From assembly GCA_017445365.1 (NCBI GenBank), contig JAFSUH010000175.1, positions 1 to 53,839 of the forward strand: 53,839 nt of DNA. The letters run 5' to 3'. The stretch is from Kiritimatiellia bacterium (GTDB lineage Bacteria; Verrucomicrobiota; Kiritimatiellia; CAIQIC01; Lenti-01). The notes below the pieces were generated by a model. The model ran no database searches and had not been told where the DNA came from. It saw nothing but the letters and a program-made list of their open reading frames with translations. This document shows positions 1 to 53,839 of this stretch, in pieces. The translations under genes were made by a program, and so were the position numbers. The first letter of the stretch is position 1; each line of letters starts with the position of its first letter.

Positions 1-1
1 C

Positions 2-253
2 GTTGCGGTTGAGCCGCGCTTCCAGGTTCTCGTGTGCCCGGTCGTTGTCCAGCACGTGCTTCGCGAACTCGTCCTTCGTGACGTATTCCGCCTTCTTTTC
101 CGTCACCACGCCCAGGGGATTCGGCGTCACTTCCGTTTCCGTCTTCTGGTGCCGGGTCGCCCACACCTTGCACCCAATGTCGAGGAGCTTGAAGACGAGG
201 GCGCCGGAAAGGACGATGCCGCCGCCCTGGATGATGCTGCCCATCTCGCTCAT
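2..253 (-). CDS. hypothetical membrane-anchored protein, N-terminal part only (runs off the window start)
   Basis: Absent from the ORF track because it has no stop in the window. ATG at 253-251 with GGAGG 5 nt upstream. Reads MSEMGSIIQGGGIVLSGALVFKLLDIGCKVWATRHQK...KDEFAKHVLDNDRAHENLEARL: one hydrophobic helix, then a charged coiled segment. Looks like a small phage-type membrane protein. Confidence 0.4.
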   Translation of the reverse strand, partial: MSEMGSIIQGGGIVLSGALVFKLLDIGCKVWATRHQKTETEVTPNPLGVVTEKKAEYVTKDEFAKHVLDNDRAHENLEARLNRN

Positions 254-522
254 GCTGTCCTCCGGGGAGGAGGAAGGAGGACTCGCGCCTGCGGCGCTCG
301 ATGGGTGGTTGCGTTCGTTCGCATGCGGGCAAGATAGCGGCGGCGGGAACCGCCGCCTAATTTTGCGCGCGTTGCGCGCGATGCGCGCGAAAAACCAGCA
401 AGGCCGGGAAATCAAAAAAAATCAAAAAATCGCGTTTCACCCGCACCAGCATTGGCCGAAGTGCCGCTTTTTGTCGTGACACAAAGCGTGGGAAATCAAT
501 TTTTCCGTTTGATTTTTCCCGC

Positions 523-761
523 TTGCCAAGGCTTGGCGGAAAAACGGCCCCGTTGCCAAGCCCTGGCAAGGCCCCGGAAGGTCCTTTGCCAATGTTCGGC
601 AATGTCAAGGGAAATTTGCCAAGGGTTGGCAGAATCCGACGCGGGAAACGTCCAAGCCCTGGCCAAACTTGGCCGCGTTTGCCAAGGGTTGGCAACGCCT
701 TTGCAAGTCGTTTGCCAATGTCCGGCAAAACCGGACTCCGTTTGCCAAAGATTGGCAAAGG
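523..761. repeat. array A1: about 8 units of palindrome TTGCCAA-N3-TTGGCAA at about 29-34 bp spacing
   Basis: Units start near 523, 553, 587, 616, 650 (degenerate), 679, 712 and 742. Examples: tttgccaatgttcggcaa, tttgccaagggttggcag, tttgccaaagattggcaaa. Confidence 0.85.
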
Positions 762-762
762 C

Positions 763-975
763 CTATTTCGCGCGTGGTTTTCTTCCTCCGCGCGAAGGTG
801 CGGTTTTCATGGCCGGGGCAAGCTTAACCCCATGCTTTTCCAGGAACTCGAACACGGCCGCACGGATGAAGCTGGCCCGATCGGAAAACCCGGCAAGCGG
901 ATACGCCTCGTCGATGGCGCGCAAAAACTCTTCGCGCATCATCAAAATCACTGCTTTTTGGCCGTCGCCTCTCAT
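763..975 (-). CDS. ribbon-helix-helix (CopG/Arc-like) DNA-binding protein
   Basis: 70-aa ORF. AVILMMREEFLRAIDEA...SDRASFIRAAVFEFLEK fits a beta-strand/helix/helix RHH pattern. Divergent from a second RHH gene. Confidence 0.55.
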   Translation of the reverse strand: MRGDGQKAVILMMREEFLRAIDEAYPLAGFSDRASFIRAAVFEFLEKHGVKLAPAMKTAPSRGGRKPRAK

Positions 976-1028
976 GGATGGGCAAAACAGTAAAAGAAAA
1001 AAGCGTATGTGGCAAATTTATTCTTTAC

Positions 1029-1046
1029 AACCGTTATATAACCGTT
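1029..1046. promoter_or_regulatory. direct repeat AACCGTT-N4-AACCGTT in the AT-rich divergent RHH promoter region (possible operator)
   Basis: aaccgtt at 1029-1035 and 1040-1046, 11 bp apart, overlapping tatata/tatatt -10-like hexamers between the two RHH genes. Confidence 0.3.
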
Positions 1047-1062
1047 CTATATTCGCGCCACG

Positions 1063-1245
1063 ATGAAGACCAACCGAAAAACCGAATCGAAACCCGTGCT
1101 GGTGTGGGTGCCGAAGAACCTCGTGAAAAAGGCCGATGATTTCGCGGCCAAAAACGATTTGAATCGCTCGCAAGTATTCCGCATGGCCATCCGCCTCGAC
1201 ATCGCCGACTGCTGGTCGAATGACGAAAGCGAGGCCCCCCAGTGA
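1063..1245 (+). CDS. ribbon-helix-helix (CopG-like) protein
   Basis: 60-aa ORF. VLVWVPKNLVKKADDFAAKNDLNRSQVFRMAIRL is a typical RHH N-terminal strand plus two helices. Its stop overlaps the GTG of the next ORF (GTGA). Confidence 0.55.
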   Translation: MKTNRKTESKPVLVWVPKNLVKKADDFAAKNDLNRSQVFRMAIRLDIADCWSNDESEAPQ

Positions 1246-1745
1246 GCCTCTCCCCCGCCCAGATCCGCCGCTTCTGGCAAGCCTTCCGCCCCGCCTGGAA
1301 CGCCCACGCGGGGCGGTCCTCCCTCGACCCCTCCGACCGCGCCGCCGCCGAGTCCTGGCGCCACGCCGTCACCGCCGAGGAATGCAACGGCATCACCTCC
1401 GTCCGGTGCCTCGGCAACGACGACTTCGACGCCATCATGCTCCGCTTCGCCATCGAAGCCGGCGACGAACCCGCCATCGCCTACTGGGCCCCCGCCGCCG
1501 AACGCCGCCTCCGCCACCTCCTCCGCAGGAAGCTCGCCGCCCTGGATCGCATCGACCCCGCCCGCCGGCACGGCCCCGCCTACCTCGCCGGAATCCTCCG
1601 CCAGTCCAACCTCCTCTCCCCCCACGCCACCCTCGACGACCTCCCCGCCGACCACCTCCGCACCGCCCTCCAGTTCCTCGACACCCACCTCCGCCGCCTC
1701 CGTTCCCGCCCCCCCGCCGCCCTCCTCGAAGACGCCCCCTTCTGA
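1242..1745 (+). CDS. hypothetical protein (possibly phage-derived regulator)
   Basis: 167-aa ORF translationally coupled to the RHH gene and followed by a strong hairpin. No family recognised with confidence. Confidence 0.5.
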   Translation: MSLSPAQIRRFWQAFRPAWNAHAGRSSLDPSDRAAAESWRHAVTAEECNGITSVRCLGNDDFDAIMLRFAIEAGDEPAIAYWAPAAERRLRHLLRRKLAALDRIDPARRHGPAYLAGILRQSNLLSPHATLDDLPADHLRTALQFLDTHLRRLRSRPPAALLEDAPF

Positions 1746-1768
1746 CCCTCGGTTTCAGAGACGCAAAA

Positions 1769-1797
1769 GCCCCCTTGCAAGACCATTGCAAGGGGGC
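1769..1797 (+). terminator. rho-independent-type hairpin
   Basis: Perfect 12-bp stem gcccccttgcaa / ttgcaagggggc with a 5-nt loop, followed by ttcatt. Lies 24 nt after the stop at 1745. Confidence 0.55.
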
Positions 1798-2437
1798 TTC
1801 ATTATGCTCATGAGGCTCCATTTGGTTTTCTCAAATTCTTGATTCTATCCCCGCCACGTCCCTCGATCCCCCCCCGCCATTTCTCACATCCCCTCCGCCC
1901 CGTCAATTCCCCCATCCGTCCCGCCTTTTCACGTAAAATCCCGCCTTTCCTCACTTCTCACCCCCCACCATCCTTCTCCGCACGTTTTCCCCGCAACGGC
2001 AAAAGGGCCCGGTTTTGCCAATGGCAAACGACTCGCCGAGGACGGGTCCCCGGCGAGCTTGCTTCCCGGGGCTTCGTCTCGCCCCACCGGAATGCAAGCC
2101 GACGCCCAACCGGGGCGGCGCCCTGGCGGGGGATTTGGGCGGGCATCGGGGAGGCGGAGGTTTCCGACAGGTTCGATATTTTCGAAAAATTCGGATCTTT
2201 CGAAAATTTCGGAAACGCTTGCTTTCGTCTGGCGGCTATCCCTCCCGCGACAGCGTTGGAGGTCCGGCGAGGCATCGCCAAATTCGCGGCCCCGACAAGC
2301 GGGGCCCTCCCAGCCCCTTTCAATGCCCCCGGAGGGGGCTTTCAATGGTTTTCAATGTTCTTTGGTTGTTTTCCTTGCCGCCGGGGCGGATTGCGGCTTG
2401 GCGGGGCCCTTCCGACTTGCTACAAGCTCCCCCGCCC

Positions 2438-3070
2438 ATGAAACGCACCCTCCTCTCCCTCCTTTCCGCCCTCGCCCTTTCCCTCGCCGCCTTCGCCGAC
2501 GGCGAACCCGCCCCCGCCCCTTCCGCGGCCGACGACCCCGCCGCCGCACCCGCCCCCCAGGAGAACCCCATGCAGAAAGTACTCGTCAAAACCACCAAGG
2601 GCGACTTCACCGTCGCCCTCGACGCCGCCAAGGCCCCCCTCACCGTCGCCAACTTCCTCGCGTACGTGGACGAAGGCTTCTACGCGGGCACCATCTTTCA
2701 CCGCGTCATCGACGGGTTCATGATCCAGGGCGGCGGCTTCACCCGCGACATGCAGCAGAAGCCCACGCACGCCCCCGTCAAGAACGAGGCGGCGAACGGT
2801 CTCAAGAACAAGCGCGGCACCATCGCCATGGCCCGCACCTCCGTGGTGGACAGCGCGACGGCCCAGTTTTTCATCAACGTCGTGGACAACGGCTTCCTCG
2901 ATTTCCGCGCCCCGACCCTGCAGGGCTTCGGCTACTGCGTCTTCGGCGAAGTCGTCGACGGCATGGACGCGGTGGACGCCATCCGCGCGGTCAGGACGGG
3001 CCGCGCCGGGTACATGACCGACGTCCCCGTCGAGCCGGTCGAAATCCTCTCGGTCGAACGCATTCCGTAA
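2438..3070 (+). CDS. ppiA: secreted cyclophilin-type peptidyl-prolyl cis-trans isomerase
   Basis: In-frame ATG inside ORF 2015..3070. Signal peptide [20 protein letters not shown], then cyclophilin motifs [15 protein letters not shown] and GTIAMARTS...SATAQFFIN. Confidence 0.9.
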
Positions 3071-3109
3071 CCCCGCGGCGCGCTCCGGCCCCCCCCACCC
3101 CATCCCCCC

Positions 3110-3134
3110 GGGGCGCCCCGCGGCGCCCCTTTTC
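3110..3134 (+). terminator. GC hairpin plus T-tract between ppiA and aspC
   Basis: ggggcgcc (3110-3117), loop ccgc, ggcgcccc (3122-3129), then ttttcc. Confidence 0.4.
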
Positions 3135-3148
3135 CCTGCGGAGGCATC

Positions 3149-4330
3149 ATGTTCAAGGACTTTGCGTTGGCACCGGCGGACCCGATCCTCGGCCTCACGG
3201 CCGCCTACCGCGCCGACCCGCGCGCGGAAAAGGTCAATCTCGGCGTCGGCGTCTTCATGGACGAGACCGGCACGACCCCCGTCCTCCGCGCCGTCAAGGA
3301 CGCGGAAAGCGCGCTTCTCGCCGCGGAGACCTCGAAGTCGTACCTCCCCATCGCCGGGACGGACGGCTTCCGCGCCGCCGTCGCCCGCCTCCTCTTCGCG
3401 GGGGCCCTCCCCGCGGAGCGGACCGCCGTCCTCCAGGCCCCCGGCGGCACCGGCGCCCTCGCCGCCGCGGCGCACCTCGTCGTCCGCGCCCGTCCCGGCG
3501 GCCGCGTCTGGATTCCCGACCCGACGTGGGGCAACCACAAGGCGATTTTCCCCGCGGCGGGGCTTTCGACCGCGGCGTACCCGTACTTTTCCCGCACCAC
3601 CCGCGGGGTCGATTTCGACGCCTGCGCCGCCACGCTTTCCACCCTCGGCCCCGACGCCGTGGTCCTCCTGCACGCCTGTTGCCACAACCCGACCGGCGCC
3701 GACTTCACCCTCCCGCAGTGGGAAGAGGTCGCCCGCATCGCCGCGGAGCGCGGGTGGCTGCCGGTGGTGGATTTCGCCTACCAGGGGTTCGGCGAGGGGC
3801 TCGCGGAAGACCGCGCGGGGCTGCTCGCGCTCCTCACCCGCGTGCCGGAAGCCATCGTCTGCTCGTCCTTCTCGAAGAACATGGGGCTGTACGCCGAACG
3901 AACCGGCGCGATCACCCTCGTCGGGGAGGACGCCGGCGCCACCGCGCGCGCGGAAAGCCAGGCCAAGCAGGTCGCCCGCACGCTCTGGAGCAATCCGCCC
4001 AAGCACGGGGCGGCCGTCGCCGAAGCGATTCTCTCGGACGACGCGCGCCGCACCGCGTGGGAAGGCGAAGTCGCCGCGATGTGCGGGCGGATCCGCGGGA
4101 TGCGTGCGGCGCTGGTGGAAGGATTGCGCACGCGGCGCGGGGATGTCGATTTCGCGGCGCTGGCGGCGCAGAAGGGGATGTTCTCGTACCTCGCGTTGCC
4201 GGACGGGGCGGTGGCGCGCCTCCGGGAGGAGAAGGCAATCTACATGGTCGCGGGCGGGCGGATCAACGTCGCCGGTCTCCTCCCGCGCCAGCTCGATTAC
4301 GTCTGCGACAGCCTCGCGGAAGTGCTTTGA
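3149..4330 (+). CDS. aspC: aspartate/aromatic amino acid aminotransferase (class I, AspC/TyrB type)
   Basis: 393 aa. ADPILGL, HACCHNPTGADF, and the PLP-lysine motif SFSKNMGLYAERTG. GGAGG 6 nt upstream of the ATG. Confidence 0.93.
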   Translation: MFKDFALAPADPILGLTAAYRADPRAEKVNLGVGVFMDETGTTPVLRAVKDAESALLAAETSKSYLPIAGTDGFRAAVARLLFAGALPAERTAVLQAPGGTGALAAAAHLVVRARPGGRVWIPDPTWGNHKAIFPAAGLSTAAYPYFSRTTRGVDFDACAATLSTLGPDAVVLLHACCHNPTGADFTLPQWEEVARIAAERGWLPVVDFAYQGFGEGLAEDRAGLLALLTRVPEAIVCSSFSKNMGLYAERTGAITLVGEDAGATARAESQAKQVARTLWSNPPKHGAAVAEAILSDDARRTAWEGEVAAMCGRIRGMRAALVEGLRTRRGDVDFAALAAQKGMFSYLALPDGAVARLREEKAIYMVAGGRINVAGLLPRQLDYVCDSLAEVL

Positions 4331-4419
4331 AACCCCGCCGCCTCGGCGCTTGACAGGCGCGGGCGGTTTGGTAAAAGAGGCGCGCTTTCGAAAAACCGAC
4401 CCCTTTGGGAGAAACCACC

Positions 4420-4575
4420 ATGTCCATGCATCGCAGTTTGAAGTCCACGAGCAAAGTCTCCGTCCGCCGGAACGTACTCAAGCGTTTCGAGCGCATCGAA
4501 GTGCTCAAGGCGGCGGGCAAGTGGAAAGAGGGCGACCGCGGCCGCGGCCTCCCGAAGACCAAGCCCCCCGCGTGA
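4420..4575 (+). CDS. small basic protein (51 aa)
   Basis: Below the ORF-track size cut-off. GGGAGA RBS. MSMHRSLKSTSKVSVRRNVLKRFERIEVLKAAGKWKEGDRGRGLPKTKPPA resembles the conserved small basic protein family I recall from Chlamydiae/Verrucomicrobia (RNVLKRFERI...W.EGD...GLPKTK). Confidence 0.6.
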   Translation: MSMHRSLKSTSKVSVRRNVLKRFERIEVLKAAGKWKEGDRGRGLPKTKPPA

Positions 4576-4634
4576 GCGGCATCCAGACCACCGAAGGCGC
4601 ACGGGTTTCTCCCGTGCGCTTTGTGTGTCGAGGA

Positions 4635-4700
4635 CACTTTGCTTTGCGGCGGCTCCGCGCAACTCCGTTGCACGTGCCGCCGCTTCCGCCTCCAAAGCGC
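4635..4700 (+). repeat. REP-2 hairpin element (TTGCTTTGCGG-hairpin-CTTCCGCCTCCAA)
   Basis: cactttgctttgcggcggctccgcgcaactccgttgcacgtgccgccgcttccgcctccaaagcgc. Related copies at 7863, 9437, 18717 and 21270, and inside the R3 repeats. Confidence 0.8.
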
Positions 4701-4701
4701 G

Positions 4702-4838
4702 TTTTGCCAATGCTTGGCAAAAACCGCGAAAATTTGCCAAGGCTTGGCAAAATCGGCATGGAGACGGAAGCGGCGCTGCACGAAGTGGGAGGGCCGCAAG
4801 CAACGGGTCGGACGACCCTTGCCAAAGCTTGGCAAAAT
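4702..4838. repeat. array A2: 3 units of TTTGCCAA-N3-TTGGCAAA
   Basis: Units at 4702, 4732 (30 bp apart) and 4818. Confidence 0.85.
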
Positions 4839-4935
4839 CTTCCGGAGGTGCGGCATCCTGCCGCGCCGGCGTTTTCGCTTTCCGGTCCGCTTCCGCTCCG
4901 ATAGGATGCCGTTCCGCCCCCCGAAAGGATTCCCC

Positions 4936-5514
4936 ATGAGCAAAAAAGCGGCCCGCATCCTCGCCCTTCTCGCCTTCGTCGCGCTCTTCGCCCCTTGCCG
5001 CAATTTCCTGGATTCGCTGGATATCGGCATTGCCTTCGCCACGGGATGGCGATTCTGGCCCCTCCCCTCCCTTGGGGCTTTTTTGAGGCGTTTCGGCCTT
5101 TCCACCCTTGCTTTTTGGAGTCCCCGCATTCTGGCCGCCCTGCTCGACCTGTTGCTGGTCCGCGCCATCCACCGGTACCTCGCGGCCCGCGGTTTCCCGG
5201 AGATTTGCACCGATTGCGCCGCCCGTCCCGGCCGCGCGTGGACGTTTTTCGCCCTCTTCGCCGTCTTCAGCGTTTTCGGGGTTTCCACGTCCTGCCGGCA
5301 GCTCGTTTGCTCTCCCTCCCCGGATGGGGACCATCCCGGCTTCGACGCTTCCGCGTGGATGGAGGAAAATGCCGCTTCCGCCATCAATTCCGACGGCTCC
5401 TTCGACCCCGCCATCCCCGACCCGCTGGAAGGCATCCGGGAGGCGTCCCCCGCGTGGGTGGCGGAAAAGGCGGAGGGGACGGATACGTTGCTCGTCGTGG
5501 AACCCGGGAATTGA
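4936..5514 (+). CDS. hypothetical membrane protein
   Basis: In-frame ATG in ORF 4621..5514 with an AAAGGA RBS. Several hydrophobic segments (ILALLAFVALFA, ILAALLDLLLV, WTFFALFAVFSVFGV). Confidence 0.5.
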   Translation: MSKKAARILALLAFVALFAPCRNFLDSLDIGIAFATGWRFWPLPSLGAFLRRFGLSTLAFWSPRILAALLDLLLVRAIHRYLAARGFPEICTDCAARPGRAWTFFALFAVFSVFGVSTSCRQLVCSPSPDGDHPGFDASAWMEENAASAINSDGSFDPAIPDPLEGIREASPAWVAEKAEGTDTLLVVEPGN

Positions 5515-5516
5515 CG

Positions 5517-6044
5517 ATGTACGAAAAAAAACGCGTCCGGCCGATGGGAGGAGACGCTCGCCGCGCTCGCCTGCATCGGGAAGAACGGCGCGGCAAGGAA
5601 CGGGAGGGCGACCTCAAGACGACTTTGGGCACCTTCGGCTTCAACCGGGCATTCGGCTTGGCCGACGACCCGTGGTGTGCGCTGGATTACGTCAAGGTGG
5701 ACGACACCCATTACTGGGACTGCAACGGAGAAGCGGCGCGCTACAACACGCTGGTCACGACCGGTGAATACCGGGATTTCGACAAGGAGGCGTCCGAGCG
5801 CATCGCCGATTGCCCGGATGCCTACCGCTACGTCCTGAACACGACGTGGAACGAGGAACGGATTCCGGGGAAGGGGTCGGCAATCTTCCTGCACAGCCAA
5901 CGCGAAGGGCGCACGTACACCGCTGGATGCATCGCCATTCCGGAGAAGGCGATGGAATATGTCATGCGCCACGTCCGGCCGGAGACGAAAATCCTCATCC
6001 GGTTGAAGGATCTTTCCGAGAACGGGACCGGGCAAACCCGTTGA
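5517..6044 (+). CDS. L,D-transpeptidase catalytic-domain (YkuD-like) protein
   Basis: In-frame ATG in ORF 4995..6044, 3 nt after the previous stop. GKGSAIFLHSQREGRTYTAGCIAIPEKAM matches the His...Cys active-site arrangement of YkuD-type domains. Confidence 0.6.
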   Translation: MYEKKRVRPMGGDARRARLHREERRGKEREGDLKTTLGTFGFNRAFGLADDPWCALDYVKVDDTHYWDCNGEAARYNTLVTTGEYRDFDKEASERIADCPDAYRYVLNTTWNEERIPGKGSAIFLHSQREGRTYTAGCIAIPEKAMEYVMRHVRPETKILIRLKDLSENGTGQTR

Positions 6045-6258
6045 CCCCCGCCTCCGGGGGGCGGGGGGAGGGCCCCTCTTGTCGGGGCCGTTGCACCCGA
6101 AGGTGCCGCCTCGCCGGGTCCCCAACGCTGGCGCGGGATGGCTGGCCGCCACGCGGAAGCTTGCTTGACGGTGTGTTGCAAAATCCATACGATTCCAGCA
6201 AACAAAATTGTCCAATGGAAAACAACAAGTTTGAAAACTGGCGAAAAAGGAGCCGAAG

Positions 6259-7518
6259 ATGATTCGGGAAAGCGTGATTGCCGCCGTGGCGGCCAAACAG
6301 AAAGAGCATGTTTTGGCCCGGGCCGGCGGTTTGCCCCGGCTGGAGAAGCTCCGCGCGGCCCCGGCGGGATTCGCGTGGATAATCAGCGGCGTCCGCCGGT
6401 GCGGGAAATCGACGCTGATGGAACAGTTCCTCCGGCAGGCGCCGGACGAAGCCTTCTATCTCAACCTGGAATCGACGGCGCTGGCCGGGCTTTCCCTGGA
6501 AGACGCCGGGCGGTTGGACCGGGCCATCGGGGCCACAGGCGCGAAGACGATCTATCTCGACGAGGTGCAGACGCTTGCCGGGTGGGAACGCTACGTGCGG
6601 ACGAAGCTCGACGAAGGCTTCCGCGTCGTCGCCACCGGCTCGAACGCGTCCCTGTTGGGGCGGGAGTTGGGAACGAAACTCACCGGACGGCACGTGGACA
6701 CGGAGCTTTTCCCCTTCGACTACGGCGAATTCCTTGCCTTCACGGAACGCACGCCCGGTGCGGATGCGACGCGCGCCTACCTTGCCGCGGGGGGATTCCC
6801 CTCCTATCTCGCCACGGACGACGAGCGGATTCTCGAGACGCTTTTCGCGGACATCCTGGAACGGGACGTGGCGCTCCGCCACGCCGTGCGGGATATCGCG
6901 GGATTGCGGCGCCTGGCGGCCTGGCTGGTCGAGAACGCCGGCGGAAAGATGTCGGCCCAGCGGCTTCGGCAACCGCTCGGCGTCGCTTCCGCCTCGACCC
7001 TCCTGCAATGGGCGGAGCATCTCGCCGATGCCTACCTCTTTTCATTCCTGCCGAAATTCAGCCCGTCGTTGCGGGTCCAGCTCGTCAATCCCCGCAAGAT
7101 CTACTGCATCGACACCGGATTGCAATGCGCCCTTTCCGCGACGAATGCGCCGGACGAATCCCGCTTGTTCGAGAATCTCGTCTTCCTGGCGCTCCGGCGC
7201 CGTTTCCGCGATCTGGCCTACTTCGAAGGAGACGGGCGGGAATGCGATTTCGTGGCGGTTGCGGGCAAGCGGCCGCTGGATCCCGTGCAGGCCACCGTCG
7301 CGCTGAACGAAGACTCCGAGGAGCGGGAAGTCACGGGAATGCGCGCGGCCATGGCGGCGCTGGGACGCCGCCGGGGTTGGATCGTGACCGTCGGCGAGGA
7401 GGACGTTCTCTCCGTGCCGGAAGGGGAAATCCGCATCGTTCCGTTCCATGCGTTCGATCCGGCCGCGATCGGCGAAGCGGCACCGGTCGCGAAACGGGAG
7501 AATGGGAGCGGAACGTGA
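6259..7518 (+). CDS. AAA ATPase, AAA_14 + DUF4143 type (paralog 1)
   Basis: Walker A GVRRCGKST, Walker B IYLDEVQ, ATGSNASLLGRELGTKLTGR. C-terminal ECDFV segment. AAAGGAG RBS. Confidence 0.85.
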   Translation: MIRESVIAAVAAKQKEHVLARAGGLPRLEKLRAAPAGFAWIISGVRRCGKSTLMEQFLRQAPDEAFYLNLESTALAGLSLEDAGRLDRAIGATGAKTIYLDEVQTLAGWERYVRTKLDEGFRVVATGSNASLLGRELGTKLTGRHVDTELFPFDYGEFLAFTERTPGADATRAYLAAGGFPSYLATDDERILETLFADILERDVALRHAVRDIAGLRRLAAWLVENAGGKMSAQRLRQPLGVASASTLLQWAEHLADAYLFSFLPKFSPSLRVQLVNPRKIYCIDTGLQCALSATNAPDESRLFENLVFLALRRRFRDLAYFEGDGRECDFVAVAGKRPLDPVQATVALNEDSEEREVTGMRAAMAALGRRRGWIVTVGEEDVLSVPEGEIRIVPFHAFDPAAIGEAAPVAKRENGSGT

Positions 7519-7847
7519 ACCGTACGCGCGAAACAAGGAAAACGGCGGGGGCCGTCCCCGTCCACCACCTGTGGCCGATCGGGTTGTCGCTTCTTTGGCT
7601 CCTTGGGGAAATCCGGTATCGTTGCCGTTCCGCGAAAGGATTTTACGGGCGGCCGACGCCATACATGGATTCGTTCTTCCTTCTCCTTGCCGACTTGGCG
7701 TTCCTTGTCCTTTCCATCGTCCCGTTCCGCCTGCATTGGCGCAAAACCAAACGGGTGCACTGGGGATTCCCGGTTTCCGCATGCCTTCTGGTTGCAGGCC
7801 TTCTCGTCGCCTGGCGGTTCCTGGCGGAAATCGGATTTGTGACCTGA
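7515..7847 (+). CDS. hypothetical small 3-TM membrane protein, possibly coupled to the ATPase
   Basis: GTG overlaps the ATPase stop (GTGA). Three hydrophobic stretches (LWPIGLSLLWLLG, FFLLLADLAFLVLSIVPF, VSACLLVAGLLVAW). An alternative ATG lies at 7664. Confidence 0.3.
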   Translation: MNRTRETRKTAGAVPVHHLWPIGLSLLWLLGEIRYRCRSAKGFYGRPTPYMDSFFLLLADLAFLVLSIVPFRLHWRKTKRVHWGFPVSACLLVAGLLVAWRFLAEIGFVT

Positions 7848-7862
7848 TCCGAAAAGCGCATT

Positions 7863-7923
7863 TGAAGGCGGAAGCGGGGACTCGCGCAGCGGCGTCCCCG
7901 CAAAGCACCGTGCCTCCGGCACC
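7863..7923 (-). repeat. REP-2 hairpin element (inverted orientation)
   Basis: gaaggcggaagcggggactcgcgcagcggcgtccccgcaaagcaccgtgcctccggcac. The stem is GCGGGGAC/GTCCCCGC instead of GCGGCGGC/GCCGCCGC. Confidence 0.75.
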
Positions 7924-8019
7924 CTTCGGAACCAAACCGCAGTGCATGGCGGAATGGTGAGAACTTTTCCGCCATTGAATGCGGTTTGGTTCTTGATGTC
8001 CCCGGTCCGGCGGAGTAGG

Positions 8020-9231
8020 ATGCCGGGCATGGAAATCCAACGCATCTACGACAAGATTGTCGCCTCGCACCTTGCCAAATACCGGCAGATGGCCTTTCTC
8101 TCCGGTCCGCGGCAGGTGGGAAAAACGACCGTGGCGAAACACTTCGCACCGCATTACTTCGACTGGGACAACGTGAATGCGCGCACCCGGATTCTCAAGG
8201 GCCCCGATGCCGTTGCGGAGGCGGCGCATCTGGACACCCTCCGGGAAGGGAAGACCGTCGTGGCTTTCGACGAAATCCACAAATACCCCCGGTGGAAGGA
8301 TTTCCTGAAAGGATTTTTCGACACCTACGAGGCGGATGCGCAAGTCGTCGCGACGGGGTCGGCGCGGATGGACGTTTTCGGCAAGGGCGGCGACAGCCTC
8401 ATGGGGCGCTATTTCCCGTACCGCGTGCACCCGCTCTCCGTGGCGGAACTGCTGGGCGGCGGCTTCCCCGGCGACAAGAGCCTCCTGCGGGAACCCGCGC
8501 CGCTTGACGAAACGGAATGGCGCGCGCTTCTCGTGCACGGGGGGTTCCCGGAGCCGTTCGTGCGCCGGGAAGCGGCGTTCACCCGGCGGTGGCGGGCGTT
8601 GCGGTCGGCGCAGTTGCTCAAGCGGGACGTCCGGGACCTGTCGAACATCCAGGAACTGGCGCAACTGGAAGTGCTCGCGCGGATTCTCGCGAAGCGGTCT
8701 TCGGATCAGGTGGCGTTTTCGTCGCTTGCTTCCGAAGTGCGGGTCGGGGAAAACACCGTGCGCGGCTGGATCGAGGTCCTCAAGTCCCTCTACTTCGGCT
8801 TCACCGTGCAACCCTATTTCGCGAACATCGAAAACGCCTTGCGCAAAACGCCGAAGTGGTACCTCCGGGACTGGTCGGGCATCGCGGACGAAGGCAAGCG
8901 GGCGGAAACGTTCGTCGCCTGCCATCTCCTGAAGGCCGTGGAAGGGTGGACGGACTTGGGGCTTGGCGAATTCGCCCTGTTCTATTTGCGGGACAAGAAG
9001 AAGCGGGAGGTCGATTTCCTCGTCACGCGGGATTCCTCGCCGTGGTTCCTGGTCGAAGTGAAGAAAGGCGATGCGCCCCTTTCGCCGGCCTTGGCGCATT
9101 TCCAGGAAGCCACGGGGGCCGGACACGCCTTCCAGGTGGTTCTCGACGCGCCATACGTGCAGGCCGATCCCTTCCAACGGACGAAGCCGACAATCGTCCC
9201 GGCGCGGACGTTCCTTTCGCTCCTCCTGTAA
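8020..9231 (+). CDS. AAA ATPase, AAA_14 + DUF4143 type (paralog 2)
   Basis: Walker A GPRQVGKTT, Walker B VAFDEIH, ATGSARMD...GDSLMGR. C-terminal REVDFLV...FLVEVKKGD is a PD-(D/E)xK-like pattern. The start could be 8029. Confidence 0.85.
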   Translation: MPGMEIQRIYDKIVASHLAKYRQMAFLSGPRQVGKTTVAKHFAPHYFDWDNVNARTRILKGPDAVAEAAHLDTLREGKTVVAFDEIHKYPRWKDFLKGFFDTYEADAQVVATGSARMDVFGKGGDSLMGRYFPYRVHPLSVAELLGGGFPGDKSLLREPAPLDETEWRALLVHGGFPEPFVRREAAFTRRWRALRSAQLLKRDVRDLSNIQELAQLEVLARILAKRSSDQVAFSSLASEVRVGENTVRGWIEVLKSLYFGFTVQPYFANIENALRKTPKWYLRDWSGIADEGKRAETFVACHLLKAVEGWTDLGLGEFALFYLRDKKKREVDFLVTRDSSPWFLVEVKKGDAPLSPALAHFQEATGAGHAFQVVLDAPYVQADPFQRTKPTIVPARTFLSLLL

Positions 9232-9271
9232 TCCGCCTCTCCGGTCCTGCGCCCCCCGCATCCGGCCGCAC

Positions 9272-9433
9272 TTTTGCCGATGCTTGCCAAAGGGACGTCC
9301 GGCCCGTTGCTTGCACTTCCTCCGTTTCGCGTGGAAGTGCATCCGGCTTCACGCGCAATTTGCCAAACATTGGCAAATTCGAAAGGTGGGGCGAGGCGTC
9401 CCCGCCGAGCCGTTTGCCAAACCTTTCCCAAAC
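9272..9433. repeat. array A3: one intact and two degenerate TTTGCCAA-N3-TTGGCAAA units
   Basis: Intact unit atttgccaaacattggcaaatt at 9358-9379. Degenerate units at 9272 and 9412. Confidence 0.7.
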
Positions 9434-9436
9434 GGC

Positions 9437-9500
9437 TTGAAGGCGGAAGCGGGGACTCGCGCAGCGGCGTCTGCCGCAAGGCAACGTGGCGAACGCCACG
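9437..9500 (-). repeat. REP-2 hairpin element (inverted orientation)
   Basis: gaaggcggaagcggggactcgcgcagcggcgtctgccgcaaggcaacgtggcgaacgccacgg. Confidence 0.7.
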
Positions 9501-9593
9501 GTTGACCGCGTTCCCCGCGGGCGCTAGAGTTCGCGTTCCCTTGCGGCCGGGTTCCCGCCCTGCCCCCCACCCCACCCCCCACGAAAGGTTTCC

Positions 9594-10265
9594 ATGAGTC
9601 CGTTCGACACCGCCTCCAAGGGCGCTCTCCTCTTCGATCTCGACAATCTCGTCGTTTCCGCCCGCCGTCTCTACTACGCCGCGCTCAAGGAAATCGTCTC
9701 CGCCCAGGGCAAGGAACTCTCCCCCGTCCTTTTCTCCCGTTTCTTTGTCACCGGCAACGGCGCCGACATCCCCGCGCTGTACGCCGCCCTCGGTCTCGCC
9801 CCCGATGCCGCCGACGGCATCGACGGGCAGATTTCCGAAACCGTCATCCCCCGCCTCGCCGCCTCCACCGCGAAGCCCGACCAGGCCCTCTCCGACTGGA
9901 TTGCCGCCGCCCAGGCCCGCGGCGCGACCGTCGTCGCCCTCACCCGCCTTTCCGCCGACGCCGCCGAGTCCCTGCTCGCGCGCATCGGCCTGAACCCCGA
10001 AGCCGTCCGCCCCTTCACCATGGACGAGCCCGGCGACCCGGCGGCCTGGGGCAAGGCCTGCGCGTCGTTCGCAAAGCTCCCGCGCCGTTGCGTGGCGGTG
10101 GTCACCTCCTCCGACGCGGCGAAAGCCGCGCTGGCGGCGCATCTGGGCGTGGTCGCGGTCCCCGACGAGTACACGGATTTCCAGGACTTCGGCGGCGCGG
10201 ACGCGGTGGTCGGGTCCCTCAAGGAACTCGACGCGAAAGAATACTTCGATGCCATCCGCCTCTAG
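9594..10265 (+). CDS. HAD-superfamily hydrolase-like protein
   Basis: N-terminal LLFDLDNL (DxD-type motif I), about 220 aa, phosphatase-like layout. Weak call. Confidence 0.5.
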   Translation: MSPFDTASKGALLFDLDNLVVSARRLYYAALKEIVSAQGKELSPVLFSRFFVTGNGADIPALYAALGLAPDAADGIDGQISETVIPRLAASTAKPDQALSDWIAAAQARGATVVALTRLSADAAESLLARIGLNPEAVRPFTMDEPGDPAAWGKACASFAKLPRRCVAVVTSSDAAKAALAAHLGVVAVPDEYTDFQDFGGADAVVGSLKELDAKEYFDAIRL

Positions 10266-11139
10266 GGCGAAGCCCGCGGCGCGCGCCGGGAAAAAGGCCG
10301 CCGGACCGGCCTCCCCGCGCGGCGCCCTGCGCGCGAAGGGTGCTGTTCCCGGCGGCGCCGCCGCCGCGAAGGAACTGCGCGCGCTCCTTGGTGTCATGGA
10401 TTGCCTGCGCGACCCGGAGCGCGGTTGCCCGTGGGACAGGGAGCAGACGCACGAATCCATCCGCGGAAGCCTCCTCGAAGAGGCGTACGAGGCCATCGAC
10501 GCGATCGACGAAAAGGACCCCGCCCACCTCAAGGAGGAATTGGGCGACGTGTTGTTGCAAACCGTCTTCCACGCCCAGCTCGCGCAGGAAGCGGGCGCCT
10601 TCGATTTCGCGGAAGTGCTGCACGCCCTCCGCGACAAGCTCCTCCGCCGCCACCCGCACGTGTTCGGTGAAGTCAAGGTCCGCGGGACGGACGACGTCCT
10701 GCGCAACTGGGAAACCATCAAGGCGGGCGAAAAGGGCGGCAAAGAAGTCCGCCGCATCCTCTCGGGCGTCCCGAAAAGCGCGCCGCCGCTGGCCCGCGCA
10801 CGGATGCTCCAGAAGCGCGCCGCGCGCGTCGGCTTCGACTGGCCGGACGCCGCCGGCGCCGTCGAAAAGATAGCCGAGGAAGCCGGCGAAGTCGCTTCGG
10901 CCTTGAAGAGCGGCCAAACCGCCGCCGTCGAGGAAGAGCTGGGGGACCTCCTCTTCAGCGTCGTCAACGTATGCCGCAAGGCCCACGTCGATCCTTCCCT
11001 CGCCCTGACCAAGGCCAACAAGAAATTCGAAAAGCGCTTCGGCAAGGTCGAAGACGCCCTCCGCGCTGCCGGCAAGACCTGGAAGGACGCCTCGCTCGAA
11101 GAAATGGACCGCGCCTGGAACGCGGCGAAGGGTCGTTAG
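10249..11139 (+). CDS. mazG: nucleoside triphosphate pyrophosphohydrolase MazG
   Basis: Two MazG repeats: CPWDREQTHESIRGSLLEEAYEAIDAI...EELGDVLLQ and VGFDWPD...EEAGEV...EELGDLLFSVVN. Confidence 0.88.
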   Translation: MPSASRAKPAARAGKKAAGPASPRGALRAKGAVPGGAAAAKELRALLGVMDCLRDPERGCPWDREQTHESIRGSLLEEAYEAIDAIDEKDPAHLKEELGDVLLQTVFHAQLAQEAGAFDFAEVLHALRDKLLRRHPHVFGEVKVRGTDDVLRNWETIKAGEKGGKEVRRILSGVPKSAPPLARARMLQKRAARVGFDWPDAAGAVEKIAEEAGEVASALKSGQTAAVEEELGDLLFSVVNVCRKAHVDPSLALTKANKKFEKRFGKVEDALRAAGKTWKDASLEEMDRAWNAAKGR

Positions 11140-11149
11140 GGGTCGCGGA

Positions 11150-11282
11150 CCCGTTGTTTTGCGGCGCTTCCACGGCGCAAGTCGCCGTGTAGCGCCCGCC
11201 TTCGCCTCCAAACGGGAAGCGTCCTTGGGGGTGCGGGGGAAAATCCCCGTCGGTTGTCGAATCCCGTTCGCTTTTGGCGGGA
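11150..11282 (+). repeat. R3 direct repeat, copy 1 (133 bp; REP-2 hairpin plus G5/C5 hairpin)
   Basis: About 95% identical to 11933-12066. Starts just after the mazG stop. Confidence 0.9.
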
Positions 11283-11315
11283 TGTTTGATGTTTTTCCGC
11301 ATTTCTTGATTTGTC

Positions 11316-11364
11316 TTGCAAGTGTATTGAGATTGCAACATATTGTTTCCTGAAAGCATTGCAA
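11316..11364 (+). promoter_or_regulatory. putative TA promoter/operator: three self-complementary TTGCAA hexamers
   Basis: TTGCAA at 11316, 11333 and 11359. TTGCAA-17 nt-CATATT (11339-11344) could serve as -35/-10. AAGGA RBS before the ATG at 11377. Confidence 0.3.
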
Positions 11365-11376
11365 AAGGAATGCGAC

Positions 11377-11634
11377 ATGAGCTCAACCACCCTCCAAATC
11401 CGGCTTGATGCCGACCTCCGGCACGAGGCCGATGAATTGTTTTCCGCAGCGGGTCTCGACCTGTCTTCGGCGGTACGCCTGTTCCTGCGGCAATCGGTCA
11501 TCCGCCGGCGTTTGCCTTTCGAGGTCATCGGGGCGGACCCGTTCCACTCCGAAGCCAACCAGCGCGCCCTCGCCGACTCCATCCGCTCCATCGAGCGCGG
11601 CGAAGCCCAAGCCCACGCCCTTGTCTCCCCCTGA
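11377..11634 (+). CDS. RelB/DinJ-family antitoxin (TA module 1)
   Basis: TTLQIRLDADLRHEADELFSAAGLDLSSAVRLFLRQSV is the RHH DinJ signature. Immediately upstream of a YoeB-like toxin. Confidence 0.8.
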   Translation: MSSTTLQIRLDADLRHEADELFSAAGLDLSSAVRLFLRQSVIRRRLPFEVIGADPFHSEANQRALADSIRSIERGEAQAHALVSP

Positions 11635-11638
11635 CGTC

Positions 11639-11905
11639 ATGGATGTCCTTTTTTCGCCCCGCGCCTGGGAGGAATACACCCAATGGCAGCAGGAGGACAA
11701 AAAGACGCTCAAACGCATAAACCTTCTCGTCAAGGACATCGAGCGAAACGGCCACGCCGGCTTGGGCAAACCCGAACCCCTGCGCGGGTGGGACGGCTAC
11801 TGGAGCCGCCGCATCGACGACGCCAACCGTCTCGTCTACAAACTGGAAGCCACAGGCCCGACCCGCCGTCTCCTCATCGCCCAGTGCAAAACTCACTACG
11901 AATGA
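11639..11905 (+). CDS. yoeB: Txe/YoeB-family mRNA interferase toxin (TA module 1)
   Basis: FSPRAWEEYTQWQQEDKKTLKRINLLVKDIERNGHAGLGKPEPLRG...WSRRIDDANRLVY...CKTHY matches YoeB hallmarks. Confidence 0.85.
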   Translation: MDVLFSPRAWEEYTQWQQEDKKTLKRINLLVKDIERNGHAGLGKPEPLRGWDGYWSRRIDDANRLVYKLEATGPTRRLLIAQCKTHYE

Positions 11906-11932
11906 CCGCCCCGACGAAGGGGGGCCGTTAGG

Positions 11933-12066
11933 CCCGTTGTTTTGCGGCGCTTCCACGGCGCAAGGCGCCGTGTAGCGCCCGCCTTCGCCTCCAAACGGGA
12001 CGCGTCCTTGGGGGTGCGGGGGAAAATCCCTCGCCGGTTGTCGAATCCCGCTCGCTTTTGGCGGGA
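11933..12066 (+). repeat. R3 direct repeat, copy 2
   Basis: See copy 1. Preceded by aaggggggccgttagg, which resembles the mazG 3-prime end aagggtcgttagg. Confidence 0.9.
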
Positions 12067-12183
12067 GGCATTCCCGCCCGCGCCAGCGGCGCCGTTCCTT
12101 CCCGCTTGCCTCCTCGCCCATCCGGCAAAACTTTCCGCGCGTTTTCCGGCGATTGGAAAACGGTTGGAGGAGCGAAAGGTACT

Positions 12184-12552
12184 TTATGGGGGCTGGCTCC
12201 TCGATTTCTCGTCGCTATCCGGGTTGTCCCCGCCCATTCGTGAAAAACCCCCACCTTCGGAGAATGCCTGTTCCAAATTGGCAACAAGTGTCTCCAATCC
12301 ACTCCGTGACTGGACATCCACCTTCCATTCGTTATCAAAATACACAACCACCTTTGACAATTCATCAAGTCGACCCTGTTTGGCAAGGGTGGACAACAAC
12401 GTGGAATAATGCTCGAAACTTCTTATGTAAGTTCCCAGACAGAGCAATCGTTCAAATGCCCGCCCATAATGACATGCTCCCATCATGGACAAAATCCACA
12501 AAAGCAAAATCAATGAAATGGATGGAACAAGATTGCGTTTTGAGGATTTCAT
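12184..12552 (-). CDS. hypothetical small protein with N-terminal TM/signal anchor (lower-GC patch)
   Basis: In-frame ATG of ORF 12184..13008. MKSSKRNLVPSISLILLLWILSMMGAC... then a soluble domain. AAAGG upstream. Local GC is visibly lower. Confidence 0.45.
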   Translation of the reverse strand: MKSSKRNLVPSISLILLLWILSMMGACHYGRAFERLLCLGTYIRSFEHYSTLLSTLAKQGRLDELSKVVVYFDNEWKVDVQSRSGLETLVANLEQAFSEGGGFSRMGGDNPDSDEKSRSQPP

Positions 12553-12776
12553 GGAATGCCTTTTGGTTTCGGGTGTCCGTGTTGCAAGGGAACGCCTGGC
12601 AGAAGGAGCGGCGCGGGGCAAAGGAGGAATGTCGATGGCGAATTTCCGTCGCGAAAACATTGCCATCCGTCGTCTCCCGCGCTGGCGGCGCCGTTCCCTC
12701 TTGCCCCCTCCCCCATCCCTTGCTTTGCCGGCAAAATGCCGACTCCCAATGATTCTTGGCGGGCGGCGGGGGTCTT

Positions 12777-13100
12777 TCAGCAACTGGCGGTGACGGAGCC
12801 CCAGAGGAGGAAGAGGGCGGCGAGCCACCAGAGCGCCACGGCGGCGGCGGCCAGCAAGGCCGGGCGGAGACCGGGACGCCAGAACTGACGGGCGAACAGG
12901 TACAGCAAGCCTGCCGCCAAGGCCAGCCAGAGCCAGGGATTGATTCCCAAGTAGCCAAGGAGGCGCCGCGGCCACACCGCGCATTCGAGGAATGCGCGCC
13001 AATCCCACTCGCCCAGCATCGATTTCAGTTCAAGCGAGAAGATCGTGGTGCCGAACAGGCACACCACGGCATCCAGCAGCAGTGTCTTTTTCCAGTTCAT
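12777..13100 (-). CDS. hypothetical small multi-TM membrane protein
   Basis: In-frame ATG (MNWKKTLLLDAVVCLFGTTIF...) with GGAG 8 nt upstream. Three or four hydrophobic helices. Confidence 0.45.
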   Translation of the reverse strand: MNWKKTLLLDAVVCLFGTTIFSLELKSMLGEWDWRAFLECAVWPRRLLGYLGINPWLWLALAAGLLYLFARQFWRPGLRPALLAAAAVALWWLAALFLLWGSVTASC

Positions 13101-13183
13101 GGGGGGACTCCGGGGCGGACGGGAAGGCGGCACGGAAGGCGCCCGGGAAGATGTGGATGGGGAAAGGAAATGTGTGCCGTTGT

Positions 13184-13672
13184 TCATGGTGTGTCCCTTT
13201 TTCTTCCCTTTTCTTCCAGCTCTTCTTTGCAGGCACGAAGCCCCTTTCCGATTTCTTTTTCAAACCCGGACAACAGTCGGGTGGCCTTGAGAAAGATGGC
13301 CTCGGCTTCCCGTGCATTGTCTTCCACGTTCAAAACGTAATATCCCAATTCAATCCATGCATCCAGACATTGGCCGTCCAGATCCAATGCGTGTTGGAAC
13401 GATTTTTTGGCCTCATCCAACGGCAACTCCGTGCTGTCGGCCATCTGAAGGCACATACCCCGCAAAACCCACAATCTTGGCGACAACATGCCATGTCCCG
13501 ACTCTTCGATTCGGCGCAAGGCCTCGTCGAACCGTCGTGCGTGCATCAGGGATTCTATCGTGTCCGGAAATTTGGAATCAGGCCCCTTTCCCGGCTTCCT
13601 CCGTGCTGCGTCCAAATCTTCTCCGCGCTCTTTGCGTCCCTGCGTGGGATTTCTTTGTTTTGCGGTGTTCAT
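13184..13672 (-). CDS. hypothetical protein with TPR-like helical repeats
   Basis: 162-aa ORF. Basic N-terminus, then FDEALRRIEES...AKKSFQHALDLDGQCLDAWIELGYYVLNVEDNAREAEAIFLKA. Confidence 0.5.
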   Translation of the reverse strand: MNTAKQRNPTQGRKERGEDLDAARRKPGKGPDSKFPDTIESLMHARRFDEALRRIEESGHGMLSPRLWVLRGMCLQMADSTELPLDEAKKSFQHALDLDGQCLDAWIELGYYVLNVEDNAREAEAIFLKATRLLSGFEKEIGKGLRACKEELEEKGRKRDTP

Positions 13673-13674
13673 GC

Positions 13675-13863
13675 GGAAGCCTTTGGTTCGCGGGGTTCGG
13701 GTTGCAAGGACGTCTAGCAGAAGGAGCGGCGCGGGGCAAAAGGAAACGCGCGGCGCGCCTTTGGCGCGGTTGAAAAGTTGAAAGGTTGAAAAGTTGAAGA
13801 ATGGCCTTCAACAGATTTCCTCAAGCTTTCACCCTTTCAACTCTTCACCCTTCAACCCTTCAG
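13675..13863 (+). repeat. R4 direct repeat, copy 1 (189 bp) including GTTGAARR octamer tandem repeats and their inverted partners
   Basis: ggaagcctttggtt.gcggggttcgggttgcaaggacgtctagcagaaggagcggcgcggggcaaaaggaaacgcgcggcgcgcc...cttcaac... Near-identical to 16434-16608. Partial relatives at about 12565-12630 and 14540-14600. Confidence 0.9.
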
Positions 13864-13939
13864 AGCGGTGCGCCCGCGGAGCGGGCGGTATGTGGATGGA
13901 AAGGGATGGATAAGGTGAAAACAATAACGTATTGTTTGC

Positions 13940-13968
13940 TTGACAATGAAATGCAAATGTTTTCTATT
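13940..13968 (+). promoter_or_regulatory. putative promoter of TA module 2
   Basis: TTGACA (13940-13945), 17-nt spacer, tctatt. Palindrome aacaat-N5-attgtt just upstream (about 13921-13937). Confidence 0.3.
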
Positions 13969-13999
13969 CGGCAAGGGTTGACAGACGAAAGGTTTTCCA

Positions 14000-14269
14000 A
14001 TGGCACAGGTCAGTTTCAGGATGGATGATGATTTGAAGATGGTTGCGGATGATACGTTCCGCTCGATGGGCATGACGATGTCGACGGCCATCAACATTTT
14101 CGTGGCGCAGACGGTGCGGCTCGGGCAATTCCCATTTGCCATCAAGGCCGATCCGTTCTATTCGGAAGCCAACATGGCCGAGTTGCGCCGCCGTGCCGCG
14201 GACGTGGAGGCGGGGCGGCATCTCGTCGAACACGAGTTGGCGGAGGCGGGGGAAGCCACCCATGCGTAA
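14000..14269 (+). CDS. RelB/DinJ-family antitoxin (TA module 2)
   Basis: MAQVSFRMDDDLKMVADDTFRSMGMTMSTAINIFVAQTV plus the same DPF(Y/H)SEAN C-terminal segment as module 1. Confidence 0.8.
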   Translation: MAQVSFRMDDDLKMVADDTFRSMGMTMSTAINIFVAQTVRLGQFPFAIKADPFYSEANMAELRRRAADVEAGRHLVEHELAEAGEATHA

Positions 14270-14519
14270 GGTCTGGCACGAGGAGGCCTGGGAGGAATAT
14301 CTCGCCTGGCAGGGCACGGACAGGAAGACGCTCAAGCGCATCAACCAACTCCTCCAGAGCATCGACCGCAACGGCTATGCTTGTCTCGGCAAGCCGGAAC
14401 CGTTGAAGCACGACTTGGCCGGCTGGTGGAGCGTCCGCATCAACGACGCCGACCGCTTGGTATTCCGCATCGCGGGCGACCGCCTCGAAATCCTTTCCTG
14501 CAAAGGCCACTACTCTTGA
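14262..14519 (+). CDS. yoeB: Txe/YoeB-family toxin (TA module 2)
   Basis: In-frame ATG of ORF 14136..14519 overlapping the antitoxin end by 8 nt. WHEEAWEEYLAWQGTDRKTLKRINQLLQSIDRNGYACLGKPEPLKHDLAGWWSVRIN..DRLVF...CKGHY. Confidence 0.85.
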   Translation: MRKVWHEEAWEEYLAWQGTDRKTLKRINQLLQSIDRNGYACLGKPEPLKHDLAGWWSVRINDADRLVFRIAGDRLEILSCKGHYS

Positions 14520-14684
14520 GCTATGCGCCTGGGGCGCGAGCGAAAAGGGAACAGGGAAAAGTGAAAAGTTTGCGGTGCGCCCGCGGAGCGGGCGGGGGTG
14601 GACGGGATTTTCGATGATTGAAAAAAAATTCCGCGCGTTTTCCGGCGATTTGAGGGACGGTTGGAGAAGCGAAACGCATCTGCA

Positions 14685-15131
14685 TCACGGACGCTTGGAA
14701 TAAAACACGAATCCGTTGCCGCGCTTCACTTCCGCATAACCCAGCTTCGGGTACAAGGAATTCGTCCTGATGTTCCAGCAGGGAGTATCAAGCGTGAACT
14801 CTTTTGCCCCGGGGAACATCTTCTCGATTTCCCGCATCATGAAGATGCCGTATCCTTTCCGGAAATGCTCCGGAGCGACAAAGATCCTTCCGACATTCAA
14901 CTCGTCTCCGTTCGGAAAAAGGAGTGCTCCGCCGACAATGAGACCATCTTCCGCAAGCTTGTACAGATGACCCTGTTCCGCCATCTCGGCATGGAACTGC
15001 ACGGACATGTATCCGGGCGGTCCGCAGGGAGCCGGTGCCCCGACCGAAACATCGCTGTCGAATGCCCGCTTCGAGATCCCGTTTATGGTCGGGGCATCGG
15101 ATGTGCTTGCTTTCAAAAGTTGAAGACTCAT
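14685..15131 (-). CDS. GNAT-family N-acetyltransferase
   Basis: 148 aa. IFVAPEHFRKGYGIFMMREIEKMF fits the acetyl-CoA binding motif A region. Confidence 0.8.
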   Translation of the reverse strand: MSLQLLKASTSDAPTINGISKRAFDSDVSVGAPAPCGPPGYMSVQFHAEMAEQGHLYKLAEDGLIVGGALLFPNGDELNVGRIFVAPEHFRKGYGIFMMREIEKMFPGAKEFTLDTPCWNIRTNSLYPKLGYAEVKRGNGFVFYSKRP

Positions 15132-15214
15132 TCTTTTCTCCTGGATGAACCTGATTGCTTGAACAATGCATGAGGCTGGTTCACGGATGCCGCCGCCCGG
15201 GGCGCTGGGCGGGC

Positions 15215-16344
15215 CTATTTCAGGGAGATGCCGCGTTCTTCGAACCAGCGGGCGAGGGCTTCGGCCGATTCCGCGGTGAAGGGATAGTCGTCGGAGAAGG
15301 TGTTCCAGCGGAGCGCTTGGCCATGTTGCATGGACGTGAGGGCGAGCCGTTCACCGCCCTTCCACCAGTCGATGCCCGGATGGCCGCAGCACATGCGGAT
15401 GAGAACCCTCCGCTGGGACTGTCCTCGAATTGGATCATCGCCGTGAAGGTGGCAACTTCGGCAGCGTTGGTAAGGACGACGAGGGTGCGCTGGCGGTCGA
15501 TGTCCTCTTCGGGCACGCAGCAGTCGAAGCCGCCGTCCCGGACCACGATGCGGTCGGCTTCGGAAACCGTCTTGAAGAAATACGCCTTCTCCGCACGGGC
15601 GAGATCCCAGAGGGATACCCGGAAGGGCGCATTGGTTCCGACGACGAATACCATGTTCGTTTCGGCGTCCGCGGCGAGGTTGGAGAGGGAGTCGGGATCG
15701 ATGCCCGCCGCGCGGCAGTAGTTGAGGGCGAATGACGGCCAGAGCGGCGGGAAGGGGCGTTTCTCCGAAGGTTCCCGCGAGAGTTCGTCCACCTTGCCGG
15801 AGGAATCGACCCGAAAGACGACCGTCTCGGTCCATTCCTTCTCTTCTTCGTCCGATTCGGCGTCACGGAACGGATTCTTGATCATCCCATGGATGGATTC
15901 GCAGGTGAACAACCAAGCCGTGCCGCCGTCGGCGTCGGCGACGGTCTGGATGGCGTAGGGGAACAACAGTTCGTCATTCTTCCGGTAGTTCAGGCATCGT
16001 TCGGCCTCTGCAAAGTTGCGGGGCGGCGGCATGAAGCGATACCCGTAGCCATTCTCGACATGGTAGAGCCCCGTCAGGGCGTCGAGTTCCGAAAGCAGCT
16101 CTTCGAGCGAGATGCCGTCGGCGCGGAGCGTGATGGCGGGAAGCTCGTTGGGGGCGGAGCGGTCGAGCCGGACGATGAACGGGAAGGGCTCCTCCGGATT
16201 CATCGCAGTTATCTTTGACCCGATGTCGGCGAGCACCTCCGTGAACGCGACGTTCCCGTAGTCGACGGAGAGCTTCGTCCCGGAGAATTCATCCGCAAAC
16301 GCGGGAAGCGAGAGGAGCAGGAGGAGGAGCAGTAGGCGTTTCAT
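15215..16344 (-). pseudogene. secreted hypothetical protein with an apparent frameshift near 15405-15430
   Basis: Signal peptide MKRLLLLLLLLSLPAFA at 16344. The protein-like reading runs to ...TFTAMIQFEDS in the frame of ORF 15220..16413. The protein-like sequence then continues in the frame of ORF 15215..15835 (RVLIRMCCGHPGIDWWKGGERLALTSMQHGQALRWNTFSDDYPFTAESAEALARWFEERGISLK). Confidence 0.5.
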
Positions 16345-16433
16345 GGTTGTTGTCCTTTCTTGTGTTCTGCGTTCCTTTCTTGATTTTCCGCAACATGAAG
16401 TCGCTTTCCTCAACCACCATCATGATGTTCACG

Positions 16434-16608
16434 GGAAGCCTTTGGTTAGCGGGGTTCGGGTTGCAAGGACGTCTAGCAGAAGGAGCGGCGCGGGGCAAAA
16501 GGAAACGCGCGGCGCGCCTTCGGCGCGAGGGAAAAGTTGAAGAATGACCCTTCAACAGATTCCCGCAACCTTTCACCCTTTCAACTCTTCACCTTTTCAA
16601 CCTTTCAG
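16434..16608 (+). repeat. R4 direct repeat, copy 2 (175 bp)
   Basis: Same orientation as copy 1. Has a shorter GTTGAA left arm. Confidence 0.9.
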
Positions 16609-16668
16609 GGCGGCATCCTGCCGCGTTTCCACGCAAGGGTGGTGCAAGGGGGAGCCGGAGGGGGGCGG

Positions 16669-16911
16669 TCACGGTTTGTTTCCCGCCAGAAAAGCGGAGG
16701 CAATCTCCCAAAGGGTCAGGATGGTTCCGACCGAACCGAGGAAGGCGAAAAACAGCCCCAGCAGCTCCGGGTCCTCCACCCACCGTTCCGGCGCCTTCCA
16801 CCAGACGGGCTCCTTGGGTTTGTCCTTCCGCATCTTCGCCTCCCGCAGCAGATGCACCCCCGCGCACAGGCAAACGAGAGCCCCAACCAGCTTTGCCAGC
16901 ATCAGCACCAT
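16669..16911 (-). CDS. hypothetical small 2-TM membrane protein
   Basis: 80-aa ORF starting 3 nt after the dehydrogenase stop. LAKLVGALVCLCAGVHLL and LLGLFFAFLGSVGTILTLW. Confidence 0.45.
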   Translation of the reverse strand: MVLMLAKLVGALVCLCAGVHLLREAKMRKDKPKEPVWWKAPERWVEDPELLGLFFAFLGSVGTILTLWEIASAFLAGNKP

Positions 16912-16914
16912 CCG

Positions 16915-17904
16915 TCACCCCTCCTCCCGGGCAGGACGGGGTTCCTCGTGCATGGTGCATTCTGCATTGAGCTTCCGGATTTCCGCGGCGGCTTTCGCGA
17001 AGTAGAGGTCGAGGTAGTCGGGGGCGAAGGCGGAGGCGTGCGGGTAGAGGAAGCAGTTGGGGGCGTCGCGGAGCGGCGAGTCCGCGGGAAGCGGCTCCTC
17101 CCGGAACACGTCGAGCAGCGCCCCGGCGAGGGCGTTGCGCCGCAGGGCGCCGGCGAGCGCTTCCTCGTCGAGCAGGTTGCCGCGCCCGAAGTTGTAGAGG
17201 AAGGCGCTTGGCTTCAGGAGCGCCAGCCGCCGCGCGTCGAGGAGCCCGTCCGTTTCCGGCCCGGAGGGAAGGAAGCTCGCGACGTGGTCCGCGAGGGGGA
17301 GGACTTCATCGAGCTCCCCCACCCCCGCCACGCGGTCCGCCGCCGCGGGGTCGGGGACGGGCGAGCGCCGGACGCCGATTACGGTCGCGCCGAAGGGCTT
17401 GACGAGCGCGCCGAAGGCCCGGCCGATGCGGCCGAAGCCGAGGATGGCGACGGTCTGGCCGCACAGGCGGCGCGAGCGGAGCATGATGTCGCGGCGCGGC
17501 CAGGCTTTCCCGCCGCCGTCGCGGCGCATGGCGGAGGCGAAGGGGAGGAGCCCGTGCGTGCAGGCGAGCAGGGCCCCCAGCGCGGTTTCGGCCATGATGG
17601 CGCCGTGGAAGGTGCCGTAGTGCATCGCGACCCGCGGCGGCGGGACCACGCGGAAGTAGTCGCGCCCCGCGGCGGGGGTGCAGAGGTGGCGGAGTTTCGG
17701 CGCGCGGTCGAACCACTCCTGGCGGAAGTCCCAGACGAAGACGGCGCGGGCTTCGGGGAGGAGGGCGAGAAACTCCGCCTCGCTCGTGCAGCGGCGCACG
17801 TCCGCGCCGTCGCCGCAGAGGTCGGCGAAGCGGCGTACCTGCGCCTCCGTGGGCCGGAAGACGTCCATCGCGTGGGAAAGGTAGACAAGCCGCAAATCGC
17901 TCAT
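16915..17904 (-). CDS. D-isomer-specific 2-hydroxyacid dehydrogenase family protein
   Basis: In-frame ATG (MSDLRLVY). NAD motif ILGFGRIGRAFG. Arg/Glu/His triad context FNFGRGNLLDE, DVFREEP, YPHASA. Confidence 0.85.
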   Translation of the reverse strand: MSDLRLVYLSHAMDVFRPTEAQVRRFADLCGDGADVRRCTSEAEFLALLPEARAVFVWDFRQEWFDRAPKLRHLCTPAAGRDYFRVVPPPRVAMHYGTFHGAIMAETALGALLACTHGLLPFASAMRRDGGGKAWPRRDIMLRSRRLCGQTVAILGFGRIGRAFGALVKPFGATVIGVRRSPVPDPAAADRVAGVGELDEVLPLADHVASFLPSGPETDGLLDARRLALLKPSAFLYNFGRGNLLDEEALAGALRRNALAGALLDVFREEPLPADSPLRDAPNCFLYPHASAFAPDYLDLYFAKAAAEIRKLNAECTMHEEPRPAREEG

Positions 17905-17998
17905 GCCCCGAGCATGCCACGGCCCCCGCCGGCGGAGGAAGCAAGAAGTAAAAAAGTAAGAAGTGCGGAAGCGGCGCAAAGCGCCGCGCCCGGAGACA

Positions 17999-18124
17999 AT
18001 TTGCCAATGTTTGGCAAATTTTACGTGATTTTGCCAAGGTTTGGCAAAATGTTTCCCGTGCGCGGCAAATGGATTTGCCAAGGTTTGGCAAATTTTGCCC
18101 GTTTTTGCCAATGTTTGGCAAAAC
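17999..18124. repeat. array A4: 4 units TTTGCCAA-N3-TTGGCAAA with spacing 30/44/30 bp
   Basis: Units start at 17999, 18029, 18073 and 18103. Lies in the divergent promoter region between 17904 (-) and 18150 (+). Confidence 0.9.
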
Positions 18125-18149
18125 GCTCCCGTGCCGCAATCCTTCCCGC

Positions 18150-18617
18150 ATGGAACAACCGCCTCCCGCCTCCGGCCAGCATTCCCGCCCCCGGGCCATC
18201 TATTTCCCGTGGTTGAGTTGGTTCGTTTTCGGCGCGCTGAGTTTGCTGGGGCTGTGGGTTGTGCGGTACTTCCTTCTCCATGACGTGCCGTATTGGGACT
18301 TCAGGAAAAGCGCATTCACCTTCACTCTGCCCTGCCTGGGGGTGTTTTTGTCCCGCCCCGTCCTGCTGTTTTCCGGGGACAAGGTGCATGTCATCCGCTG
18401 TTTCGGGCTGTACTGGCGGCGTATCCGCGCTGCTGGCATCCTCAAGCTCGTGCTTTTCTTGAACAAAGGAGACGGCCCCGTCATCTCCCGGATTGGCAGC
18501 ATCTATCTCGTCCTGAAGAACGCGGAAAGCTTCGAGCTGTGGTTCCTTCCGGGCCAGAAACGGAAAATCGTGGAAGAATTCGTCTCCCGCTGGAACATCC
18601 CTCTCGAAATCCCCTGA
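18150..18617 (+). CDS. hypothetical membrane protein
   Basis: In-frame ATG (MEQPPPASG...) downstream of the repeat array. Two N-terminal TM helices, then a soluble domain. Confidence 0.5.
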   Translation: MEQPPPASGQHSRPRAIYFPWLSWFVFGALSLLGLWVVRYFLLHDVPYWDFRKSAFTFTLPCLGVFLSRPVLLFSGDKVHVIRCFGLYWRRIRAAGILKLVLFLNKGDGPVISRIGSIYLVLKNAESFELWFLPGQKRKIVEEFVSRWNIPLEIP

Positions 18618-18621
18618 AGCA

Positions 18622-18717
18622 TTTTGCCAAACATTGGCAATTTGGAACCCTTTTTGCCAAACATTGGCAAAATCAAAAACGCGCGCAGTGGGTGTTTTTG
18701 CCAAACATTGGCAATTT
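18622..18717. repeat. array A5: 3 units TTTTGCCAAACATTGGCAA with spacing 30/44 bp
   Basis: Units start at 18622, 18652 and 18696. Confidence 0.9.
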
Positions 18718-18783
18718 GCGCTTGGAGGCGGAAGCGGCGGCACACGCAGTGGAGCCGCCGCAAAGCAACGTGCCTCCGGCACC
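18717..18783 (-). repeat. REP-2 hairpin element (inverted orientation)
   Basis: gcgcttggaggcggaagcggcggcacacgcagtggagccgccgcaaagcaacgtgcctccggcacc. Confidence 0.8.
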
Positions 18784-18790
18784 GCCGCCG

Positions 18791-20098
18791 CTATCCGTTG
18801 ATCGGATATGACACGGTTTCGCCTTCGGTCCAGTCGCCGTCCGCCGCGATGGCCGCCAGCGCCGCTTCCAGCGCCGCCGCCTTCACCTTCCCCGTCACCA
18901 TCACCACCGGCACGTACTTCGCCCCCTCCTCCCCCTCCTTCTGGATGACCGACGCGATCCCGATGCCGTGCGCCCCCAGCGTTTGCGCCATCCGCGCCAG
19001 CGCCCCGGGGGTGTCCCGCAGCGAAAAGCGCAAGTAATGGCGGCTTTCCTCCTCGCCGCGCGGCCGCCGCGCGATTTCCCCCGCCTCCGGCAGCCGCTCG
19101 TACCGCCACGCCCCGCCACGCGCAATCGCTTCCGCCGCGTCCGCGATGTCCGCGACCACCGCGCTCGCCGTGGCCGCCCGGCCCGCCCCCCGGCCGTAGA
19201 ACAGGGTCGTCCCCACGCTGTCTCCCTCCACCAGCACCGCGTTGAACACGCCCGAAACCTGCGAGAGCAGGTGTTCGCGACCGACCAGCGTCGGAGCGAC
19301 GGACACCTCCAGCCCCGCCGGCCCGCAGGCCATGTGGGCCAGAAGCTTGATGCGGTAGCCGAGGTCGCCCGCGTAGCGGATGTCGCGCGCGTCGATGCCG
19401 CGGATGCCGCGGACGGCCACGTCCTTCGCCTCCACCAGCTTCCCGCACGCGAGCGAGGCGAGAATGGCCGCCTTGTGGGCGGTGTCGTGGCCGTCGATGT
19501 CGAGGCTCGGCTCGGCCTCCGCGTATCCGGCTTCCTGCGCGGCGTGCAGAACCGGGTCGAAGGCGAGGCCTTCCGACTCCATGCGCGTGAGGATGTAATT
19601 GCAGGTGCCGTTCAAGATCCCCTCGATGCGGAGGATGCGGTTGGCGACGAGGCCCTCGGTGAGCGCCTTCAAAATCGGTATGCCGCCGCCGACGGACGCT
19701 TCGAAGTGGAGCCTGGCGCCGTTCGCGCGGGCGGTCTCGAAGAGCTCCTTGCCGTGTTCGGCGATGAGCTTCTTGTTGGCGGTGACGACGGCCTTGCCGC
19801 GCCGCAGGGCGTCGAGCACGAGCGTGCGGGCGATGCCGCACCCGCCGATGGTTTCCACCACCACGTCCACGTCATCGCGGGCGATGGCCGCGGCCGAGTC
19901 GCGCGAGAGGATGCCGTCGGGCACTTCCACGCCGCGGTCGGTGTCGAGGTCGAGGTCGCAAACGGCGCGCAGGGCGACTCGCACGCCGAGGCGCGCGGCC
20001 AGAAGGTCGCCTTGCGCCAGCAGGATTTCGACCACGCCCGCGCCGACGGTCCCGAATCCCAGGACCGCAACGCCGATTTCGTTCCGTTTTTCCGTCAT
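18791..20098 (-). CDS. hom: homoserine dehydrogenase
   Basis: In-frame ATG (MTEKRNEIGVAVLGFGTVGAGV) of the long ORF 18791..22285. ANKKLIA, ASVGGGIPI, LNGTCNYILT, and a C-terminal ACT-like domain. Confidence 0.92.
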   Translation of the reverse strand: MTEKRNEIGVAVLGFGTVGAGVVEILLAQGDLLAARLGVRVALRAVCDLDLDTDRGVEVPDGILSRDSAAAIARDDVDVVVETIGGCGIARTLVLDALRRGKAVVTANKKLIAEHGKELFETARANGARLHFEASVGGGIPILKALTEGLVANRILRIEGILNGTCNYILTRMESEGLAFDPVLHAAQEAGYAEAEPSLDIDGHDTAHKAAILASLACGKLVEAKDVAVRGIRGIDARDIRYAGDLGYRIKLLAHMACGPAGLEVSVAPTLVGREHLLSQVSGVFNAVLVEGDSVGTTLFYGRGAGRAATASAVVADIADAAEAIARGGAWRYERLPEAGEIARRPRGEEESRHYLRFSLRDTPGALARMAQTLGAHGIGIASVIQKEGEEGAKYVPVVMVTGKVKAAALEAALAAIAADGDWTEGETVSYPING

Positions 20099-20203
20099 GA
20101 AATGTCTCCTCGCAGGGGTGAAGTCCGCCAATCCTAGCACATTCCCCGGCGATTCGTAGATTTTTGTGGTTTCCCGCGGCGGGCGGGTGTAGCGTCCGGG
20201 GGC

Positions 20204-21256
20204 ATGGACAAGAACGATTTGATTTTCGTGACCGGCGGAAGCGGTTTTCTCGCCATCAACCTCATCCGGTACCTGCGCGAGCGCGGTTTCAAGCGCATCC
20301 GCACGCTCGACATCGCCCCCTTCGACTATCCCGAAGCGGACGAAATCGACCACGTGTTGGGCGACGTCCGCGACAAGGCGGCCGTGGCGAAGTGCATGGA
20401 AGGGGCCAAGTGGGTCGTGCACACCGCGGCGGCCCTTCCGCTCTATTCGGAAGCGGACATCCTTTCGACGGAAATCCAAGGGTGCGCCAACGTGCTGGAC
20501 GCCGCGCGCGACGCGGGCGTGGAGCGGGTGGTCAACATCTCCTCGACCGCGGTGTACGGCGTTCCCAAGCACCATCCGCTGTACGAAACCGACACGCTCG
20601 TCGGCGTCGGGCCGTACGGCTTGGGGAAGATCAACGCGGAAATCAAGTGCCACGAGGCGCGCGAGCGCGGACAGGTCGTGAGCATCATCCGGCCGAAATC
20701 GTTCATCGGCCCGGAGCGGCTGGGCGTCTTCGCGCTGTTCTACGATTGGGCGTACACCGGCCACGGGTTCCCGATGATCGGCAGCGGCAGGAACCGCTAC
20801 CAGCTGATGGACGTGGAAGACTTGTGCGACGCGATTTTCGCGTGCTTGACCGTCGAGGACCCCGCCGTCGCCAACGACACCTACAACATCGGCGCGAAGG
20901 ATTTCACGACGATGAAGGAGGATTACCAGGCCGTGCTCGACCGCGCGGGGCACGGGAAAAAGATCCACGGCATGCCGGCGGGGTTGCTGATCCGCATTTT
21001 GCGCGTGCTGGAAAAGTTGCACCTCTCGCCGCTGTACCCGTGGGTGTACGAGACCGCGTGCGAGGACTCGTTCGTGAGCATCGAAAAGGCGGAAAAGCGC
21101 CTGGGCTTCAATCCGAAGTTCTCGAACAAGGACGCGTTGGTCCGCAACTACGACTGGTACGTCGCGCATCTGAAGGATTTCCAGGGCAAGAGCGGGATTT
21201 CCCACCGCGTCCCGTGGAAACAAGGCCTCCTCGCCGTTGCCAAACACTTCTTCTAG
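20204..21256 (+). CDS. NAD-dependent epimerase/dehydratase (SDR) family protein
   Basis: VTGGSGFLAINLIRYL (GxxGxxG) and YGLGKINAE (YxxxK). Confidence 0.85.
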   Translation: MDKNDLIFVTGGSGFLAINLIRYLRERGFKRIRTLDIAPFDYPEADEIDHVLGDVRDKAAVAKCMEGAKWVVHTAAALPLYSEADILSTEIQGCANVLDAARDAGVERVVNISSTAVYGVPKHHPLYETDTLVGVGPYGLGKINAEIKCHEARERGQVVSIIRPKSFIGPERLGVFALFYDWAYTGHGFPMIGSGRNRYQLMDVEDLCDAIFACLTVEDPAVANDTYNIGAKDFTTMKEDYQAVLDRAGHGKKIHGMPAGLLIRILRVLEKLHLSPLYPWVYETACEDSFVSIEKAEKRLGFNPKFSNKDALVRNYDWYVAHLKDFQGKSGISHRVPWKQGLLAVAKHFF

Positions 21257-21269
21257 GCTGCCCGAAGGG

Positions 21270-21336
21270 CACGTTGCTTTGCGGCGCTTCCACGGCGCTT
21301 CGCACCATGTAGCGCCGCCCCCGCCTCCAATCCGCC
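21270..21336 (+). repeat. REP-2 hairpin element
   Basis: cacgttgctttgcggcgcttccacggcgcttcgcaccatgtagcgccgcccccgcctccaatccgcc. A G5/C5 hairpin (gggggttcgggggcattcccccgtccgttgcc) follows at about 21430. Confidence 0.75.
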
Positions 21337-21474
21337 TTTTTGCCGTCGGTGGGGCGAGCCGTCCCCGGCGAGCCGTTTTCCAGTTCTCGGAGCATGCGGC
21401 TTCAGCCGCATTCACCCAAAAATCCTCGGGGGTTCGGGGGCATTCCCCCGTCCGTTGCCAAACAAAAGCTGGAT

Positions 21475-22329
21475 TCACGCATCCGCCGTCGGTTCCCATG
21501 CGCCGGACGGAAGGAGTTGCAAGTCTTTGACGAGACGCCGTGCCTTGTGCCGGAAGGCCGGTCTTTCGGCCTCGTGGAAGCGTTTCATGCCTAGTTCCAG
21601 AAATGCGGCCGATTGGTCGATGCCGAAAAACTTCCGCCCCAACAACCGCGCCGCGATGCCGGTCGTGCAGGAACCCGCGAAGGGGTCGAGAACCCAATCC
21701 CCCTCCTTCGTGGAAGCGAGGAGGATGCGGACGAGGAGCGAAAGCGGTTTTTGCGTGGGATGCTTGCCGAACGTCTTTTCCCAGCGGCCGATGGCGGCCA
21801 GCGGCCACACGTCGCGCATCTGTTTCCCGCCCGCCAGTTTGCGCATGAGGGAGTAGTTGAAAAAATGCGGCGTTTTCGCTTCGCGCCGCGCCCAGATCAC
21901 GAACTCGGCCGAATGCGTGAAATAGCGGCAGGAAAGGTTGGGCGGCGGATTCGTCTTCTGCCAGACGACGACGTTCAGGATTTTGTAGCCGAGTCCGGCA
22001 AGCGCGTTGGCGGTTTGGAACGTGTTGTGGTGCGTGCCGCTGATCCACACCGTTCCGGACGGCTTGAGGATGCGGCGCAACGCTTCGAGCCACCGGCGCG
22101 CGAAGGCGGCGTCCGCCTCCCCGCCGCGCGATTTGTCCCAGTCGCCCTTGTCCACGCAGACCTGCCGCCCGCTTTGCACGGAGATTCCGCCGTTGGAAAG
22201 GAAATACGGCGGATCGGCGAACGCGCAATCGAACTGGAACCCCTTCCGGGCGATTTCCTCCATCCACTCGACGCAATCGCCGCACCCGAGCGCCCAGCGC
22301 GCGTCGGGCGATTTGAAAAAGGGTTGCAT
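21475..22329 (-). CDS. beta-class N6-adenine (or N4-cytosine) DNA methyltransferase, second methylase of the RM cassette
   Basis: DPPY (FADPPYFL) precedes the AdoMet motif DPFAGSCTTG. The ATG overlaps the endonuclease stop (TGATG). Confidence 0.85.
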   Translation of the reverse strand: MQPFFKSPDARWALGCGDCVEWMEEIARKGFQFDCAFADPPYFLSNGGISVQSGRQVCVDKGDWDKSRGGEADAAFARRWLEALRRILKPSGTVWISGTHHNTFQTANALAGLGYKILNVVVWQKTNPPPNLSCRYFTHSAEFVIWARREAKTPHFFNYSLMRKLAGGKQMRDVWPLAAIGRWEKTFGKHPTQKPLSLLVRILLASTKEGDWVLDPFAGSCTTGIAARLLGRKFFGIDQSAAFLELGMKRFHEAERPAFRHKARRLVKDLQLLPSGAWEPTADA

Positions 22330-23252
22330 CACGGCGAGAGAATCTCCCCGAGGATGCCGGTCAGCAGGTTCTTCCCGCGGACGGCGGCGAGATTGAGGAG
22401 GTAGTCGGCTTTCTGGCAATACTCCCGCAGGGGCGCTTGCGTTCCCTTCCATCCGTAGCCGTCGGTGATCCAGAGGAATTCCACGCGCCGTTGCCGGGAA
22501 TACCGCTTGAACATTTCGCAGTATTCGGTTGCCGTTGATTTCAGTTTCGACCCGCCGCCGCCGTAGAAATTCGTTTCCAGGAGGAACAGGCGGTCGTCCC
22601 GGAAAATCGCGAAATCGACGCGGCGCTCGGATTTGTCCATTTGCAGGTCGAAGTCCCAATGCGCCTTGATCTTGGCCTTGGTCGCCTGCGCCATGTAGTC
22701 GGCGTGCAACGCCTCCGCCGTTTCCACGACGAAATTCTCGACGAGCGATTCCATCAGGTCTCCCGAGCGGTTCTTGCGCGCGTTGCTGTCGAGCCCGACC
22801 TCGATTCCGAAGTAGTAGTCCGGAATGCTCTTGACCTTCCGGTCGGCGAGGATGTCCAGAAGCCCGCTCTGCCGGAGGAAGCGGACGCACGAGGCGATGT
22901 CGGCCGCGGAAGGCGCACGCCCCTCGAAATCGAAGCGTTTGACGAGGAGTTTTTTCGCATCCACCATGACGTCGAAAGAGTGCTCGCGGGAGGCAAGAAG
23001 CAACGGCATCACGCGGAGGACTTTCGGATAGTCGGCGATGAGCGATGACAAATCGCGCTCGATGTCCTCGGATCCCACGAGCGTGTCGAGCAGGGCCAAT
23101 TCCCGGACGTGCGGTGCCACGTTTGCCTTTACGCGGTTCCAATCCACGAACCAATCGCTCCGGTGGATGGTCGGAATGAGCGTGTCGATGAGGAAGCGGA
23201 AGGATTCGTCCTCGTTCCGGCATCCGAGGAGGGCCGTTTCGATCGGGTTCAT
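22329..23252 (-). CDS. DpnII/MboI-family type II restriction endonuclease (GATC-type by family)
   Basis: 307 aa. Layout and segments (FGIEVGLDSNARKNRSG, DFAIF...LLETNFYGGGGSK) recalled from the DpnII family. Sandwiched between two methylases with overlapping start/stop codons. Confidence 0.75.
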   Translation of the reverse strand: MNPIETALLGCRNEDESFRFLIDTLIPTIHRSDWFVDWNRVKANVAPHVRELALLDTLVGSEDIERDLSSLIADYPKVLRVMPLLLASREHSFDVMVDAKKLLVKRFDFEGRAPSAADIASCVRFLRQSGLLDILADRKVKSIPDYYFGIEVGLDSNARKNRSGDLMESLVENFVVETAEALHADYMAQATKAKIKAHWDFDLQMDKSERRVDFAIFRDDRLFLLETNFYGGGGSKLKSTATEYCEMFKRYSRQRRVEFLWITDGYGWKGTQAPLREYCQKADYLLNLAAVRGKNLLTGILGEILSP

Positions 23253-24169
23253 GAGGGGACTCCGTTCGTGAAATTGGAGACAAGGATTTCGCCGAGTTTT
23301 CCGCGCCTGTCCGCCTTCGCGTTGACCATTCGCGAAGCCTGGACGCCTCGGATGTCGAATCCGGCGTAGAGTCCGTCGAAAAAGGTGTCGCCGGGGTCCG
23401 TCCCTTTCGGGTCGGAATTGCTGAGGAGCCAGCGGACGCCTTTGCGGTCCAAGGTGCGGCAAACGTCGGCGAGGCGGTGTTGCTCCCTGTCGTCGAAGCC
23501 GCCTTGCGTGTAATCGCGGAACCCCGACGTGGCCGAAATCGGCCGGTAGGGCGGATCGAAATAAACAAACCAATCCGGCCCGGCCCCGGCAAGGGCATCC
23601 GCGAAGTCGCCGTCGAGGATTTCGACTCCCGCAAGCGCCGCCGAGTCGGCCAGCAACGTTTCCCGGTCGCAAATCCGCGGATTCGCGTAGCGTCCGAAAG
23701 GGACGTTGAACGCACCTTTCGCGTTCACCCGGTAAAGCCCGTTGAAGCAGGTGCGGTTGAGAAAGAGCATTCGGGCCGTCCGCCGGACGGGATTGTCCGC
23801 GCAATCGGCAATGGCGGCGTTGTAGGCGTCGCGCACGGCAAGGTAGAACGCGCGGCGGTCCTCCTCTCCGGTTCGGGCGCGGTAGTCCGTTTGAAGTTCA
23901 TCCAAGGCTTCGACCAGTTCGGCGGCATGCGATTGGACAACCCGCCAGGCATTCGCGAGATCGGGATTCGAATCGTTGACAACGACCCGTTCCGGGCGGA
24001 GACCCTTGGCGAGAAGATGGAACAGCAACGCCCCGCCGCCGACGAACGGCTCCGCATAGACACGGACCGTCCTCTTGAAATCCTCCGGCAACCGGGCATC
24101 CAGTTCTGGGAGCAGTTGCGTTTTCCCGCCAGCCCATTTGATGAATGGTTTTATCGTCTCTCGTTTCAT
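23249..24169 (-). CDS. dam: Dam-family (alpha-class) DNA adenine methyltransferase
   Basis: IKWAGGKTQLLPEL, EPFVGGGALLF (FxGxG) before FDPPYRP (DPPY). The stop overlaps the endonuclease ATG (ATGA). Confidence 0.9.
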   Translation of the reverse strand: MKRETIKPFIKWAGGKTQLLPELDARLPEDFKRTVRVYAEPFVGGGALLFHLLAKGLRPERVVVNDSNPDLANAWRVVQSHAAELVEALDELQTDYRARTGEEDRRAFYLAVRDAYNAAIADCADNPVRRTARMLFLNRTCFNGLYRVNAKGAFNVPFGRYANPRICDRETLLADSAALAGVEILDGDFADALAGAGPDWFVYFDPPYRPISATSGFRDYTQGGFDDREQHRLADVCRTLDRKGVRWLLSNSDPKGTDPGDTFFDGLYAGFDIRGVQASRMVNAKADRRGKLGEILVSNFTNGVPS

Positions 24170-24260
24170 GCTCGCGATGCGTCCTGCATCGCGGCGGACA
24201 TGGAGAGACGAAAAAGCGCGTTCTCGAATCCATGCCCTCCTCGGAAGCCCTACCACAGGC

Positions 24261-24320
24261 TGATCAGATTACACGGAGAGAACGCGCCCGGAGGGGCGCG
24301 TCTGCTGATGAATCTGATCA
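24261..24320. promoter_or_regulatory. nested inverted repeat with two GATC sites upstream of the RM operon
   Basis: tgatcagat (24261-24269) and atctgatca (24312-24320) flank the GC hairpin gcgccc-ggag-gggcgc. Lies 90-150 nt upstream of the dam start. Confidence 0.3.
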
Positions 24321-24494
24321 AAGCCGCAGGCTTCAATCGGTACGACGGAAGGAAACGTGTGGTAGTATTTCCGAGGAGGCGTCGTTTAGCAGATCGCTAA
24401 AAGGTTGGATTGTTCAAGGCGGGATGCTGGGTGGGAACGGTTCTCCGTGGGGGTGGATTTCCTGCGCGGCGGATGCCGCGGAACGATGGAATCA

Positions 24495-24780
24495 CTTTGC
24501 CAAAAGCCCCCGCCCCCGGCAAGAATCCTTCCGTTGCCGGTTCCGGTTTTGCCAAACATTGGCAAATCCCAAAATGGTAAGGTGAGCCGTTCTCCAGTCC
24601 CGCTGGTTCCGCCCATCCCTTCCCAATCCTTGGGGGGTGCGGGGGTTTCCCCCGTCCGTTGTCATGCGCCGCGCATGCGCGGCGCCAAATCGAACCCCGC
24701 CAAAGGTGCCAACCCCCATTTTGCCAATGTTTGGAAAAAACGCCCTGAATTTGCCAAACATTGGCAACCCCTCCCCACCA
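24495..24780. repeat. array A6: TTTGCCAA-N3-TTGGCAAA units (3 good, 1 degenerate) plus a G5/C5 hairpin
   Basis: Units at 24547, 24729 and 24759 (30 bp apart). Degenerate unit at 24495. ggggggtgcgggggtttcccccgtccgttgtc at about 24633. Confidence 0.8.
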
Positions 24781-25810
24781 TTTCCCAGCCACTCCAAAAA
24801 CTGTCTTTTCAGTATCCGCGAAGCGGTTTCAATGTCCCACCCCTTTGCGGACCTCGCGCACTTTGCGCGAGCTTTTTCCCTTCCCCTCTCCCAAGCCCGA
24901 CAATCCTGCATTTCCTGTCGGAACCTTCTCTTTTCAATATCCGCTTTTATGGCCTTCATAGTCTCCGTTTCCCGCCCTTGTGTATTCTGCCTTGTGGATT
25001 GTCCATTGCCTTCCTGCTCCTGTCCGAAAGGCTTCTCCATTGAAAGCCCACGGACGCTTCAATGGTTTTCAATGTCTCCGTGACTCTCATTCTCCGTTTC
25101 CTCCGTGTTTGCAAACTGCATGATTGCGAAACCAATCAATCCCCGCCCCCTTTCCTCCCCAAATCCTTCGCATTCATTGTCCCCTCCTCTCTCCCCCCCC
25201 TCATTCCACCAATTTTCCTCTCCAACACACAAGGCACTATGTCACATAAATCTCTATATCGCTGTTTCTTCGCGTGGGCATTGTTTGCCATCCCTGCGAC
25301 ATCGTGGTCGAATCGCCCCAACGGAGGGAATGCCCCGTCTGCACGAAGGATGCGTTTGGAATCGATCTTCTCCAACTCGTCGGGGACGCAAGTTGCGCCC
25401 CGTAGAAATCACTTGACACGATTCCCGCGCCCTGATGTCCGCGCTTTCCTCCGGGACGACCTCGCATCCGGCCTGCCATCGGAAGTGTACGAGTCCCCCT
25501 CTCCGACTGTGTCTCCGTCCGCAACATCCGCTCTTTCCGATTTTGAGAACACCCCACAACGAGCCTCTGGCCTCGCTAGCGTTCCCCTCCCCTGCGCGAG
25601 TCTTCTTGCTCTTTTTCTCCGTTTTACCCTCCAATCCGCCCGTTTTCCGCCGGAAGGTGAAAAGCCGTTTTGGCAAGTATTCATGCGGTCGAAATGCAGA
25701 TTTTGCATCCAAAAGAACTCCGCCAGAATCGAAAAATGCAAAATGAGTCGTGTTCTTGCCCGTGAATTCCGCTTTTTTGAAACGGCTTTTCTCCCTCTTT
25801 TTCGCCTCTT

Positions 25811-25864
25811 GAAACAAAATATATTATTTTAAGATTTATGCGACAAAGTATTTTATAAAATCGT
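25811..25864. other. AT-rich island (10 G/C in 54 nt); candidate DNA-unwinding element or divergent promoter
   Basis: gaaacaaaatatattattttaagatttatgcgacaaagtattttataaaatcgt in an otherwise GC-rich genome. Lies at the point where the plus strand switches from C-rich to G-rich. Confidence 0.35.
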
Positions 25865-26193
25865 TACCCCTTCCCCACCCTTTCGAACGAATCGGTCAAG
25901 GTCGGTGACGGTCCGGGGCCGGGACGGAGAGTCGGGATGGGCGAAGCGGGATGGCGGGAATCTTCGGAGGATTCCAATCCGTCTTGCACGGAAGGAATCC
26001 TGGTCTCTGTTCCGTGAGAGTGATTCCCTTCCCTCCAAGGAACGAGGCTTGTGGGTATCGGTTGGACACAGGGAAGCAGGGCGAGCAAAAGAAAGAATGA
26101 CAGAAGGAGCGGGAAAACGCTTGAAGGAACGGGAGGGCTTCCCTACCCTCCCGTTGCGCGGATTGCGGAAGTTGCGCGAAAACAAGGATTTCC

Positions 26194-28185
26194 ATGACAA
26201 ATCTTTCCAAAACAGGGTTCGATATCGTCGTCGTCGGGGCCGGACATGCCGGTTGCGAGGCAGCCTTGGCAGCGGCGCGGATGGGTGCCGATACCGCCTT
26301 GATTTCCTTCTCGATCGAGGCGGCGGCGCGGATGAGCTGCAATCCCTCCATCGGAGGAATCGCCAAGTCCCACATGGTTTTCGAGTTGGATGCGCTGGGA
26401 GGGGAGATGGCCCGCAACACGGATGCGACCGGCCTCCAGTTCCGCGTGCTCAACACCCGGAAAGGCCCCGCCGTCCAGGCAAACCGCGCCCAATGCGACA
26501 AGGCCGCCTATGCCGCACGCATGGTGCATGTCCTCCGCGCAACGGCGAATCTGGCGCTTTTGGAAGACGATGTGACCGGCGTGCTTGTCGAAAACGACTG
26601 CATCACAGGCGTGAGGACTCTCCATCATGGCAATCTCTCCGCCAAGAAAGTAATCCTGACGGCGGGGACCTTTCTCAAAGGACGGATTTTCGTGGGAAAG
26701 GATTGCACGCCGGGCGGTCGCATCGGGGAAGATTCGGAAGAAACCTTGAGTGGACAGTTGAAGGACATCGGCTTTGAGGTGTCTCGCATGAAGACAGGAA
26801 CGCCCCCCCGCCTCAAGAAGGAATCCCTGCATTACGACAAGATGGTGCGGCAGGACGGTTTCAATCCGCCCCCGTTCTTCAGTTTCGAGGCGCGGGAAGC
26901 GGTCGATGCGCTTGTTCCACGTGGAACATTGAACGACGTATTTCCTGTCCCGCACGCCAGTAACGGAGATTCGACGCGCCTGGCGGAATCTCCTGTTCCA
27001 CGTGGAACATCGGAAAATGATTTCGCTCGCACGGCCCCGTTTTCCGGGATTTCTTTCGGTGTTTTGCCGTTTTCCCATTGGAAACCGGGGAGTGGTGAAA
27101 TGCCGTGTTTCCTGACGCACACAACGCCGAAAACGATGGAGATCATCCGCTCGCACCTCAAAGATTCCGCTCTTTACGGCGGTCTGATCGAGGTTGGAAG
27201 TCCGCGTTATTGTCCTTCCATCGAGGACAAGGTCGTCAAGTTCCCCGGGCGGGAAGAACACCACGTTTTCATCGAGCCGGAAGGGCGGGATGCCCCGCAA
27301 ATTTATCCGAACGGAACAAGCAACAGTCTTCCCTTGAATATCCAAGTGGAAATGATTCACAGCATCCCGGGTCTGGAGGATGCCGAGTTTTTCGCGCCGG
27401 GGTACGCCATCGAGTACGATTTCTTTCCTCCGACGCAGTTGCGACACTCCCTAGAAACAAAAAAAGTTGAAGGTCTGTATTTTGCTGGGCAGATCAACGG
27501 AACGACCGGATACGAGGAAGCCGCGGTGCAGGGATTCATGGCCGGCGTCAACGCCGCCCGTAGCATCGGGGGATTGCCACCGCTCGTCTTCGCCCGACAC
27601 GAGGCCTACATCGGAGTTTTGATTGACGACTTGGTGACCAAGGGGACCAATGAGCCATACCGGATGTTCACCTCCCGGGCGGAACACCGCCTGCTTCTCC
27701 GGCAGGACAACGCCATTTTCCGATTGCGGAATGCCGCCAAGGAAATCGGCATCGTGGACAAGGGCAAAATCGCGAAAATCCAAGAATTCTTGAGGGAAAT
27801 CGACGAAACGAAAAATCGTTTGCACCACACGAAATCCGGCGGGATAACGATTGCAAAACGCATACTTCAATCAAATACTGATTATGCGACTATGCGGGAA
27901 ATCGGGGCGCTTCCGTCTTTCGTGCGGCAGGAGGTGCTGTTTTCGTTGCGGTATGCCGGATACATCGAGCGGGAGGAGCGGAAAATCGCTTCTGCCCGGA
28001 ATCTGGAAGAAACCGCGATTCCCCAAACCTTCGATTTCATGTCTCTGGCGGCGTTGCGCTACGAGGCGCGGGAGAAGCTTTCGGCCATCCGCCCGGCGAC
28101 CTTGGGCCAGGCTTCCCGCATCTCGGGTGTCACCCCTGCCGACATCGCCATTCTCGCCGTCTGGCTCAAACGCGCCGGAACCTGA
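26194..28185 (+). CDS. mnmG: tRNA uridine 5-carboxymethylaminomethyl modification enzyme MnmG (GidA), with a lineage-specific insertion
   Basis: DIVVVGAGHAGCEAA, MSCNPSIGGIAKSH, KTGTPPR, GPRYCPSIEDK-type (SPRYCPSIEDK), GQINGTTGYEEAA, PYRMFTSRAEHRL, GQASRISGVTPADI. Confidence 0.95.
   Translation: MTNLSKTGFDIVVVGAGHAGCEAALAAARMGADTALISFSIEAAARMSCNPSIGGIAKSHMVFELDALGGEMARNTDATGLQFRVLNTRKGPAVQANRAQCDKAAYAARMVHVLRATANLALLEDDVTGVLVENDCITGVRTLHHGNLSAKKVILTAGTFLKGRIFVGKDCTPGGRIGEDSEETLSGQLKDIGFEVSRMKTGTPPRLKKESLHYDKMVRQDGFNPPPFFSFEAREAVDALVPRGTLNDVFPVPHASNGDSTRLAESPVPRGTSENDFARTAPFSGISFGVLPFSHWKPGSGEMPCFLTHTTPKTMEIIRSHLKDSALYGGLIEVGSPRYCPSIEDKVVKFPGREEHHVFIEPEGRDAPQIYPNGTSNSLPLNIQVEMIHSIPGLEDAEFFAPGYAIEYDFFPPTQLRHSLETKKVEGLYFAGQINGTTGYEEAAVQGFMAGVNAARSIGGLPPLVFARHEAYIGVLIDDLVTKGTNEPYRMFTSRAEHRLLLRQDNAIFRLRNAAKEIGIVDKGKIAKIQEFLREIDETKNRLHHTKSGGITIAKRILQSNTDYATMREIGALPSFVRQEVLFSLRYAGYIEREERKIASARNLEETAIPQTFDFMSLAALRYEAREKLSAIRPATLGQASRISGVTPADIAILAVWLKRAGT
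26913..26928. promoter_or_regulatory. parS: parS-type centromere site 1 (TGTTCCACGTGGAACA)
   Basis: Perfect 16-bp palindrome. 15/16 match to the chromosomal parS consensus TGTTNCACGTGAAACA. Confidence 0.7.
26994..27009. promoter_or_regulatory. parS: parS-type centromere site 2 (TGTTCCACGTGGAACA)
   Basis: Identical 16-mer 81 bp downstream of site 1. Confidence 0.7.
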
Positions 28186-28506
28186 ATTTTCAGATTTCGT
28201 TCCAAAGTCGCGAATTGCATGTTTTCCCCATCAATGGGGGAGGGGCCCCCAATGACGGTTCGATTCTTCGCTTTTCCTTTGCTGTTCGGCTAAATCCTTG
28301 TTAAAAGAAATCTACATTCTGTTTGATTTCCCCATGTCCTTTCTTCCCGATTCCCAATCTCTTCTATTACGTCATGCCCCGTTTTTCTGGCGTATGATGC
28401 GTTTTGTCTTCGCGAGAAACAGGAATTTGGGGTTGGGTGACGCCATGTCTGGGGAAACGATTTTACGGATATTTTCTTCCGCCATCAGCAACGAAGGCAG
28501 CATCCA

Positions 28507-29802
28507 ATGACTGATTTCCGTCAAGACCCCCGCTTTGCCGATCTCGCGCCTTTCCCGTCAAAACTTTGGCTGTCTTCCCCCACCATGCACGGGAAAGAAT
28601 TGCACTGGGTGGAAGAGGCCATCCGCACCAACTGGGTCACCACGCTCGGCGAAAACATCAACGAAGTCGAACGCGCCACCGCCTCCCTCGTCGGGCGCAA
28701 GTGTGCCGTCGGCCTTTCCGCCGGGACCGCCGCCCTCCACCTCGCCGTCAAACTCTGCGGCGAAGCCCTCTACGGCCAGCCCCGCGCCGGACACGGCACC
28801 CTCGAAGGCCATCGCGCCTTCTGCTCCGACCTCACGTTCGACGCAACCGTCAATCCTGTCTCCTACGAAGGGGGCGAAGCCGTCTTCGTCGATACTGAAC
28901 GCGACACCTGGAACATGGATCCTGCCGCCCTCGAAAAAGCTTTCGACCTTTATCCGGACGTGCGTCTCGTCGTTCTCGCCCATCTCTACGGAACGCCTGC
29001 CAGAATTGGCGAAATCCGCGCCATTTGCGACGCCCATCGCGCCTTGATCGTCGAAGACGCCGCCGAATCCTTCCTCGCTACCCACCAGGGCCGCCAGACC
29101 GGTACTTTCGGCGATGTCTCGATTTTTTCCTTCAATGGCAACAAGCTCGTCACCGGCAGTTCGGGCGGGATGCTCCTGACCGACAACCCCGAATGGGCGG
29201 ATAAAACCCGCAAGTGGTCCACCCAGTCGCGCGAAGCCGCCCCGTGGTATCAGCACGAGGAGCTCGGCTACAACTACCGGATGAGCAACATCGTCGCCGG
29301 CGTCGTCCGCGGGCAGCTTCCATACGCAGCCGAACACCGCGACCAAAAGAAGGCCATCTACGAGCGCTACAAGGCAGGCCTTGCCGACCTTCCCGTCTCT
29401 TTGAACCCGTTCCTCCCCGACGACGAGCCGAATTTCTGGCTCTCCTGCCTTTTGGTCGACACCGACGCGATGGCACCGCAAGTCCGCGGCGAACGCGACG
29501 CGCTCTACCGCCACGAGCCGGGCAAGTCATCGCCGACGGAAATCTTGGAAGCGCTCGCGGCTTTCAACGCCGAGGGCCGCCCCCTCTGGAAGCCGATGCA
29601 CCTGCAGCCGATCTACCGCATGAACCCGTTCGTGACGACAGCGGGCAGCGGCCGCGCCCGTTCCAACGCCTACATCTCCGGCGGCGCACCCGACGTCGGC
29701 GCCGACCTCTTCGCCCGCGGCCTGTGCCTGCCCTCCGACAACAAGATGACGCCCGATCAACAGGCCCTCATCATCGACATTGTCCACCGTTGTTTCCGAT
29801 GA
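28507..29802 (+). CDS. DegT/DnrJ/EryC1/StrS-family PLP aminotransferase (EpsN/PglE-like sugar aminotransferase)
   Basis: 431 aa. Contains FSFNGNKLVTGSSGGMLL (PLP-lysine region) and the N-terminal WVTTLGENINEVE pattern. Confidence 0.88.
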   Translation: MTDFRQDPRFADLAPFPSKLWLSSPTMHGKELHWVEEAIRTNWVTTLGENINEVERATASLVGRKCAVGLSAGTAALHLAVKLCGEALYGQPRAGHGTLEGHRAFCSDLTFDATVNPVSYEGGEAVFVDTERDTWNMDPAALEKAFDLYPDVRLVVLAHLYGTPARIGEIRAICDAHRALIVEDAAESFLATHQGRQTGTFGDVSIFSFNGNKLVTGSSGGMLLTDNPEWADKTRKWSTQSREAAPWYQHEELGYNYRMSNIVAGVVRGQLPYAAEHRDQKKAIYERYKAGLADLPVSLNPFLPDDEPNFWLSCLLVDTDAMAPQVRGERDALYRHEPGKSSPTEILEALAAFNAEGRPLWKPMHLQPIYRMNPFVTTAGSGRARSNAYISGGAPDVGADLFARGLCLPSDNKMTPDQQALIIDIVHRCFR

Positions 29803-30137
29803 CCCCGCCCCCGGCAAAACCATGCACCCCCGGCACCCCGGACGGCGAAGGCGTCCTCTCCTCAAAACGACAATGTCCCGATAAAAATCGAATCGTTGAT
29901 ATGTTGCGCCAACAACCCGGCCTCAACCGCAAACAACTGGCAGACATACTCTCGGTGGAGATCAAGACCGTTACCCGGGCTTTGGCGGAACTCACCCACA
30001 TGGTCGAACACCGTGGCAGAAGAAAACCTGCGGCTACCATCTCGTCTCTCCGCCCCACGAGTCTCCGTCCGCGTCGGATCCGACCGTGCCGGCCATTGGA
30101 AAGTCCTCGTTCCGCCGTTGCATGGGAACGGAAATAG
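29799..30137 (+). CDS. winged-helix (wHTH) protein, probably disrupted at its 3-prime end
   Basis: The ATG overlaps the aminotransferase stop (ATGA). HTH segment IVDMLRQQPGLNRKQLADILSVEIKTVTRALAEL. The conserved C-terminal VRVGSDRAGHWKVLVP is present but in another frame (ORF 29896..30144). Confidence 0.35.
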   Translation: MTPPPAKPCTPGTPDGEGVLSSKRQCPDKNRIVDMLRQQPGLNRKQLADILSVEIKTVTRALAELTHMVEHRGRRKPAATISSLRPTSLRPRRIRPCRPLESPRSAVAWERK

Positions 30138-30170
30138 TGTGTAATGTTCCCTCATCGCCAAGGAGTGAAC

Positions 30171-30461
30171 ATGCCGACCATTGAATCTATAGTGAAACCA
30201 CGCGGGAGCCGTATCAGCGTGGCCGTCCCGAAGGAGTACGCCTCGTATTCCTTCCAAGTCATACTTGTCCCCATCCGCCCCGAAGAACCTTCCGGGGCGA
30301 AACCCGCCCCGCGTTCCGCCCGGCAAATGCAATCCCTCGCCGATGCCCTTCTGTCCCTCCCCTCTCCGGGCGATGACTGGTCCCCCGACGCCTCCCGTGC
30401 CGACGACCCTCCATCGTTCTTCGAGCGCTCCGGCGGATTCTGTTCGGAGGCATTCGCTTGA
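30171..30461 (+). CDS. putative antitoxin of the VapC toxin
   Basis: AGGAG RBS 5 nt upstream. 96 aa. The stop overlaps the TTG start of the PIN gene. Family not recognised. Confidence 0.5.
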   Translation: MPTIESIVKPRGSRISVAVPKEYASYSFQVILVPIRPEEPSGAKPAPRSARQMQSLADALLSLPSPGDDWSPDASRADDPPSFFERSGGFCSEAFA

Positions 30462-30880
30462 AATACCTCATCGATACCTGTGTCGCTTCGGAATCCGCAA
30501 AACGCACGCCTTCCGGGGCCGTGACGCAATGGTTCGCCTCCGTCCCGGCTGCAGACGTATTCATTCCTTCCGTCGCCCTCGGCGAACTGTACAAGGGCAT
30601 CTCCCGGCTTGCGCCGGACGATCCCAGGCGTCCCCGGCTCGTTGACTGGCTGGAGAACCTCCGGAATGTATTCGCAGGCAGGATTGTCGCCTTCGACGAA
30701 CGTGCCGCCGTGACGTGGGGCCGCCTTTGCGGCGAAGCCGAACGCGCAGGACGCAAACGCCCATCCATCGACGCCCAGATCGCGGCCATCGCGCTGGCCA
30801 ACGGCATGACCCTCGTCACGCGCAACGTCGATGACATGGCGGGATTCGACGCCCCCATCTTCAACCCTTTCCCGCCCTGA
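30458..30880 (+). CDS. vapC: PIN-domain ribonuclease toxin VapC
   Basis: KYLIDTCV (first acidic residue), SIDAQIAAIALANGMTLVTRNVDDM (conserved D and TRN.D tail). Confidence 0.8.
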   Translation: MKYLIDTCVASESAKRTPSGAVTQWFASVPAADVFIPSVALGELYKGISRLAPDDPRRPRLVDWLENLRNVFAGRIVAFDERAAVTWGRLCGEAERAGRKRPSIDAQIAAIALANGMTLVTRNVDDMAGFDAPIFNPFPP

Positions 30881-30888
30881 CCGAAAGG

Positions 30889-31080
30889 TTGCCAGAAACA
30901 GCGGTCGCCATTCTTTCGGCCATGAACAAAACCCCAGCCATTACCATCGCCGAATTTTCCACAGCCTTGGACATCTCCTCCAGCGCCGTCGAAAAACACA
31001 TCTCCCGCTTCCGTTCGCGCGGCCTTCCCGTCCGCGTCGGCTCCGACCGTGCCGGCCATTGGAAAGTCCTCGTTCCATGA
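30889..31080 (+). CDS. small wHTH protein (intact copy)
   Basis: ITIAEFSTALDISSSAVEKHISRFRSRGLPVRVGSDRAGHWKVLVP. TTG start at 30889, or ATG at 30922. Confidence 0.45.
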   Translation: MPETAVAILSAMNKTPAITIAEFSTALDISSSAVEKHISRFRSRGLPVRVGSDRAGHWKVLVP

Positions 31081-31158
31081 GTTGCTTCTCCTTTTGTGAT
31101 TCTGGCTCTGCAAGGCATTTGCCGCGTTTGGACACTTGTCGAGCCAACGGGAATTTCA

Positions 31159-31247
31159 CCCGCGGGCTGTGCCTGCCTTCCGACAACAAGATGACGCCCT
31201 TCCAGCAAGATTTAGTCATCGACATCATCCACCGTTGCTTCCTATGA
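31159..31247 (+). pseudogene. duplicated, diverged 3-prime end of the aminotransferase gene
   Basis: Encodes RGLCLPSDNKMTPFQQDLVIDIIHRCFL*, versus RGLCLPSDNKMTPDQQALIIDIVHRCFR* for the true gene end (29713-29802). Confidence 0.7.
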
Positions 31248-31966
31248 CCATGGCTTCATCTCTTCCTGTCAACTCCGCCCCTCTCCGCATTCTCGTCGTC
31301 GCCGCCCATCCCGACGATGAGGTTCTCGGCATGGGGGGAACCATTGCCAAACTTGCAGCCAACGGGGCCGAAATCAAACTTCTCATTGTCACCGACGGAT
31401 CATCTTCCCAATACCGAGGCAATCCCGACCTTCCGGCCATCATCGAGGCGAAAAAAGAGGAAACGGCCCGTTGCGCCGCCATTCTCGGCATCCGGGAAAT
31501 TCTCCATGGGGGTCTCCCCGACATGCGTCTTGACATCACACCCCATGTCCAAATCAACCAGATTATCGAGTCGGCCGTCGAGTCGTTCCGCCCTTCCGTC
31601 GTTTTTACCCACTTTTCCGGCGACATCAACGCCGACCACCAGCGCGTCAGCCACTCCACGCTTGTCGCGTGCCGCCCAACCGCATCCCAATGCGTGAAAC
31701 GGCTCTATTTCTATTCCGTCCCTTCATCTACCGAATGGAACGCCCCCGCCGCAACCAACGCTTTTCTTCCCAACGTCTTTTTTGACATTTCCGGCCCCTG
31801 CGCCGACCTCAAGTACCGGGCCTTTGCCTGTTACGGAACCGAGCTCCGTCCCTATCCCCACCCGCGCAGCGTCCAATATCTCCAAAATGCCGACGCCGCC
31901 GTCGGCAACCGCGTCGGTCTCCCGTCCGCGGAAGCTTTCATGCTTGTCCGGTCCGTCAACCCATGA
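31244..31966 (+). CDS. PIG-L/LmbE-family N-deacetylase
   Basis: ILVVAAHPDDEVLGMGGTIAKL motif. The ATG overlaps the remnant stop (ATGA). Confidence 0.85.
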   Translation: MTMASSLPVNSAPLRILVVAAHPDDEVLGMGGTIAKLAANGAEIKLLIVTDGSSSQYRGNPDLPAIIEAKKEETARCAAILGIREILHGGLPDMRLDITPHVQINQIIESAVESFRPSVVFTHFSGDINADHQRVSHSTLVACRPTASQCVKRLYFYSVPSSTEWNAPAATNAFLPNVFFDISGPCADLKYRAFACYGTELRPYPHPRSVQYLQNADAAVGNRVGLPSAEAFMLVRSVNP

Positions 31967-32625
31967 CCCGCGCCTATCCAGTTTGCAAACGAGCGTTTGA
32001 CATCGTTGCGGCATCTTTGGCCACCGTCGTTTTCCTCATTCCGTGGCTTCTCATCGCTCTTGTCATCAAACTCCAATCCCCCGGACCGGTCATCTACAAG
32101 GCCACCCGCATCGGAAAGGACGGTCGGCCCTTCACTCTCCTCAAATTCCGCACCATGCGCGTCGACAGCGGTCGAATCCGCCTTACCACCCTTCGCAACG
32201 ACCCTCGCGTGTTTCCCTTCGGGGCCTTCCTGCGAAAAACCAAATTGGATGAGACTCCCCAACTTCTCAACATCCTTGCCGGGCACATGTCCGTGGTCGG
32301 GCCCCGTCCCGAAGACCAAATCAACTCCGGCAAGCTCTATGTAGGCCCCTTCGCCCGCATCCTTTCCGCCAAGCCGGGCCTTTCCAGTCCCGCCAGCCTT
32401 TACGATTACACCCACGGCGAAACCTACCCTTCCGAAGAACTCTACCTCCGCGACTTCGAGCCGAAAAAACTCGCCGTGGAACTCTATTACGTCGACCATC
32501 AATCCTTCCTCTACGACCTCCAAATCATTTTCCGCACCATCGCCACCATCACACTCATCGCCTTCGGCAAGCGTTCTTTCGATCCTCCCCGCGAGCTTGC
32601 CCTTGTGGAGGGGACAAATGCTTGA
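31963..32625 (+). CDS. small (PglC/WbaP C-terminal type) initiating sugar-phosphate transferase
   Basis: KRAFDIVAASLA..., one TM, KFRTM, DPRV..FGAFLRKTKLDETPQLLNILAGHMSVVGPRP. Confidence 0.9.
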   Translation: MTRAYPVCKRAFDIVAASLATVVFLIPWLLIALVIKLQSPGPVIYKATRIGKDGRPFTLLKFRTMRVDSGRIRLTTLRNDPRVFPFGAFLRKTKLDETPQLLNILAGHMSVVGPRPEDQINSGKLYVGPFARILSAKPGLSSPASLYDYTHGETYPSEELYLRDFEPKKLAVELYYVDHQSFLYDLQIIFRTIATITLIAFGKRSFDPPRELALVEGTNA

Positions 32626-32688
32626 ATTCTGGAATCGACATGGTGCAAGCCTCCTGCCCCCTGTCACTTGTTGAATCCCAATGGAATA

Positions 32689-34023
32689 ATGGAAAAGCAC
32701 TCTCTCATGAAACTCTACGACAAACTCGTTGCCCGCACGGAATCTTTGGCCCTTGTCGGCCTTGGATATGTCGGGATGCCCATCGCCCTCGCCTTTGCCA
32801 AAAAGGGCCTTGACGTCATCGGCTTCGACCTGAACAAGGCCAAAATCGACCTGTACAAATCCGGGAAAGATCCCACTCTGGAAGTGGGTGACGACGCCAT
32901 CCGACAAACCTCCGTCCGCTTCACGGCCGATGAAACGGAACTTCGCAACGCCAAGTTCGTCATCGTGGCGGTTCCGACGCCCGTCAACACCGACCACACC
33001 CCGGACCTCTCTCCCGTCATCGGCGCCTCCGAAATCGTCGGACGCAACCTCATCCCCGGTTCCATCGTGGTCTACGAATCTACCGTCTACCCCGGTTGCA
33101 CCGAAGACGTCTGCATTCCCATCCTCGAAAAGCAAAGCGGTCTCCGCTGCGGAACGGATTTCAAGGTGGGCTACAGCCCGGAGCGCATCAATCCCGGCGA
33201 CAAGGTCCACCGCCTCGAAAACATCCACAAGATTGTCTCCGGCATCGACGCCGAGAGCCTTGCGGAAATCAAGGCCGTCTACGACCTCGTCGTCGAAGTC
33301 GGCACCCATCCCGTCTCCAACCTCCGCACGGCTGAGGCCGTCAAGGTTGTCGAAAACAGCCAGCGCGACATCAACATCGCGTTCATGAACGAATTGGCCA
33401 TGGTCTTCGACCGCATGGACATCGACACCAACGAGGTCGTCGACGGCATGAACACCAAGTGGAACGCCCTCGGGTTCCGCCCCGGCCTCGTCGGCGGCCA
33501 CTGCATCGGCGTCGATCCCTACTACTTCACCCACGAGGCCGAAAAACTGGGCTACCACAGCCAAATCATCCTCAACGGGCGCATCGTCAACGACTCCATG
33601 GGAGCATTCGTCGCCGACGCCGCCATCCGCAAGATGATTGAAGCCGGACAAGCCCCCAAACGCTCCAAGGTCGTCATCCTCGGCCTCACTTTCAAGGAGA
33701 ATTGCCCCGACGTCCGCAACAGCAAAGTTGCCGACATCGTCGGGCGTTTCGCCGAATTCGGCATCGTCCCGCTGGTCGCGGACCCCTGGGCCGACCCCGC
33801 CGCCGCCAAAAAAGAATACGGCATCGACCTCTGCGACGTGGCGTCCGTCCACGATGCCGATTGCGTCATCGTCGCCGTCGCCCACAAGGAGTTCAAGGAA
33901 ATGGGGCTTCCCGGCATCCTGTCCATCTTCGGAAACCCCGCCGGGAAAGTGATTGTTGATGTCAAGGGCATCTATCCCATTTCCGTTCTGAACGTTTCGG
34001 GCACCCTCTGGTGGAGGCTTTGA
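32689..34023 (+). CDS. UDP-N-acetyl-hexosamine / nucleotide-sugar 6-dehydrogenase (TviB/WbpO/WecC-like)
   Basis: LALVGLGYVGMPIALAF, VPTPV, ESTVYPGCTE, GYSPERINPGD, and the catalytic GGHCIGVDPYY. The start may be 32668 (TTG) or 32707. Confidence 0.9.
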   Translation: MEKHSLMKLYDKLVARTESLALVGLGYVGMPIALAFAKKGLDVIGFDLNKAKIDLYKSGKDPTLEVGDDAIRQTSVRFTADETELRNAKFVIVAVPTPVNTDHTPDLSPVIGASEIVGRNLIPGSIVVYESTVYPGCTEDVCIPILEKQSGLRCGTDFKVGYSPERINPGDKVHRLENIHKIVSGIDAESLAEIKAVYDLVVEVGTHPVSNLRTAEAVKVVENSQRDINIAFMNELAMVFDRMDIDTNEVVDGMNTKWNALGFRPGLVGGHCIGVDPYYFTHEAEKLGYHSQIILNGRIVNDSMGAFVADAAIRKMIEAGQAPKRSKVVILGLTFKENCPDVRNSKVADIVGRFAEFGIVPLVADPWADPAAAKKEYGIDLCDVASVHDADCVIVAVAHKEFKEMGLPGILSIFGNPAGKVIVDVKGIYPISVLNVSGTLWWRL

Positions 34024-34029
34024 ATCCTC

Positions 34030-34434
34030 CTCCCAGCGCCTCCAATACCCACATGTTGTTCGACTCCACCGTCCACGCCGACGCCTGATAGGCCTCCAGC
34101 GCGCAGCCGATTGCATCCTCCAATGCCTTCTTCCCACGTTCGGTGTCCGCACGGAACTTCGCCGCGTCCATTTGCGTGAGCAACCCATGCTGATAGGAGT
34201 GGCATCCGATCTGATGGCCCGCATCACGGATTTTCCGGACAATCTCCGGATGATGGTCGACAATCCACCCCGGGCAAAAACAGGTTGCCGTGAGACCCCG
34301 CCGCCCAATTCTTTCAGGATTTGGTCTACGCCGCCATGCTAGCGGCACTCGTATTTCTCCCAGTCCAAATCCATGTACACGCAGTTGCAGTATCAATCCT
34401 CGATGTCAAACGTCAAAAGGTTCATGCACTTCAT
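34030..34434 (-). pseudogene. polysaccharide deacetylase (NodB-homology, DUF3473-like) remnant
   Basis: MKCMNLLTFDIEDWY... from 34434 hits TAG at 34341-34339. The homology then continues in another frame (ATCFCPGWIVDHHPEIVRKIRDAGHQIGCHSYQH...) and is cut off by the convergent dehydrogenase gene. Confidence 0.6.
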
Positions 34435-35005
34435 CTCTTCCGGCAATATGTTTGACGACTCTTGCGGGATTCCCGACCGCAATGCAATAGGGCGGGATAT
34501 CTTTCGTTACCAGAGAACGCGCCCCCACGATGGTTCCCTCCCCGATTGTCACTCCGGGCATGATCATGGTTTCCATGCCAATCATGCATGCTTTCCCAAT
34601 GTGGATATGCCCTTCCCGATACCCCAAATCCGCTGCATTGTCCCCCACCCGGTATCCGCGCAAGTCCCGTTGATGGCACAGCAACCGACATCCGCTTGTC
34701 ACATGGGCGTAATCGTCAATGGTGATCAAGTCGCAATGGCTCGCATCCATGCGCACGTAATCCCCAACGAACACGTTCTTCCCCACGTGGCACCCCATCA
34801 TGCGCAAGAGGCACGGCCGTAGTTTTCTCGGCAGAAGCGGTTCCAAAATGGCCCAGTCCATCATCTTTTCCAACTGCTTGATCCAAATGTTTCGAAAAAC
34901 CTGCCGGATTACCTGCCATAGGCTTACCTGCCCGTATTCCTCCTCGGAATAATGGAAACCCAAGCCTTTCAACATTCGATATGTCAAACTGGTCTGTCTG
35001 GCCAT
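34406..35005 (-). CDS. hexapeptide-repeat (LbH) O-acetyltransferase
   Basis: IGKACMIGMETMIMPGVTIGEGTIVGARSLVTKDIPPYCIAVGNPARV is typical of WbbJ/LacA-type acetyltransferases. Confidence 0.85.
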   Translation of the reverse strand: MARQTSLTYRMLKGLGFHYSEEEYGQVSLWQVIRQVFRNIWIKQLEKMMDWAILEPLLPRKLRPCLLRMMGCHVGKNVFVGDYVRMDASHCDLITIDDYAHVTSGCRLLCHQRDLRGYRVGDNAADLGYREGHIHIGKACMIGMETMIMPGVTIGEGTIVGARSLVTKDIPPYCIAVGNPARVVKHIAGRDEVHEPFDV

Positions 35006-35020
35006 GTCCTCAACCTCCTC

Positions 35021-35914
35021 TCACGCAGTGATTTTTCCTTTGTACTCTTTCATCCACGCCACCGCATCCCGGGGCGAAGCGAAAAAACACCGCACCGCCT
35101 CGCAAGCGGCCCGCAGATAGTGATGCATCTTGAAATGCACGAAAAACAAAACGCCGTGATGTCGGCAAACCACTTGCCGCCTTTCCGCCGCCGTCAGCAA
35201 CCGGAAATGCCGCTTCTTGTGCTCAAAAAGGATTTTCTGCCCCACCAGCTTTTTCTTTCCGGTGGACAACTGCCCCCCCGGATGCTGATAGTTCCGAATG
35301 TGGATTCCCGGTAGATAGCCGAATTTACCTCCGCCCATCAACGCCTTCTCCATCAAAAACCATTCCTGGCACGACGGAGCATCGTCAAATCCGCCAATTT
35401 TCCTCAGATAATCCGCCCGAAACATGAATGTGTTAGTTCCCGAAAGATGGTAGAGCAAGTGGATGCGCATCAGTTCCTCGTTCGTCATCCCTTCTTGGAC
35501 CCGCTGATGCCGTTCGCTGACCTTTTCTTCTGTCCCGTGCCGGTAGGTAGCTCCGTCCATCACCGCGAAATCCCATCCGTTCTCCTCCATCGCCTTCAAT
35601 TGCACTGCCAGCCGTTCCGGCAAATACTTGTCATCGTCATCCAAAAATGAAATATATTTTGTTTTTGCCTCGTCTATCCCATGATTCCGTGTCAATGCTC
35701 CCCCAAGGTTCCTATCGTTCAAGACATACCGGATGCGCGAATCGCTGTACCGCGACACCACCTTCCCCGTCTCCTCCCTCGTCGCACTCCCCGGCGGATT
35801 GTCGTCCACCACGATCAATTCCCAATCCGAAATCGTCTGCCCCAGCACAGACTCGATTGCCCGGGGCAAATACTCCGCACGCCCATGCGTCGGCATTACC
35901 ACACTCACTTTCAT
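35021..35914 (-). CDS. family 2 glycosyltransferase
   Basis: VSVVMPTHGRAEYLPRAIESVLGQT...LIVVDD...FLDDDD. Confidence 0.85.
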   Translation of the reverse strand: MKVSVVMPTHGRAEYLPRAIESVLGQTISDWELIVVDDNPPGSATREETGKVVSRYSDSRIRYVLNDRNLGGALTRNHGIDEAKTKYISFLDDDDKYLPERLAVQLKAMEENGWDFAVMDGATYRHGTEEKVSERHQRVQEGMTNEELMRIHLLYHLSGTNTFMFRADYLRKIGGFDDAPSCQEWFLMEKALMGGGKFGYLPGIHIRNYQHPGGQLSTGKKKLVGQKILFEHKKRHFRLLTAAERRQVVCRHHGVLFFVHFKMHHYLRAACEAVRCFFASPRDAVAWMKEYKGKITA

Positions 35915-35930
35915 CTGAAATCACCTATGT

Positions 35931-36722
35931 TTAATAATTTTTGTTTATCGCATATTGAAGTGCTTTCACGGACAACAAGGATTTTGTCTTGGGGACCAAT
36001 TTGGATGTCGAGACCGACCCCGCATCATTCAAACGCAGTTCTGGATAGTAATACACCGTAAGACCTGCTCTTTCCATCCTCTCTGCCATGTAAAGCTCCT
36101 CCCCGTATAAAAATACCGGATAGTCCAATCGGGGATAATGTTCAAAATAGCGTCTGGTCAGCAAGATAAATCCGCCGTTGCCCTCCCACACGTTTCGCGG
36201 CGTCCAATCATGGAGATATTTCTTTCGTTTGAAGATTGTATTGAGATAAAGCCATTGCAAAATCGGGAATCGAAACATCAAGCACAACCATTGCAGACGG
36301 CGTTTCGATGGCCTGTGCATCCGCAAAGGATTCCGATCCCTTCCGGAAGCGGTCAGGTACAGGCATGGCGCCACCCAGCCCACATTCTCCGTGAATTTGC
36401 AAACCGCCAGTTTTTGGAAGAAATCGTCCTGCATCACCAAATCCACGTTGGAAATCGCGACATAGTCACAAGCCGGAACCGTGGCATCCTCATTCAAAAC
36501 GGCCGCCGCAGCCCCAAAATACCCCAGATTTCCCAAAGGACGCACTTCCAGCCGCACATGCGGCAGAGTCACCTCCACTGGTTGCGGCTTCGTCGAGTTG
36601 TCGGCGACAACTACACGGACCGACACCTGCTCGCACAGCCCGGCCGCCCGGTCGATACTCTTCAGATAGGCTTCAAGTTCCGTGTAAGAATTGTAGTTCA
36701 CGCAAACGATGAGAACCTTCAT
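35931..36722 (-). CDS. family 2-like glycosyltransferase (rhamnosyltransferase-like)
   Basis: VLIVCVNYNSYTELEAYLKSI...VVADNS...ISNVD. GT-A layout. Confidence 0.7.
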   Translation of the reverse strand: MKVLIVCVNYNSYTELEAYLKSIDRAAGLCEQVSVRVVVADNSTKPQPVEVTLPHVRLEVRPLGNLGYFGAAAAVLNEDATVPACDYVAISNVDLVMQDDFFQKLAVCKFTENVGWVAPCLYLTASGRDRNPLRMHRPSKRRLQWLCLMFRFPILQWLYLNTIFKRKKYLHDWTPRNVWEGNGGFILLTRRYFEHYPRLDYPVFLYGEELYMAERMERAGLTVYYYPELRLNDAGSVSTSKLVPKTKSLLSVKALQYAINKNY

Positions 36723-36737
36723 GCCGCACCCTCCTTC

Positions 36738-37910
36738 TTACCTGCCATGCGCGTTGCCGTCCAGAATATGCTCATAAATCCGTTTGTAATCCTGGACCGT
36801 CTGTTTCCAGGACTTGCGCCCCTCATCATAGTCCGCCTCGATTGCCTTGCTCATTTGCTCCCGCATCGACGCATTGTCCAACATCATTTCCATTTTACTT
36901 GCCAAATCTTGCTCATCTCCGGGTTCCACCAGCAATCCGTACTTCCCGTCCAGCACCATCTCCGGTAGCCCTCCGACCCTTGTTGCCACTACCGGGCGAT
37001 GAAAGGCAAACGACGACATCACCACGCCACTCTGGGTCGCATCCAAATACGGAACCACCACGAACAAGGCGTTCCGTATCAGCCCGACCAGCTCCCCGTC
37101 CGGGATGAAGCAGTTCCGCACGTCATATCGGCCAGTCGCCAAATACGGCCCCAAATCCATCGGATACTGCCCCCGCCCGGCGGCAACCAGTTTGACCCCC
37201 GGAAACTTCTCGCATATCTTCCGAAAGGCCGGGAACAACACCTGAAGCCCCTTGTGCTTGGCCACCTGCCCGAAAAACAGGATATAGGGAGACCCCATCG
37301 GTCCAACGGAAGCCTCAGACACCCCCCTCAGATAGATGTAGCTACTGAGTGTGGTCGAAAATACCCGCTTGTCCCGCAACCGATAGTACTCGACAAACCG
37401 CTCCTTCTGCGCTTCGTTGAGCACCACAAAGTTCCGTAACCCAAGCACGGCTATGCGTCTGAAAATCTTGTTTTTCAGCGAATTCTCGTCGGAATGGGGG
37501 AAGGGGTCATGCATCGTCAGCACCATCCGCTCCCGCAACCGCAACAACTCCGCCGACAACAAGGTCGGAGGCCAGTTCAAATGGACAATGTCATATTGTT
37601 CCCGTTTCAACTCCTTCACCAGCTGGTGCGTTACCCAAATGGTCCGAGGATGCCAGCCGCGCGTGGCGCGGTTGACGACCCGCACCTTCCCCAAGTCCAC
37701 GAATTTCTCCAATCCCTTCAAATCGGGATAAATCGACCACGGAAAGATCCCGTTCCCCGGTGCGAACCGCTGGATGTTGATGGCCGCCCGCCGCAGGCAA
37801 AGGGGATTCAAAAGCAAATAATAAGTGATGTCCAGTTCCTGTTGCGCCACGCTCAAATACGACAAATCCACATCCGAGAAGGCGGTCGAGGAGATATAGG
37901 CAATTTTCAC
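36738..37910 (-). CDS. family 4 (GT-B) glycosyltransferase
   Basis: C-terminal FVVVPYLDATQSGVVMSSFAFHRPVVATRVGGLPEMV..GKYGLLVEPGD (EX7E-type region). Confidence 0.85.
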   Translation of the reverse strand: MKIAYISSTAFSDVDLSYLSVAQQELDITYYLLLNPLCLRRAAINIQRFAPGNGIFPWSIYPDLKGLEKFVDLGKVRVVNRATRGWHPRTIWVTHQLVKELKREQYDIVHLNWPPTLLSAELLRLRERMVLTMHDPFPHSDENSLKNKIFRRIAVLGLRNFVVLNEAQKERFVEYYRLRDKRVFSTTLSSYIYLRGVSEASVGPMGSPYILFFGQVAKHKGLQVLFPAFRKICEKFPGVKLVAAGRGQYPMDLGPYLATGRYDVRNCFIPDGELVGLIRNALFVVVPYLDATQSGVVMSSFAFHRPVVATRVGGLPEMVLDGKYGLLVEPGDEQDLASKMEMMLDNASMREQMSKAIEADYDEGRKSWKQTVQDYKRIYEHILDGNAHGR

Positions 37911-37926
37911 GGGCCACTCCCTGGTT

Positions 37927-39144
37927 TCATGTTGGCCGGGCCTGAATGGAATCCATCAAGGTCGCAACAGCGCGTCGATAATTGTCCATGCAGGCTTCCG
38001 CCCGTTCCTGCATCTGTTTCCCGACCATTTCCTTGTCAAAAGAACATAACCGCTCCATGACGGCTTCAGGACTCGGCCATGTCAGCCGCCGGAAAACGGA
38101 ATGACGGTTTCCCTCCAGCCCCAGCTCCCTTAAAAGCAGGAATATCTTGCTGTTGCGCTCATCCCGGCGGCGCAGACCATGAAGCATGCCGTAGTTGTCA
38201 AAGCTGTAGCACGGCACCGCGTTGTGCAAGGCCACGACAATGGGGTGCATCAGCATCCCGACATAGGCGGAAGCATGTCGAATCAGGCCATACCAATCCA
38301 GCGGGGAAAGCGGCAGGGGAATCCGATGATCAAGGGGCAGTCGTTGGCACCCTTCCGCCCGTGGGAACTCCACGCACGTCAAGCCCCTCCGTCCGGCCAG
38401 TTTGGAAAAATGCCGAATCCAGGTGGGGGATGCCGATGATTGGCCCTCGCCGAAGAAGGACACCAGGACATAACGCTCCGGCAAACCGTACCGTCTGCAA
38501 AGCTCCGCCTTGGAGGCGACGGGGGGGCGGTTCTGCTCCATCGCAAAAACAGGATCGGGGGTCACGGGCGGCGAGACTGCGCCGTCCGTGAAGTATTCCA
38601 CCATTTGCCGGGTCCATTCATCCCTCACGCTTAAATAGCGGAAGCGGCGCAATGCCGCCCCTATCGCATCCTTTTGGGGGGCGAAGGCATGATAAGGGGA
38701 ATTCTGCGAAGAAATGGAAAGTCCCGCATACGGCACATTTCCCTCCGGCCCGCAAGGCATCCAAAAAGGATTGGGAAAAGCATGGTCGGAAAAAACGCGG
38801 CTCTTCCGCAGTCGGCGCAACGAAAAGCGCGGGAGCATCAAATTGAAGAGGGAATCGCTTCCGACCAGAACGCCGTCCATCTTTTCATCCCGCACGGCCT
38901 GCCACACCTCTTTTTCATCCCTGCAAAGAGGCGTCATGTCGAAAAAATCCCCGGCGAATTTTTGCACGACCTCCCATTGCTCGCCGGGTATGCGTGCCTT
39001 GAATTTTTGCTCCGAATCCATCGGCCGCCAGTTGATGACGACAGGCTCGTGCCCCATGGCACGAAGACGCAGCACGCTCGCGTACGTCTGCATCTGCGCC
39101 CCGAAATTCGGCGCCCAATGATAGGTCAAAAGTCCTATTTTCAT
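37927..39144 (-). CDS. polysaccharide pyruvyl transferase family protein
   Basis: MKIGLLTYHWAPNFGAQMQTYA... N-terminus and overall size, as recalled for the PS_pyruv_trans family. Confidence 0.7.
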   Translation of the reverse strand: MKIGLLTYHWAPNFGAQMQTYASVLRLRAMGHEPVVINWRPMDSEQKFKARIPGEQWEVVQKFAGDFFDMTPLCRDEKEVWQAVRDEKMDGVLVGSDSLFNLMLPRFSLRRLRKSRVFSDHAFPNPFWMPCGPEGNVPYAGLSISSQNSPYHAFAPQKDAIGAALRRFRYLSVRDEWTRQMVEYFTDGAVSPPVTPDPVFAMEQNRPPVASKAELCRRYGLPERYVLVSFFGEGQSSASPTWIRHFSKLAGRRGLTCVEFPRAEGCQRLPLDHRIPLPLSPLDWYGLIRHASAYVGMLMHPIVVALHNAVPCYSFDNYGMLHGLRRRDERNSKIFLLLRELGLEGNRHSVFRRLTWPSPEAVMERLCSFDKEMVGKQMQERAEACMDNYRRAVATLMDSIQARPT

Positions 39145-40370
39145 GCCACTTGCGCTCCGAGTCCTTCTTCTTCCCCCCGTCGCGACGCCCGTTCCCTGTC
39201 ATACAGTCCGATCAACATCCCCCAAACTACGGCGAATACAAGCTGATAGCTCGGGTAAAGGAAAATATGGCTAACCAGCGAATTGACCAAAAAAATCACG
39301 TAGGAACACGCCATGGCCGGGGCATAGCGCGAGTGTTGCCTTGTCATGACGATGCACCGCCGAATGATTTGCGCATGCAGGAAAAGGTACAAGAGCAGCA
39401 CAAATACCCCCAAATCATACATGATTTCCAAGGGGTCGTTGTGCGCGGAGCACATCAATGGACTGTCCTTGATGACGGTGTTCCACCCATGTCCCGCAAA
39501 CCAGTTCCAAATCGGTGACTCATCGATCATGCGCATGGTTGTCTGCCAGATAAGTGTGCGCCCGCTCCCTCCTGTCTGTCCAATCTCGGTCATCCGCTCG
39601 ACGATGAGCAAGTCGCTGTTCATCACGCGATCCGCGAAAATGCCCGTCAAAACCAATGCCATGACGGCAAGCGTGGCGAATTTCCGAATTTTCTTCCTCC
39701 CCGCGTTGGCAACCAACGGCTGGCACAGCATATAGGCCGCAAGCCCCAGCAGGAAGGCCACCAAGCCCCCCCGTTTGGCCGATTGCACAACGGCAACCAT
39801 CACCAGGGCAATTCCGGACAGCCGCACCCATCGTCTGTGGTTTGCGAGCACCACGGGCAAAAAGTACAGCGGATAATAACATCCGCCAGAAACACCCTCG
39901 CCCAGATGCCGGTAATCAAGGACGATTTGTCTACTTTGAATCGCTCGGACAAACATCATGACAAGCGCTACAAAGGTTGCGGGCGCAATCCACCGCGTGT
40001 CCTTCATGCGTATGGTCAGGGAATATGCGAAGCCTATCGCCAAAAGGGGCAAAGGTATTCTTAAAAAATCAGAACGATTGGGGAAGCTTCCATTCACAAG
40101 CCAACAAAGCGACACGGCATAGGCGACAAGGACCAATGCCTGGAACAATGGGACGGGCGAGGTTCGGATGATGGGAAAGCTTTTGATGACAAACAGCCAA
40201 TAGGCCGCCATGATTGCATAGAAAAGTGGAAGACAATAGAGGGCATAGCCCGATTCCCCTGTCCATATTGCCAACGTCCGCGAGGTAATCTCGCCAAGCA
40301 TGAACACGGCAAAGCAAGCCATGAAGACCATGAAAATAAAACTGACGGTTTTCGTGTTCACTTTGTTCAA
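39141..40370 (-). CDS. wzy: O-antigen polymerase/ligase (Wzy_C) family membrane protein
   Basis: About 10 TM helices. Periplasmic loop with GSGRTLIWQTTMRMI...GHGWN...SAHNDPLEIMYDLG. Confidence 0.8.
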   Translation of the reverse strand: MNKVNTKTVSFIFMVFMACFAVFMLGEITSRTLAIWTGESGYALYCLPLFYAIMAAYWLFVIKSFPIIRTSPVPLFQALVLVAYAVSLCWLVNGSFPNRSDFLRIPLPLLAIGFAYSLTIRMKDTRWIAPATFVALVMMFVRAIQSRQIVLDYRHLGEGVSGGCYYPLYFLPVVLANHRRWVRLSGIALVMVAVVQSAKRGGLVAFLLGLAAYMLCQPLVANAGRKKIRKFATLAVMALVLTGIFADRVMNSDLLIVERMTEIGQTGGSGRTLIWQTTMRMIDESPIWNWFAGHGWNTVIKDSPLMCSAHNDPLEIMYDLGVFVLLLYLFLHAQIIRRCIVMTRQHSRYAPAMACSYVIFLVNSLVSHIFLYPSYQLVFAVVWGMLIGLYDRERASRRGEEEGLGAQVA

Positions 40371-40431
40371 TGCGTCATAAAGCTATGGCTTCAAAATCAT
40401 TCGGCGTGCCAGAAAGAATAGACAGGCGATT

Positions 40432-41511
40432 TCATCGCGGAGCAACATGTTTAGGATAATCAATACCTAAGCGTCCAACTTTCATCGGATCATTATCTTT
40501 CAAAGGTACAACCTGCCCACCATACATTCCTAAATCAAACGTATATTCATACTGGAATCCAGAGGAAAGTATCAACGCCCCCTTCGTTCCCCCGCATCTG
40601 GTCCCGATGAAGCAAGAGCATTTTGAGAGCAGATAGATTGCGCACAAGTATTCTAGTCCTGCCTGAAAACGTGTCTCGCTACTTTGTGCAATTTGCATTT
40701 TTTGGTAGGCTAAAGGCTTCCCATCCGGCAATTGGCTTCGTTTTATCCTGGTTTGCCGATTCACGATGAGCCGTTCCCCGAAAACAGCATGGAAATCGGA
40801 GTAAACATCTTCATCTTCCGTAGCCAAAAACAATGTCTCACACCCGTGCTCGGTCATGACATTTTTTGCTTTTTGGATGACTTGTTGCGAAGTCGGCGGA
40901 ATTGGATGATTTTTCGGGCGCATTGTGAGATAATCTGTCCCACGGCAGAGTACGCCTAGCGTTTTGACTCCACCATTTGGAAGGAGTGATATTTGTTCTT
41001 CAAGGTAGGCCTTCACAAAACTATCGTAACGGATGTACTTTGAAAAAAAAGAACGAAAATATTGGATGCGAGACTTGTCATTATAGAAATTGCCCATGAA
41101 GTGTTCGCGATCGGGAGCTGGATATCTTGCTGCAAGAATCACATTTTTACTTTTGTAAACATCATCTAGACTATAGCCAAATGGTTGTTGAAAATATTTC
41201 TCCCAAACATTCACCTTTCCGAGATCATTTGGTCCCGTATATTGGGTTCGATAATTTTTGTAATCAATGACCGGAATATATCCAGCTTCAACAGCAAAGG
41301 AAATATGCATTAGCGCTTTATTAAGCAGCCAAAAAATTCCACCAGCTGTATCATTAAATCCTATAACATAGAATGTTTTGTCTGGGTTTTCATGTCCATA
41401 ACTCCGCATCTTTGCACGCCGTAAAAACTGTGACCAAGCCCGAAATATCACCGTTCTTGTCCCCAATGAAACAATCTTTCGCGGGATGAATCTTTTGGAA
41501 TTTGCTTTCAT
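40432..41511 (-). CDS. hypothetical glycosyltransferase-like protein with fucosyltransferase-type motifs (low-GC gene)
   Basis: In-frame ATG (MKANSKRF). VLCRGTDY, LFLATEDEDV and IGTRCGGTKGALIL resemble the three motifs of the fucosyltransferase superfamily. Sampled 60-nt lines are 32-35% GC. Confidence 0.45.
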   Translation of the reverse strand: MKANSKRFIPRKIVSLGTRTVIFRAWSQFLRRAKMRSYGHENPDKTFYVIGFNDTAGGIFWLLNKALMHISFAVEAGYIPVIDYKNYRTQYTGPNDLGKVNVWEKYFQQPFGYSLDDVYKSKNVILAARYPAPDREHFMGNFYNDKSRIQYFRSFFSKYIRYDSFVKAYLEEQISLLPNGGVKTLGVLCRGTDYLTMRPKNHPIPPTSQQVIQKAKNVMTEHGCETLFLATEDEDVYSDFHAVFGERLIVNRQTRIKRSQLPDGKPLAYQKMQIAQSSETRFQAGLEYLCAIYLLSKCSCFIGTRCGGTKGALILSSGFQYEYTFDLGMYGGQVVPLKDNDPMKVGRLGIDYPKHVAPR

Positions 41512-41525
41512 CTTGCACTCTCCAA

Positions 41526-43058
41526 TTATTTCCGCAACCGACACATGATTCCGAAAGTGATATTTCTTATCAACCCGCGCTCGACATGCGAAAGTGCAAA
41601 CGTATATGTTCCAAATAAAATGGATAAAGATGTAGCAATTCCAACACGCAACACCCGCCACAAGGATGCAGTCATAAAATAGTGAAGTGGGTATGCCAGC
41701 CAAAATGCGCCTAACAATGTCGTGCACATTGGGAAAAAACACTTCACGAAATAAGCAACTACCGGATACCCGACAAGGGTGCGGGCAAAATAAAGGCGGA
41801 CAGCCAAGCAGCACATTTCAATGACGACTGTCGAAAACAGCACTGCATATGGCTGGAATCCCGTCCGCATGAGCATGTAGGCGATTGGAAGGTTCAGGAT
41901 GAGGACACAGGACAACGCGAGGCGGTATGCCTTAATTTTTCCGCCGGCATCAATGGACAGCGCCACGCCGGACGAAAATTGGAACAGAAGTTGGCAAAGC
42001 AAAATCAGCCTGCAAAAGGGAACGGTGTATTCCGGGATGTTGTCGCCCAGCCAAAGGGCCAGCAGGCTCCGCATTTCAATGATGGCCGGGATGGCCATCA
42101 GGCCAAAAACGAGCGTTGCGACCTTGACCAGGGAAAACGACATGGCCAAGGAGACGTCGCGTTGATTGGCGCCTTCCTTCTGCATCAACTGGGGGGCGAT
42201 GGCCTTTTGAATGCTGGATGTGAACGACGACAGCAAGCCGTTGATTTGGTTGGCGACGCCATAGGCCGCATTGATGGCCGTTCCCTTGAACAGGTTCAAT
42301 ATGATGGCAATGCCTTGGTTTTTCCCCATCATGGCGACGGACCCGAAAGCGGACCATCCGGCATAGGACACCATTTCCTGAAACAGGCTTCTTTCAACCG
42401 GGGCATGGAAATCAATGCGAATGGCTCGGTATCTCGAACGGACAATTTTCCACTTCAAGAAGGTCGCCGCAATGTAGATGGAGGCCATGCCGATTCCGTA
42501 GAAGAGCAATTTGTCCCATGCGACATAAAAAAGGAAAAATGCCAAAAGAAGTTTTCCAAAAGCCTCCGCGACAAAGATGAGGGAGATGGCCAGCATGTTT
42601 TCGTAGGCATTGAGGGCGGCATCGTACGGCACGGCCAAAATGGAGAAGAATGTGCTGACGACCATGAATTGATAGATCCACTTTGCGGCTACGATGCGTT
42701 CGGGCCGGATATTGAGGAACCCGTTGAACAAGAAGAGCGCGCACACCTCCATGAAAATGGCGATGAGAACGGCAAGGCACAAGTGGATTCTGATGCTTGC
42801 ATTGTACACCGCATTGAGTTTCCCGGCGTCTTTCATCCCCATCGTGACGGACATGTAGCGCTGACTGGCAACCGTCATGGAGGAATTGAGGAACGCGAGC
42901 ATGACCACGACGCCCGCGACGAGATTGTAAAGGCCGTAATCCGAAACGCCCAGCGCGCGAAGGGTTACGGGAACCGTCCAAAGCGAAAGCACCATGCAAA
43001 CGATGATTTTTGCATACAGGATGCCGGTGTTGAGGATGATGCGGTTCCCGGCCTTCAT
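41526..43058 (-). CDS. wzx: Wzx-type polysaccharide flippase (MOP superfamily)
   Basis: 510 aa with about 12-14 TM helices. N-terminal ILNTGILYAKIIV... pattern. Confidence 0.85.
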   Translation of the reverse strand: MKAGNRIILNTGILYAKIIVCMVLSLWTVPVTLRALGVSDYGLYNLVAGVVVMLAFLNSSMTVASQRYMSVTMGMKDAGKLNAVYNASIRIHLCLAVLIAIFMEVCALFLFNGFLNIRPERIVAAKWIYQFMVVSTFFSILAVPYDAALNAYENMLAISLIFVAEAFGKLLLAFFLFYVAWDKLLFYGIGMASIYIAATFLKWKIVRSRYRAIRIDFHAPVERSLFQEMVSYAGWSAFGSVAMMGKNQGIAIILNLFKGTAINAAYGVANQINGLLSSFTSSIQKAIAPQLMQKEGANQRDVSLAMSFSLVKVATLVFGLMAIPAIIEMRSLLALWLGDNIPEYTVPFCRLILLCQLLFQFSSGVALSIDAGGKIKAYRLALSCVLILNLPIAYMLMRTGFQPYAVLFSTVVIEMCCLAVRLYFARTLVGYPVVAYFVKCFFPMCTTLLGAFWLAYPLHYFMTASLWRVLRVGIATSLSILFGTYTFALSHVERGLIRNITFGIMCRLRK

Positions 43059-43315
43059 GTGGCCCTCCCTGCTATATGAATTGCCTCCGATACTGTAGCC
43101 CGAACAAGATTGGCATCAACATTGCGCTTGAAAAGCGTTTGCCTATGCCAGCTAGTTGCCGGATAGCAGACCGTCTGCCATGCCGTTGCCACCACATGTT
43201 GGAAACTGTGAATCATCTCCTCCCCCCCTATTCCCCGCCCTGCCGCTGTCATGTTCGCCTTCATTTGTGCCGCGACTCTACCCCCCTCTCTCCCCCAATT
43301 CCAGCTCGCATTGCA

Positions 43316-43687
43316 TCACAGTAAAGGATACCGGAGCCGGAAAACCCCGGCGACCTCTCTGCCGTCGAGGCGCGCACGGTGTACATGCCCTTCTCCACTA
43401 ACATCTTCGCCATCGGTGGCGATCAGTCGCACCCCGGGTTTCAACGCGCTCTGCACTGGTGCAAAGAACACGGAAAGAAAGCCGTTCGGCTTCCCCGTAC
43501 GCCGGGGATTTGTTCCTCTGCCATCAAAAACCAATTGGAATTCCTGCGGTAAAACCGCCTCCAATCGCATAAAGAACGTGTACCCAGGCAATAGGGCATG
43601 AAAATCGATTTGGCATGTTGCGGAAAGAGAGTTTGTCGCTTCTATGGACATCGCATCATGAAGATGGACAAAGAATTGCTTGCTCAT
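43316..43687 (-). CDS. hypothetical protein (123 aa)
   Basis: In-frame ATG (MSKQFFVHLHD...) preceded by AAGGAGGAGGGA. No family recognised. Confidence 0.45.
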   Translation of the reverse strand: MSKQFFVHLHDAMSIEATNSLSATCQIDFHALLPGYTFFMRLEAVLPQEFQLVFDGRGTNPRRTGKPNGFLSVFFAPVQSALKPGVRLIATDGEDVSGEGHVHRARLDGREVAGVFRLRYPLL

Positions 43688-43761
43688 TCCCTCCTCCTTC
43701 TCGCCCTTGTCTACCACCGCCGTCGCATCATTCGCATGCTTGCCGCCTTCCGAAAGACACC

Positions 43762-43838
43762 CCGCGCGGCCTGATTCGGCCGAAAGTTGCCCGAAATCAA
43801 GTTTCTTTGTTTCGAGAAAGTTGTTTTGTTGCATTTTG
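43762..43838 (+). repeat. repeat A, copy 1 (77 bp, identical to 45601-45677) upstream of ATPase 1
   Basis: ccgcgcggcctgattcggccgaaagttgcccgaaatcaagtttctttgtttcgagaaagttgttttgttgcattttg. Confidence 0.95.
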
Positions 43839-43902
43839 TATGAAATACCGTAATACAACTTCCCGGATTGCTTAAATTTTCGGCGAATGCCACAATCCCG
43901 GC

Positions 43903-45081
43903 ATGTTGATTGCACGCCAAATGGAAGCTGCCATGAGAGCCTCGGCGGAAGAGTATCCCGTCCTGACCGTTGTCGGCCCCCGTCAATCGGGAAAAACGAC
44001 TTTGGTCAGGACTCTCTTTCCATCGAAACCCTATCAAACGCTGGAAACACCCTCCACCCGCCTCCGCGCGGAAAGCGATCCCCAGGGGTTTCTGGCATCG
44101 TTTCCCGATGGGGCCATCCTCGATGAAGTCCAGCGCGTGCCCTCCCTCCTTTCCTACATCCAAGGCATCGTGGACGAAAAGAACCGGAACGGACTTTTCG
44201 TTTTGACGGGGTCCGCCAACCTTCTTTTGATGCAAAACGTCAGCCAGTCCTTGGCCGGGCGATGTGCCGTATTCACCCTTTTGCCCTTCAGTCTCGCCGA
44301 AGCGGCGGGCGTTCTTCCCTCCGACTCCCCGCTTTCCGCCATCCTTTGCGGGGGCTATCCCCGCCTTCTTGTCCGGGGCATGGGACGCCCGCGTTTCTTC
44401 GCCAACTACATCGACACCTATGTCGAGCGCGACATCCGCCAACTTCTCAACATCAAGAACACGCTTCTTTTTTCGCGATTCCTGCGCCTTCTGTCCGGGC
44501 GGGTCGGATCGCTCCTCGATCGCACGTCGCTCGCGAACGATTGCGGCATCTCGACGAAAACCGTCGCTGAATGGTTTTCCGTCCTCCAAGCTTCCTCCAT
44601 CTGCTTTCTTCTCCCTCCTTGGCATGACAACCGCGGCAAGCGCCTTGTCAAAACCCCGAAAATCTACTTCCACGACACCGGCCTGGCCTGTGCCTTGGCC
44701 GGAATCGAAACCGAGCGGCAGCTCGAACGCGATCCGCTCCGCGGCGGGCTTTTCGAAAACTTGATTGTTTTGGAAGCTTTGAAGCGCGCCCTCAACGCCG
44801 GTCGGAAACCCGATTTGTATTTCTACCGGGATGCCAACGGTGTCGAAATCGATCTTGTCGAACAGCGGGCGGGATGTCTCCATCCCGTCGAAATCAAGTC
44901 TTCGGCGACTTTCCATCCCGATTTTTGCAAATCCCTCTTCACCTTTGCCGCCCGCCATCCCGGACGTTGCGATTCGCCGTCCCTCGTCTATGGCGGGAGG
45001 GAACGTTTCATCCACAAGGGCGTTTCCGTCCTGCCTTTCGCAAATGCGTTTCCGCCGCTCTCCGAAGCGCCGGATGCATGA
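43903..45081 (+). CDS. AAA ATPase, AAA_14 + DUF4143 type (paralog 3)
   Basis: GPRQSGKTT, AILDEVQ, LTGSANLLLMQNVSQSLAGR. C-terminal VEIDLV...HPVEIKSS is a PD-(D/E)xK-like pattern. Confidence 0.85.
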   Translation: MLIARQMEAAMRASAEEYPVLTVVGPRQSGKTTLVRTLFPSKPYQTLETPSTRLRAESDPQGFLASFPDGAILDEVQRVPSLLSYIQGIVDEKNRNGLFVLTGSANLLLMQNVSQSLAGRCAVFTLLPFSLAEAAGVLPSDSPLSAILCGGYPRLLVRGMGRPRFFANYIDTYVERDIRQLLNIKNTLLFSRFLRLLSGRVGSLLDRTSLANDCGISTKTVAEWFSVLQASSICFLLPPWHDNRGKRLVKTPKIYFHDTGLACALAGIETERQLERDPLRGGLFENLIVLEALKRALNAGRKPDLYFYRDANGVEIDLVEQRAGCLHPVEIKSSATFHPDFCKSLFTFAARHPGRCDSPSLVYGGRERFIHKGVSVLPFANAFPPLSEAPDA

Positions 45082-45244
45082 TTGCCTTGCCCTGTGCACG
45101 CTTTCCCGTTTCGTCCATCTCCGGAACGATTCCGCGCATTCCACGATCCGTCATTCCCTTTCGAGCATCCTGTTTCGACTTCCTTTCGACGAAACATTGG
45201 TTCGGGACGAAGACCATGCTAGAGGGGGCAGGCCCCGACGGGAA

Positions 45245-45372
45245 GGTTCGCGGCGGGAAAGACCATCTTGAAAGGCATCGCATGAAAGCATTGATCTTGA
45301 ATTCCGGGCTGGGCAGTCGCATGGGCGTGCCCACGTCCGAACACCCCAAGTGCATGACGGAGGTTCCGCCGC
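45245..45372 (+). pseudogene. repeat B, copy 1: duplicated, diverged 5-prime end (leader plus first 30 codons) of the PEP-mutase fusion gene
   Basis: ATG at 45282 reads MKALILNSGLGSRMGVPTSEHPKCMTEV, then diverges into junk. 117/128 nt identical to 47017-47144. Confidence 0.7.
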
Positions 45373-45600
45373 GTTTTGCGGGACAGGGCAACTGCGAGCT
45401 CCTCTTTCCCTTGCCGAAATTTTATTCGAACTTTTTCGGCTTGAACCGAAGAAATGCCGACTCGGTCGGGAATCGCGGCCGGAATCCCGTCAGGGAAAAC
45501 ATTTGATGCTGCCTGTCCCTTTCGGCGTTCCATGGCCTTTCCGGGCAATGAATGCTGAAATCGTTGCCTTTGGAGCATATGAGGGGAAAACTTGTTTGGT

Positions 45601-45677
45601 CCGCGCGGCCTGATTCGGCCGAAAGTTGCCCGAAATCAAGTTTCTTTGTTTCGAGAAAGTTGTTTTGTTGCATTTTG
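45601..45677 (+). repeat. repeat A, copy 2 upstream of ATPase 2
   Basis: 77/77 identical to 43762-43838. Confidence 0.95.
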
Positions 45678-45718
45678 CAAAACGCGCCGCTAGTGTACCC
45701 GCGGCAGGAAACACCGAG

Positions 45719-46867
45719 ATGAATGCAAATCCTTTCGTTTACGGGAAAGAAGTGGCCGGGGAGAATTTCTACGACCGCCGGGAAGATTTTTCCCGGCTGG
45801 TTTCGACCTTGGAGGGAGGGGCGGCCAATGTCGTCCTGTATGCGCCCCGGCGCTACGGCAAGACGTCGCTGGCGAAAAAAGCGCTCGGCGAACTGGCACG
45901 GCGGGGCTTCCGGTGCGTTTATTTCGATTTCATGCGCGTGGAATCCGTCCCGAAATTCTGCGAGGCCTATGCTTCTTCCGTGTATGCACTGGAACGAGGG
46001 ACCGTGCGCGCCATGCGCAGGATCGGGAAAACCCTCTCGGCATTGCGTCCCCGCTTCACCGTCGGCGACGACGGGAAGCCCGCCCTCGAACTCGACTTGG
46101 GCGTGAAGCCGACGGTCGCGACCCTCGAAGAAACGCTCGACCTTCCAGAAAGGCTGGCCGACCCGAAACATCCCGTGGTCGTGGCCTTCGACGAATTCCA
46201 GGAAATCGGCACGCTATCCCCGTCCCTTCCTCTCGAGGGCGTTTTCCGCGGCTGCATCCAACGCCACCGCCTGGTCCGCTATTTGTTCCTGGGCAGCAAA
46301 ACCCACATGATCAAGCGGATGTTCGCCGATCGTTCCCGTCCGTTCTACAATTCCGCGGCCATCCAACGTCTGGACGTGCCCTCCGGGGAGGAGTCGGCGG
46401 CCTTCGTCGAAGCGCGATTCGCGTCCGTGGGGATGCGAATCGAAAAGGATGCCGTCCAAACCGTGCTGGAAATGTCCAAGGGGATTCCCTACTACGTCCA
46501 AGCCCTGTCCGCCCTGTCCTTTGAGGAAGCGGTGGCCGCTCCGGTCCGGCATCCGGTGTGCGTTGGCGATGTCGAATCGGCTGCAAGGCGTTTGCTCGAA
46601 TCCAAGAGCGATGTTTACGAAAGCGTTCTCCAAGCCCTCTCCGCGTCGCAACGGACCCTTCTTGCGGCACTTGCGCGCAAGCCCGTCCGGCGCTTCGATG
46701 CGGGTTTCCGCGCCGCCAACGGAATCGGAACGTTGTCCGGGCTTCATTCCGCACTGGCCGTGCTGCTTGAAAAAGGCCATGTGGAAGCCACCCTGCGCGG
46801 ATATGAAATCGGCGATCCGTTTTTTGCCCGCTATCTCACGGAGTCCGTATTCCATGTCATTGAATGA
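45719..46867 (+). CDS. ATP-binding protein of the archaeal-type ATPase (PF01637-like) family
   Basis: NPFVYGKEVAGENFYDRREDFSRL, Walker A APRRYGKTS, Walker B VVAFDEFQE. Probable C-terminal wHTH region. Confidence 0.8.
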   Translation: MNANPFVYGKEVAGENFYDRREDFSRLVSTLEGGAANVVLYAPRRYGKTSLAKKALGELARRGFRCVYFDFMRVESVPKFCEAYASSVYALERGTVRAMRRIGKTLSALRPRFTVGDDGKPALELDLGVKPTVATLEETLDLPERLADPKHPVVVAFDEFQEIGTLSPSLPLEGVFRGCIQRHRLVRYLFLGSKTHMIKRMFADRSRPFYNSAAIQRLDVPSGEESAAFVEARFASVGMRIEKDAVQTVLEMSKGIPYYVQALSALSFEEAVAAPVRHPVCVGDVESAARRLLESKSDVYESVLQALSASQRTLLAALARKPVRRFDAGFRAANGIGTLSGLHSALAVLLEKGHVEATLRGYEIGDPFFARYLTESVFHVIE

Positions 46868-47053
46868 ATTCCCGTCTCGCATCGGGCCTCCTCCCGTTCT
46901 GCTGCTTTTGCGCAGCTCTTGCGGACGCGTTTGTACTTTTGTCCGTTCCACTCCTTCGCAAAAAATTGTTTCGAGCGGGAGAGAATGCCGGGGGAATCGG
47001 ATTCTCCTGCAGGCAGGGTTCGCGGCGGGAAAGACCATCTTGAAAGACATCGC

Positions 47054-49066
47054 ATGAAAGCATTGATTTTGAATTCCGGTCTCGGTTCCCGCATGGGCGT
47101 GCTCACTTCCGAACACCCCAAGTGCATGACGGAGGTTTCGCCGCGGGAGACCATCCTCTCCCGGCAACTGAACCAGCTGGCGGAAGTCGGCATCACGGAC
47201 GTGGTGATGACGACCGGCCCCTTCGACGGGGTGCTCGAAAACTACTGCCGCTCGCTCGACCTGCCGCTGGACATCCGGTTCGTCAAGAACCCCGTGTACG
47301 ACAAGACGAACTACATCTACTCCATCCATTGCGCGCGGGAACTCCTGCTCGACGACGACATCCTCTTGATGCACGGCGACCTCGTTTTCGAAAACGAGGT
47401 TCTCGACATGCTTCTGGCCGCCCCCGGCTCCGCGATGGCCGTTTCCTCCACCCTGCCGCTCCCCGAAAAGGACTTCAAGGCGGTCGTCCGCGACGGCATG
47501 GTGCAGAAGGTCGGCACCGGGTTTTTCGGGGAAGGGGCGATGGCGGCCCAGGCGCTTTACAAGCTCGACCGGGCCGATTGGCGGCTCTGGCTCGACAAAA
47601 TCGCGGCTTTCTGCGAGGCCGGAAACACCGGCGTCTACGCCGAAAACGCCCTGAACGAACTCGACGGGGCCGCCAACATCCGCGCGTGCGACGTTCGCGA
47701 CCTCCTGTGCGCGGAAATCGACAACCCCGACGACCTCGCCGCCGTTTCCGCCAAGCTCGCCGCCGTCGAATCGCGCACCGTGTACGCGGTTTTCTCGACC
47801 GACATCCTCCACGGCGGGCACGTCGCCATCCTCCGCAAGGCCGCGCGCCTCGGTCGCGTCATCGTGGGGGTCCTTTCCGACGAAGCCGTCGTCGCGTACA
47901 AGCGCTTCCCGCTCGTTCCCGCCGCGGAACGAAAGAAACTTTTCGAGAGCATCGCGGGCGTCTGGAAGGTGGTGGACCAGCGGACGCTTTCCTACCGGGA
48001 AAACCTTGCAAAGTACCGCCCCGACATCGTGGTCCACGGCGACGACTGGTGCCAGGGCTTCCAGAAGCCCGTCCGCGACGAAGTGGTGGCCTTGCTTGCC
48101 GGATACGGCGGCCGTCTCGTGGAGTTTCCGCATTCCGACGCGCCCGAATACCGCGAAATGGAAGCGCGCGCCCGCGCCGAACTCTCCCTCCCCGACATCC
48201 GCCGCGCCCGGCTCAGGAAGACCCTCGAAATGAAGGGGTTCGCGACCGCGATGGAAGCGCACAGCGGCATCACCGGGCTTATCGTCGAAAAGACCAAGGT
48301 GTACCAGGACGGCGGCACGCACCAGTTCGACGCGATGTGGGTTTCCTCGCTCTGCGACTCCACCGCGAAGGGCAAGCCCGACATCGAGCTGGTGGACATG
48401 ACCAGCCGCTTCCGCACCATCGACGACATCATGGAAGTGACGACCAAGCCCATCATCTTCGACGGCGACACCGGGGGACTCGCCGAGCACTTCGTCTACA
48501 CGGTCCGCTCGCTGGAACGGATGGGCGTCTCCATGGTCATCATCGAGGACAAGACGGGGCTCAAGAAGAACTCGCTCTTCGGGATCGAAGTCGCCCAGAC
48601 GCAGGACAGCATCGAAAACTTCTCCGCGAAGATCCGCGCCGGGAAGAAAGCGCAAAAAACGCGGGATTTCATGATTTGCGCGCGCATAGAGTCGCTCATC
48701 CTCGAGCGCGGCATGGAAGACGCGCTGGCGCGGGCATCCGCTTTCGTCGAAGCCGGAGCGGATGCCATCATGATCCACTCGCGCAAGAAAGACCCTTCCG
48801 AAATCAAGGAGTTCATCCGCCTCTTCCGCGAAAAGGACCCGACCACGCCCATCGTGCTGGTGCCGACCTCGTTCAATTCCGTGACCGAAGAGGAATGGAA
48901 GGCTCTCGGCGCGAACATCGTGATTTACGCGAACCAGCTCACCCGCACGGGCTTTCCGGCGATGCAGAACGCGGCCAAAACCATCCTCGAACACCACCGG
49001 GCGAAGGAATGCGACGCGATGTGCATGTCCATCAAGGACATCATCACGCTCATTCCCGAAGAGTAG
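47054..49066 (+). CDS. pepM: three-domain protein: LicC/PntC-like nucleotidyltransferase + HxGH cytidylyltransferase + phosphoenolpyruvate mutase
   Basis: N-terminal MKALILNSGLGSRMG (GxGxR NTP-transferase). Middle VYAVFSTDILHGGHVAILRKA (HxGH). C-terminal PEP mutase with IIEDKTGLKKNS (EDKxxxxxNS signature). Confidence 0.88.
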   Translation: MKALILNSGLGSRMGVLTSEHPKCMTEVSPRETILSRQLNQLAEVGITDVVMTTGPFDGVLENYCRSLDLPLDIRFVKNPVYDKTNYIYSIHCARELLLDDDILLMHGDLVFENEVLDMLLAAPGSAMAVSSTLPLPEKDFKAVVRDGMVQKVGTGFFGEGAMAAQALYKLDRADWRLWLDKIAAFCEAGNTGVYAENALNELDGAANIRACDVRDLLCAEIDNPDDLAAVSAKLAAVESRTVYAVFSTDILHGGHVAILRKAARLGRVIVGVLSDEAVVAYKRFPLVPAAERKKLFESIAGVWKVVDQRTLSYRENLAKYRPDIVVHGDDWCQGFQKPVRDEVVALLAGYGGRLVEFPHSDAPEYREMEARARAELSLPDIRRARLRKTLEMKGFATAMEAHSGITGLIVEKTKVYQDGGTHQFDAMWVSSLCDSTAKGKPDIELVDMTSRFRTIDDIMEVTTKPIIFDGDTGGLAEHFVYTVRSLERMGVSMVIIEDKTGLKKNSLFGIEVAQTQDSIENFSAKIRAGKKAQKTRDFMICARIESLILERGMEDALARASAFVEAGADAIMIHSRKKDPSEIKEFIRLFREKDPTTPIVLVPTSFNSVTEEEWKALGANIVIYANQLTRTGFPAMQNAAKTILEHHRAKECDAMCMSIKDIITLIPEE

Positions 49067-49073
49067 GGCGCGG

Positions 49074-49115
49074 CGGGACCGCCCGTTTGCGTTGCACGCC
49101 GCGGGCGCGGTCCCG
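49074..49115. terminator. hairpin between the convergent pepM fusion and ATP-grasp genes
   Basis: cgggaccgc (49074-49082) pairs with gcggtcccg (49107-49115). Confidence 0.35.
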
Positions 49116-49116
49116 G

Positions 49117-50055
49117 TCAGGGGAGGGGAGGCATGGCGAGGAGGTCGCCAAATGCGAGGTCCTTTTCCGGCGGGAAGAAACATTCCAAGCCGCTGCCGTG
49201 GTAGAAGGTCAGTTCCCCGAAGTACACCTTCCCGCCCACGTGGAACAGGTCCACCCGGACGTACGGCCAGCCCGCCGAAAGCGTCCGCGCGATGTCCGCC
49301 ATCTCCTCCAGCGCCGCGGGCCGCGGCACGTCCGGCCCGTTCGGCCACTTGGGCGAGCCGTCCGCCTCCGTTTCGCACCACAAAAACGGCTGTTTTTGCC
49401 ACTGCAAATCGTAGAAATTCCGCTTGTGGGCGGTTTCGCGGTCCAAATCGACCTGCACGGCCGCCACTTCGCCCGCAAAACAGTGGAATTTGTAGTCTTT
49501 CGGAAGCGCCCCGTCCCCTTCCAGCAGCAATTTTTCCGCCGTGATGCGCGGAACCACCCCGCGGTACGGCCACTCGCGCGAAATCGCCGCGTGGTTTTCC
49601 TTCATCCAGCGCGCAAGTGTTTTCTTGATTTCGCGCCCGTCCTCTTTCGCCTTGTCGCGGACGATCCAGTTCTGCCCGCTTCCGTGGTTGACTTTGAGTA
49701 CGAAAGCGTCCGGCAAGGCGTCAAACGAAACCTCCCGCGCCTTTTCCCAGACGCCCAACAGCGGAACCAGGTGTTTTTCGCCGATTTTCCCGGCGACAAC
49801 TGCGCGGACGGCGTACTTGTCCACCAGCCGCGTCATGTCCGGCCTGCGGAAACGCGTTTTGAGGACGTTGAGCTTTTCGTTGAGCGTCCGGGGGTGTTCC
49901 CAATCGAGCGGGCAGCCAAAAACGCGCTCGAAATCGTGCGAAACGGCGCTTTCGTCGCTCCGCCAGCCGCCGAGGAGCCACCAGTCGCGGGCGTGCAACA
50001 GCGCCGCGAGGCCGGGAATCCGTTCGGCCCGTTTCCGCCATGCCGCGCGCGTCAT
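49117..50055 (-). CDS. TupA-like ATP-grasp amidoligase family protein
   Basis: In-frame ATG overlapping the ruvX stop (ATGA). NEKLNVLK...DKYAVR..V...G...LVPLLGVW...LP..FVLKVNHGSG.N....DYKFHCF.G......VDLDR...H.RNFYD pattern recalled for the ATPgrasp_TupA family. Confidence 0.75.
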   Translation of the reverse strand: MTRAAWRKRAERIPGLAALLHARDWWLLGGWRSDESAVSHDFERVFGCPLDWEHPRTLNEKLNVLKTRFRRPDMTRLVDKYAVRAVVAGKIGEKHLVPLLGVWEKAREVSFDALPDAFVLKVNHGSGQNWIVRDKAKEDGREIKKTLARWMKENHAAISREWPYRGVVPRITAEKLLLEGDGALPKDYKFHCFAGEVAAVQVDLDRETAHKRNFYDLQWQKQPFLWCETEADGSPKWPNGPDVPRPAALEEMADIARTLSAGWPYVRVDLFHVGGKVYFGELTFYHGSGLECFFPPEKDLAFGDLLAMPPLP

Positions 50056-50522
50056 GGCATCGGCCCGTGCGCGTCGAGATACGACTGGAGGATGACCTGC
50101 GCGGCGAGCTTGTCGACGACGGCGCTCCGCTTTTCGCGGCGGGTGCCCGCGGCAATCAACACGCTTTCGGCAATCTTGGTCGAAAGCCGTTCGTCCCACG
50201 TCTCGACCGGCAAGTCCGTGCGCTTGCGCAGTTCGTCGAGGAATTTCCGGGTCGCCGCGATGCGCGGTCCCTCGCCGCCGGACATGTCGAGCGGCCAGCC
50301 GATGACGATTTTTCCGGCGCCTTCGGCCGCGGCGTATCGCGCGACGGCGGCGGCGGCCTGGTCGGCGCGCGTGCATTCCAGGGTCGTCCGCGGGAAGGCG
50401 ATGCAGGCGATCTCGTCGCTCATGGCGAGGCCCGTCCGCCGTTCGCCGTAATCGACGCCCAGCACGCGGCCGCTCCCCCGGGAAGCCGGGCTTTCCGGAG
50501 GGACGGGGGAAGCGGGGGCCAT
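50052..50522 (-). CDS. ruvX: Holliday junction resolvase-like nuclease RuvX (YqgF)
   Basis: VLGVDYGERRTGLAMSD, IVIGWPLDMSG, WDERLST, VDKLAAQVILQSYLD. Confidence 0.85.
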   Translation of the reverse strand: MAPASPVPPESPASRGSGRVLGVDYGERRTGLAMSDEIACIAFPRTTLECTRADQAAAAVARYAAAEGAGKIVIGWPLDMSGGEGPRIAATRKFLDELRKRTDLPVETWDERLSTKIAESVLIAAGTRREKRSAVVDKLAAQVILQSYLDAHGPMP

Positions 50523-50534
50523 CGGGGGACGATG

Positions 50535-50975
50535 CTACTTCGCCGCGGCGGCGGAGCGCGCCTTGGCCATGCTCGTGGCGGCCTTGACCACGATGAAGAC
50601 GGTGAGCGCCGTGATGAGGAACTCGATGATGGTGTTGCAGAAGGCGCCGTAGCGGATGGCCACTTCGGGCACTTCCGCGACCGCGGCGGTGACGACTTCG
50701 CCGGCTTCGTTCACGACTTCCTCGACGCCGGGCTTCGCGGCTTGCAGGACGTACTTCAAGTCGGTGAAATCGACGTTGCCGAGAATCATCCCGATGGGAG
50801 GCATCACGATGTCGTTGACCAGGGACGTCACGATTTTGTTGAACGCGCCGCCGACGATGATGCCGACGGCCATGTCGATGGCGTTGCCCTTGATGGCAAA
50901 TTCCTTGAATTCTTCCAGAAAACCTTTGATGCCGGCGGGTTTCTTGGTTTCGGCGGCGGCGGTTTCTTCGCTCAT
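50535..50975 (-). CDS. mscL: large-conductance mechanosensitive channel MscL
   Basis: In-frame ATG with AAGGAG RBS. FKEFAIKGNAIDMAVGIIVGGAFNKIVTSLVNDIVMPPIG and IRYGAFCNTIIEFLI. Confidence 0.9.
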   Translation of the reverse strand: MSEETAAAETKKPAGIKGFLEEFKEFAIKGNAIDMAVGIIVGGAFNKIVTSLVNDIVMPPIGMILGNVDFTDLKYVLQAAKPGVEEVVNEAGEVVTAAVAEVPEVAIRYGAFCNTIIEFLITALTVFIVVKAATSMAKARSAAAAK

Positions 50976-50991
50976 GTTACGGCTCCTTGTC

Positions 50992-52350
50992 TCAGGCCTT
51001 CTTGCTGTAGGCGGCCTGGATTTTCTTGGCGACATCGCGGTAGGTGATGTCCACTTCGTAAATTTCCTTGTAGTACCCGACGGCCTCGTCGGTGCGGCCC
51101 ATTTGCTCGGCGAGGAGGCCCATTTCGTAGACGATGTCCTTCTTGTCGTCGTCCATCGATGTCAGCTCGCCCTTGGCCTTCTTGAGCTGGTCGAACCCGA
51201 GGTCGATCTGGCCCATCTGCGTGAAGCAGCGCGCGAGGTAGTACAGCGAGCGGATGCGCCGCTGCGGGTTGCGCTGCGAGAGCTGGAACTCCTCGATGGC
51301 TTCGGTGAACTGCCCGCGCGAGAAGTACTGCACGCCGAGCTCGTAGCGGCACTGCAGGTCGTTCGGGTACCGCTTCGCCATGTCCAGCGCGTCCTCGAAG
51401 ATGAACTGCGCCTTGGCCTCTTCGAGCGCCGCCTTCTCCGCGTCGGCCGCGGCGGCGATCTGGGAATCGAACTTCTTGACCTTGATGGCGGACTTCATCT
51501 TCTCGATCTGCGGGTCGGTGCGGCCGGCGGCCTTTTCCGCTTCGTCGAGGGCGGAAAGCGCGTCGTCGAAGCGGGCGGCCTTCAGGTACAGGTCGGCCAG
51601 CGCGCGGCGGAAGTTCATGTTGAGCGGCTCGCGCTCGATGTCCGCGAGGCGCGCGGCGATGAGCGCGTTGACGTCGCCGGAGCCCTGCACCGTGCGGTGT
51701 TCCTGCTCCAGGCGCGCCGCGACCTTCTGGTCCTTGAGTTTCGTGCGGTAGTCGCTCTTGGTGTCTTCCCAGTTGCCGGCCTTCATCGTGTCGAGCGCGG
51801 CGGCGTCCTTGAGCCGCTTGATGGCGGCCTGGTCGTTGGGGCGGAGCTTGCAGACGGCGGCGTAGCACTCCTTGGCGGCGCCGGGGTTGCCGTTGGCGAT
51901 GTACACCTGCGCGAGGAGGTTGAGGAAATCCACGTCCTTGGGCAGGGCCGCGCGGGCGAGTTCGAGGGTCATCACGGCGGCTTCGGGGAGGTCCGCGCCG
52001 TTGGCGGCGTCCACGTAGAATTTGAGAAACGAGAGGTTCGTCGGGTCGAGCTCCATCAGCTTTTCGGCGGCGGCGAGGGCGGCCTTGGGGTCCTTGCCCA
52101 GCTTCCCCTGCCCGCCCATGAGGGTGAAGGCGCCCTTGACGGAGGAGAGGGAGGGCTTCTTCGCGAGGGCGCGCTTGACTTGGACGAAGCGGAGGTTCTT
52201 GCGGGCGGCGAGGCAGCGCGGCTCCATGGCGAGGACCTGGGAGAAGAAGTTGGTTGCGTAGTCGATGTTGCCGCGGTCGAGGGCGACGGAACCCTTGTCG
52301 AAGGATTCCTTGAGCTTGCGGGGCAGTTGTTCGGGGGAGATGGCGGCCAT
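50992..52350 (-). CDS. tetratricopeptide-repeat protein
   Basis: 452 aa with multiple TPR-like A..Y......P.. repeats. AGGAG RBS. Confidence 0.8.
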   Translation of the reverse strand: MAAISPEQLPRKLKESFDKGSVALDRGNIDYATNFFSQVLAMEPRCLAARKNLRFVQVKRALAKKPSLSSVKGAFTLMGGQGKLGKDPKAALAAAEKLMELDPTNLSFLKFYVDAANGADLPEAAVMTLELARAALPKDVDFLNLLAQVYIANGNPGAAKECYAAVCKLRPNDQAAIKRLKDAAALDTMKAGNWEDTKSDYRTKLKDQKVAARLEQEHRTVQGSGDVNALIAARLADIEREPLNMNFRRALADLYLKAARFDDALSALDEAEKAAGRTDPQIEKMKSAIKVKKFDSQIAAAADAEKAALEEAKAQFIFEDALDMAKRYPNDLQCRYELGVQYFSRGQFTEAIEEFQLSQRNPQRRIRSLYYLARCFTQMGQIDLGFDQLKKAKGELTSMDDDKKDIVYEMGLLAEQMGRTDEAVGYYKEIYEVDITYRDVAKKIQAAYSKKA

Positions 52351-52448
52351 GGGGGACTCCTGTATTGGAAAGCTTGAAAGGAAACTCTACGCGCGCGTTG
52401 CCGAAAAGACAAGCGCTTGGGCGGGCCATTCCCGGCGCGCGAAGAGCG

Positions 52449-52574
52449 TTTTGCCAATGTTCGGCAAATCCGGCCCGTTTTTGCCGAACATTGGCAAATC
52501 CATCCGCCGCGCGCGTTCCCGGTTTTGCCAATGTTTGGCAAATTTCACGCGATTTTGCCAAGGATTGGCAAAAT
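52449..52574. repeat. array A7: 4 units TTTGCCAA-N3-TTGGCAAA with spacing 30/44/30 bp
   Basis: Units start at 52449, 52479, 52523 and 52553. Lies in the divergent promoter region between 52350 (-) and 52650 (+). Confidence 0.9.
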
Positions 52575-52649
52575 GCCTTCCGGGCGCGGCGGACGGTTGA
52601 TTTCCGCCCGGGGAATCGGCACACTCCTCCGCCGAACAAGGAGTTTCCC

Positions 52650-52985
52650 ATGCTTGAATTCACGGACAACCACGTCGGTCGCGCCATCGTCGTCGCCCTC
52701 AAGGGAAAAGTCGACAACCTCTCCGCCGACCTCTTCGACGCCCACTGCCGCCAGCTTCTCGGCGACGGCGAACAATCCTTCGTCTTCGACTGCACCGAGC
52801 TGGCGTACCTGTCGAGCGCGGGCCTGCGCGTCGTCCTCAAGCTCGCCAAGGACATCGCCCCCAAGGGCAAGATCGCCTTCGCCGCGATGAACGAAACCGT
52901 CAAGGAAATTTTCGCGGTTTCCGGCTTCGGCGAAATGTTCCGCTGCTACCCGACGCTGGAAGGCGCCGTCCAGGAAGGACTCTAG
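52650..52985 (+). CDS. STAS-domain protein (anti-sigma-factor antagonist, SpoIIAA-like)
   Basis: In-frame ATG with AAGGAG RBS. FDCTELAYLSSAGLRVVLKLAK contains the conserved phosphorylatable Ser context. Confidence 0.8.
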   Translation: MLEFTDNHVGRAIVVALKGKVDNLSADLFDAHCRQLLGDGEQSFVFDCTELAYLSSAGLRVVLKLAKDIAPKGKIAFAAMNETVKEIFAVSGFGEMFRCYPTLEGAVQEGL

Positions 52986-52988
52986 ACC

Positions 52989-53839
52989 ATGAAATCGCTT
53001 TTCAAATTCCTCGGTTGGACGCTTTTCGTCCTCGTCGTCCTCGCCGCCGTCCTCCTCTTCGCGTTCGGTCCCATCGCCAAGTTCGCCGTCAACCACCTCG
53101 CCGGTCCCTTCCTTGGCGTCTCCGCGCACGTGGACGACGTGAGTTTCTCACCGGTCAAGGGGAAGCTCGCGATGGAGAATTTCGTCCTCGGCAACCCGAA
53201 GGGGTTCGACAGCGGGTACATGATGAAGCTCGACCACCTGCTCTTCGACCTGGAGACCGGCAGCCTCTTCTCCGATCCGCTCCACATCGAGGAAATCGAG
53301 GTCACCGGCTTCGCCGTCACCCTCGACGGCATCGTCAACAACAACATTTCGGCTTTCATCGACGGCCTCTCCGGCGGCAAGGACGGGAAGGAAAAAGAGG
53401 AAAAGAAGGAAGAAAAGCCGGAAGGAAAGGACGCGGAGAAGAAGCCCGCCCGCAAGGTGTACATCGGCTCGGTGGACATCTCCGACACGCATTTCAATTT
53501 CGCCCCGTTCGCCGGGAAAGTCCTCCCCATCCCCCTGCCTCCCATCCATCTCGACGAAATCGGCAAGCCCGACGACGGCGCGAGCATCATGGATGCGGTC
53601 AAGCAGATCATGGGCGGCATCCTGGACGCGGTCACGGGCGCGGCCAAGGGCGCCGGCCAGTTCTTCGGCGACGCGGCCGGTGCGGCCGCGGATGCCGTGG
53701 GCAGCACCGTCGGCGTCGTGGGAGACGCGGCGGGCGCGACCGTGGACGCCGTGGGCGACGCCTTGGGTTCCACCGCGGATGCCGTGGGGGATGCGGCCGG
53801 TGCGGCCGCGGGTGCGGTCGGCGACGCCGCCGGAGCCGC
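52989..53839 (+). CDS. membrane-anchored hypothetical protein, partial (runs off the window end)
   Basis: Absent from the ORF track because it has no stop. MKSLFKFLGWTLFVLVVLAAVLLFAF anchor, a Lys/Glu-rich linker, then a low-complexity (D/G)A(A/V)G repeat tail. Starts 4 nt after the STAS stop. Confidence 0.55.
   Translation, partial: MKSLFKFLGWTLFVLVVLAAVLLFAFGPIAKFAVNHLAGPFLGVSAHVDDVSFSPVKGKLAMENFVLGNPKGFDSGYMMKLDHLLFDLETGSLFSDPLHIEEIEVTGFAVTLDGIVNNNISAFIDGLSGGKDGKEKEEKKEEKPEGKDAEKKPARKVYIGSVDISDTHFNFAPFAGKVLPIPLPPIHLDEIGKPDDGASIMDAVKQIMGGILDAVTGAAKGAGQFFGDAAGAAADAVGSTVGVVGDAAGATVDAVGDALGSTADAVGDAAGAAAGAVGDAAGA

What the first reader, a model, noticed from the sequence alone, without database searches (positions are those of the whole stretch)
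43762..47144. Tandem hotspot: two unrelated ATPase genes, each framed by the same upstream (A) and downstream (B) repeats
The structure is A (43762-43838), DUF4143 ATPase, B-prime (45245-45372), A (45601-45677), PF01637-like ATPase, then B (47017-47144), which is the true 5-prime end of the PEP-mutase fusion gene.

- The A copies are 77/77 identical.
- B and B-prime are 117/128 identical.
- Both B copies encode MKALILNSGLGSRMGV(P/L)TSEHPKCMTEV. Six of the 11 differences sit in the codons for GLGSR and are all synonymous (ggg ctg ggc agt cgc versus ggt ctc ggt tcc cgc).

B-prime is therefore a fragment of a diverged functional homolog, not a fresh local duplication. The simplest reading is that one A-ATPase-B unit was imported by recombination using conserved flanks. 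This left two alternative cargo genes in tandem at a defined integration site beside the glycan/phosphonate genes.
Basis: seen in the sequence. Interest (0 to 1): 0.7.

Follow-up and report, generated by a model that had tools for sequence, protein, structure and literature searches.

The report
Promoter-fragment scar around two ATPase genes
The repeats are real, but they look like an ordinary recombination scar: a copied piece of one ATPase gene's own promoter plus a dead 5' stub of a second PEP-mutase allele, at the edge of a surface-polysaccharide locus, with no evidence of a dedicated insertion hotspot.

Summary
A (43762-43838 and 45601-45677) is 77/77 identical. B'/B (45245-45372 and 47017-47144) is 117/128 identical. 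Contigs from five samples carry all or part of the tandem, so it is not an assembly chimera.

- **B'**: it is a stub of a diverged, once-functional pepM allele. Seven of nine changed codons are synonymous, and the two replacements hit residues invariant in homologs.
- **A**: it is not a locus flank or attachment site. It is the conserved promoter-proximal element of the PF01637/Orc-Cdc6-like ATPase (ATPase2). An ortholog from another study carries it at 74% identity, and two paralog lineages at unrelated loci share its core.
- **A's right edge**: it falls between the inferred -35 and -10 boxes, so A1 is a truncated promoter copy. It sits upstream of the DUF4143 ATPase's own family-typical promoter.
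- **Other pepM loci**: none of 87 has either ATPase within 10 kb, and no recombinase lies nearby.

Best reading: a 1.84-kb segment (DUF4143 ATPase, pepM stub, 227-nt spacer, one A) was joined into the ATPase2 promoter region by recombination between two versions of the locus. The DUF4143 ATPase matches PADLOC PDC-S01, an untested defence candidate. Interest is low to moderate.

The parts
41526..43058 (-). Wzx-type flippase. It is the first gene of the minus-strand polysaccharide operon and the left neighbour of the region.
   Evidence: Pfam Polysacc_synt; gene tables.
43334..43552 (+). Relic of a TagD-like cytidylyltransferase gene, internally deleted. It keeps an N-terminal-like RTVY.PFST motif and the C-terminal 50 residues.
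   Evidence: The relic is 74% identical over 50 aa to the C-terminus of the 135-aa CTP_transf_like gene of relative L112.
43747..43761 (+). 15 nt left of A1 that still match the ATPase2-upstream element of the ortholog L114. The equivalent bases left of A2 do not match.
   Evidence: 11/15 matches for the A1 flank against 0/15 for the A2 flank.
43762..43838 (+). Repeat A, copy 1. It is a truncated copy of the ATPase2 promoter-proximal element: dyads at 43786-43801 and 43805-43820, and the -35-like TTGCAT at 43829-43834. It lacks the matching -10.
43868..43896 (+). Inferred own promoter of ATPase1 (TTGCTT, 17 nt, CACAAT). The same layout is conserved upstream of ATPase1 homologs in L082 and L083. 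The ATG at 43903 lies 7 nt after the -10, so the mRNA may be leaderless.
   Evidence: Upstream comparison, coordinates. Homology to L082 begins at 43856. The consensus scan did not call this promoter, so it is an inference.
43903..45081 (+). ATPase1: an AAA_14 + DUF4143 (PD-(D/E)xK) ATPase matching PADLOC PDC-S01. The start codon is uncertain: 43903 (392 aa) in some gene calls, a later in-frame start (382 aa) in others.
   Evidence: - Pfam E 7.6e-49 and 1.5e-25; PADLOC PDC-S01 E 2e-101.
- Motif D..EID..EIK present.
- Gene calls of 392 and 382 aa.
45240..45373 (+). B': about 42 nt of pepM 5' leader plus codons 1-31 of a diverged pepM allele (ATG at 45282). It reads on into 43 unrelated codons, so it is a pseudogene stub.
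   Evidence: The 74-aa product has no Pfam hit.
45374..45600 (.). 227-nt spacer of unknown origin between B' and A2. Its left end is the illegitimate joint with pepM' codon 31.
   Evidence: It has no match in any fetched locus except copies of the same contig. It shows no significant similarity to the sequence left of A1.
45601..45677 (+). Repeat A, copy 2. It sits in its native position upstream of ATPase2: dyads at 45625-45640 and 45644-45659, and -35-like TTGCAT at 45668-45673.
45691..45696 (+). Inferred -10 box (TAGTGT) of the ATPase2 promoter. It lies 17 nt after the -35 and outside repeat A.
   Evidence: The same -35/17-nt/-10 layout occurs in L114, L097 and L105. This is an inference with no experimental mapping.
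45719..46867 (+). ATPase2: a PF01637-like AAA+ ATPase with an Orc/Cdc6-like fold and a C-terminal winged helix.
   Evidence: - Pfam 32.5 bits, just below the cut-off.
- AlphaFold model with pLDDT 85.7.
- Foldseek best hits 2qen and 2fna (TM 0.67-0.74), followed by Orc1/Cdc6.
47012..47145 (+). B: the pepM leader plus the true 5' end of the intact pepM fusion gene (ATG at 47054).
47054..49066 (+). Intact fusion gene of nucleotidyltransferase, cytidylyltransferase and PEP mutase. It lacks the Fe-ADH and phosphonopyruvate decarboxylase genes that follow it in relatives.
   Evidence: - Pfam; TIGR02320 at 393.8 bits against a cut-off of 319.55.
- Relatives L107, L112 and L113.
- No Ppd or Fe-ADH in the window.

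Best explanation
The region is a recombination scar at the variable edge of a surface-polysaccharide/phosphonate gene cluster. The organism is from ruminant-gut metagenomes and is probably a Kiritimatiellia-like bacterium.

**What the repeats are**
- Repeat A is the promoter-proximal control region of the PF01637/Orc-Cdc6-like ATPase gene (ATPase2). It holds two 16-bp dyad-like units and the -35 box.
- The copy next to ATPase2 (A2) has the native right-hand context: the -10 box and the gene.
- The copy next to the DUF4143 ATPase (A1) has the more native left-hand context. On its right it is cut between -35 and -10. It now lies about 30 nt upstream of ATPase1's own -35 box.
- B' is the leader and first 31 codons of a second, diverged pepM allele. 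It was truncated at an illegitimate joint and is now decaying.

**What happened**
- A 1,839-bp segment was joined into the ATPase2 promoter region. It carries the ATPase1 module, its 3' flank, the pepM stub, the 227-nt spacer and one A.
- The event was recombination between two versions of the locus. One exchange used A, either as a homologous anchor or as a Campbell-type single crossover. The other joint was illegitimate.
- The direct repeats now allow RecA-type deletion of either ATPase: A1 x A2 removes ATPase1, and B' x B removes ATPase2.

**Shown:** the repeats, their boundaries, A's association with the ATPase2 family, B's coding origin, and the absence of a recombinase.

**Inferred:** the promoter and operator roles, the direction and mechanism of the joining event, and the deletion potential.
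For: **A belongs to the ATPase2 family**
- L114, from another study, holds an ATPase2 ortholog (85% nt). It carries an A-like element directly upstream (57/77 identical), while the surrounding non-coding DNA is unalignable.
- Paralog lineages at unrelated loci share the core TTGCCYRAAAWCAAGT ... AAG.TTTT.TTGC at the same distance from the ATG. L097 lies beside a GT2 gene and trigger factor; L105 lies beside a type I restriction-modification system.

**A1 is a truncated, displaced copy**
- A -35/17-nt/-10 layout is shared by all four lineages, and the -10 lies outside A.
- The A1 left flank matches L114 at 11/15 bases; the A2 left flank matches at 0/15.
- ATPase1 homology to L082 starts at 43856, and ATPase1 has a family-typical promoter of its own.

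**B' is a stub of a diverged allele**
- 7 of 9 changed codons are synonymous, and the 2 replacements hit invariant residues.
- The coding part is 82/93 identical, yet bases 45245-45281 of the leader are 36/37 identical, and that leader is absent from relatives. This indicates a mosaic origin.

**The surroundings are a decaying cluster**
- A cytidylyltransferase relic lies at 43334-43552, and pepM has lost its Fe-ADH and Ppd partners.

**No dedicated machinery or hotspot**
- The called genes from about 10 kb left to 8.8 kb right of ATPase1 (contig end) carry no integrase or transposase family.
- Neither ATPase occurs near pepM in 87 other loci.

**The structure is real**
- It was assembled in five samples.
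Against: - No parental allele was found: neither Y-A-ATPase2 without the insert, nor A-ATPase1-B'-full pepM. The direction and mechanism of the event therefore remain inference.
- A is 77/77 identical while the neighbouring B coding part differs by 12%. This needs either a very recent A duplication, gene conversion, or a separately swapped pepM allele.
- The promoter assignment rests on motif layout only. The generic sigma-70 scan called nothing here.
- The A-family evidence rests on four lineages.
- B' beside ATPase1 does imply that another lineage had ATPase1 directly upstream of pepM. That is what a 'slot with alternative cargo' predicts.
Confidence: 0.6

Rival explanations
1. A and B are conserved flanks of a defined insertion slot upstream of pepM. 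Different strains carry different ATPase cargo there, and one whole A-ATPase-B unit was imported by homologous recombination through those flanks, leaving two cargos in tandem.
For: - B' plus roughly 100 nt of weakly homologous pepM-upstream DNA lies next to ATPase1, just as B lies next to ATPase2.
- A and the leader bases 45245-45281 together differ at 1 of 114 positions. The first 93 coding bases differ at 11. This fits shared flanks around variable content.
- Both ATPase families belong to the flexible gene pool, with 387 and 62 plasmid records respectively.
- ATPase1 is a PADLOC defence candidate.
Against: - A is found with ATPase2-family genes at unrelated loci and is cut inside the inferred promoter.
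- ATPase1 carries its own promoter.
- There is no ATPase near pepM in 87 other loci, and neither A nor the B leader occurs in them.
- Exact-match scans of JGI metagenomes found neither A nor the B leader, and a viral-contig scan did not find A.
- Every contig that reaches this locus shows one arrangement.
- A tandem cannot arise from two homologous crossovers alone. The B'/spacer joint is illegitimate.
Confidence: 0.2
2. A local tandem duplication of A-ATPase2-B occurred first. Later the first ATPase copy was replaced by ATPase1, and the full-length pepM was replaced by a foreign allele.
For: - The two A copies are identical and bases 45245-45281 of the pepM leader are 36/37 identical, as expected for a local duplication.
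- pepM is widely transferred, with 71-81% amino-acid identity to genes in Clostridia, Bacteroidales and Lentisphaeria.
Against: - It needs three events, two of them replacements without flanking homology.
- The spacer is not present upstream of A1, as a simple duplication would require.
- The left flanks of A1 and A2 differ in how much of the ancestral element they keep.
Confidence: 0.1
3. The units are integron-like or transposon-like cassettes, with A acting as a recombination site for a site-specific recombinase or transposase.
For: - A contains imperfect dyad symmetry and folds slightly better than shuffles (z = -2.3).
- An ATPase2 paralog in L097 is also framed by long direct repeats.
Against: - The called genes from about 10 kb left to 8.8 kb right of ATPase1 (contig end) include no integrase or transposase.
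- A lies 5' of the genes and overlaps the inferred -35 box.
- The units carry their own promoters.
- No terminal inverted repeats frame the unit.
- The first ~98 nt of the L097 repeat is an interspersed REP/MITE-like element also found elsewhere, and the full 239 nt recurs in L082.
Confidence: 0.04
4. The tandem is an assembly artefact that merges two strain alleles.
For: - Two contig ends fall inside copy A1.
Against: - The B'/spacer and spacer/A2 joints are spanned in five samples whose contigs carry two naming styles.
- The two contig ends inside A1 (L116, L096) lie exactly 55 nt into the repeat. That is ordinary repeat fragmentation, not a chimeric join.
- The B'/spacer joint shares no long k-mer with B.
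Confidence: 0.02

Closest known systems
Recombination junctions with gene remnants in surface-polysaccharide (capsule/O-antigen) loci, including homology-facilitated illegitimate recombination (one homologous anchor plus one illegitimate joint). This comparison rests on my own knowledge of the literature, not on a tool result.
   Same: - The site is the variable edge of a glycan locus with low-GC glycan genes.
- Pseudogene stubs of neighbouring biosynthesis genes are present: the pepM 5' stub and the cytidylyltransferase relic.
- Short direct repeats are left at the joints.
- No dedicated recombinase is present.
   Different: - The duplicated anchor is a 77-bp piece of another gene's promoter, not part of a biosynthesis gene.
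- The inserted genes are orphan AAA+ ATPases, not sugar-pathway genes.
- The parental alleles were not recovered.
PADLOC PDC-S01 (single-gene phage-defence candidate: ATPase fused to a PD-(D/E)xK domain, Pfam DUF4143, COG1373)
   Same: - ATPase1 matches the PDC-S01 models at E 2e-101 and has AAA_14 + DUF4143 with an intact D..EID..EIK motif.
- PDC-S01 is reported as the most frequent single defence-candidate locus in rumen genomes (PMC13356809).
- It is described as an ATPase fused to a PD-(D/E)xK domain (PMC12988326), and DUF4143 is classified in that superfamily (PMC3424549).
   Different: - Defence activity is unvalidated for most PDC candidates (PMC12988326).
- Nothing here tests it.
PF01637 'archaeal ATPase' family (structures 2qen PAB2304 and 2fna SSO1545) and the Orc1/Cdc6 fold
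   Same: The ATPase2 model (pLDDT 85.7) superposes on 2qen and 2fna at TM 0.67-0.74, and then on Orc1/Cdc6: an AAA+ domain plus a C-terminal winged helix.
   Different: - The Pfam score is just under the gathering cut-off.
- Sequence identity to the solved structures is 16-18%.
- The family has no known function.
- There is no evidence for any replication role.
Integron gene-cassette arrays and defence-island 'hotspots' flanked by core genes
   Same: Two unrelated small genes lie in tandem, each preceded by the same repeat. One of them is a defence candidate.
   Different: - There is no integrase, and the repeat is 5' of the genes and promoter-bearing rather than a 3' attC site.
- Each gene has its own promoter.
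- No cargo turnover was seen among available contigs or related loci.

Membership tests
Integron cassette array | A tyrosine-recombinase integrase gene (intI) adjacent to the array | tested here: not met
   The precomputed Pfam tables for called genes from about 10 kb left to 8.8 kb right of ATPase1 (contig end) list no integrase family.
Integron cassette array | attC recombination sites at the 3' end of mostly promoterless cassettes | tested here: not met
   A lies 5' of both genes and overlaps the inferred -35 box. Both ATPases have family-typical promoters of their own.
Transposon / IS insertion | A transposase gene, terminal inverted repeats and a short target-site duplication | tested here: not met
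   There is no transposase. No inverted repeats frame the unit. The flanking duplication is 77 bp.
Strain-variable hotspot with conserved flanks | The same flanks hold different cargo in different genomes | tested here: inconclusive
   - Only one arrangement appears in every contig reached through ATPase2, MscL or the flippase.
- 87 other pepM loci lack both ATPases, A and the B leader.
- Too few contigs of this species were reachable to rule out strain variation.
PADLOC PDC-S01 (ATPase1) | Match to the PDC-S01 profile; ATPase plus DUF4143/PD-(D/E)xK architecture | tested here: met
   PDLC04790 E 2e-101. AAA_14 E 1.5e-25 and DUF4143 E 7.6e-49.
PADLOC PDC-S01 (ATPase1) | Protection against phage | not testable with these tools
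   PDC systems are candidates whose validation is mostly pending (PMC12988326).
Pfam PF01637 ATPase_2 (ATPase2) | Score at or above the Pfam gathering cut-off | tested here: inconclusive
   - 32.5 bits against a cut-off of 33.2.
- Precomputed Pfam does assign PF01637 to the same gene and its homologs.
- The fold matches PF01637 structures 2qen and 2fna.
PEP mutase (TIGR02320) | Score above the NCBIfam equivalog cut-off | tested here: met
   393.8 bits against a cut-off of 319.55.
Functional phosphonate pathway | pepM coupled to a driving enzyme such as phosphonopyruvate decarboxylase | tested here: not met
   - The window has no Ppd or Fe-ADH by tblastn.
- 63 of 80 related loci have Ppd within 10 kb.
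- The rest of the genome was not available.
Known RNA family for repeat A | An Rfam covariance-model match | tested here: not met
   There are no matches at gathering score in the window, or at E <= 1 in 43000-47200.

The most novel reading that the evidence does not exclude
Repeat A may be the cognate DNA site of the Orc/Cdc6-like ATPase2: two conserved 16-bp dyads in front of its own gene, bound through its C-terminal winged helix. On this reading the extra copy upstream of the PDC-S01 ATPase is not a passive scar. It could wire the defence-candidate ATPase into the same control circuit. Alternatively it could mark a promoter-targeted way in which these orphan ATPase genes are captured, as hinted by the long direct repeats that also frame an ATPase2 paralog in L097.
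Probability: 0.1. Interest if true: 0.6.

Novelty: new member of a known kind. Interest (0 to 1): 0.25.

Why it matters
- It shows how a seemingly modular 'repeat-gene-repeat' pattern can come from ordinary recombination between two versions of a variable locus. That guards against over-calling hotspots from a single genome.
- It documents a conserved upstream element for an uncharacterised Orc/Cdc6-like ATPase family in gut Kiritimatiellia-like bacteria.
- It places a PDC-S01 defence candidate and this ATPase beside a decaying phosphonate/glycan cluster.
- If the two 16-bp dyads prove to be the ATPase's own binding site, that would give a first functional handle on the PF01637 family.

Tried and rejected
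**Searches for A and the B leader elsewhere**
- An exact 30-mer of A found nothing in viral contigs or JGI metagenomes.
- An exact 25-mer of the B leader found nothing in JGI metagenomes.
- A and the B leader were searched by exact match in the 80 species-representative pepM loci, and the whole region by blastn against all fetched loci. Only copies of the same contig matched.

**Looking for strain variants**
- Exact look-ups of MscL, ATPase1, ATPase2 and the flippase returned only the same arrangement.

**Contexts of close relatives**
- ATPase1 homologs (P0002, P0005) and pepM relatives at about 90% identity (P0244, P0251, P0252) have no A, no B leader and no ATPase beside pepM.

**RNA and promoter scans**
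- Rfam gave nothing at gathering score or at E <= 1.
- RNA folding of A gave only a modest z-score of -2.3.
- The generic sigma-70 and terminator scan found no promoter call and terminators at the chance level.

**Origin of the spacer and flanks**
- Local-alignment tests found no significant similarity between the spacer and the sequence left of A1. L114's flanks also showed none beyond the 15 nt next to A.

**A third pepM fragment, rejected**
- The hit at 43334-43408 turned out to be a relic of a stand-alone cytidylyltransferase gene.

**A general 'ATPase genes are framed by direct repeats' rule, rejected**
- The first ~98 nt of the L097 repeat is an interspersed REP/MITE-like element also found elsewhere. 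The L082 pair is a short GACAA-rich motif.

Full report
**Source and setting**

The window is ENA contig ERZ27256812 k141_504988 (53,839 bp), from a ruminant-gut metagenome series. The closest named relatives of one of its genes are 'Kiritimatiellae bacterium' MAGs. The organism is therefore probably Kiritimatiellia-like; this is an inference.

The finding lies between two blocks of genes:
- a minus-strand polysaccharide operon (UDP-glucose dehydrogenase, glycosyltransferases, pyruvyl transferase, Wzy, Wzx flippase ending at 43058);
- a minus-strand block of TupA-like ATP-grasp, RuvX and MscL genes.

- A occurs exactly twice (43762-43838 and 45601-45677) and is 77/77 identical, with none expected by chance.
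- ATPase1 (43903-45081) is AAA_14 + DUF4143.
- ATPase2 (45719-46867) is PF01637-like, at 32.5 bits against a cut-off of 33.2.
- The downstream gene (47054-49066) is an NTP-transferase/cytidylyltransferase/PEP-mutase fusion.
- Its true start is 47054, because every close homolog begins MKALILNSG. Gene callers chose other starts, giving 657 or 693 aa.
- The structure is not an assembly chimera. The window and L001 carry all of it, and L094-L096 span the inner joints, in five samples in all. Two contig ends (L116, L096) stop exactly 55 nt into copy A1, the signature of a k=55 repeat break.

**What B' is**

- Over the 31 shared codons, 9 differ. Seven are synonymous, including the three-base AGT/TCC serine switch. 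For comparison, a rough binomial run on 6 of 8 changed codons at a 25% synonymous expectation gave P about 0.004; the observed 7 of 9 is more extreme.
- The two replacements (L17P, S29P) hit residues that are invariant in all listed homologs.
- Its coding part is as far from B (82/93) as B is from the pepM of other organisms (78-81/93).
- In contrast, bases 45245-45281 of the leader before the ATG are 36/37 identical between B and B'. Relatives with 88-90% identical proteins do not share that leader.
- The two copies are therefore mosaics: a shared locus-specific leader with swapped coding alleles.
- Another ~55 nt upstream is weakly homologous between the two ATPase 3' flanks (19 of 3000 shuffles reach the score).

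**What A is**

- L114, a contig from an unrelated study, carries an ATPase2 ortholog (85% nt). An A-like element lies directly upstream of it (57/77 identical), while the DNA on either side is not alignable.
- Two paralog lineages (72-75% protein identity) sit at unrelated loci: one beside a GT2 gene and trigger factor, one beside a type I restriction-modification system. They carry the same core at the same distance from the ATG. The core is two 16-bp dyad-like units, [G/C]TTGCCYRAAAWCAAG and CTT..TT......AAG, followed by TTTT.TTGC.
- In all four lineages the final TTGC begins a -35-like hexamer, followed after 17 nt by a -10-like hexamer. In the window these are TTGCAT at 45668-45673 and TAGTGT at 45691-45696.
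- The -10 lies outside repeat A. A is therefore the upstream part of the ATPase2 promoter region, and copy A1 is a truncated version of it.
- The 15 nt left of A1 match L114 at 11 positions, whereas those left of A2 match at none.
- So A1 keeps the more native left context and A2 the native right context.
- That is what is expected if a 1,839-bp segment was joined into a once-continuous ATPase2 upstream region, duplicating 77 bp.
- ATPase1 does not depend on A. Its homology to the 81%-identical homolog in L082 begins at 43856. It has the family's own TTGC.T/17-nt/.ACAAT promoter layout at 43868-43896, shared with L082 and L083.
- These promoter assignments are inferences from conserved layout. 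The generic consensus scan called nothing, and no RNA family matches.

**Is this a hotspot?**

- Neither ATPase family occurs within 10 kb of pepM in the 80 species-representative pepM loci, nor in seven closer relatives. None of them contains A or the B leader.
- In the closer relatives the gene upstream of pepM is something else: an epimerase, a 732-aa unknown, or a divergent 205-aa gene. There pepM is followed by Fe-ADH and phosphonopyruvate decarboxylase.
- The window has neither partner, while 63 of 80 related loci have Ppd.
- A relic of a TagD-like cytidylyltransferase lies at 43334-43552. Its intact counterpart sits upstream of pepM in relative L112.
- The region is thus a decaying phosphonate/glycan segment into which orphan ATPase genes have come to lie.
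- The called genes from about 10 kb left to 8.8 kb right of ATPase1, where the contig ends, include no integrase or transposase.
- Exact-match scans of JGI metagenomes for A and for the B leader, and of viral contigs for A, found nothing.
- Look-ups through MscL, the flippase and the ATPases found only the same arrangement.
- Strain-level turnover therefore remains untested, not disproved.

**Most likely history and mechanism**

- Two versions of the locus existed. One had ATPase2 with its A-bearing promoter upstream of pepM. The other had ATPase1 upstream of a diverged pepM' that carried the same leader.
- They were joined by one exchange that used A and one illegitimate joint at pepM' codon 31/spacer (45373/45374). 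The A exchange was either a homologous anchor or a Campbell-type single crossover of a circular intermediate.
- The identity of the A copies (0/77) against 12% divergence in the pepM coding stub calls for one of three things: a recent event, gene conversion, or an independently swapped pepM allele. pepM is clearly mobile, with 71-81% identity to genes of Clostridia, Bacteroidales and Lentisphaeria.
- I could not recover a parental allele, so direction and mechanism are inferred.
- One consequence, also inferred, is that recombination between A1 and A2 would delete ATPase1, and recombination between B' and B would delete ATPase2.

**The genes themselves**

- ATPase1 matches PADLOC PDC-S01 at E 2e-101.
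  - PDC-S01 is an ATPase plus PD-(D/E)xK candidate defence gene.
  - It is reported as the most frequent single locus in rumen genomes, and most such candidates remain unvalidated (PMC13356809, PMC12988326, PMC3424549).
  - Its D..EID..EIK motif is intact.
- ATPase2 models confidently (pLDDT 85.7). It superposes on the archaeal PF01637 structures 2qen and 2fna (TM 0.67-0.74) and then on Orc1/Cdc6, that is, AAA+ plus a C-terminal winged helix.
- Both families occur on plasmids, in 387 and 62 records.
- The winged helix, together with the conserved dyads in front of the gene, suggests autoregulatory binding. This is speculation and is the basis of the 'novel case'.

**Verdict**

B' was interpreted correctly. 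A is the ATPase2 family's own upstream control element, duplicated as a fragment, and there is no evidence for a dedicated insertion slot. This is a new instance of a familiar kind of recombination scar, and its interest is low to moderate.

Noticed in passing
window 585-760, 4693-4769, 9349-9378, 18000-18140, 18613-18716, 24538-24786, 52440-52590: An interspersed palindrome, TTTGCCAAnnnnTTGGCAAA, occurs at 16 or more mostly intergenic sites, often as pairs 30-74 nt apart. It may be a binding site for a global regulator or a REP-like element.
   Followed up: no
window 4631-4705, 7862-7923, 9437-9498, 11150-11247, 11933-12030, 18722-18783, 21266-21340: A second interspersed family, 75-100 nt long and hairpin-rich (GTTGCTTTGCGGCG...CCGCCTCCAA), occurs in both orientations. 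One pair is 98% identical at 783 nt spacing.
   Followed up: no
window 47054-49066: The intact pepM fusion gene has none of the Fe-ADH and phosphonopyruvate decarboxylase partners that follow it in relatives. Homology to relatives starts 2-3 nt before the ATG and stops at the stop codon. It is either an orphan PEP mutase or the remnant of a truncated pathway.
   Followed up: partly
window 43334-43552: An internally deleted relic of a TagD-like cytidylyltransferase gene lies between the flippase and A1. It is 74% identical to the C-terminal 50 aa of the intact gene in relative L112.
   Followed up: yes
L097 7611-7849 and 9217-9464: An ATPase2 paralog (P0124) with its A-like promoter is framed by ~240-nt direct repeats (87-96% identical). 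The first ~98 nt is an interspersed REP/MITE-like element with 14-nt terminal inverted repeats. That part also occurs elsewhere in L097 and at window ~4840, and the full 239 nt recurs at 76% beside the ATPase1 homolog in L082.
   Followed up: partly
window 40000-42000: A low-GC island (38-47% against about 55-65% in the other profiled windows) covers the 359/460-aa unknown gene and the 3' part of the flippase. This is consistent with horizontally acquired glycan genes.
   Followed up: no
window 13675-13860 vs 16434-16604; 29710-29804 vs 31155-31249; 30065-30113 vs 31028-31076: Further local direct repeats of 50-185 nt (82-98% identical) occur at 1-2.8 kb spacing elsewhere in the window. They may be shared upstream or terminal regions of paralogous genes.
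   Followed up: no
L082 8648-11699; L105 2701-10288: The closest ATPase1 homolog sits among toxin-antitoxin, GmrSD and Macro-domain genes. An ATPase2 paralog sits next to RadC, a type I restriction-modification system and a TIR-domain gene. In those genomes the neighbourhood is defence-island-like.
   Followed up: no
window 43903 / L082, L083 upstream regions: In the ATPase1 family the -10-like box ends 6-7 nt before the first ATG (TACAATCC..GCATG). This suggests leaderless transcripts.
   Followed up: no

Follow-up and report, generated by a model that had tools for sequence, protein, structure and literature searches.

Cell-surface decoration is thought to be the main bacterial use of C-P bond synthesis, and the steps past PEP mutase (Ppm), an enzyme set apart from other members of its superfamily by an EDKxxxxxNS motif, are poorly known. 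Two PntC enzymes, Tde1415 of Treponema denticola (PDB 6pd1/6pd2) and Ari1348, make CMP-AEP and share a fold family with LicC of S. pneumoniae (1jyk). A second kind of nucleotidyltransferase is found in Fom1 of Streptomyces wedmorensis, which joins a cytidylyltransferase (CyTase) to PEP mutase and whose partners are Fom2, a phosphonopyruvate decarboxylase (Ppd), and FomC, a phosphonoacetaldehyde reductase, in the early steps to 2-hydroxyethylphosphonate (HEP). The second CTP-binding motif of such enzymes is RTxGISTT in TagD and PYTPGISST in Fom1 (PMC8262930). The exopolysaccharide of Stackebrandtia nassauensis is decorated with HEP, and PhpC-type HEP neighbourhoods have been described (Li and Horsman 2022, PMC8942020). 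Among 1485 RefSeq Ppm, 2.9% are fused to both a PF12804 and a PF01467 domain (Rice et al. 2019, Nat Commun 10:3698, PMC6697681); this triple-fusion class was counted there without biochemical characterisation, and we found no biochemical characterisation of any triple fusion in the literature.

The gene analysed here lies in a 53.8-kb stretch of DNA (the window, contig C108 of the assembly) and is an unusual copy of this already known kind. PF12804, PF01467 and PF13714 occur in one chain together with the Ppm motif; domain set, domain order and motif are identical to those of the triple fusions of Rice et al. (PMC6697681). An earlier note, made from the sequence of the window, had read three domains in one polypeptide and proposed profile searches, and these recovered all three in Pfam (NTP_transf_3, aa 3–127, E 3.5e-11; CTP_transf_like, aa 250–344, E 7.9e-12; PEP_mutase, aa 391–645, E 8.5e-53), with further support from NCBIfam, where TIGR02320 scored over its cut-off, and from solved structures. 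These domain and structure matches are far beyond chance. The longest open reading frame begins at a TTG at 46919, but about 200 full-length homologues (668–670 aa) share the N-terminus MKALILNSG, which corresponds to position 47054, and we therefore set the start there, giving a product of 670 aa (Table 1). A scan for promoters and terminators around the gene yielded nothing informative.

Table 1 Features of the window, with positions counted from its first nucleotide.
Feature	Position	Strand	Basis
Tri-domain gene: LicC/PntC-like nucleotidyltransferase + Fom1-like CyTase + PEP mutase	47054..49066	+	670 aa plus stop; Pfam, NCBIfam, solved-structure matches, full-length homologues
N-terminal LicC/PntC-like nucleotidyltransferase domain, aa 1–235	47054..47758	+	Pfam PF12804/PF00483; profile vs LicC 1jyk and Tde-PntC 6pd1; subfamily-invariant residues
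Fom1-like HxGH cytidylyltransferase domain, aa 243–362	47780..48139	+	5x3d match; Fom1 tail sequence; motif census, 202 family members
PEP mutase domain, aa 386–670	48209..49063	+	TIGR02320 score; residue alignment to Mytilus PEP mutase 1m1b
Repeat B: 42-nt leader and first 31 codons of tri-domain gene	47012..47145	+	Direct-repeat family D1, alignment A1
Repeat B': 90%-identical copy, truncated stub upstream of second ATPase gene	45240..45373	+	Repeat search, alignment
Repeat A, first copy, 77 nt, upstream of DUF4143 ATPase gene	43762..43838	+	100% identical to second copy
Repeat A, second copy, at start of second ATPase gene	45601..45677	+	Direct repeat
AAA_14/DUF4143 ATPase gene, hotspot cargo 1	43903..45081	+	Pfam
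ATPase_2/AAA_16-like ATPase gene, hotspot cargo 2	45626..46867	+	Pfam
TupA-like ATP-grasp gene, convergent, downstream	49117..50376	-	PF14305, E 2e-55
Neighbouring glycan-synthesis locus	28507..43058	.	Pfam; lower GC

That the C-terminal domain is a bona fide PEP mutase, predicted to turn PEP into phosphonopyruvate, is strongly supported. It scored 393.8 bits on TIGR02320 (PEP_mutase), where the equivalog cut-off is 319.55, and the NCBIfam models for phosphonopyruvate hydrolase and methylisocitrate lyase fell far under their own cut-offs. The discriminating motif is intact as EDKTGLKKNS (aa 498–507, 48545–48574), a string identical in 198 of 202 family members, and a metal-binding FDGDTGG lies at 48458–48478. 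Residues D443, D470, D472, E498, N506, S507, R544 and H575 align to active-site positions of the Mytilus enzyme (1m1b), whose metal and substrate residues we take to be D58, D85, D87, E114, N122, S123, R159 and H190.

The N-terminal domain finds its best solved-structure match in LicC. A family profile matched 1jyk at E 3e-19 (positions 2–235) and Tde-PntC 6pd1 at E 8.4e-14, and the single sequence gave E 2.6e-7 and 4e-4, respectively. Its GLGSRMGVLTSEHPK stretch (aa 9–23, 47078–47122) fits GxG(S/T)Rx8PK, with G9, G11, R13 and K23 invariant in the subfamily alignment; the corresponding GxG(T/S)Rx4-8PK signature is the pyrophosphate and α-phosphate site, with Arg15 and Lys25 in Tde-PntC. Further motifs are HGD (aa 107–109), DFKA (aa 140–143) and EIDNPDD (aa 221–227). 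The domain thus resembles PntC and LicC in its signature, in the conserved Lys of DFKA and in its acidic metal ligands, yet it is distant from them in sequence, and the alignments are weak past residue 130, where the mapping of Glu104 and Glu196 is unreliable. In Tde-PntC the preference for AEP is associated with these two residues and a small pocket.

Fusion partners bear on the substrate. Ten close relatives of the N-terminal domain, each representing its own 50%-identity cluster, were scanned: six were fused to an Fe-dependent alcohol dehydrogenase (Fe-ADH) and one to a CyTase plus ADH, and these ADH parts are 37–49% identical to the ADHs linked to triple fusions. Unlike PntC, the subfamily is therefore fused to Fe-ADH and not to AEP transaminase (AEPT), an indication that the substrate is HEP and not AEP. 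As a separate observation, the N-terminal domain has every catalytic signature, and the same ADH is the fusion partner of its closest relatives in other lineages.

The middle domain is a true homologue of the HxGH cytidylyltransferases, as the earlier note had proposed: it matches the CyTase domain of Fom1 (5x3d), a characterised HEP cytidylyltransferase, over 124 residues at about 55% identity (E 7e-35). Its HxGH motif is HGGH (aa 253–256, 47810–47821), with H253 and H256 unchanged in all 201 family members aligned, and K283, R284 and R341 likewise invariant across the clade. Middle and C-terminal domains together have the architecture of Fom1, with HxGH and YKR kept; the protein differs from Fom1 in the extra LicC-like domain ahead and in the replacement of PYTPGISST by PHSDAPEY. 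The latter belongs to the string FPHSDAPEY, which starts at 48125 and extends just beyond the domain end at 48139, and a motif census found G[IVL]S[STA][ST] in none of the 202 family members, whereas Fom1 and the di-domain proteins of relatives keep the second motif. Because GISST is lost though HxGH is invariant, the role of the Fom1-like domain is uncertain, and so is cytidylylation of HEP by it.

A decaying relic was rejected as an explanation of this domain, since its mean pairwise identity across the family (76%) is no lower than that of the N-terminal domain (73.5%) and the HxGH histidines do not vary. Replacement of a dead CyTase by the LicC-like domain was also considered. Kiritimatiellia relatives with an intact di-domain protein are without any LicC-like homologue and support this idea, but it fails as a general rule, because two Clostridia clusters (L145 and L146) encode both a nucleotidyltransferase-ADH fusion and a CyTase-Ppm in which HSGH and GISAT are intact. 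The LicC-like module is recurrently fused to phosphonoacetaldehyde reductase. It is conceivable, though we regard it as rather doubtful, that the two nucleotidyltransferase domains are non-redundant, the LicC-like one having taken over activation of HEP and the Fom1-like one having acquired a new job; if so, the latter might act as a nucleotide sensor or binder, provide a scaffold for the mutase or activate another substrate, and a TagF-like enzyme encoded beside Ppd (see below) might build from CMP-HEP a phosphonate polymer resembling teichoic acid.

At least 582 GTDB species genomes, mostly from gut and rumen, encode triple fusions, which form a single tight clade; within it our protein is 71–90% identical over its full length to relatives in Ruminococcus flavefaciens 007c, Lachnospiraceae, Oscillospiraceae and others. 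The earlier note had set the presence of both nucleotidyltransferase kinds in one chain against known fusions of either kind; this breadth, and the count published in 2019 (PMC6697681), show that the combination is not new. In 55 of the 69 loci with enough flank (~80%) the fusion gene is followed by Fe-ADH and then Ppd, a cassette that R. flavefaciens 007c also has, as do all other members of our protein's 90% cluster, while about 6 of the 69 have neither ADH nor Ppd inside 6 kb. Of 80 loci, 25 have LicD in the flank and 4 a TagF-like gene. Since this cassette corresponds to the HEP route, an AEP transaminase is not needed and not to be expected; a minority of loci pair the fusion with a true AEPT instead, as in L066, where its gene comes immediately after the fusion gene (507 bits on TIGR02326). 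The note had also allowed that a tri-domain form with a distal Ppd might prove common and characterised: the tri-domain form is common, while distal Ppd is the minority arrangement and no characterisation was found.

Our locus departs from this pattern. Pfam searches found no Ppd, AEPT or other phosphonopyruvate consumer in the window, as the earlier note had reported, and the Fe-ADH and Ppd usually directly downstream of the fusion gene are absent there. The genome as a whole tells more: the supposed lack of a thermodynamic partner is local, because the genome-wide search that the note had called for located one Ppd on another contig, C173 (2522–3655; 473 bits against an equivalog cut-off of 312.5), and no AEPT over its cut-off (best 145.7 bits against 360.8). 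Contig C173 carries, in order, a TagF-like gene (PF04464), Ppd and an Fe-ADH. The Ppd is 57–61% identical to the Ppd of relatives' CyTase-Ppm/Ppd/ADH clusters and 50% identical to triple-fusion-linked Ppd. The Fe-ADH scores 110 bits on TIGR03405, where the cut-off of this phosphonate Fe-ADH equivalog is 423.7, and is only 35–38% identical to triple-fusion-linked ADHs. Orthologues of the TagF-like gene are present in the sister genus g6, with no neighbours in common with C173. The assembled genome also holds three LicD genes and exactly one Ppm, that of the window. This MAG, from an uncultured member of the Kiritimatiellia, consists of 248 contigs and is 66% complete, with an estimated contamination of 0.7%; its missing third could hold a CyTase-Ppm of native origin or another ADH-Ppd pair.

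The reading we favour, with a probability of roughly 0.68, is that a horizontally acquired triple fusion works in trans with the C173 enzymes in an HEP pathway that ends in transfer to a glycan. Only C173 offers a Ppd together with an Fe-ADH, and the pathway would therefore be split between loci. The C-terminal domain would turn PEP into phosphonopyruvate, Ppd would pull this unfavourable reaction onward, and the Fe-ADH would reduce phosphonoacetaldehyde to HEP. One of the two nucleotidyltransferase domains may then make CMP-HEP, and the TagF-like transferase of C173 or one of the three LicD-family transferases may transfer the phosphonyl group onto a glycan of the cell surface, so that the whole route would run from PEP through phosphonopyruvate, phosphonoacetaldehyde, HEP and CMP-HEP to glycan. 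The early steps to HEP would match those of the Fom system, given the Ppd and Fe-ADH in the genome, but the partners lie in trans and the setting is decoration of a glycan instead of antibiotic production; no Fom3, Fom4 or FomD-type genes were seen here. The chemistry predicted here, with Ppm, Ppd and Fe-ADH supplying HEP for attachment to a polysaccharide, is also that of Stackebrandtia nassauensis and PhpC-type neighbourhoods (PMC8942020), from which our case differs in lineage and gene organisation and in that no product of the triple-fusion family has been isolated.

Horizontal gain of the gene is suggested by its similarity to the copy in g6: the proteins are 90% identical, when housekeeping proteins of that genus are only 62–75% identical. 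Across all genera of the family, identity is 61–63% for MnmG of C108 and 72–75% for ValRS of C173. In a Clostridia-dominated tree the protein falls in a well-supported Kiritimatiellia clade. The gene appears to sit at the margin of a recombination hotspot, and the Ppd-ADH pair of C173 resembles a native Fom1-type cluster of the bacterial family.

That resemblance also feeds an alternative, in which the C173 pair serves a native Fom1-type CyTase-Ppm in the unassembled third of the genome and the window gene is a stranded, redundant copy, a hotspot passenger contributing little or being lost. The incompleteness of the MAG (66%) leaves space for such an enzyme; relatives do have CyTase-Ppm/Ppd/ADH clusters with intact HPGH and GISS(T/S), to whose Ppd that of C173 is closest; and the window gene lies at the hotspot edge, where 5' ends are duplicated. 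Against this, the TagF-like gene abuts Ppd on a continuous 29-kb contig, with a gap of 40 bp and no Ppm, the tri-domain frame is intact with all catalytic residues conserved, and it encodes the only Ppm in the assembled part. We consider a stranded copy unlikely.

The product could instead be AEP, if a class V aminotransferase that resembles AEPT and is encoded on contig C38 aminated phosphonoacetaldehyde and the N-terminal domain, a homologue of PntC, made CMP-AEP. The best NCBIfam match of the C38 enzyme is PhnW-AepZ, its R. flavefaciens homologue (54% identical) is encoded two genes upstream of the tri-domain gene there, and in a few loci of the family, L066 being one, a true AEPT gene immediately follows the fusion gene. 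However, the C38 enzyme reaches 146 bits against the cut-off of 360.8, Ppd is linked to an Fe-ADH gene in our genome and in 80% of family loci, and the N-terminal subfamily is repeatedly fused to ADH, all of which makes AEP a distinctly unlikely product. A binning artefact, with C108 and C173 coming from different organisms, seems to us very unlikely: the MAG has 248 contigs, placement of these two on one chromosome is not demonstrable from the assembly and their overall GC differs (60% in C108, 67% in C173), but the low GC of C108 comes from an imported glycan island, the remainder being 62–70%, estimated contamination is low, and the housekeeping genes of C108 and of C173 lie equally far from all genera of one and the same family. 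Finally, a mutase working without decarboxylase, its product drained, for example, if a fused nucleotidyltransferase domain directly cytidylylated phosphonopyruvate or one of its derivatives, would fit the window's lack of a consumer, the few family loci likewise devoid of ADH and Ppd and the retention of two nucleotidyltransferase domains for no known reason, but is highly improbable given the high-scoring Ppd in the same genome, a family overwhelmingly linked to Ppd and, to our knowledge, no precedent for such cytidylylation.

Since the architecture was counted in 2019, it adds little by itself. The trans arrangement that we favour makes the locus a natural experiment, in which a triple-fusion mutase has been separated from decarboxylase and reductase, with partners apparently of other evolutionary origin at a separate locus, and it suggests that the modules of the pathway can replace one another and move between phyla of the gut and rumen. 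Hundreds of species retain two unrelated nucleotidyltransferases per phosphonate pathway, one with a remodelled CTP site, and this two-nucleotidyltransferase question is approachable in carriers available in culture, among them Ruminococcus flavefaciens 007c.

The sensible reading of the locus, as in the earlier note, is that it makes C-P bonds with which a glycan is decorated. The neighbouring glycan locus encodes a DegT aminotransferase, PIG-L, an initiating sugar transferase, a UDP-sugar dehydrogenase, an acetyltransferase, GT2 and GT4 glycosyltransferases, a pyruvyl transferase, Wzy and Wzx; its polymer is a possible acceptor, and the adjacency of the tri-domain gene may be coincidental. 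Upstream of the tri-domain gene lie two AAA-type ATPase genes of the hotspot, with the repeats given in Table 1.

The TupA-like gene that begins 50 nt past the tri-domain stop codon was considered as a functional partner and rejected: the pairing recurs once, in Flexilinea (L087), 1.6 kb downstream, and is absent in the other 79 loci. We take it as coincidence because the genome is without an amino-phosphonate route. TupA-like homologues occur in 14 of 25 relatives, none with common flanks and with no 'empty site' lacking the tri-domain gene found. Since homologues match only aa 104/123–416 of the predicted product, the true start of this gene is probably near 50055.

The open frame of the tri-domain gene translates into a 670-aa protein, whose start we place at 47054 because all of the ~200 full-length homologues (668–670 aa) begin MKALILNSG; the frame also extends further upstream, to a TTG at 46919. 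The protein scored 393.8 bits against the NCBIfam PEP mutase equivalog (cut-off 319.55) and fell far under the cut-offs of the phosphonopyruvate hydrolase and methylisocitrate lyase models. Alignment to Mytilus PEP mutase showed that D443, D470, D472, E498-D-K, N506, S507, R544, and H575 are kept, positions we take to be the metal and substrate residues of the enzyme. The middle domain matched the crystal structure of the Fom1 cytidylyltransferase (CyTase) domain (5x3d, E 7e-35). The N-domain, for which LicC (1jyk) is the nearest solved structure, carries the GxG(S/T)Rx8PK signature known from PntC and LicC, and its subfamily profile reached E 3e-19 with LicC and 8.4e-14 with the AEP cytidylyltransferase Tde-PntC (6pd1). 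These matches to Pfam, NCBIfam, and solved structures, together with the catalytic signatures, therefore fully bear out the three-domain architecture proposed in an earlier note and place the protein in the triple-fusion class of PEP mutases (Ppm).

Positions of the features discussed (unprefixed coordinates, window; aa, tri-domain protein; C173 and C38, other contigs of the same assembly; L-numbers, homologue loci in other genomes)
Feature	Position	Strand	Remarks
Tri-domain gene	47054–49066	+	
NTP_transf_3	aa 3–127		Pfam
CTP_transf_like	aa 250–344		Pfam
PEP_mutase	aa 391–645		Pfam, E 8.5e-53
Glycan-synthesis locus	28.5 to 43 kb		partly low GC
Tandem hotspot	43762–47145		
Upstream 134-nt copy	45240–45373		90% identity
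TupA-like ATP-grasp gene	49117–50376	−	convergent with tri-domain gene, 50-nt gap
Phosphonopyruvate decarboxylase (Ppd)	C173:2522–3655		473 bits, equivalog cut-off 312.5
Second decoration-type cluster	C38:8686–14634		
~730-aa protein	L020:7661–9859, L153:5667–7859		sister genus
AEP-pyruvate transaminase	L066:8036–9136		TIGR02326, 507 bits
TupA-like ATP-grasp gene	L087:9710–10615		Flexilinea sp.

The same note had treated the presence of both nucleotidyltransferase kinds in one polypeptide as a surprise, but this combination is already on record: of 1485 RefSeq Ppm, fusions to PF12804 account for 33.0%, those to PF01467 for 23.6%, and those to both for 2.9% (Rice et al. 2019, PMC6697681). The best 120 of at least 8000 word-index candidates were all tri-domain (656–714 aa, 78–90% identical), and at least 582 stretches were confirmed when one genome per GTDB species was scanned. 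The best 80 of these, nearly all from gut or rumen and all 71–81% identical over the full length, have hosts that include Lachnospiraceae, Oscillospiraceae, Ruminococcus, Christensenellales, Lentisphaeria, Bacteroidales, Chloroflexi, Sphaerochaetaceae, and Solobacterium. Since, with clustering at 50%, only one of the best 150 matches listed is a full-length representative, the family is a single tight clade that spans several phyla.

A tree of 202 members placed the window protein, with good support, in a clade of its closest matches, including Kiritimatiellia cluster mates, nested in Clostridia-dominated diversity. Its 90% identity to the gene of a sister genus, compared with only 62–75% for housekeeping proteins of the two genomes, points to horizontal transfer. 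The gene's 5′ end marks a probable recombination joint: similarity at the DNA level to its closest relatives begins 3–12 nt before the ATG (and stops one base past the stop codon), and a 134-nt segment, comprising a 42-nt leader and the first 31 codons, is repeated upstream. Two AAA-type ATPase genes unrelated to each other (AAA_14/DUF4143 and ATPase_2-like) follow the glycan locus in a tandem hotspot, each with a perfect 77-nt repeat at its left and the 134-nt repeat (90% identical) at its right. The upstream copy of the latter, consisting of leader and first codons, is therefore a truncated stub of the tri-domain gene. The duplication could stem from real unequal recombination or from serial assembly of strain variants.

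Among 69 loci whose downstream flank spans at least 2.4 kb, the fusion gene was directly followed by an Fe-dependent alcohol dehydrogenase (Fe-ADH) gene and then Ppd in 55; a few Bacteroidales loci had Ppd before ADH, and six had neither in those positions. All other members of the window protein's 90% cluster share the order 730-aa protein, tri-domain gene, ADH, PhdYeFM/PIN pair, Ppd. The window copy is therefore the odd one out, an orphan that lacks the cassette adjacency typical of its own family. The PhdYeFM/PIN toxin–antitoxin pair lies between Fe-ADH and Ppd in every sister-genus copy (L020, L021, L022, L152–L156). The conserved ~730-aa protein directly upstream has no Pfam match and is a candidate phosphonyl transferase or acceptor-side enzyme; the window's own genome holds only a weak and partial homologue, on contig C62. 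LicD occurred in the flanks of 25 of 80 loci, often directly upstream, and a TagF-like gene in 4 of 80. Upstream of the tri-domain gene, Ruminococcus flavefaciens 007c carries three LicD genes, GT2, Wzy, an aminotransferase, and a TagD-like cytidylyltransferase–oxidoreductase; Fe-ADH, Ppd, and a flippase follow it. In a minority of loci, such as L029 and uncultured Chloroflexi RUG11948 (L066, with a bona fide AEP-pyruvate transaminase), a transaminase replaces Fe-ADH, so some lineages may use this fusion enzyme for an AEP route.

Neighbors scanned from 28.5 kb to the window end included no Ppd, AEP transaminase, or other phosphonopyruvate consumer, and genome-wide searches for Ppd and AEP transaminase placed none in the window, upholding the note's observation that such partners are missing nearby. 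The glycan locus encodes a DegT aminotransferase, PIG-L, an initiating transferase, a UDP-sugar dehydrogenase, an acetyltransferase, GT2, GT4, a pyruvyl transferase, Wzy, and Wzx. The TupA-like protein has homologues in 14 of 25 relatives, whose alignments begin only at about residue 104–123, so the real gene probably starts near 50055 (~312 aa), and the 5′ part of the long ORF is probably part of another gene. A second orphan tri-domain gene, that of Flexilinea sp., has neither ADH nor Ppd within 4.7 kb; 1.6 kb downstream of it, the same strand encodes a TupA-like protein, the sole other such neighbor among 80 loci.

The decarboxylase absent from the window is nonetheless present in trans. 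In the assembly (a 2.33-Mb MAG of 248 contigs, 66% complete), one Ppd exceeded the equivalog cut-off, on contig C173, 40 bp after a gene for a 387-aa TagF-like CDP-glycerol glycerophosphotransferase homologue (PF04464) and before an Fe-ADH gene. No AEP transaminase reached the cut-off in the assembly (best 145.7 bits against 360.8, on C38), and three LicD-family transferases were found. MnmG on the window's contig and ValRS on C173 are 61–63% and 72–75% identical, respectively, to all genera of the family, as expected for two parts of a single new genus, though short of proof. The C173 Ppd is 57–61% identical to those in relatives' clusters of Fom1-type CyTase-Ppm, Ppd, and ADH, but only 50% to tri-linked Ppd (those of tri-domain gene cassettes). 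We infer that the native Ppd-ADH of the lineage was retained and that its mutase step now depends on the imported triple fusion, the one Ppm in the assembled MAG; alternatively, a native mutase is situated in the unassembled third of the genome. The orphan mutase of the window, probably acquired by horizontal transfer, apparently draws on partners encoded elsewhere in the genome. A second decoration-type cluster, on C38, contains LicD, a SAM methyltransferase, an AEPT-like class V aminotransferase (146 bits, under cut-off), a low-GC AAA ATPase insertion, and a TagD-like cytidylyltransferase fused to a GFO/IDH/MocA oxidoreductase; both the aminotransferase and this fusion show 54–56% identity to the gene pair immediately preceding the R. 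flavefaciens 007c tri-domain gene.

In the proposed pathway, sequence supports well the predicted conversion of PEP to phosphonopyruvate by the C-terminal domain and of phosphonopyruvate to phosphonoacetaldehyde by the C173 Ppd. Fe-ADH would then yield 2-hydroxyethylphosphonate (HEP), a reduction performed elsewhere by PhpC and FomC (PMC8942020), a nucleotidyltransferase domain would make CMP-HEP, and a TagF-like or LicD enzyme may move the product to glycan. These predicted early steps resemble those of Fom1, Fom2, and FomC, and the window protein adds a PntC/LicC-like module.

The N-domain's closest relatives (45–60% identical) are stand-alone proteins or fusions, six to Fe-ADH and one NT-CyTase-ADH; their ADH parts are 37–49% identical to tri-linked ADH. 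Because of these Rosetta-stone fusions, the LicC-like module may use the reductase's product. The middle domain is conserved to the same degree as the N-domain (mean pairwise identity 76% and 73.5%; Ppm domain, 84.5%), with H253, H256, and R284 invariant and K283 and R341 nearly so. It differs from the HxGH cytidylyltransferase family in one defining motif: the second CTP-binding motif, RTxGISTT in TagD (Arg113 essential, PMC8262930) and PYTPGISST in Fom1, is absent, with P(Y/H)SxDxxY instead in 202 of 202 members. A LicC-like homologue is lacking from those Kiritimatiellia relatives whose di-domain enzyme is intact. Even so, the idea that a dead CyTase was simply replaced does not hold as a general rule, since two Clostridia clusters pair an NT-ADH fusion with a CyTase-Ppm that retains HSGH and GISAT. 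That five modules (NT, CyTase, Ppm, ADH, and Ppd) recur in numerous orders and fusion patterns is an argument for a role of both nucleotidyltransferases. The remaining interest, which is modest, lies in an orphan mutase with apparent distant partners and in why the whole family keeps two nucleotidyltransferases. Other permutations include NT-ADH fusions beside CyTase-Ppm (L145, L146), stand-alone NT genes (L148–L151), and, at L147 (G115:C7), a 751-aa fusion (P0126) of LicC-like NT, GISST-less CyTase, and Fe-ADH, whose flanks lack a PEP mutase for ~9 kb in both directions.
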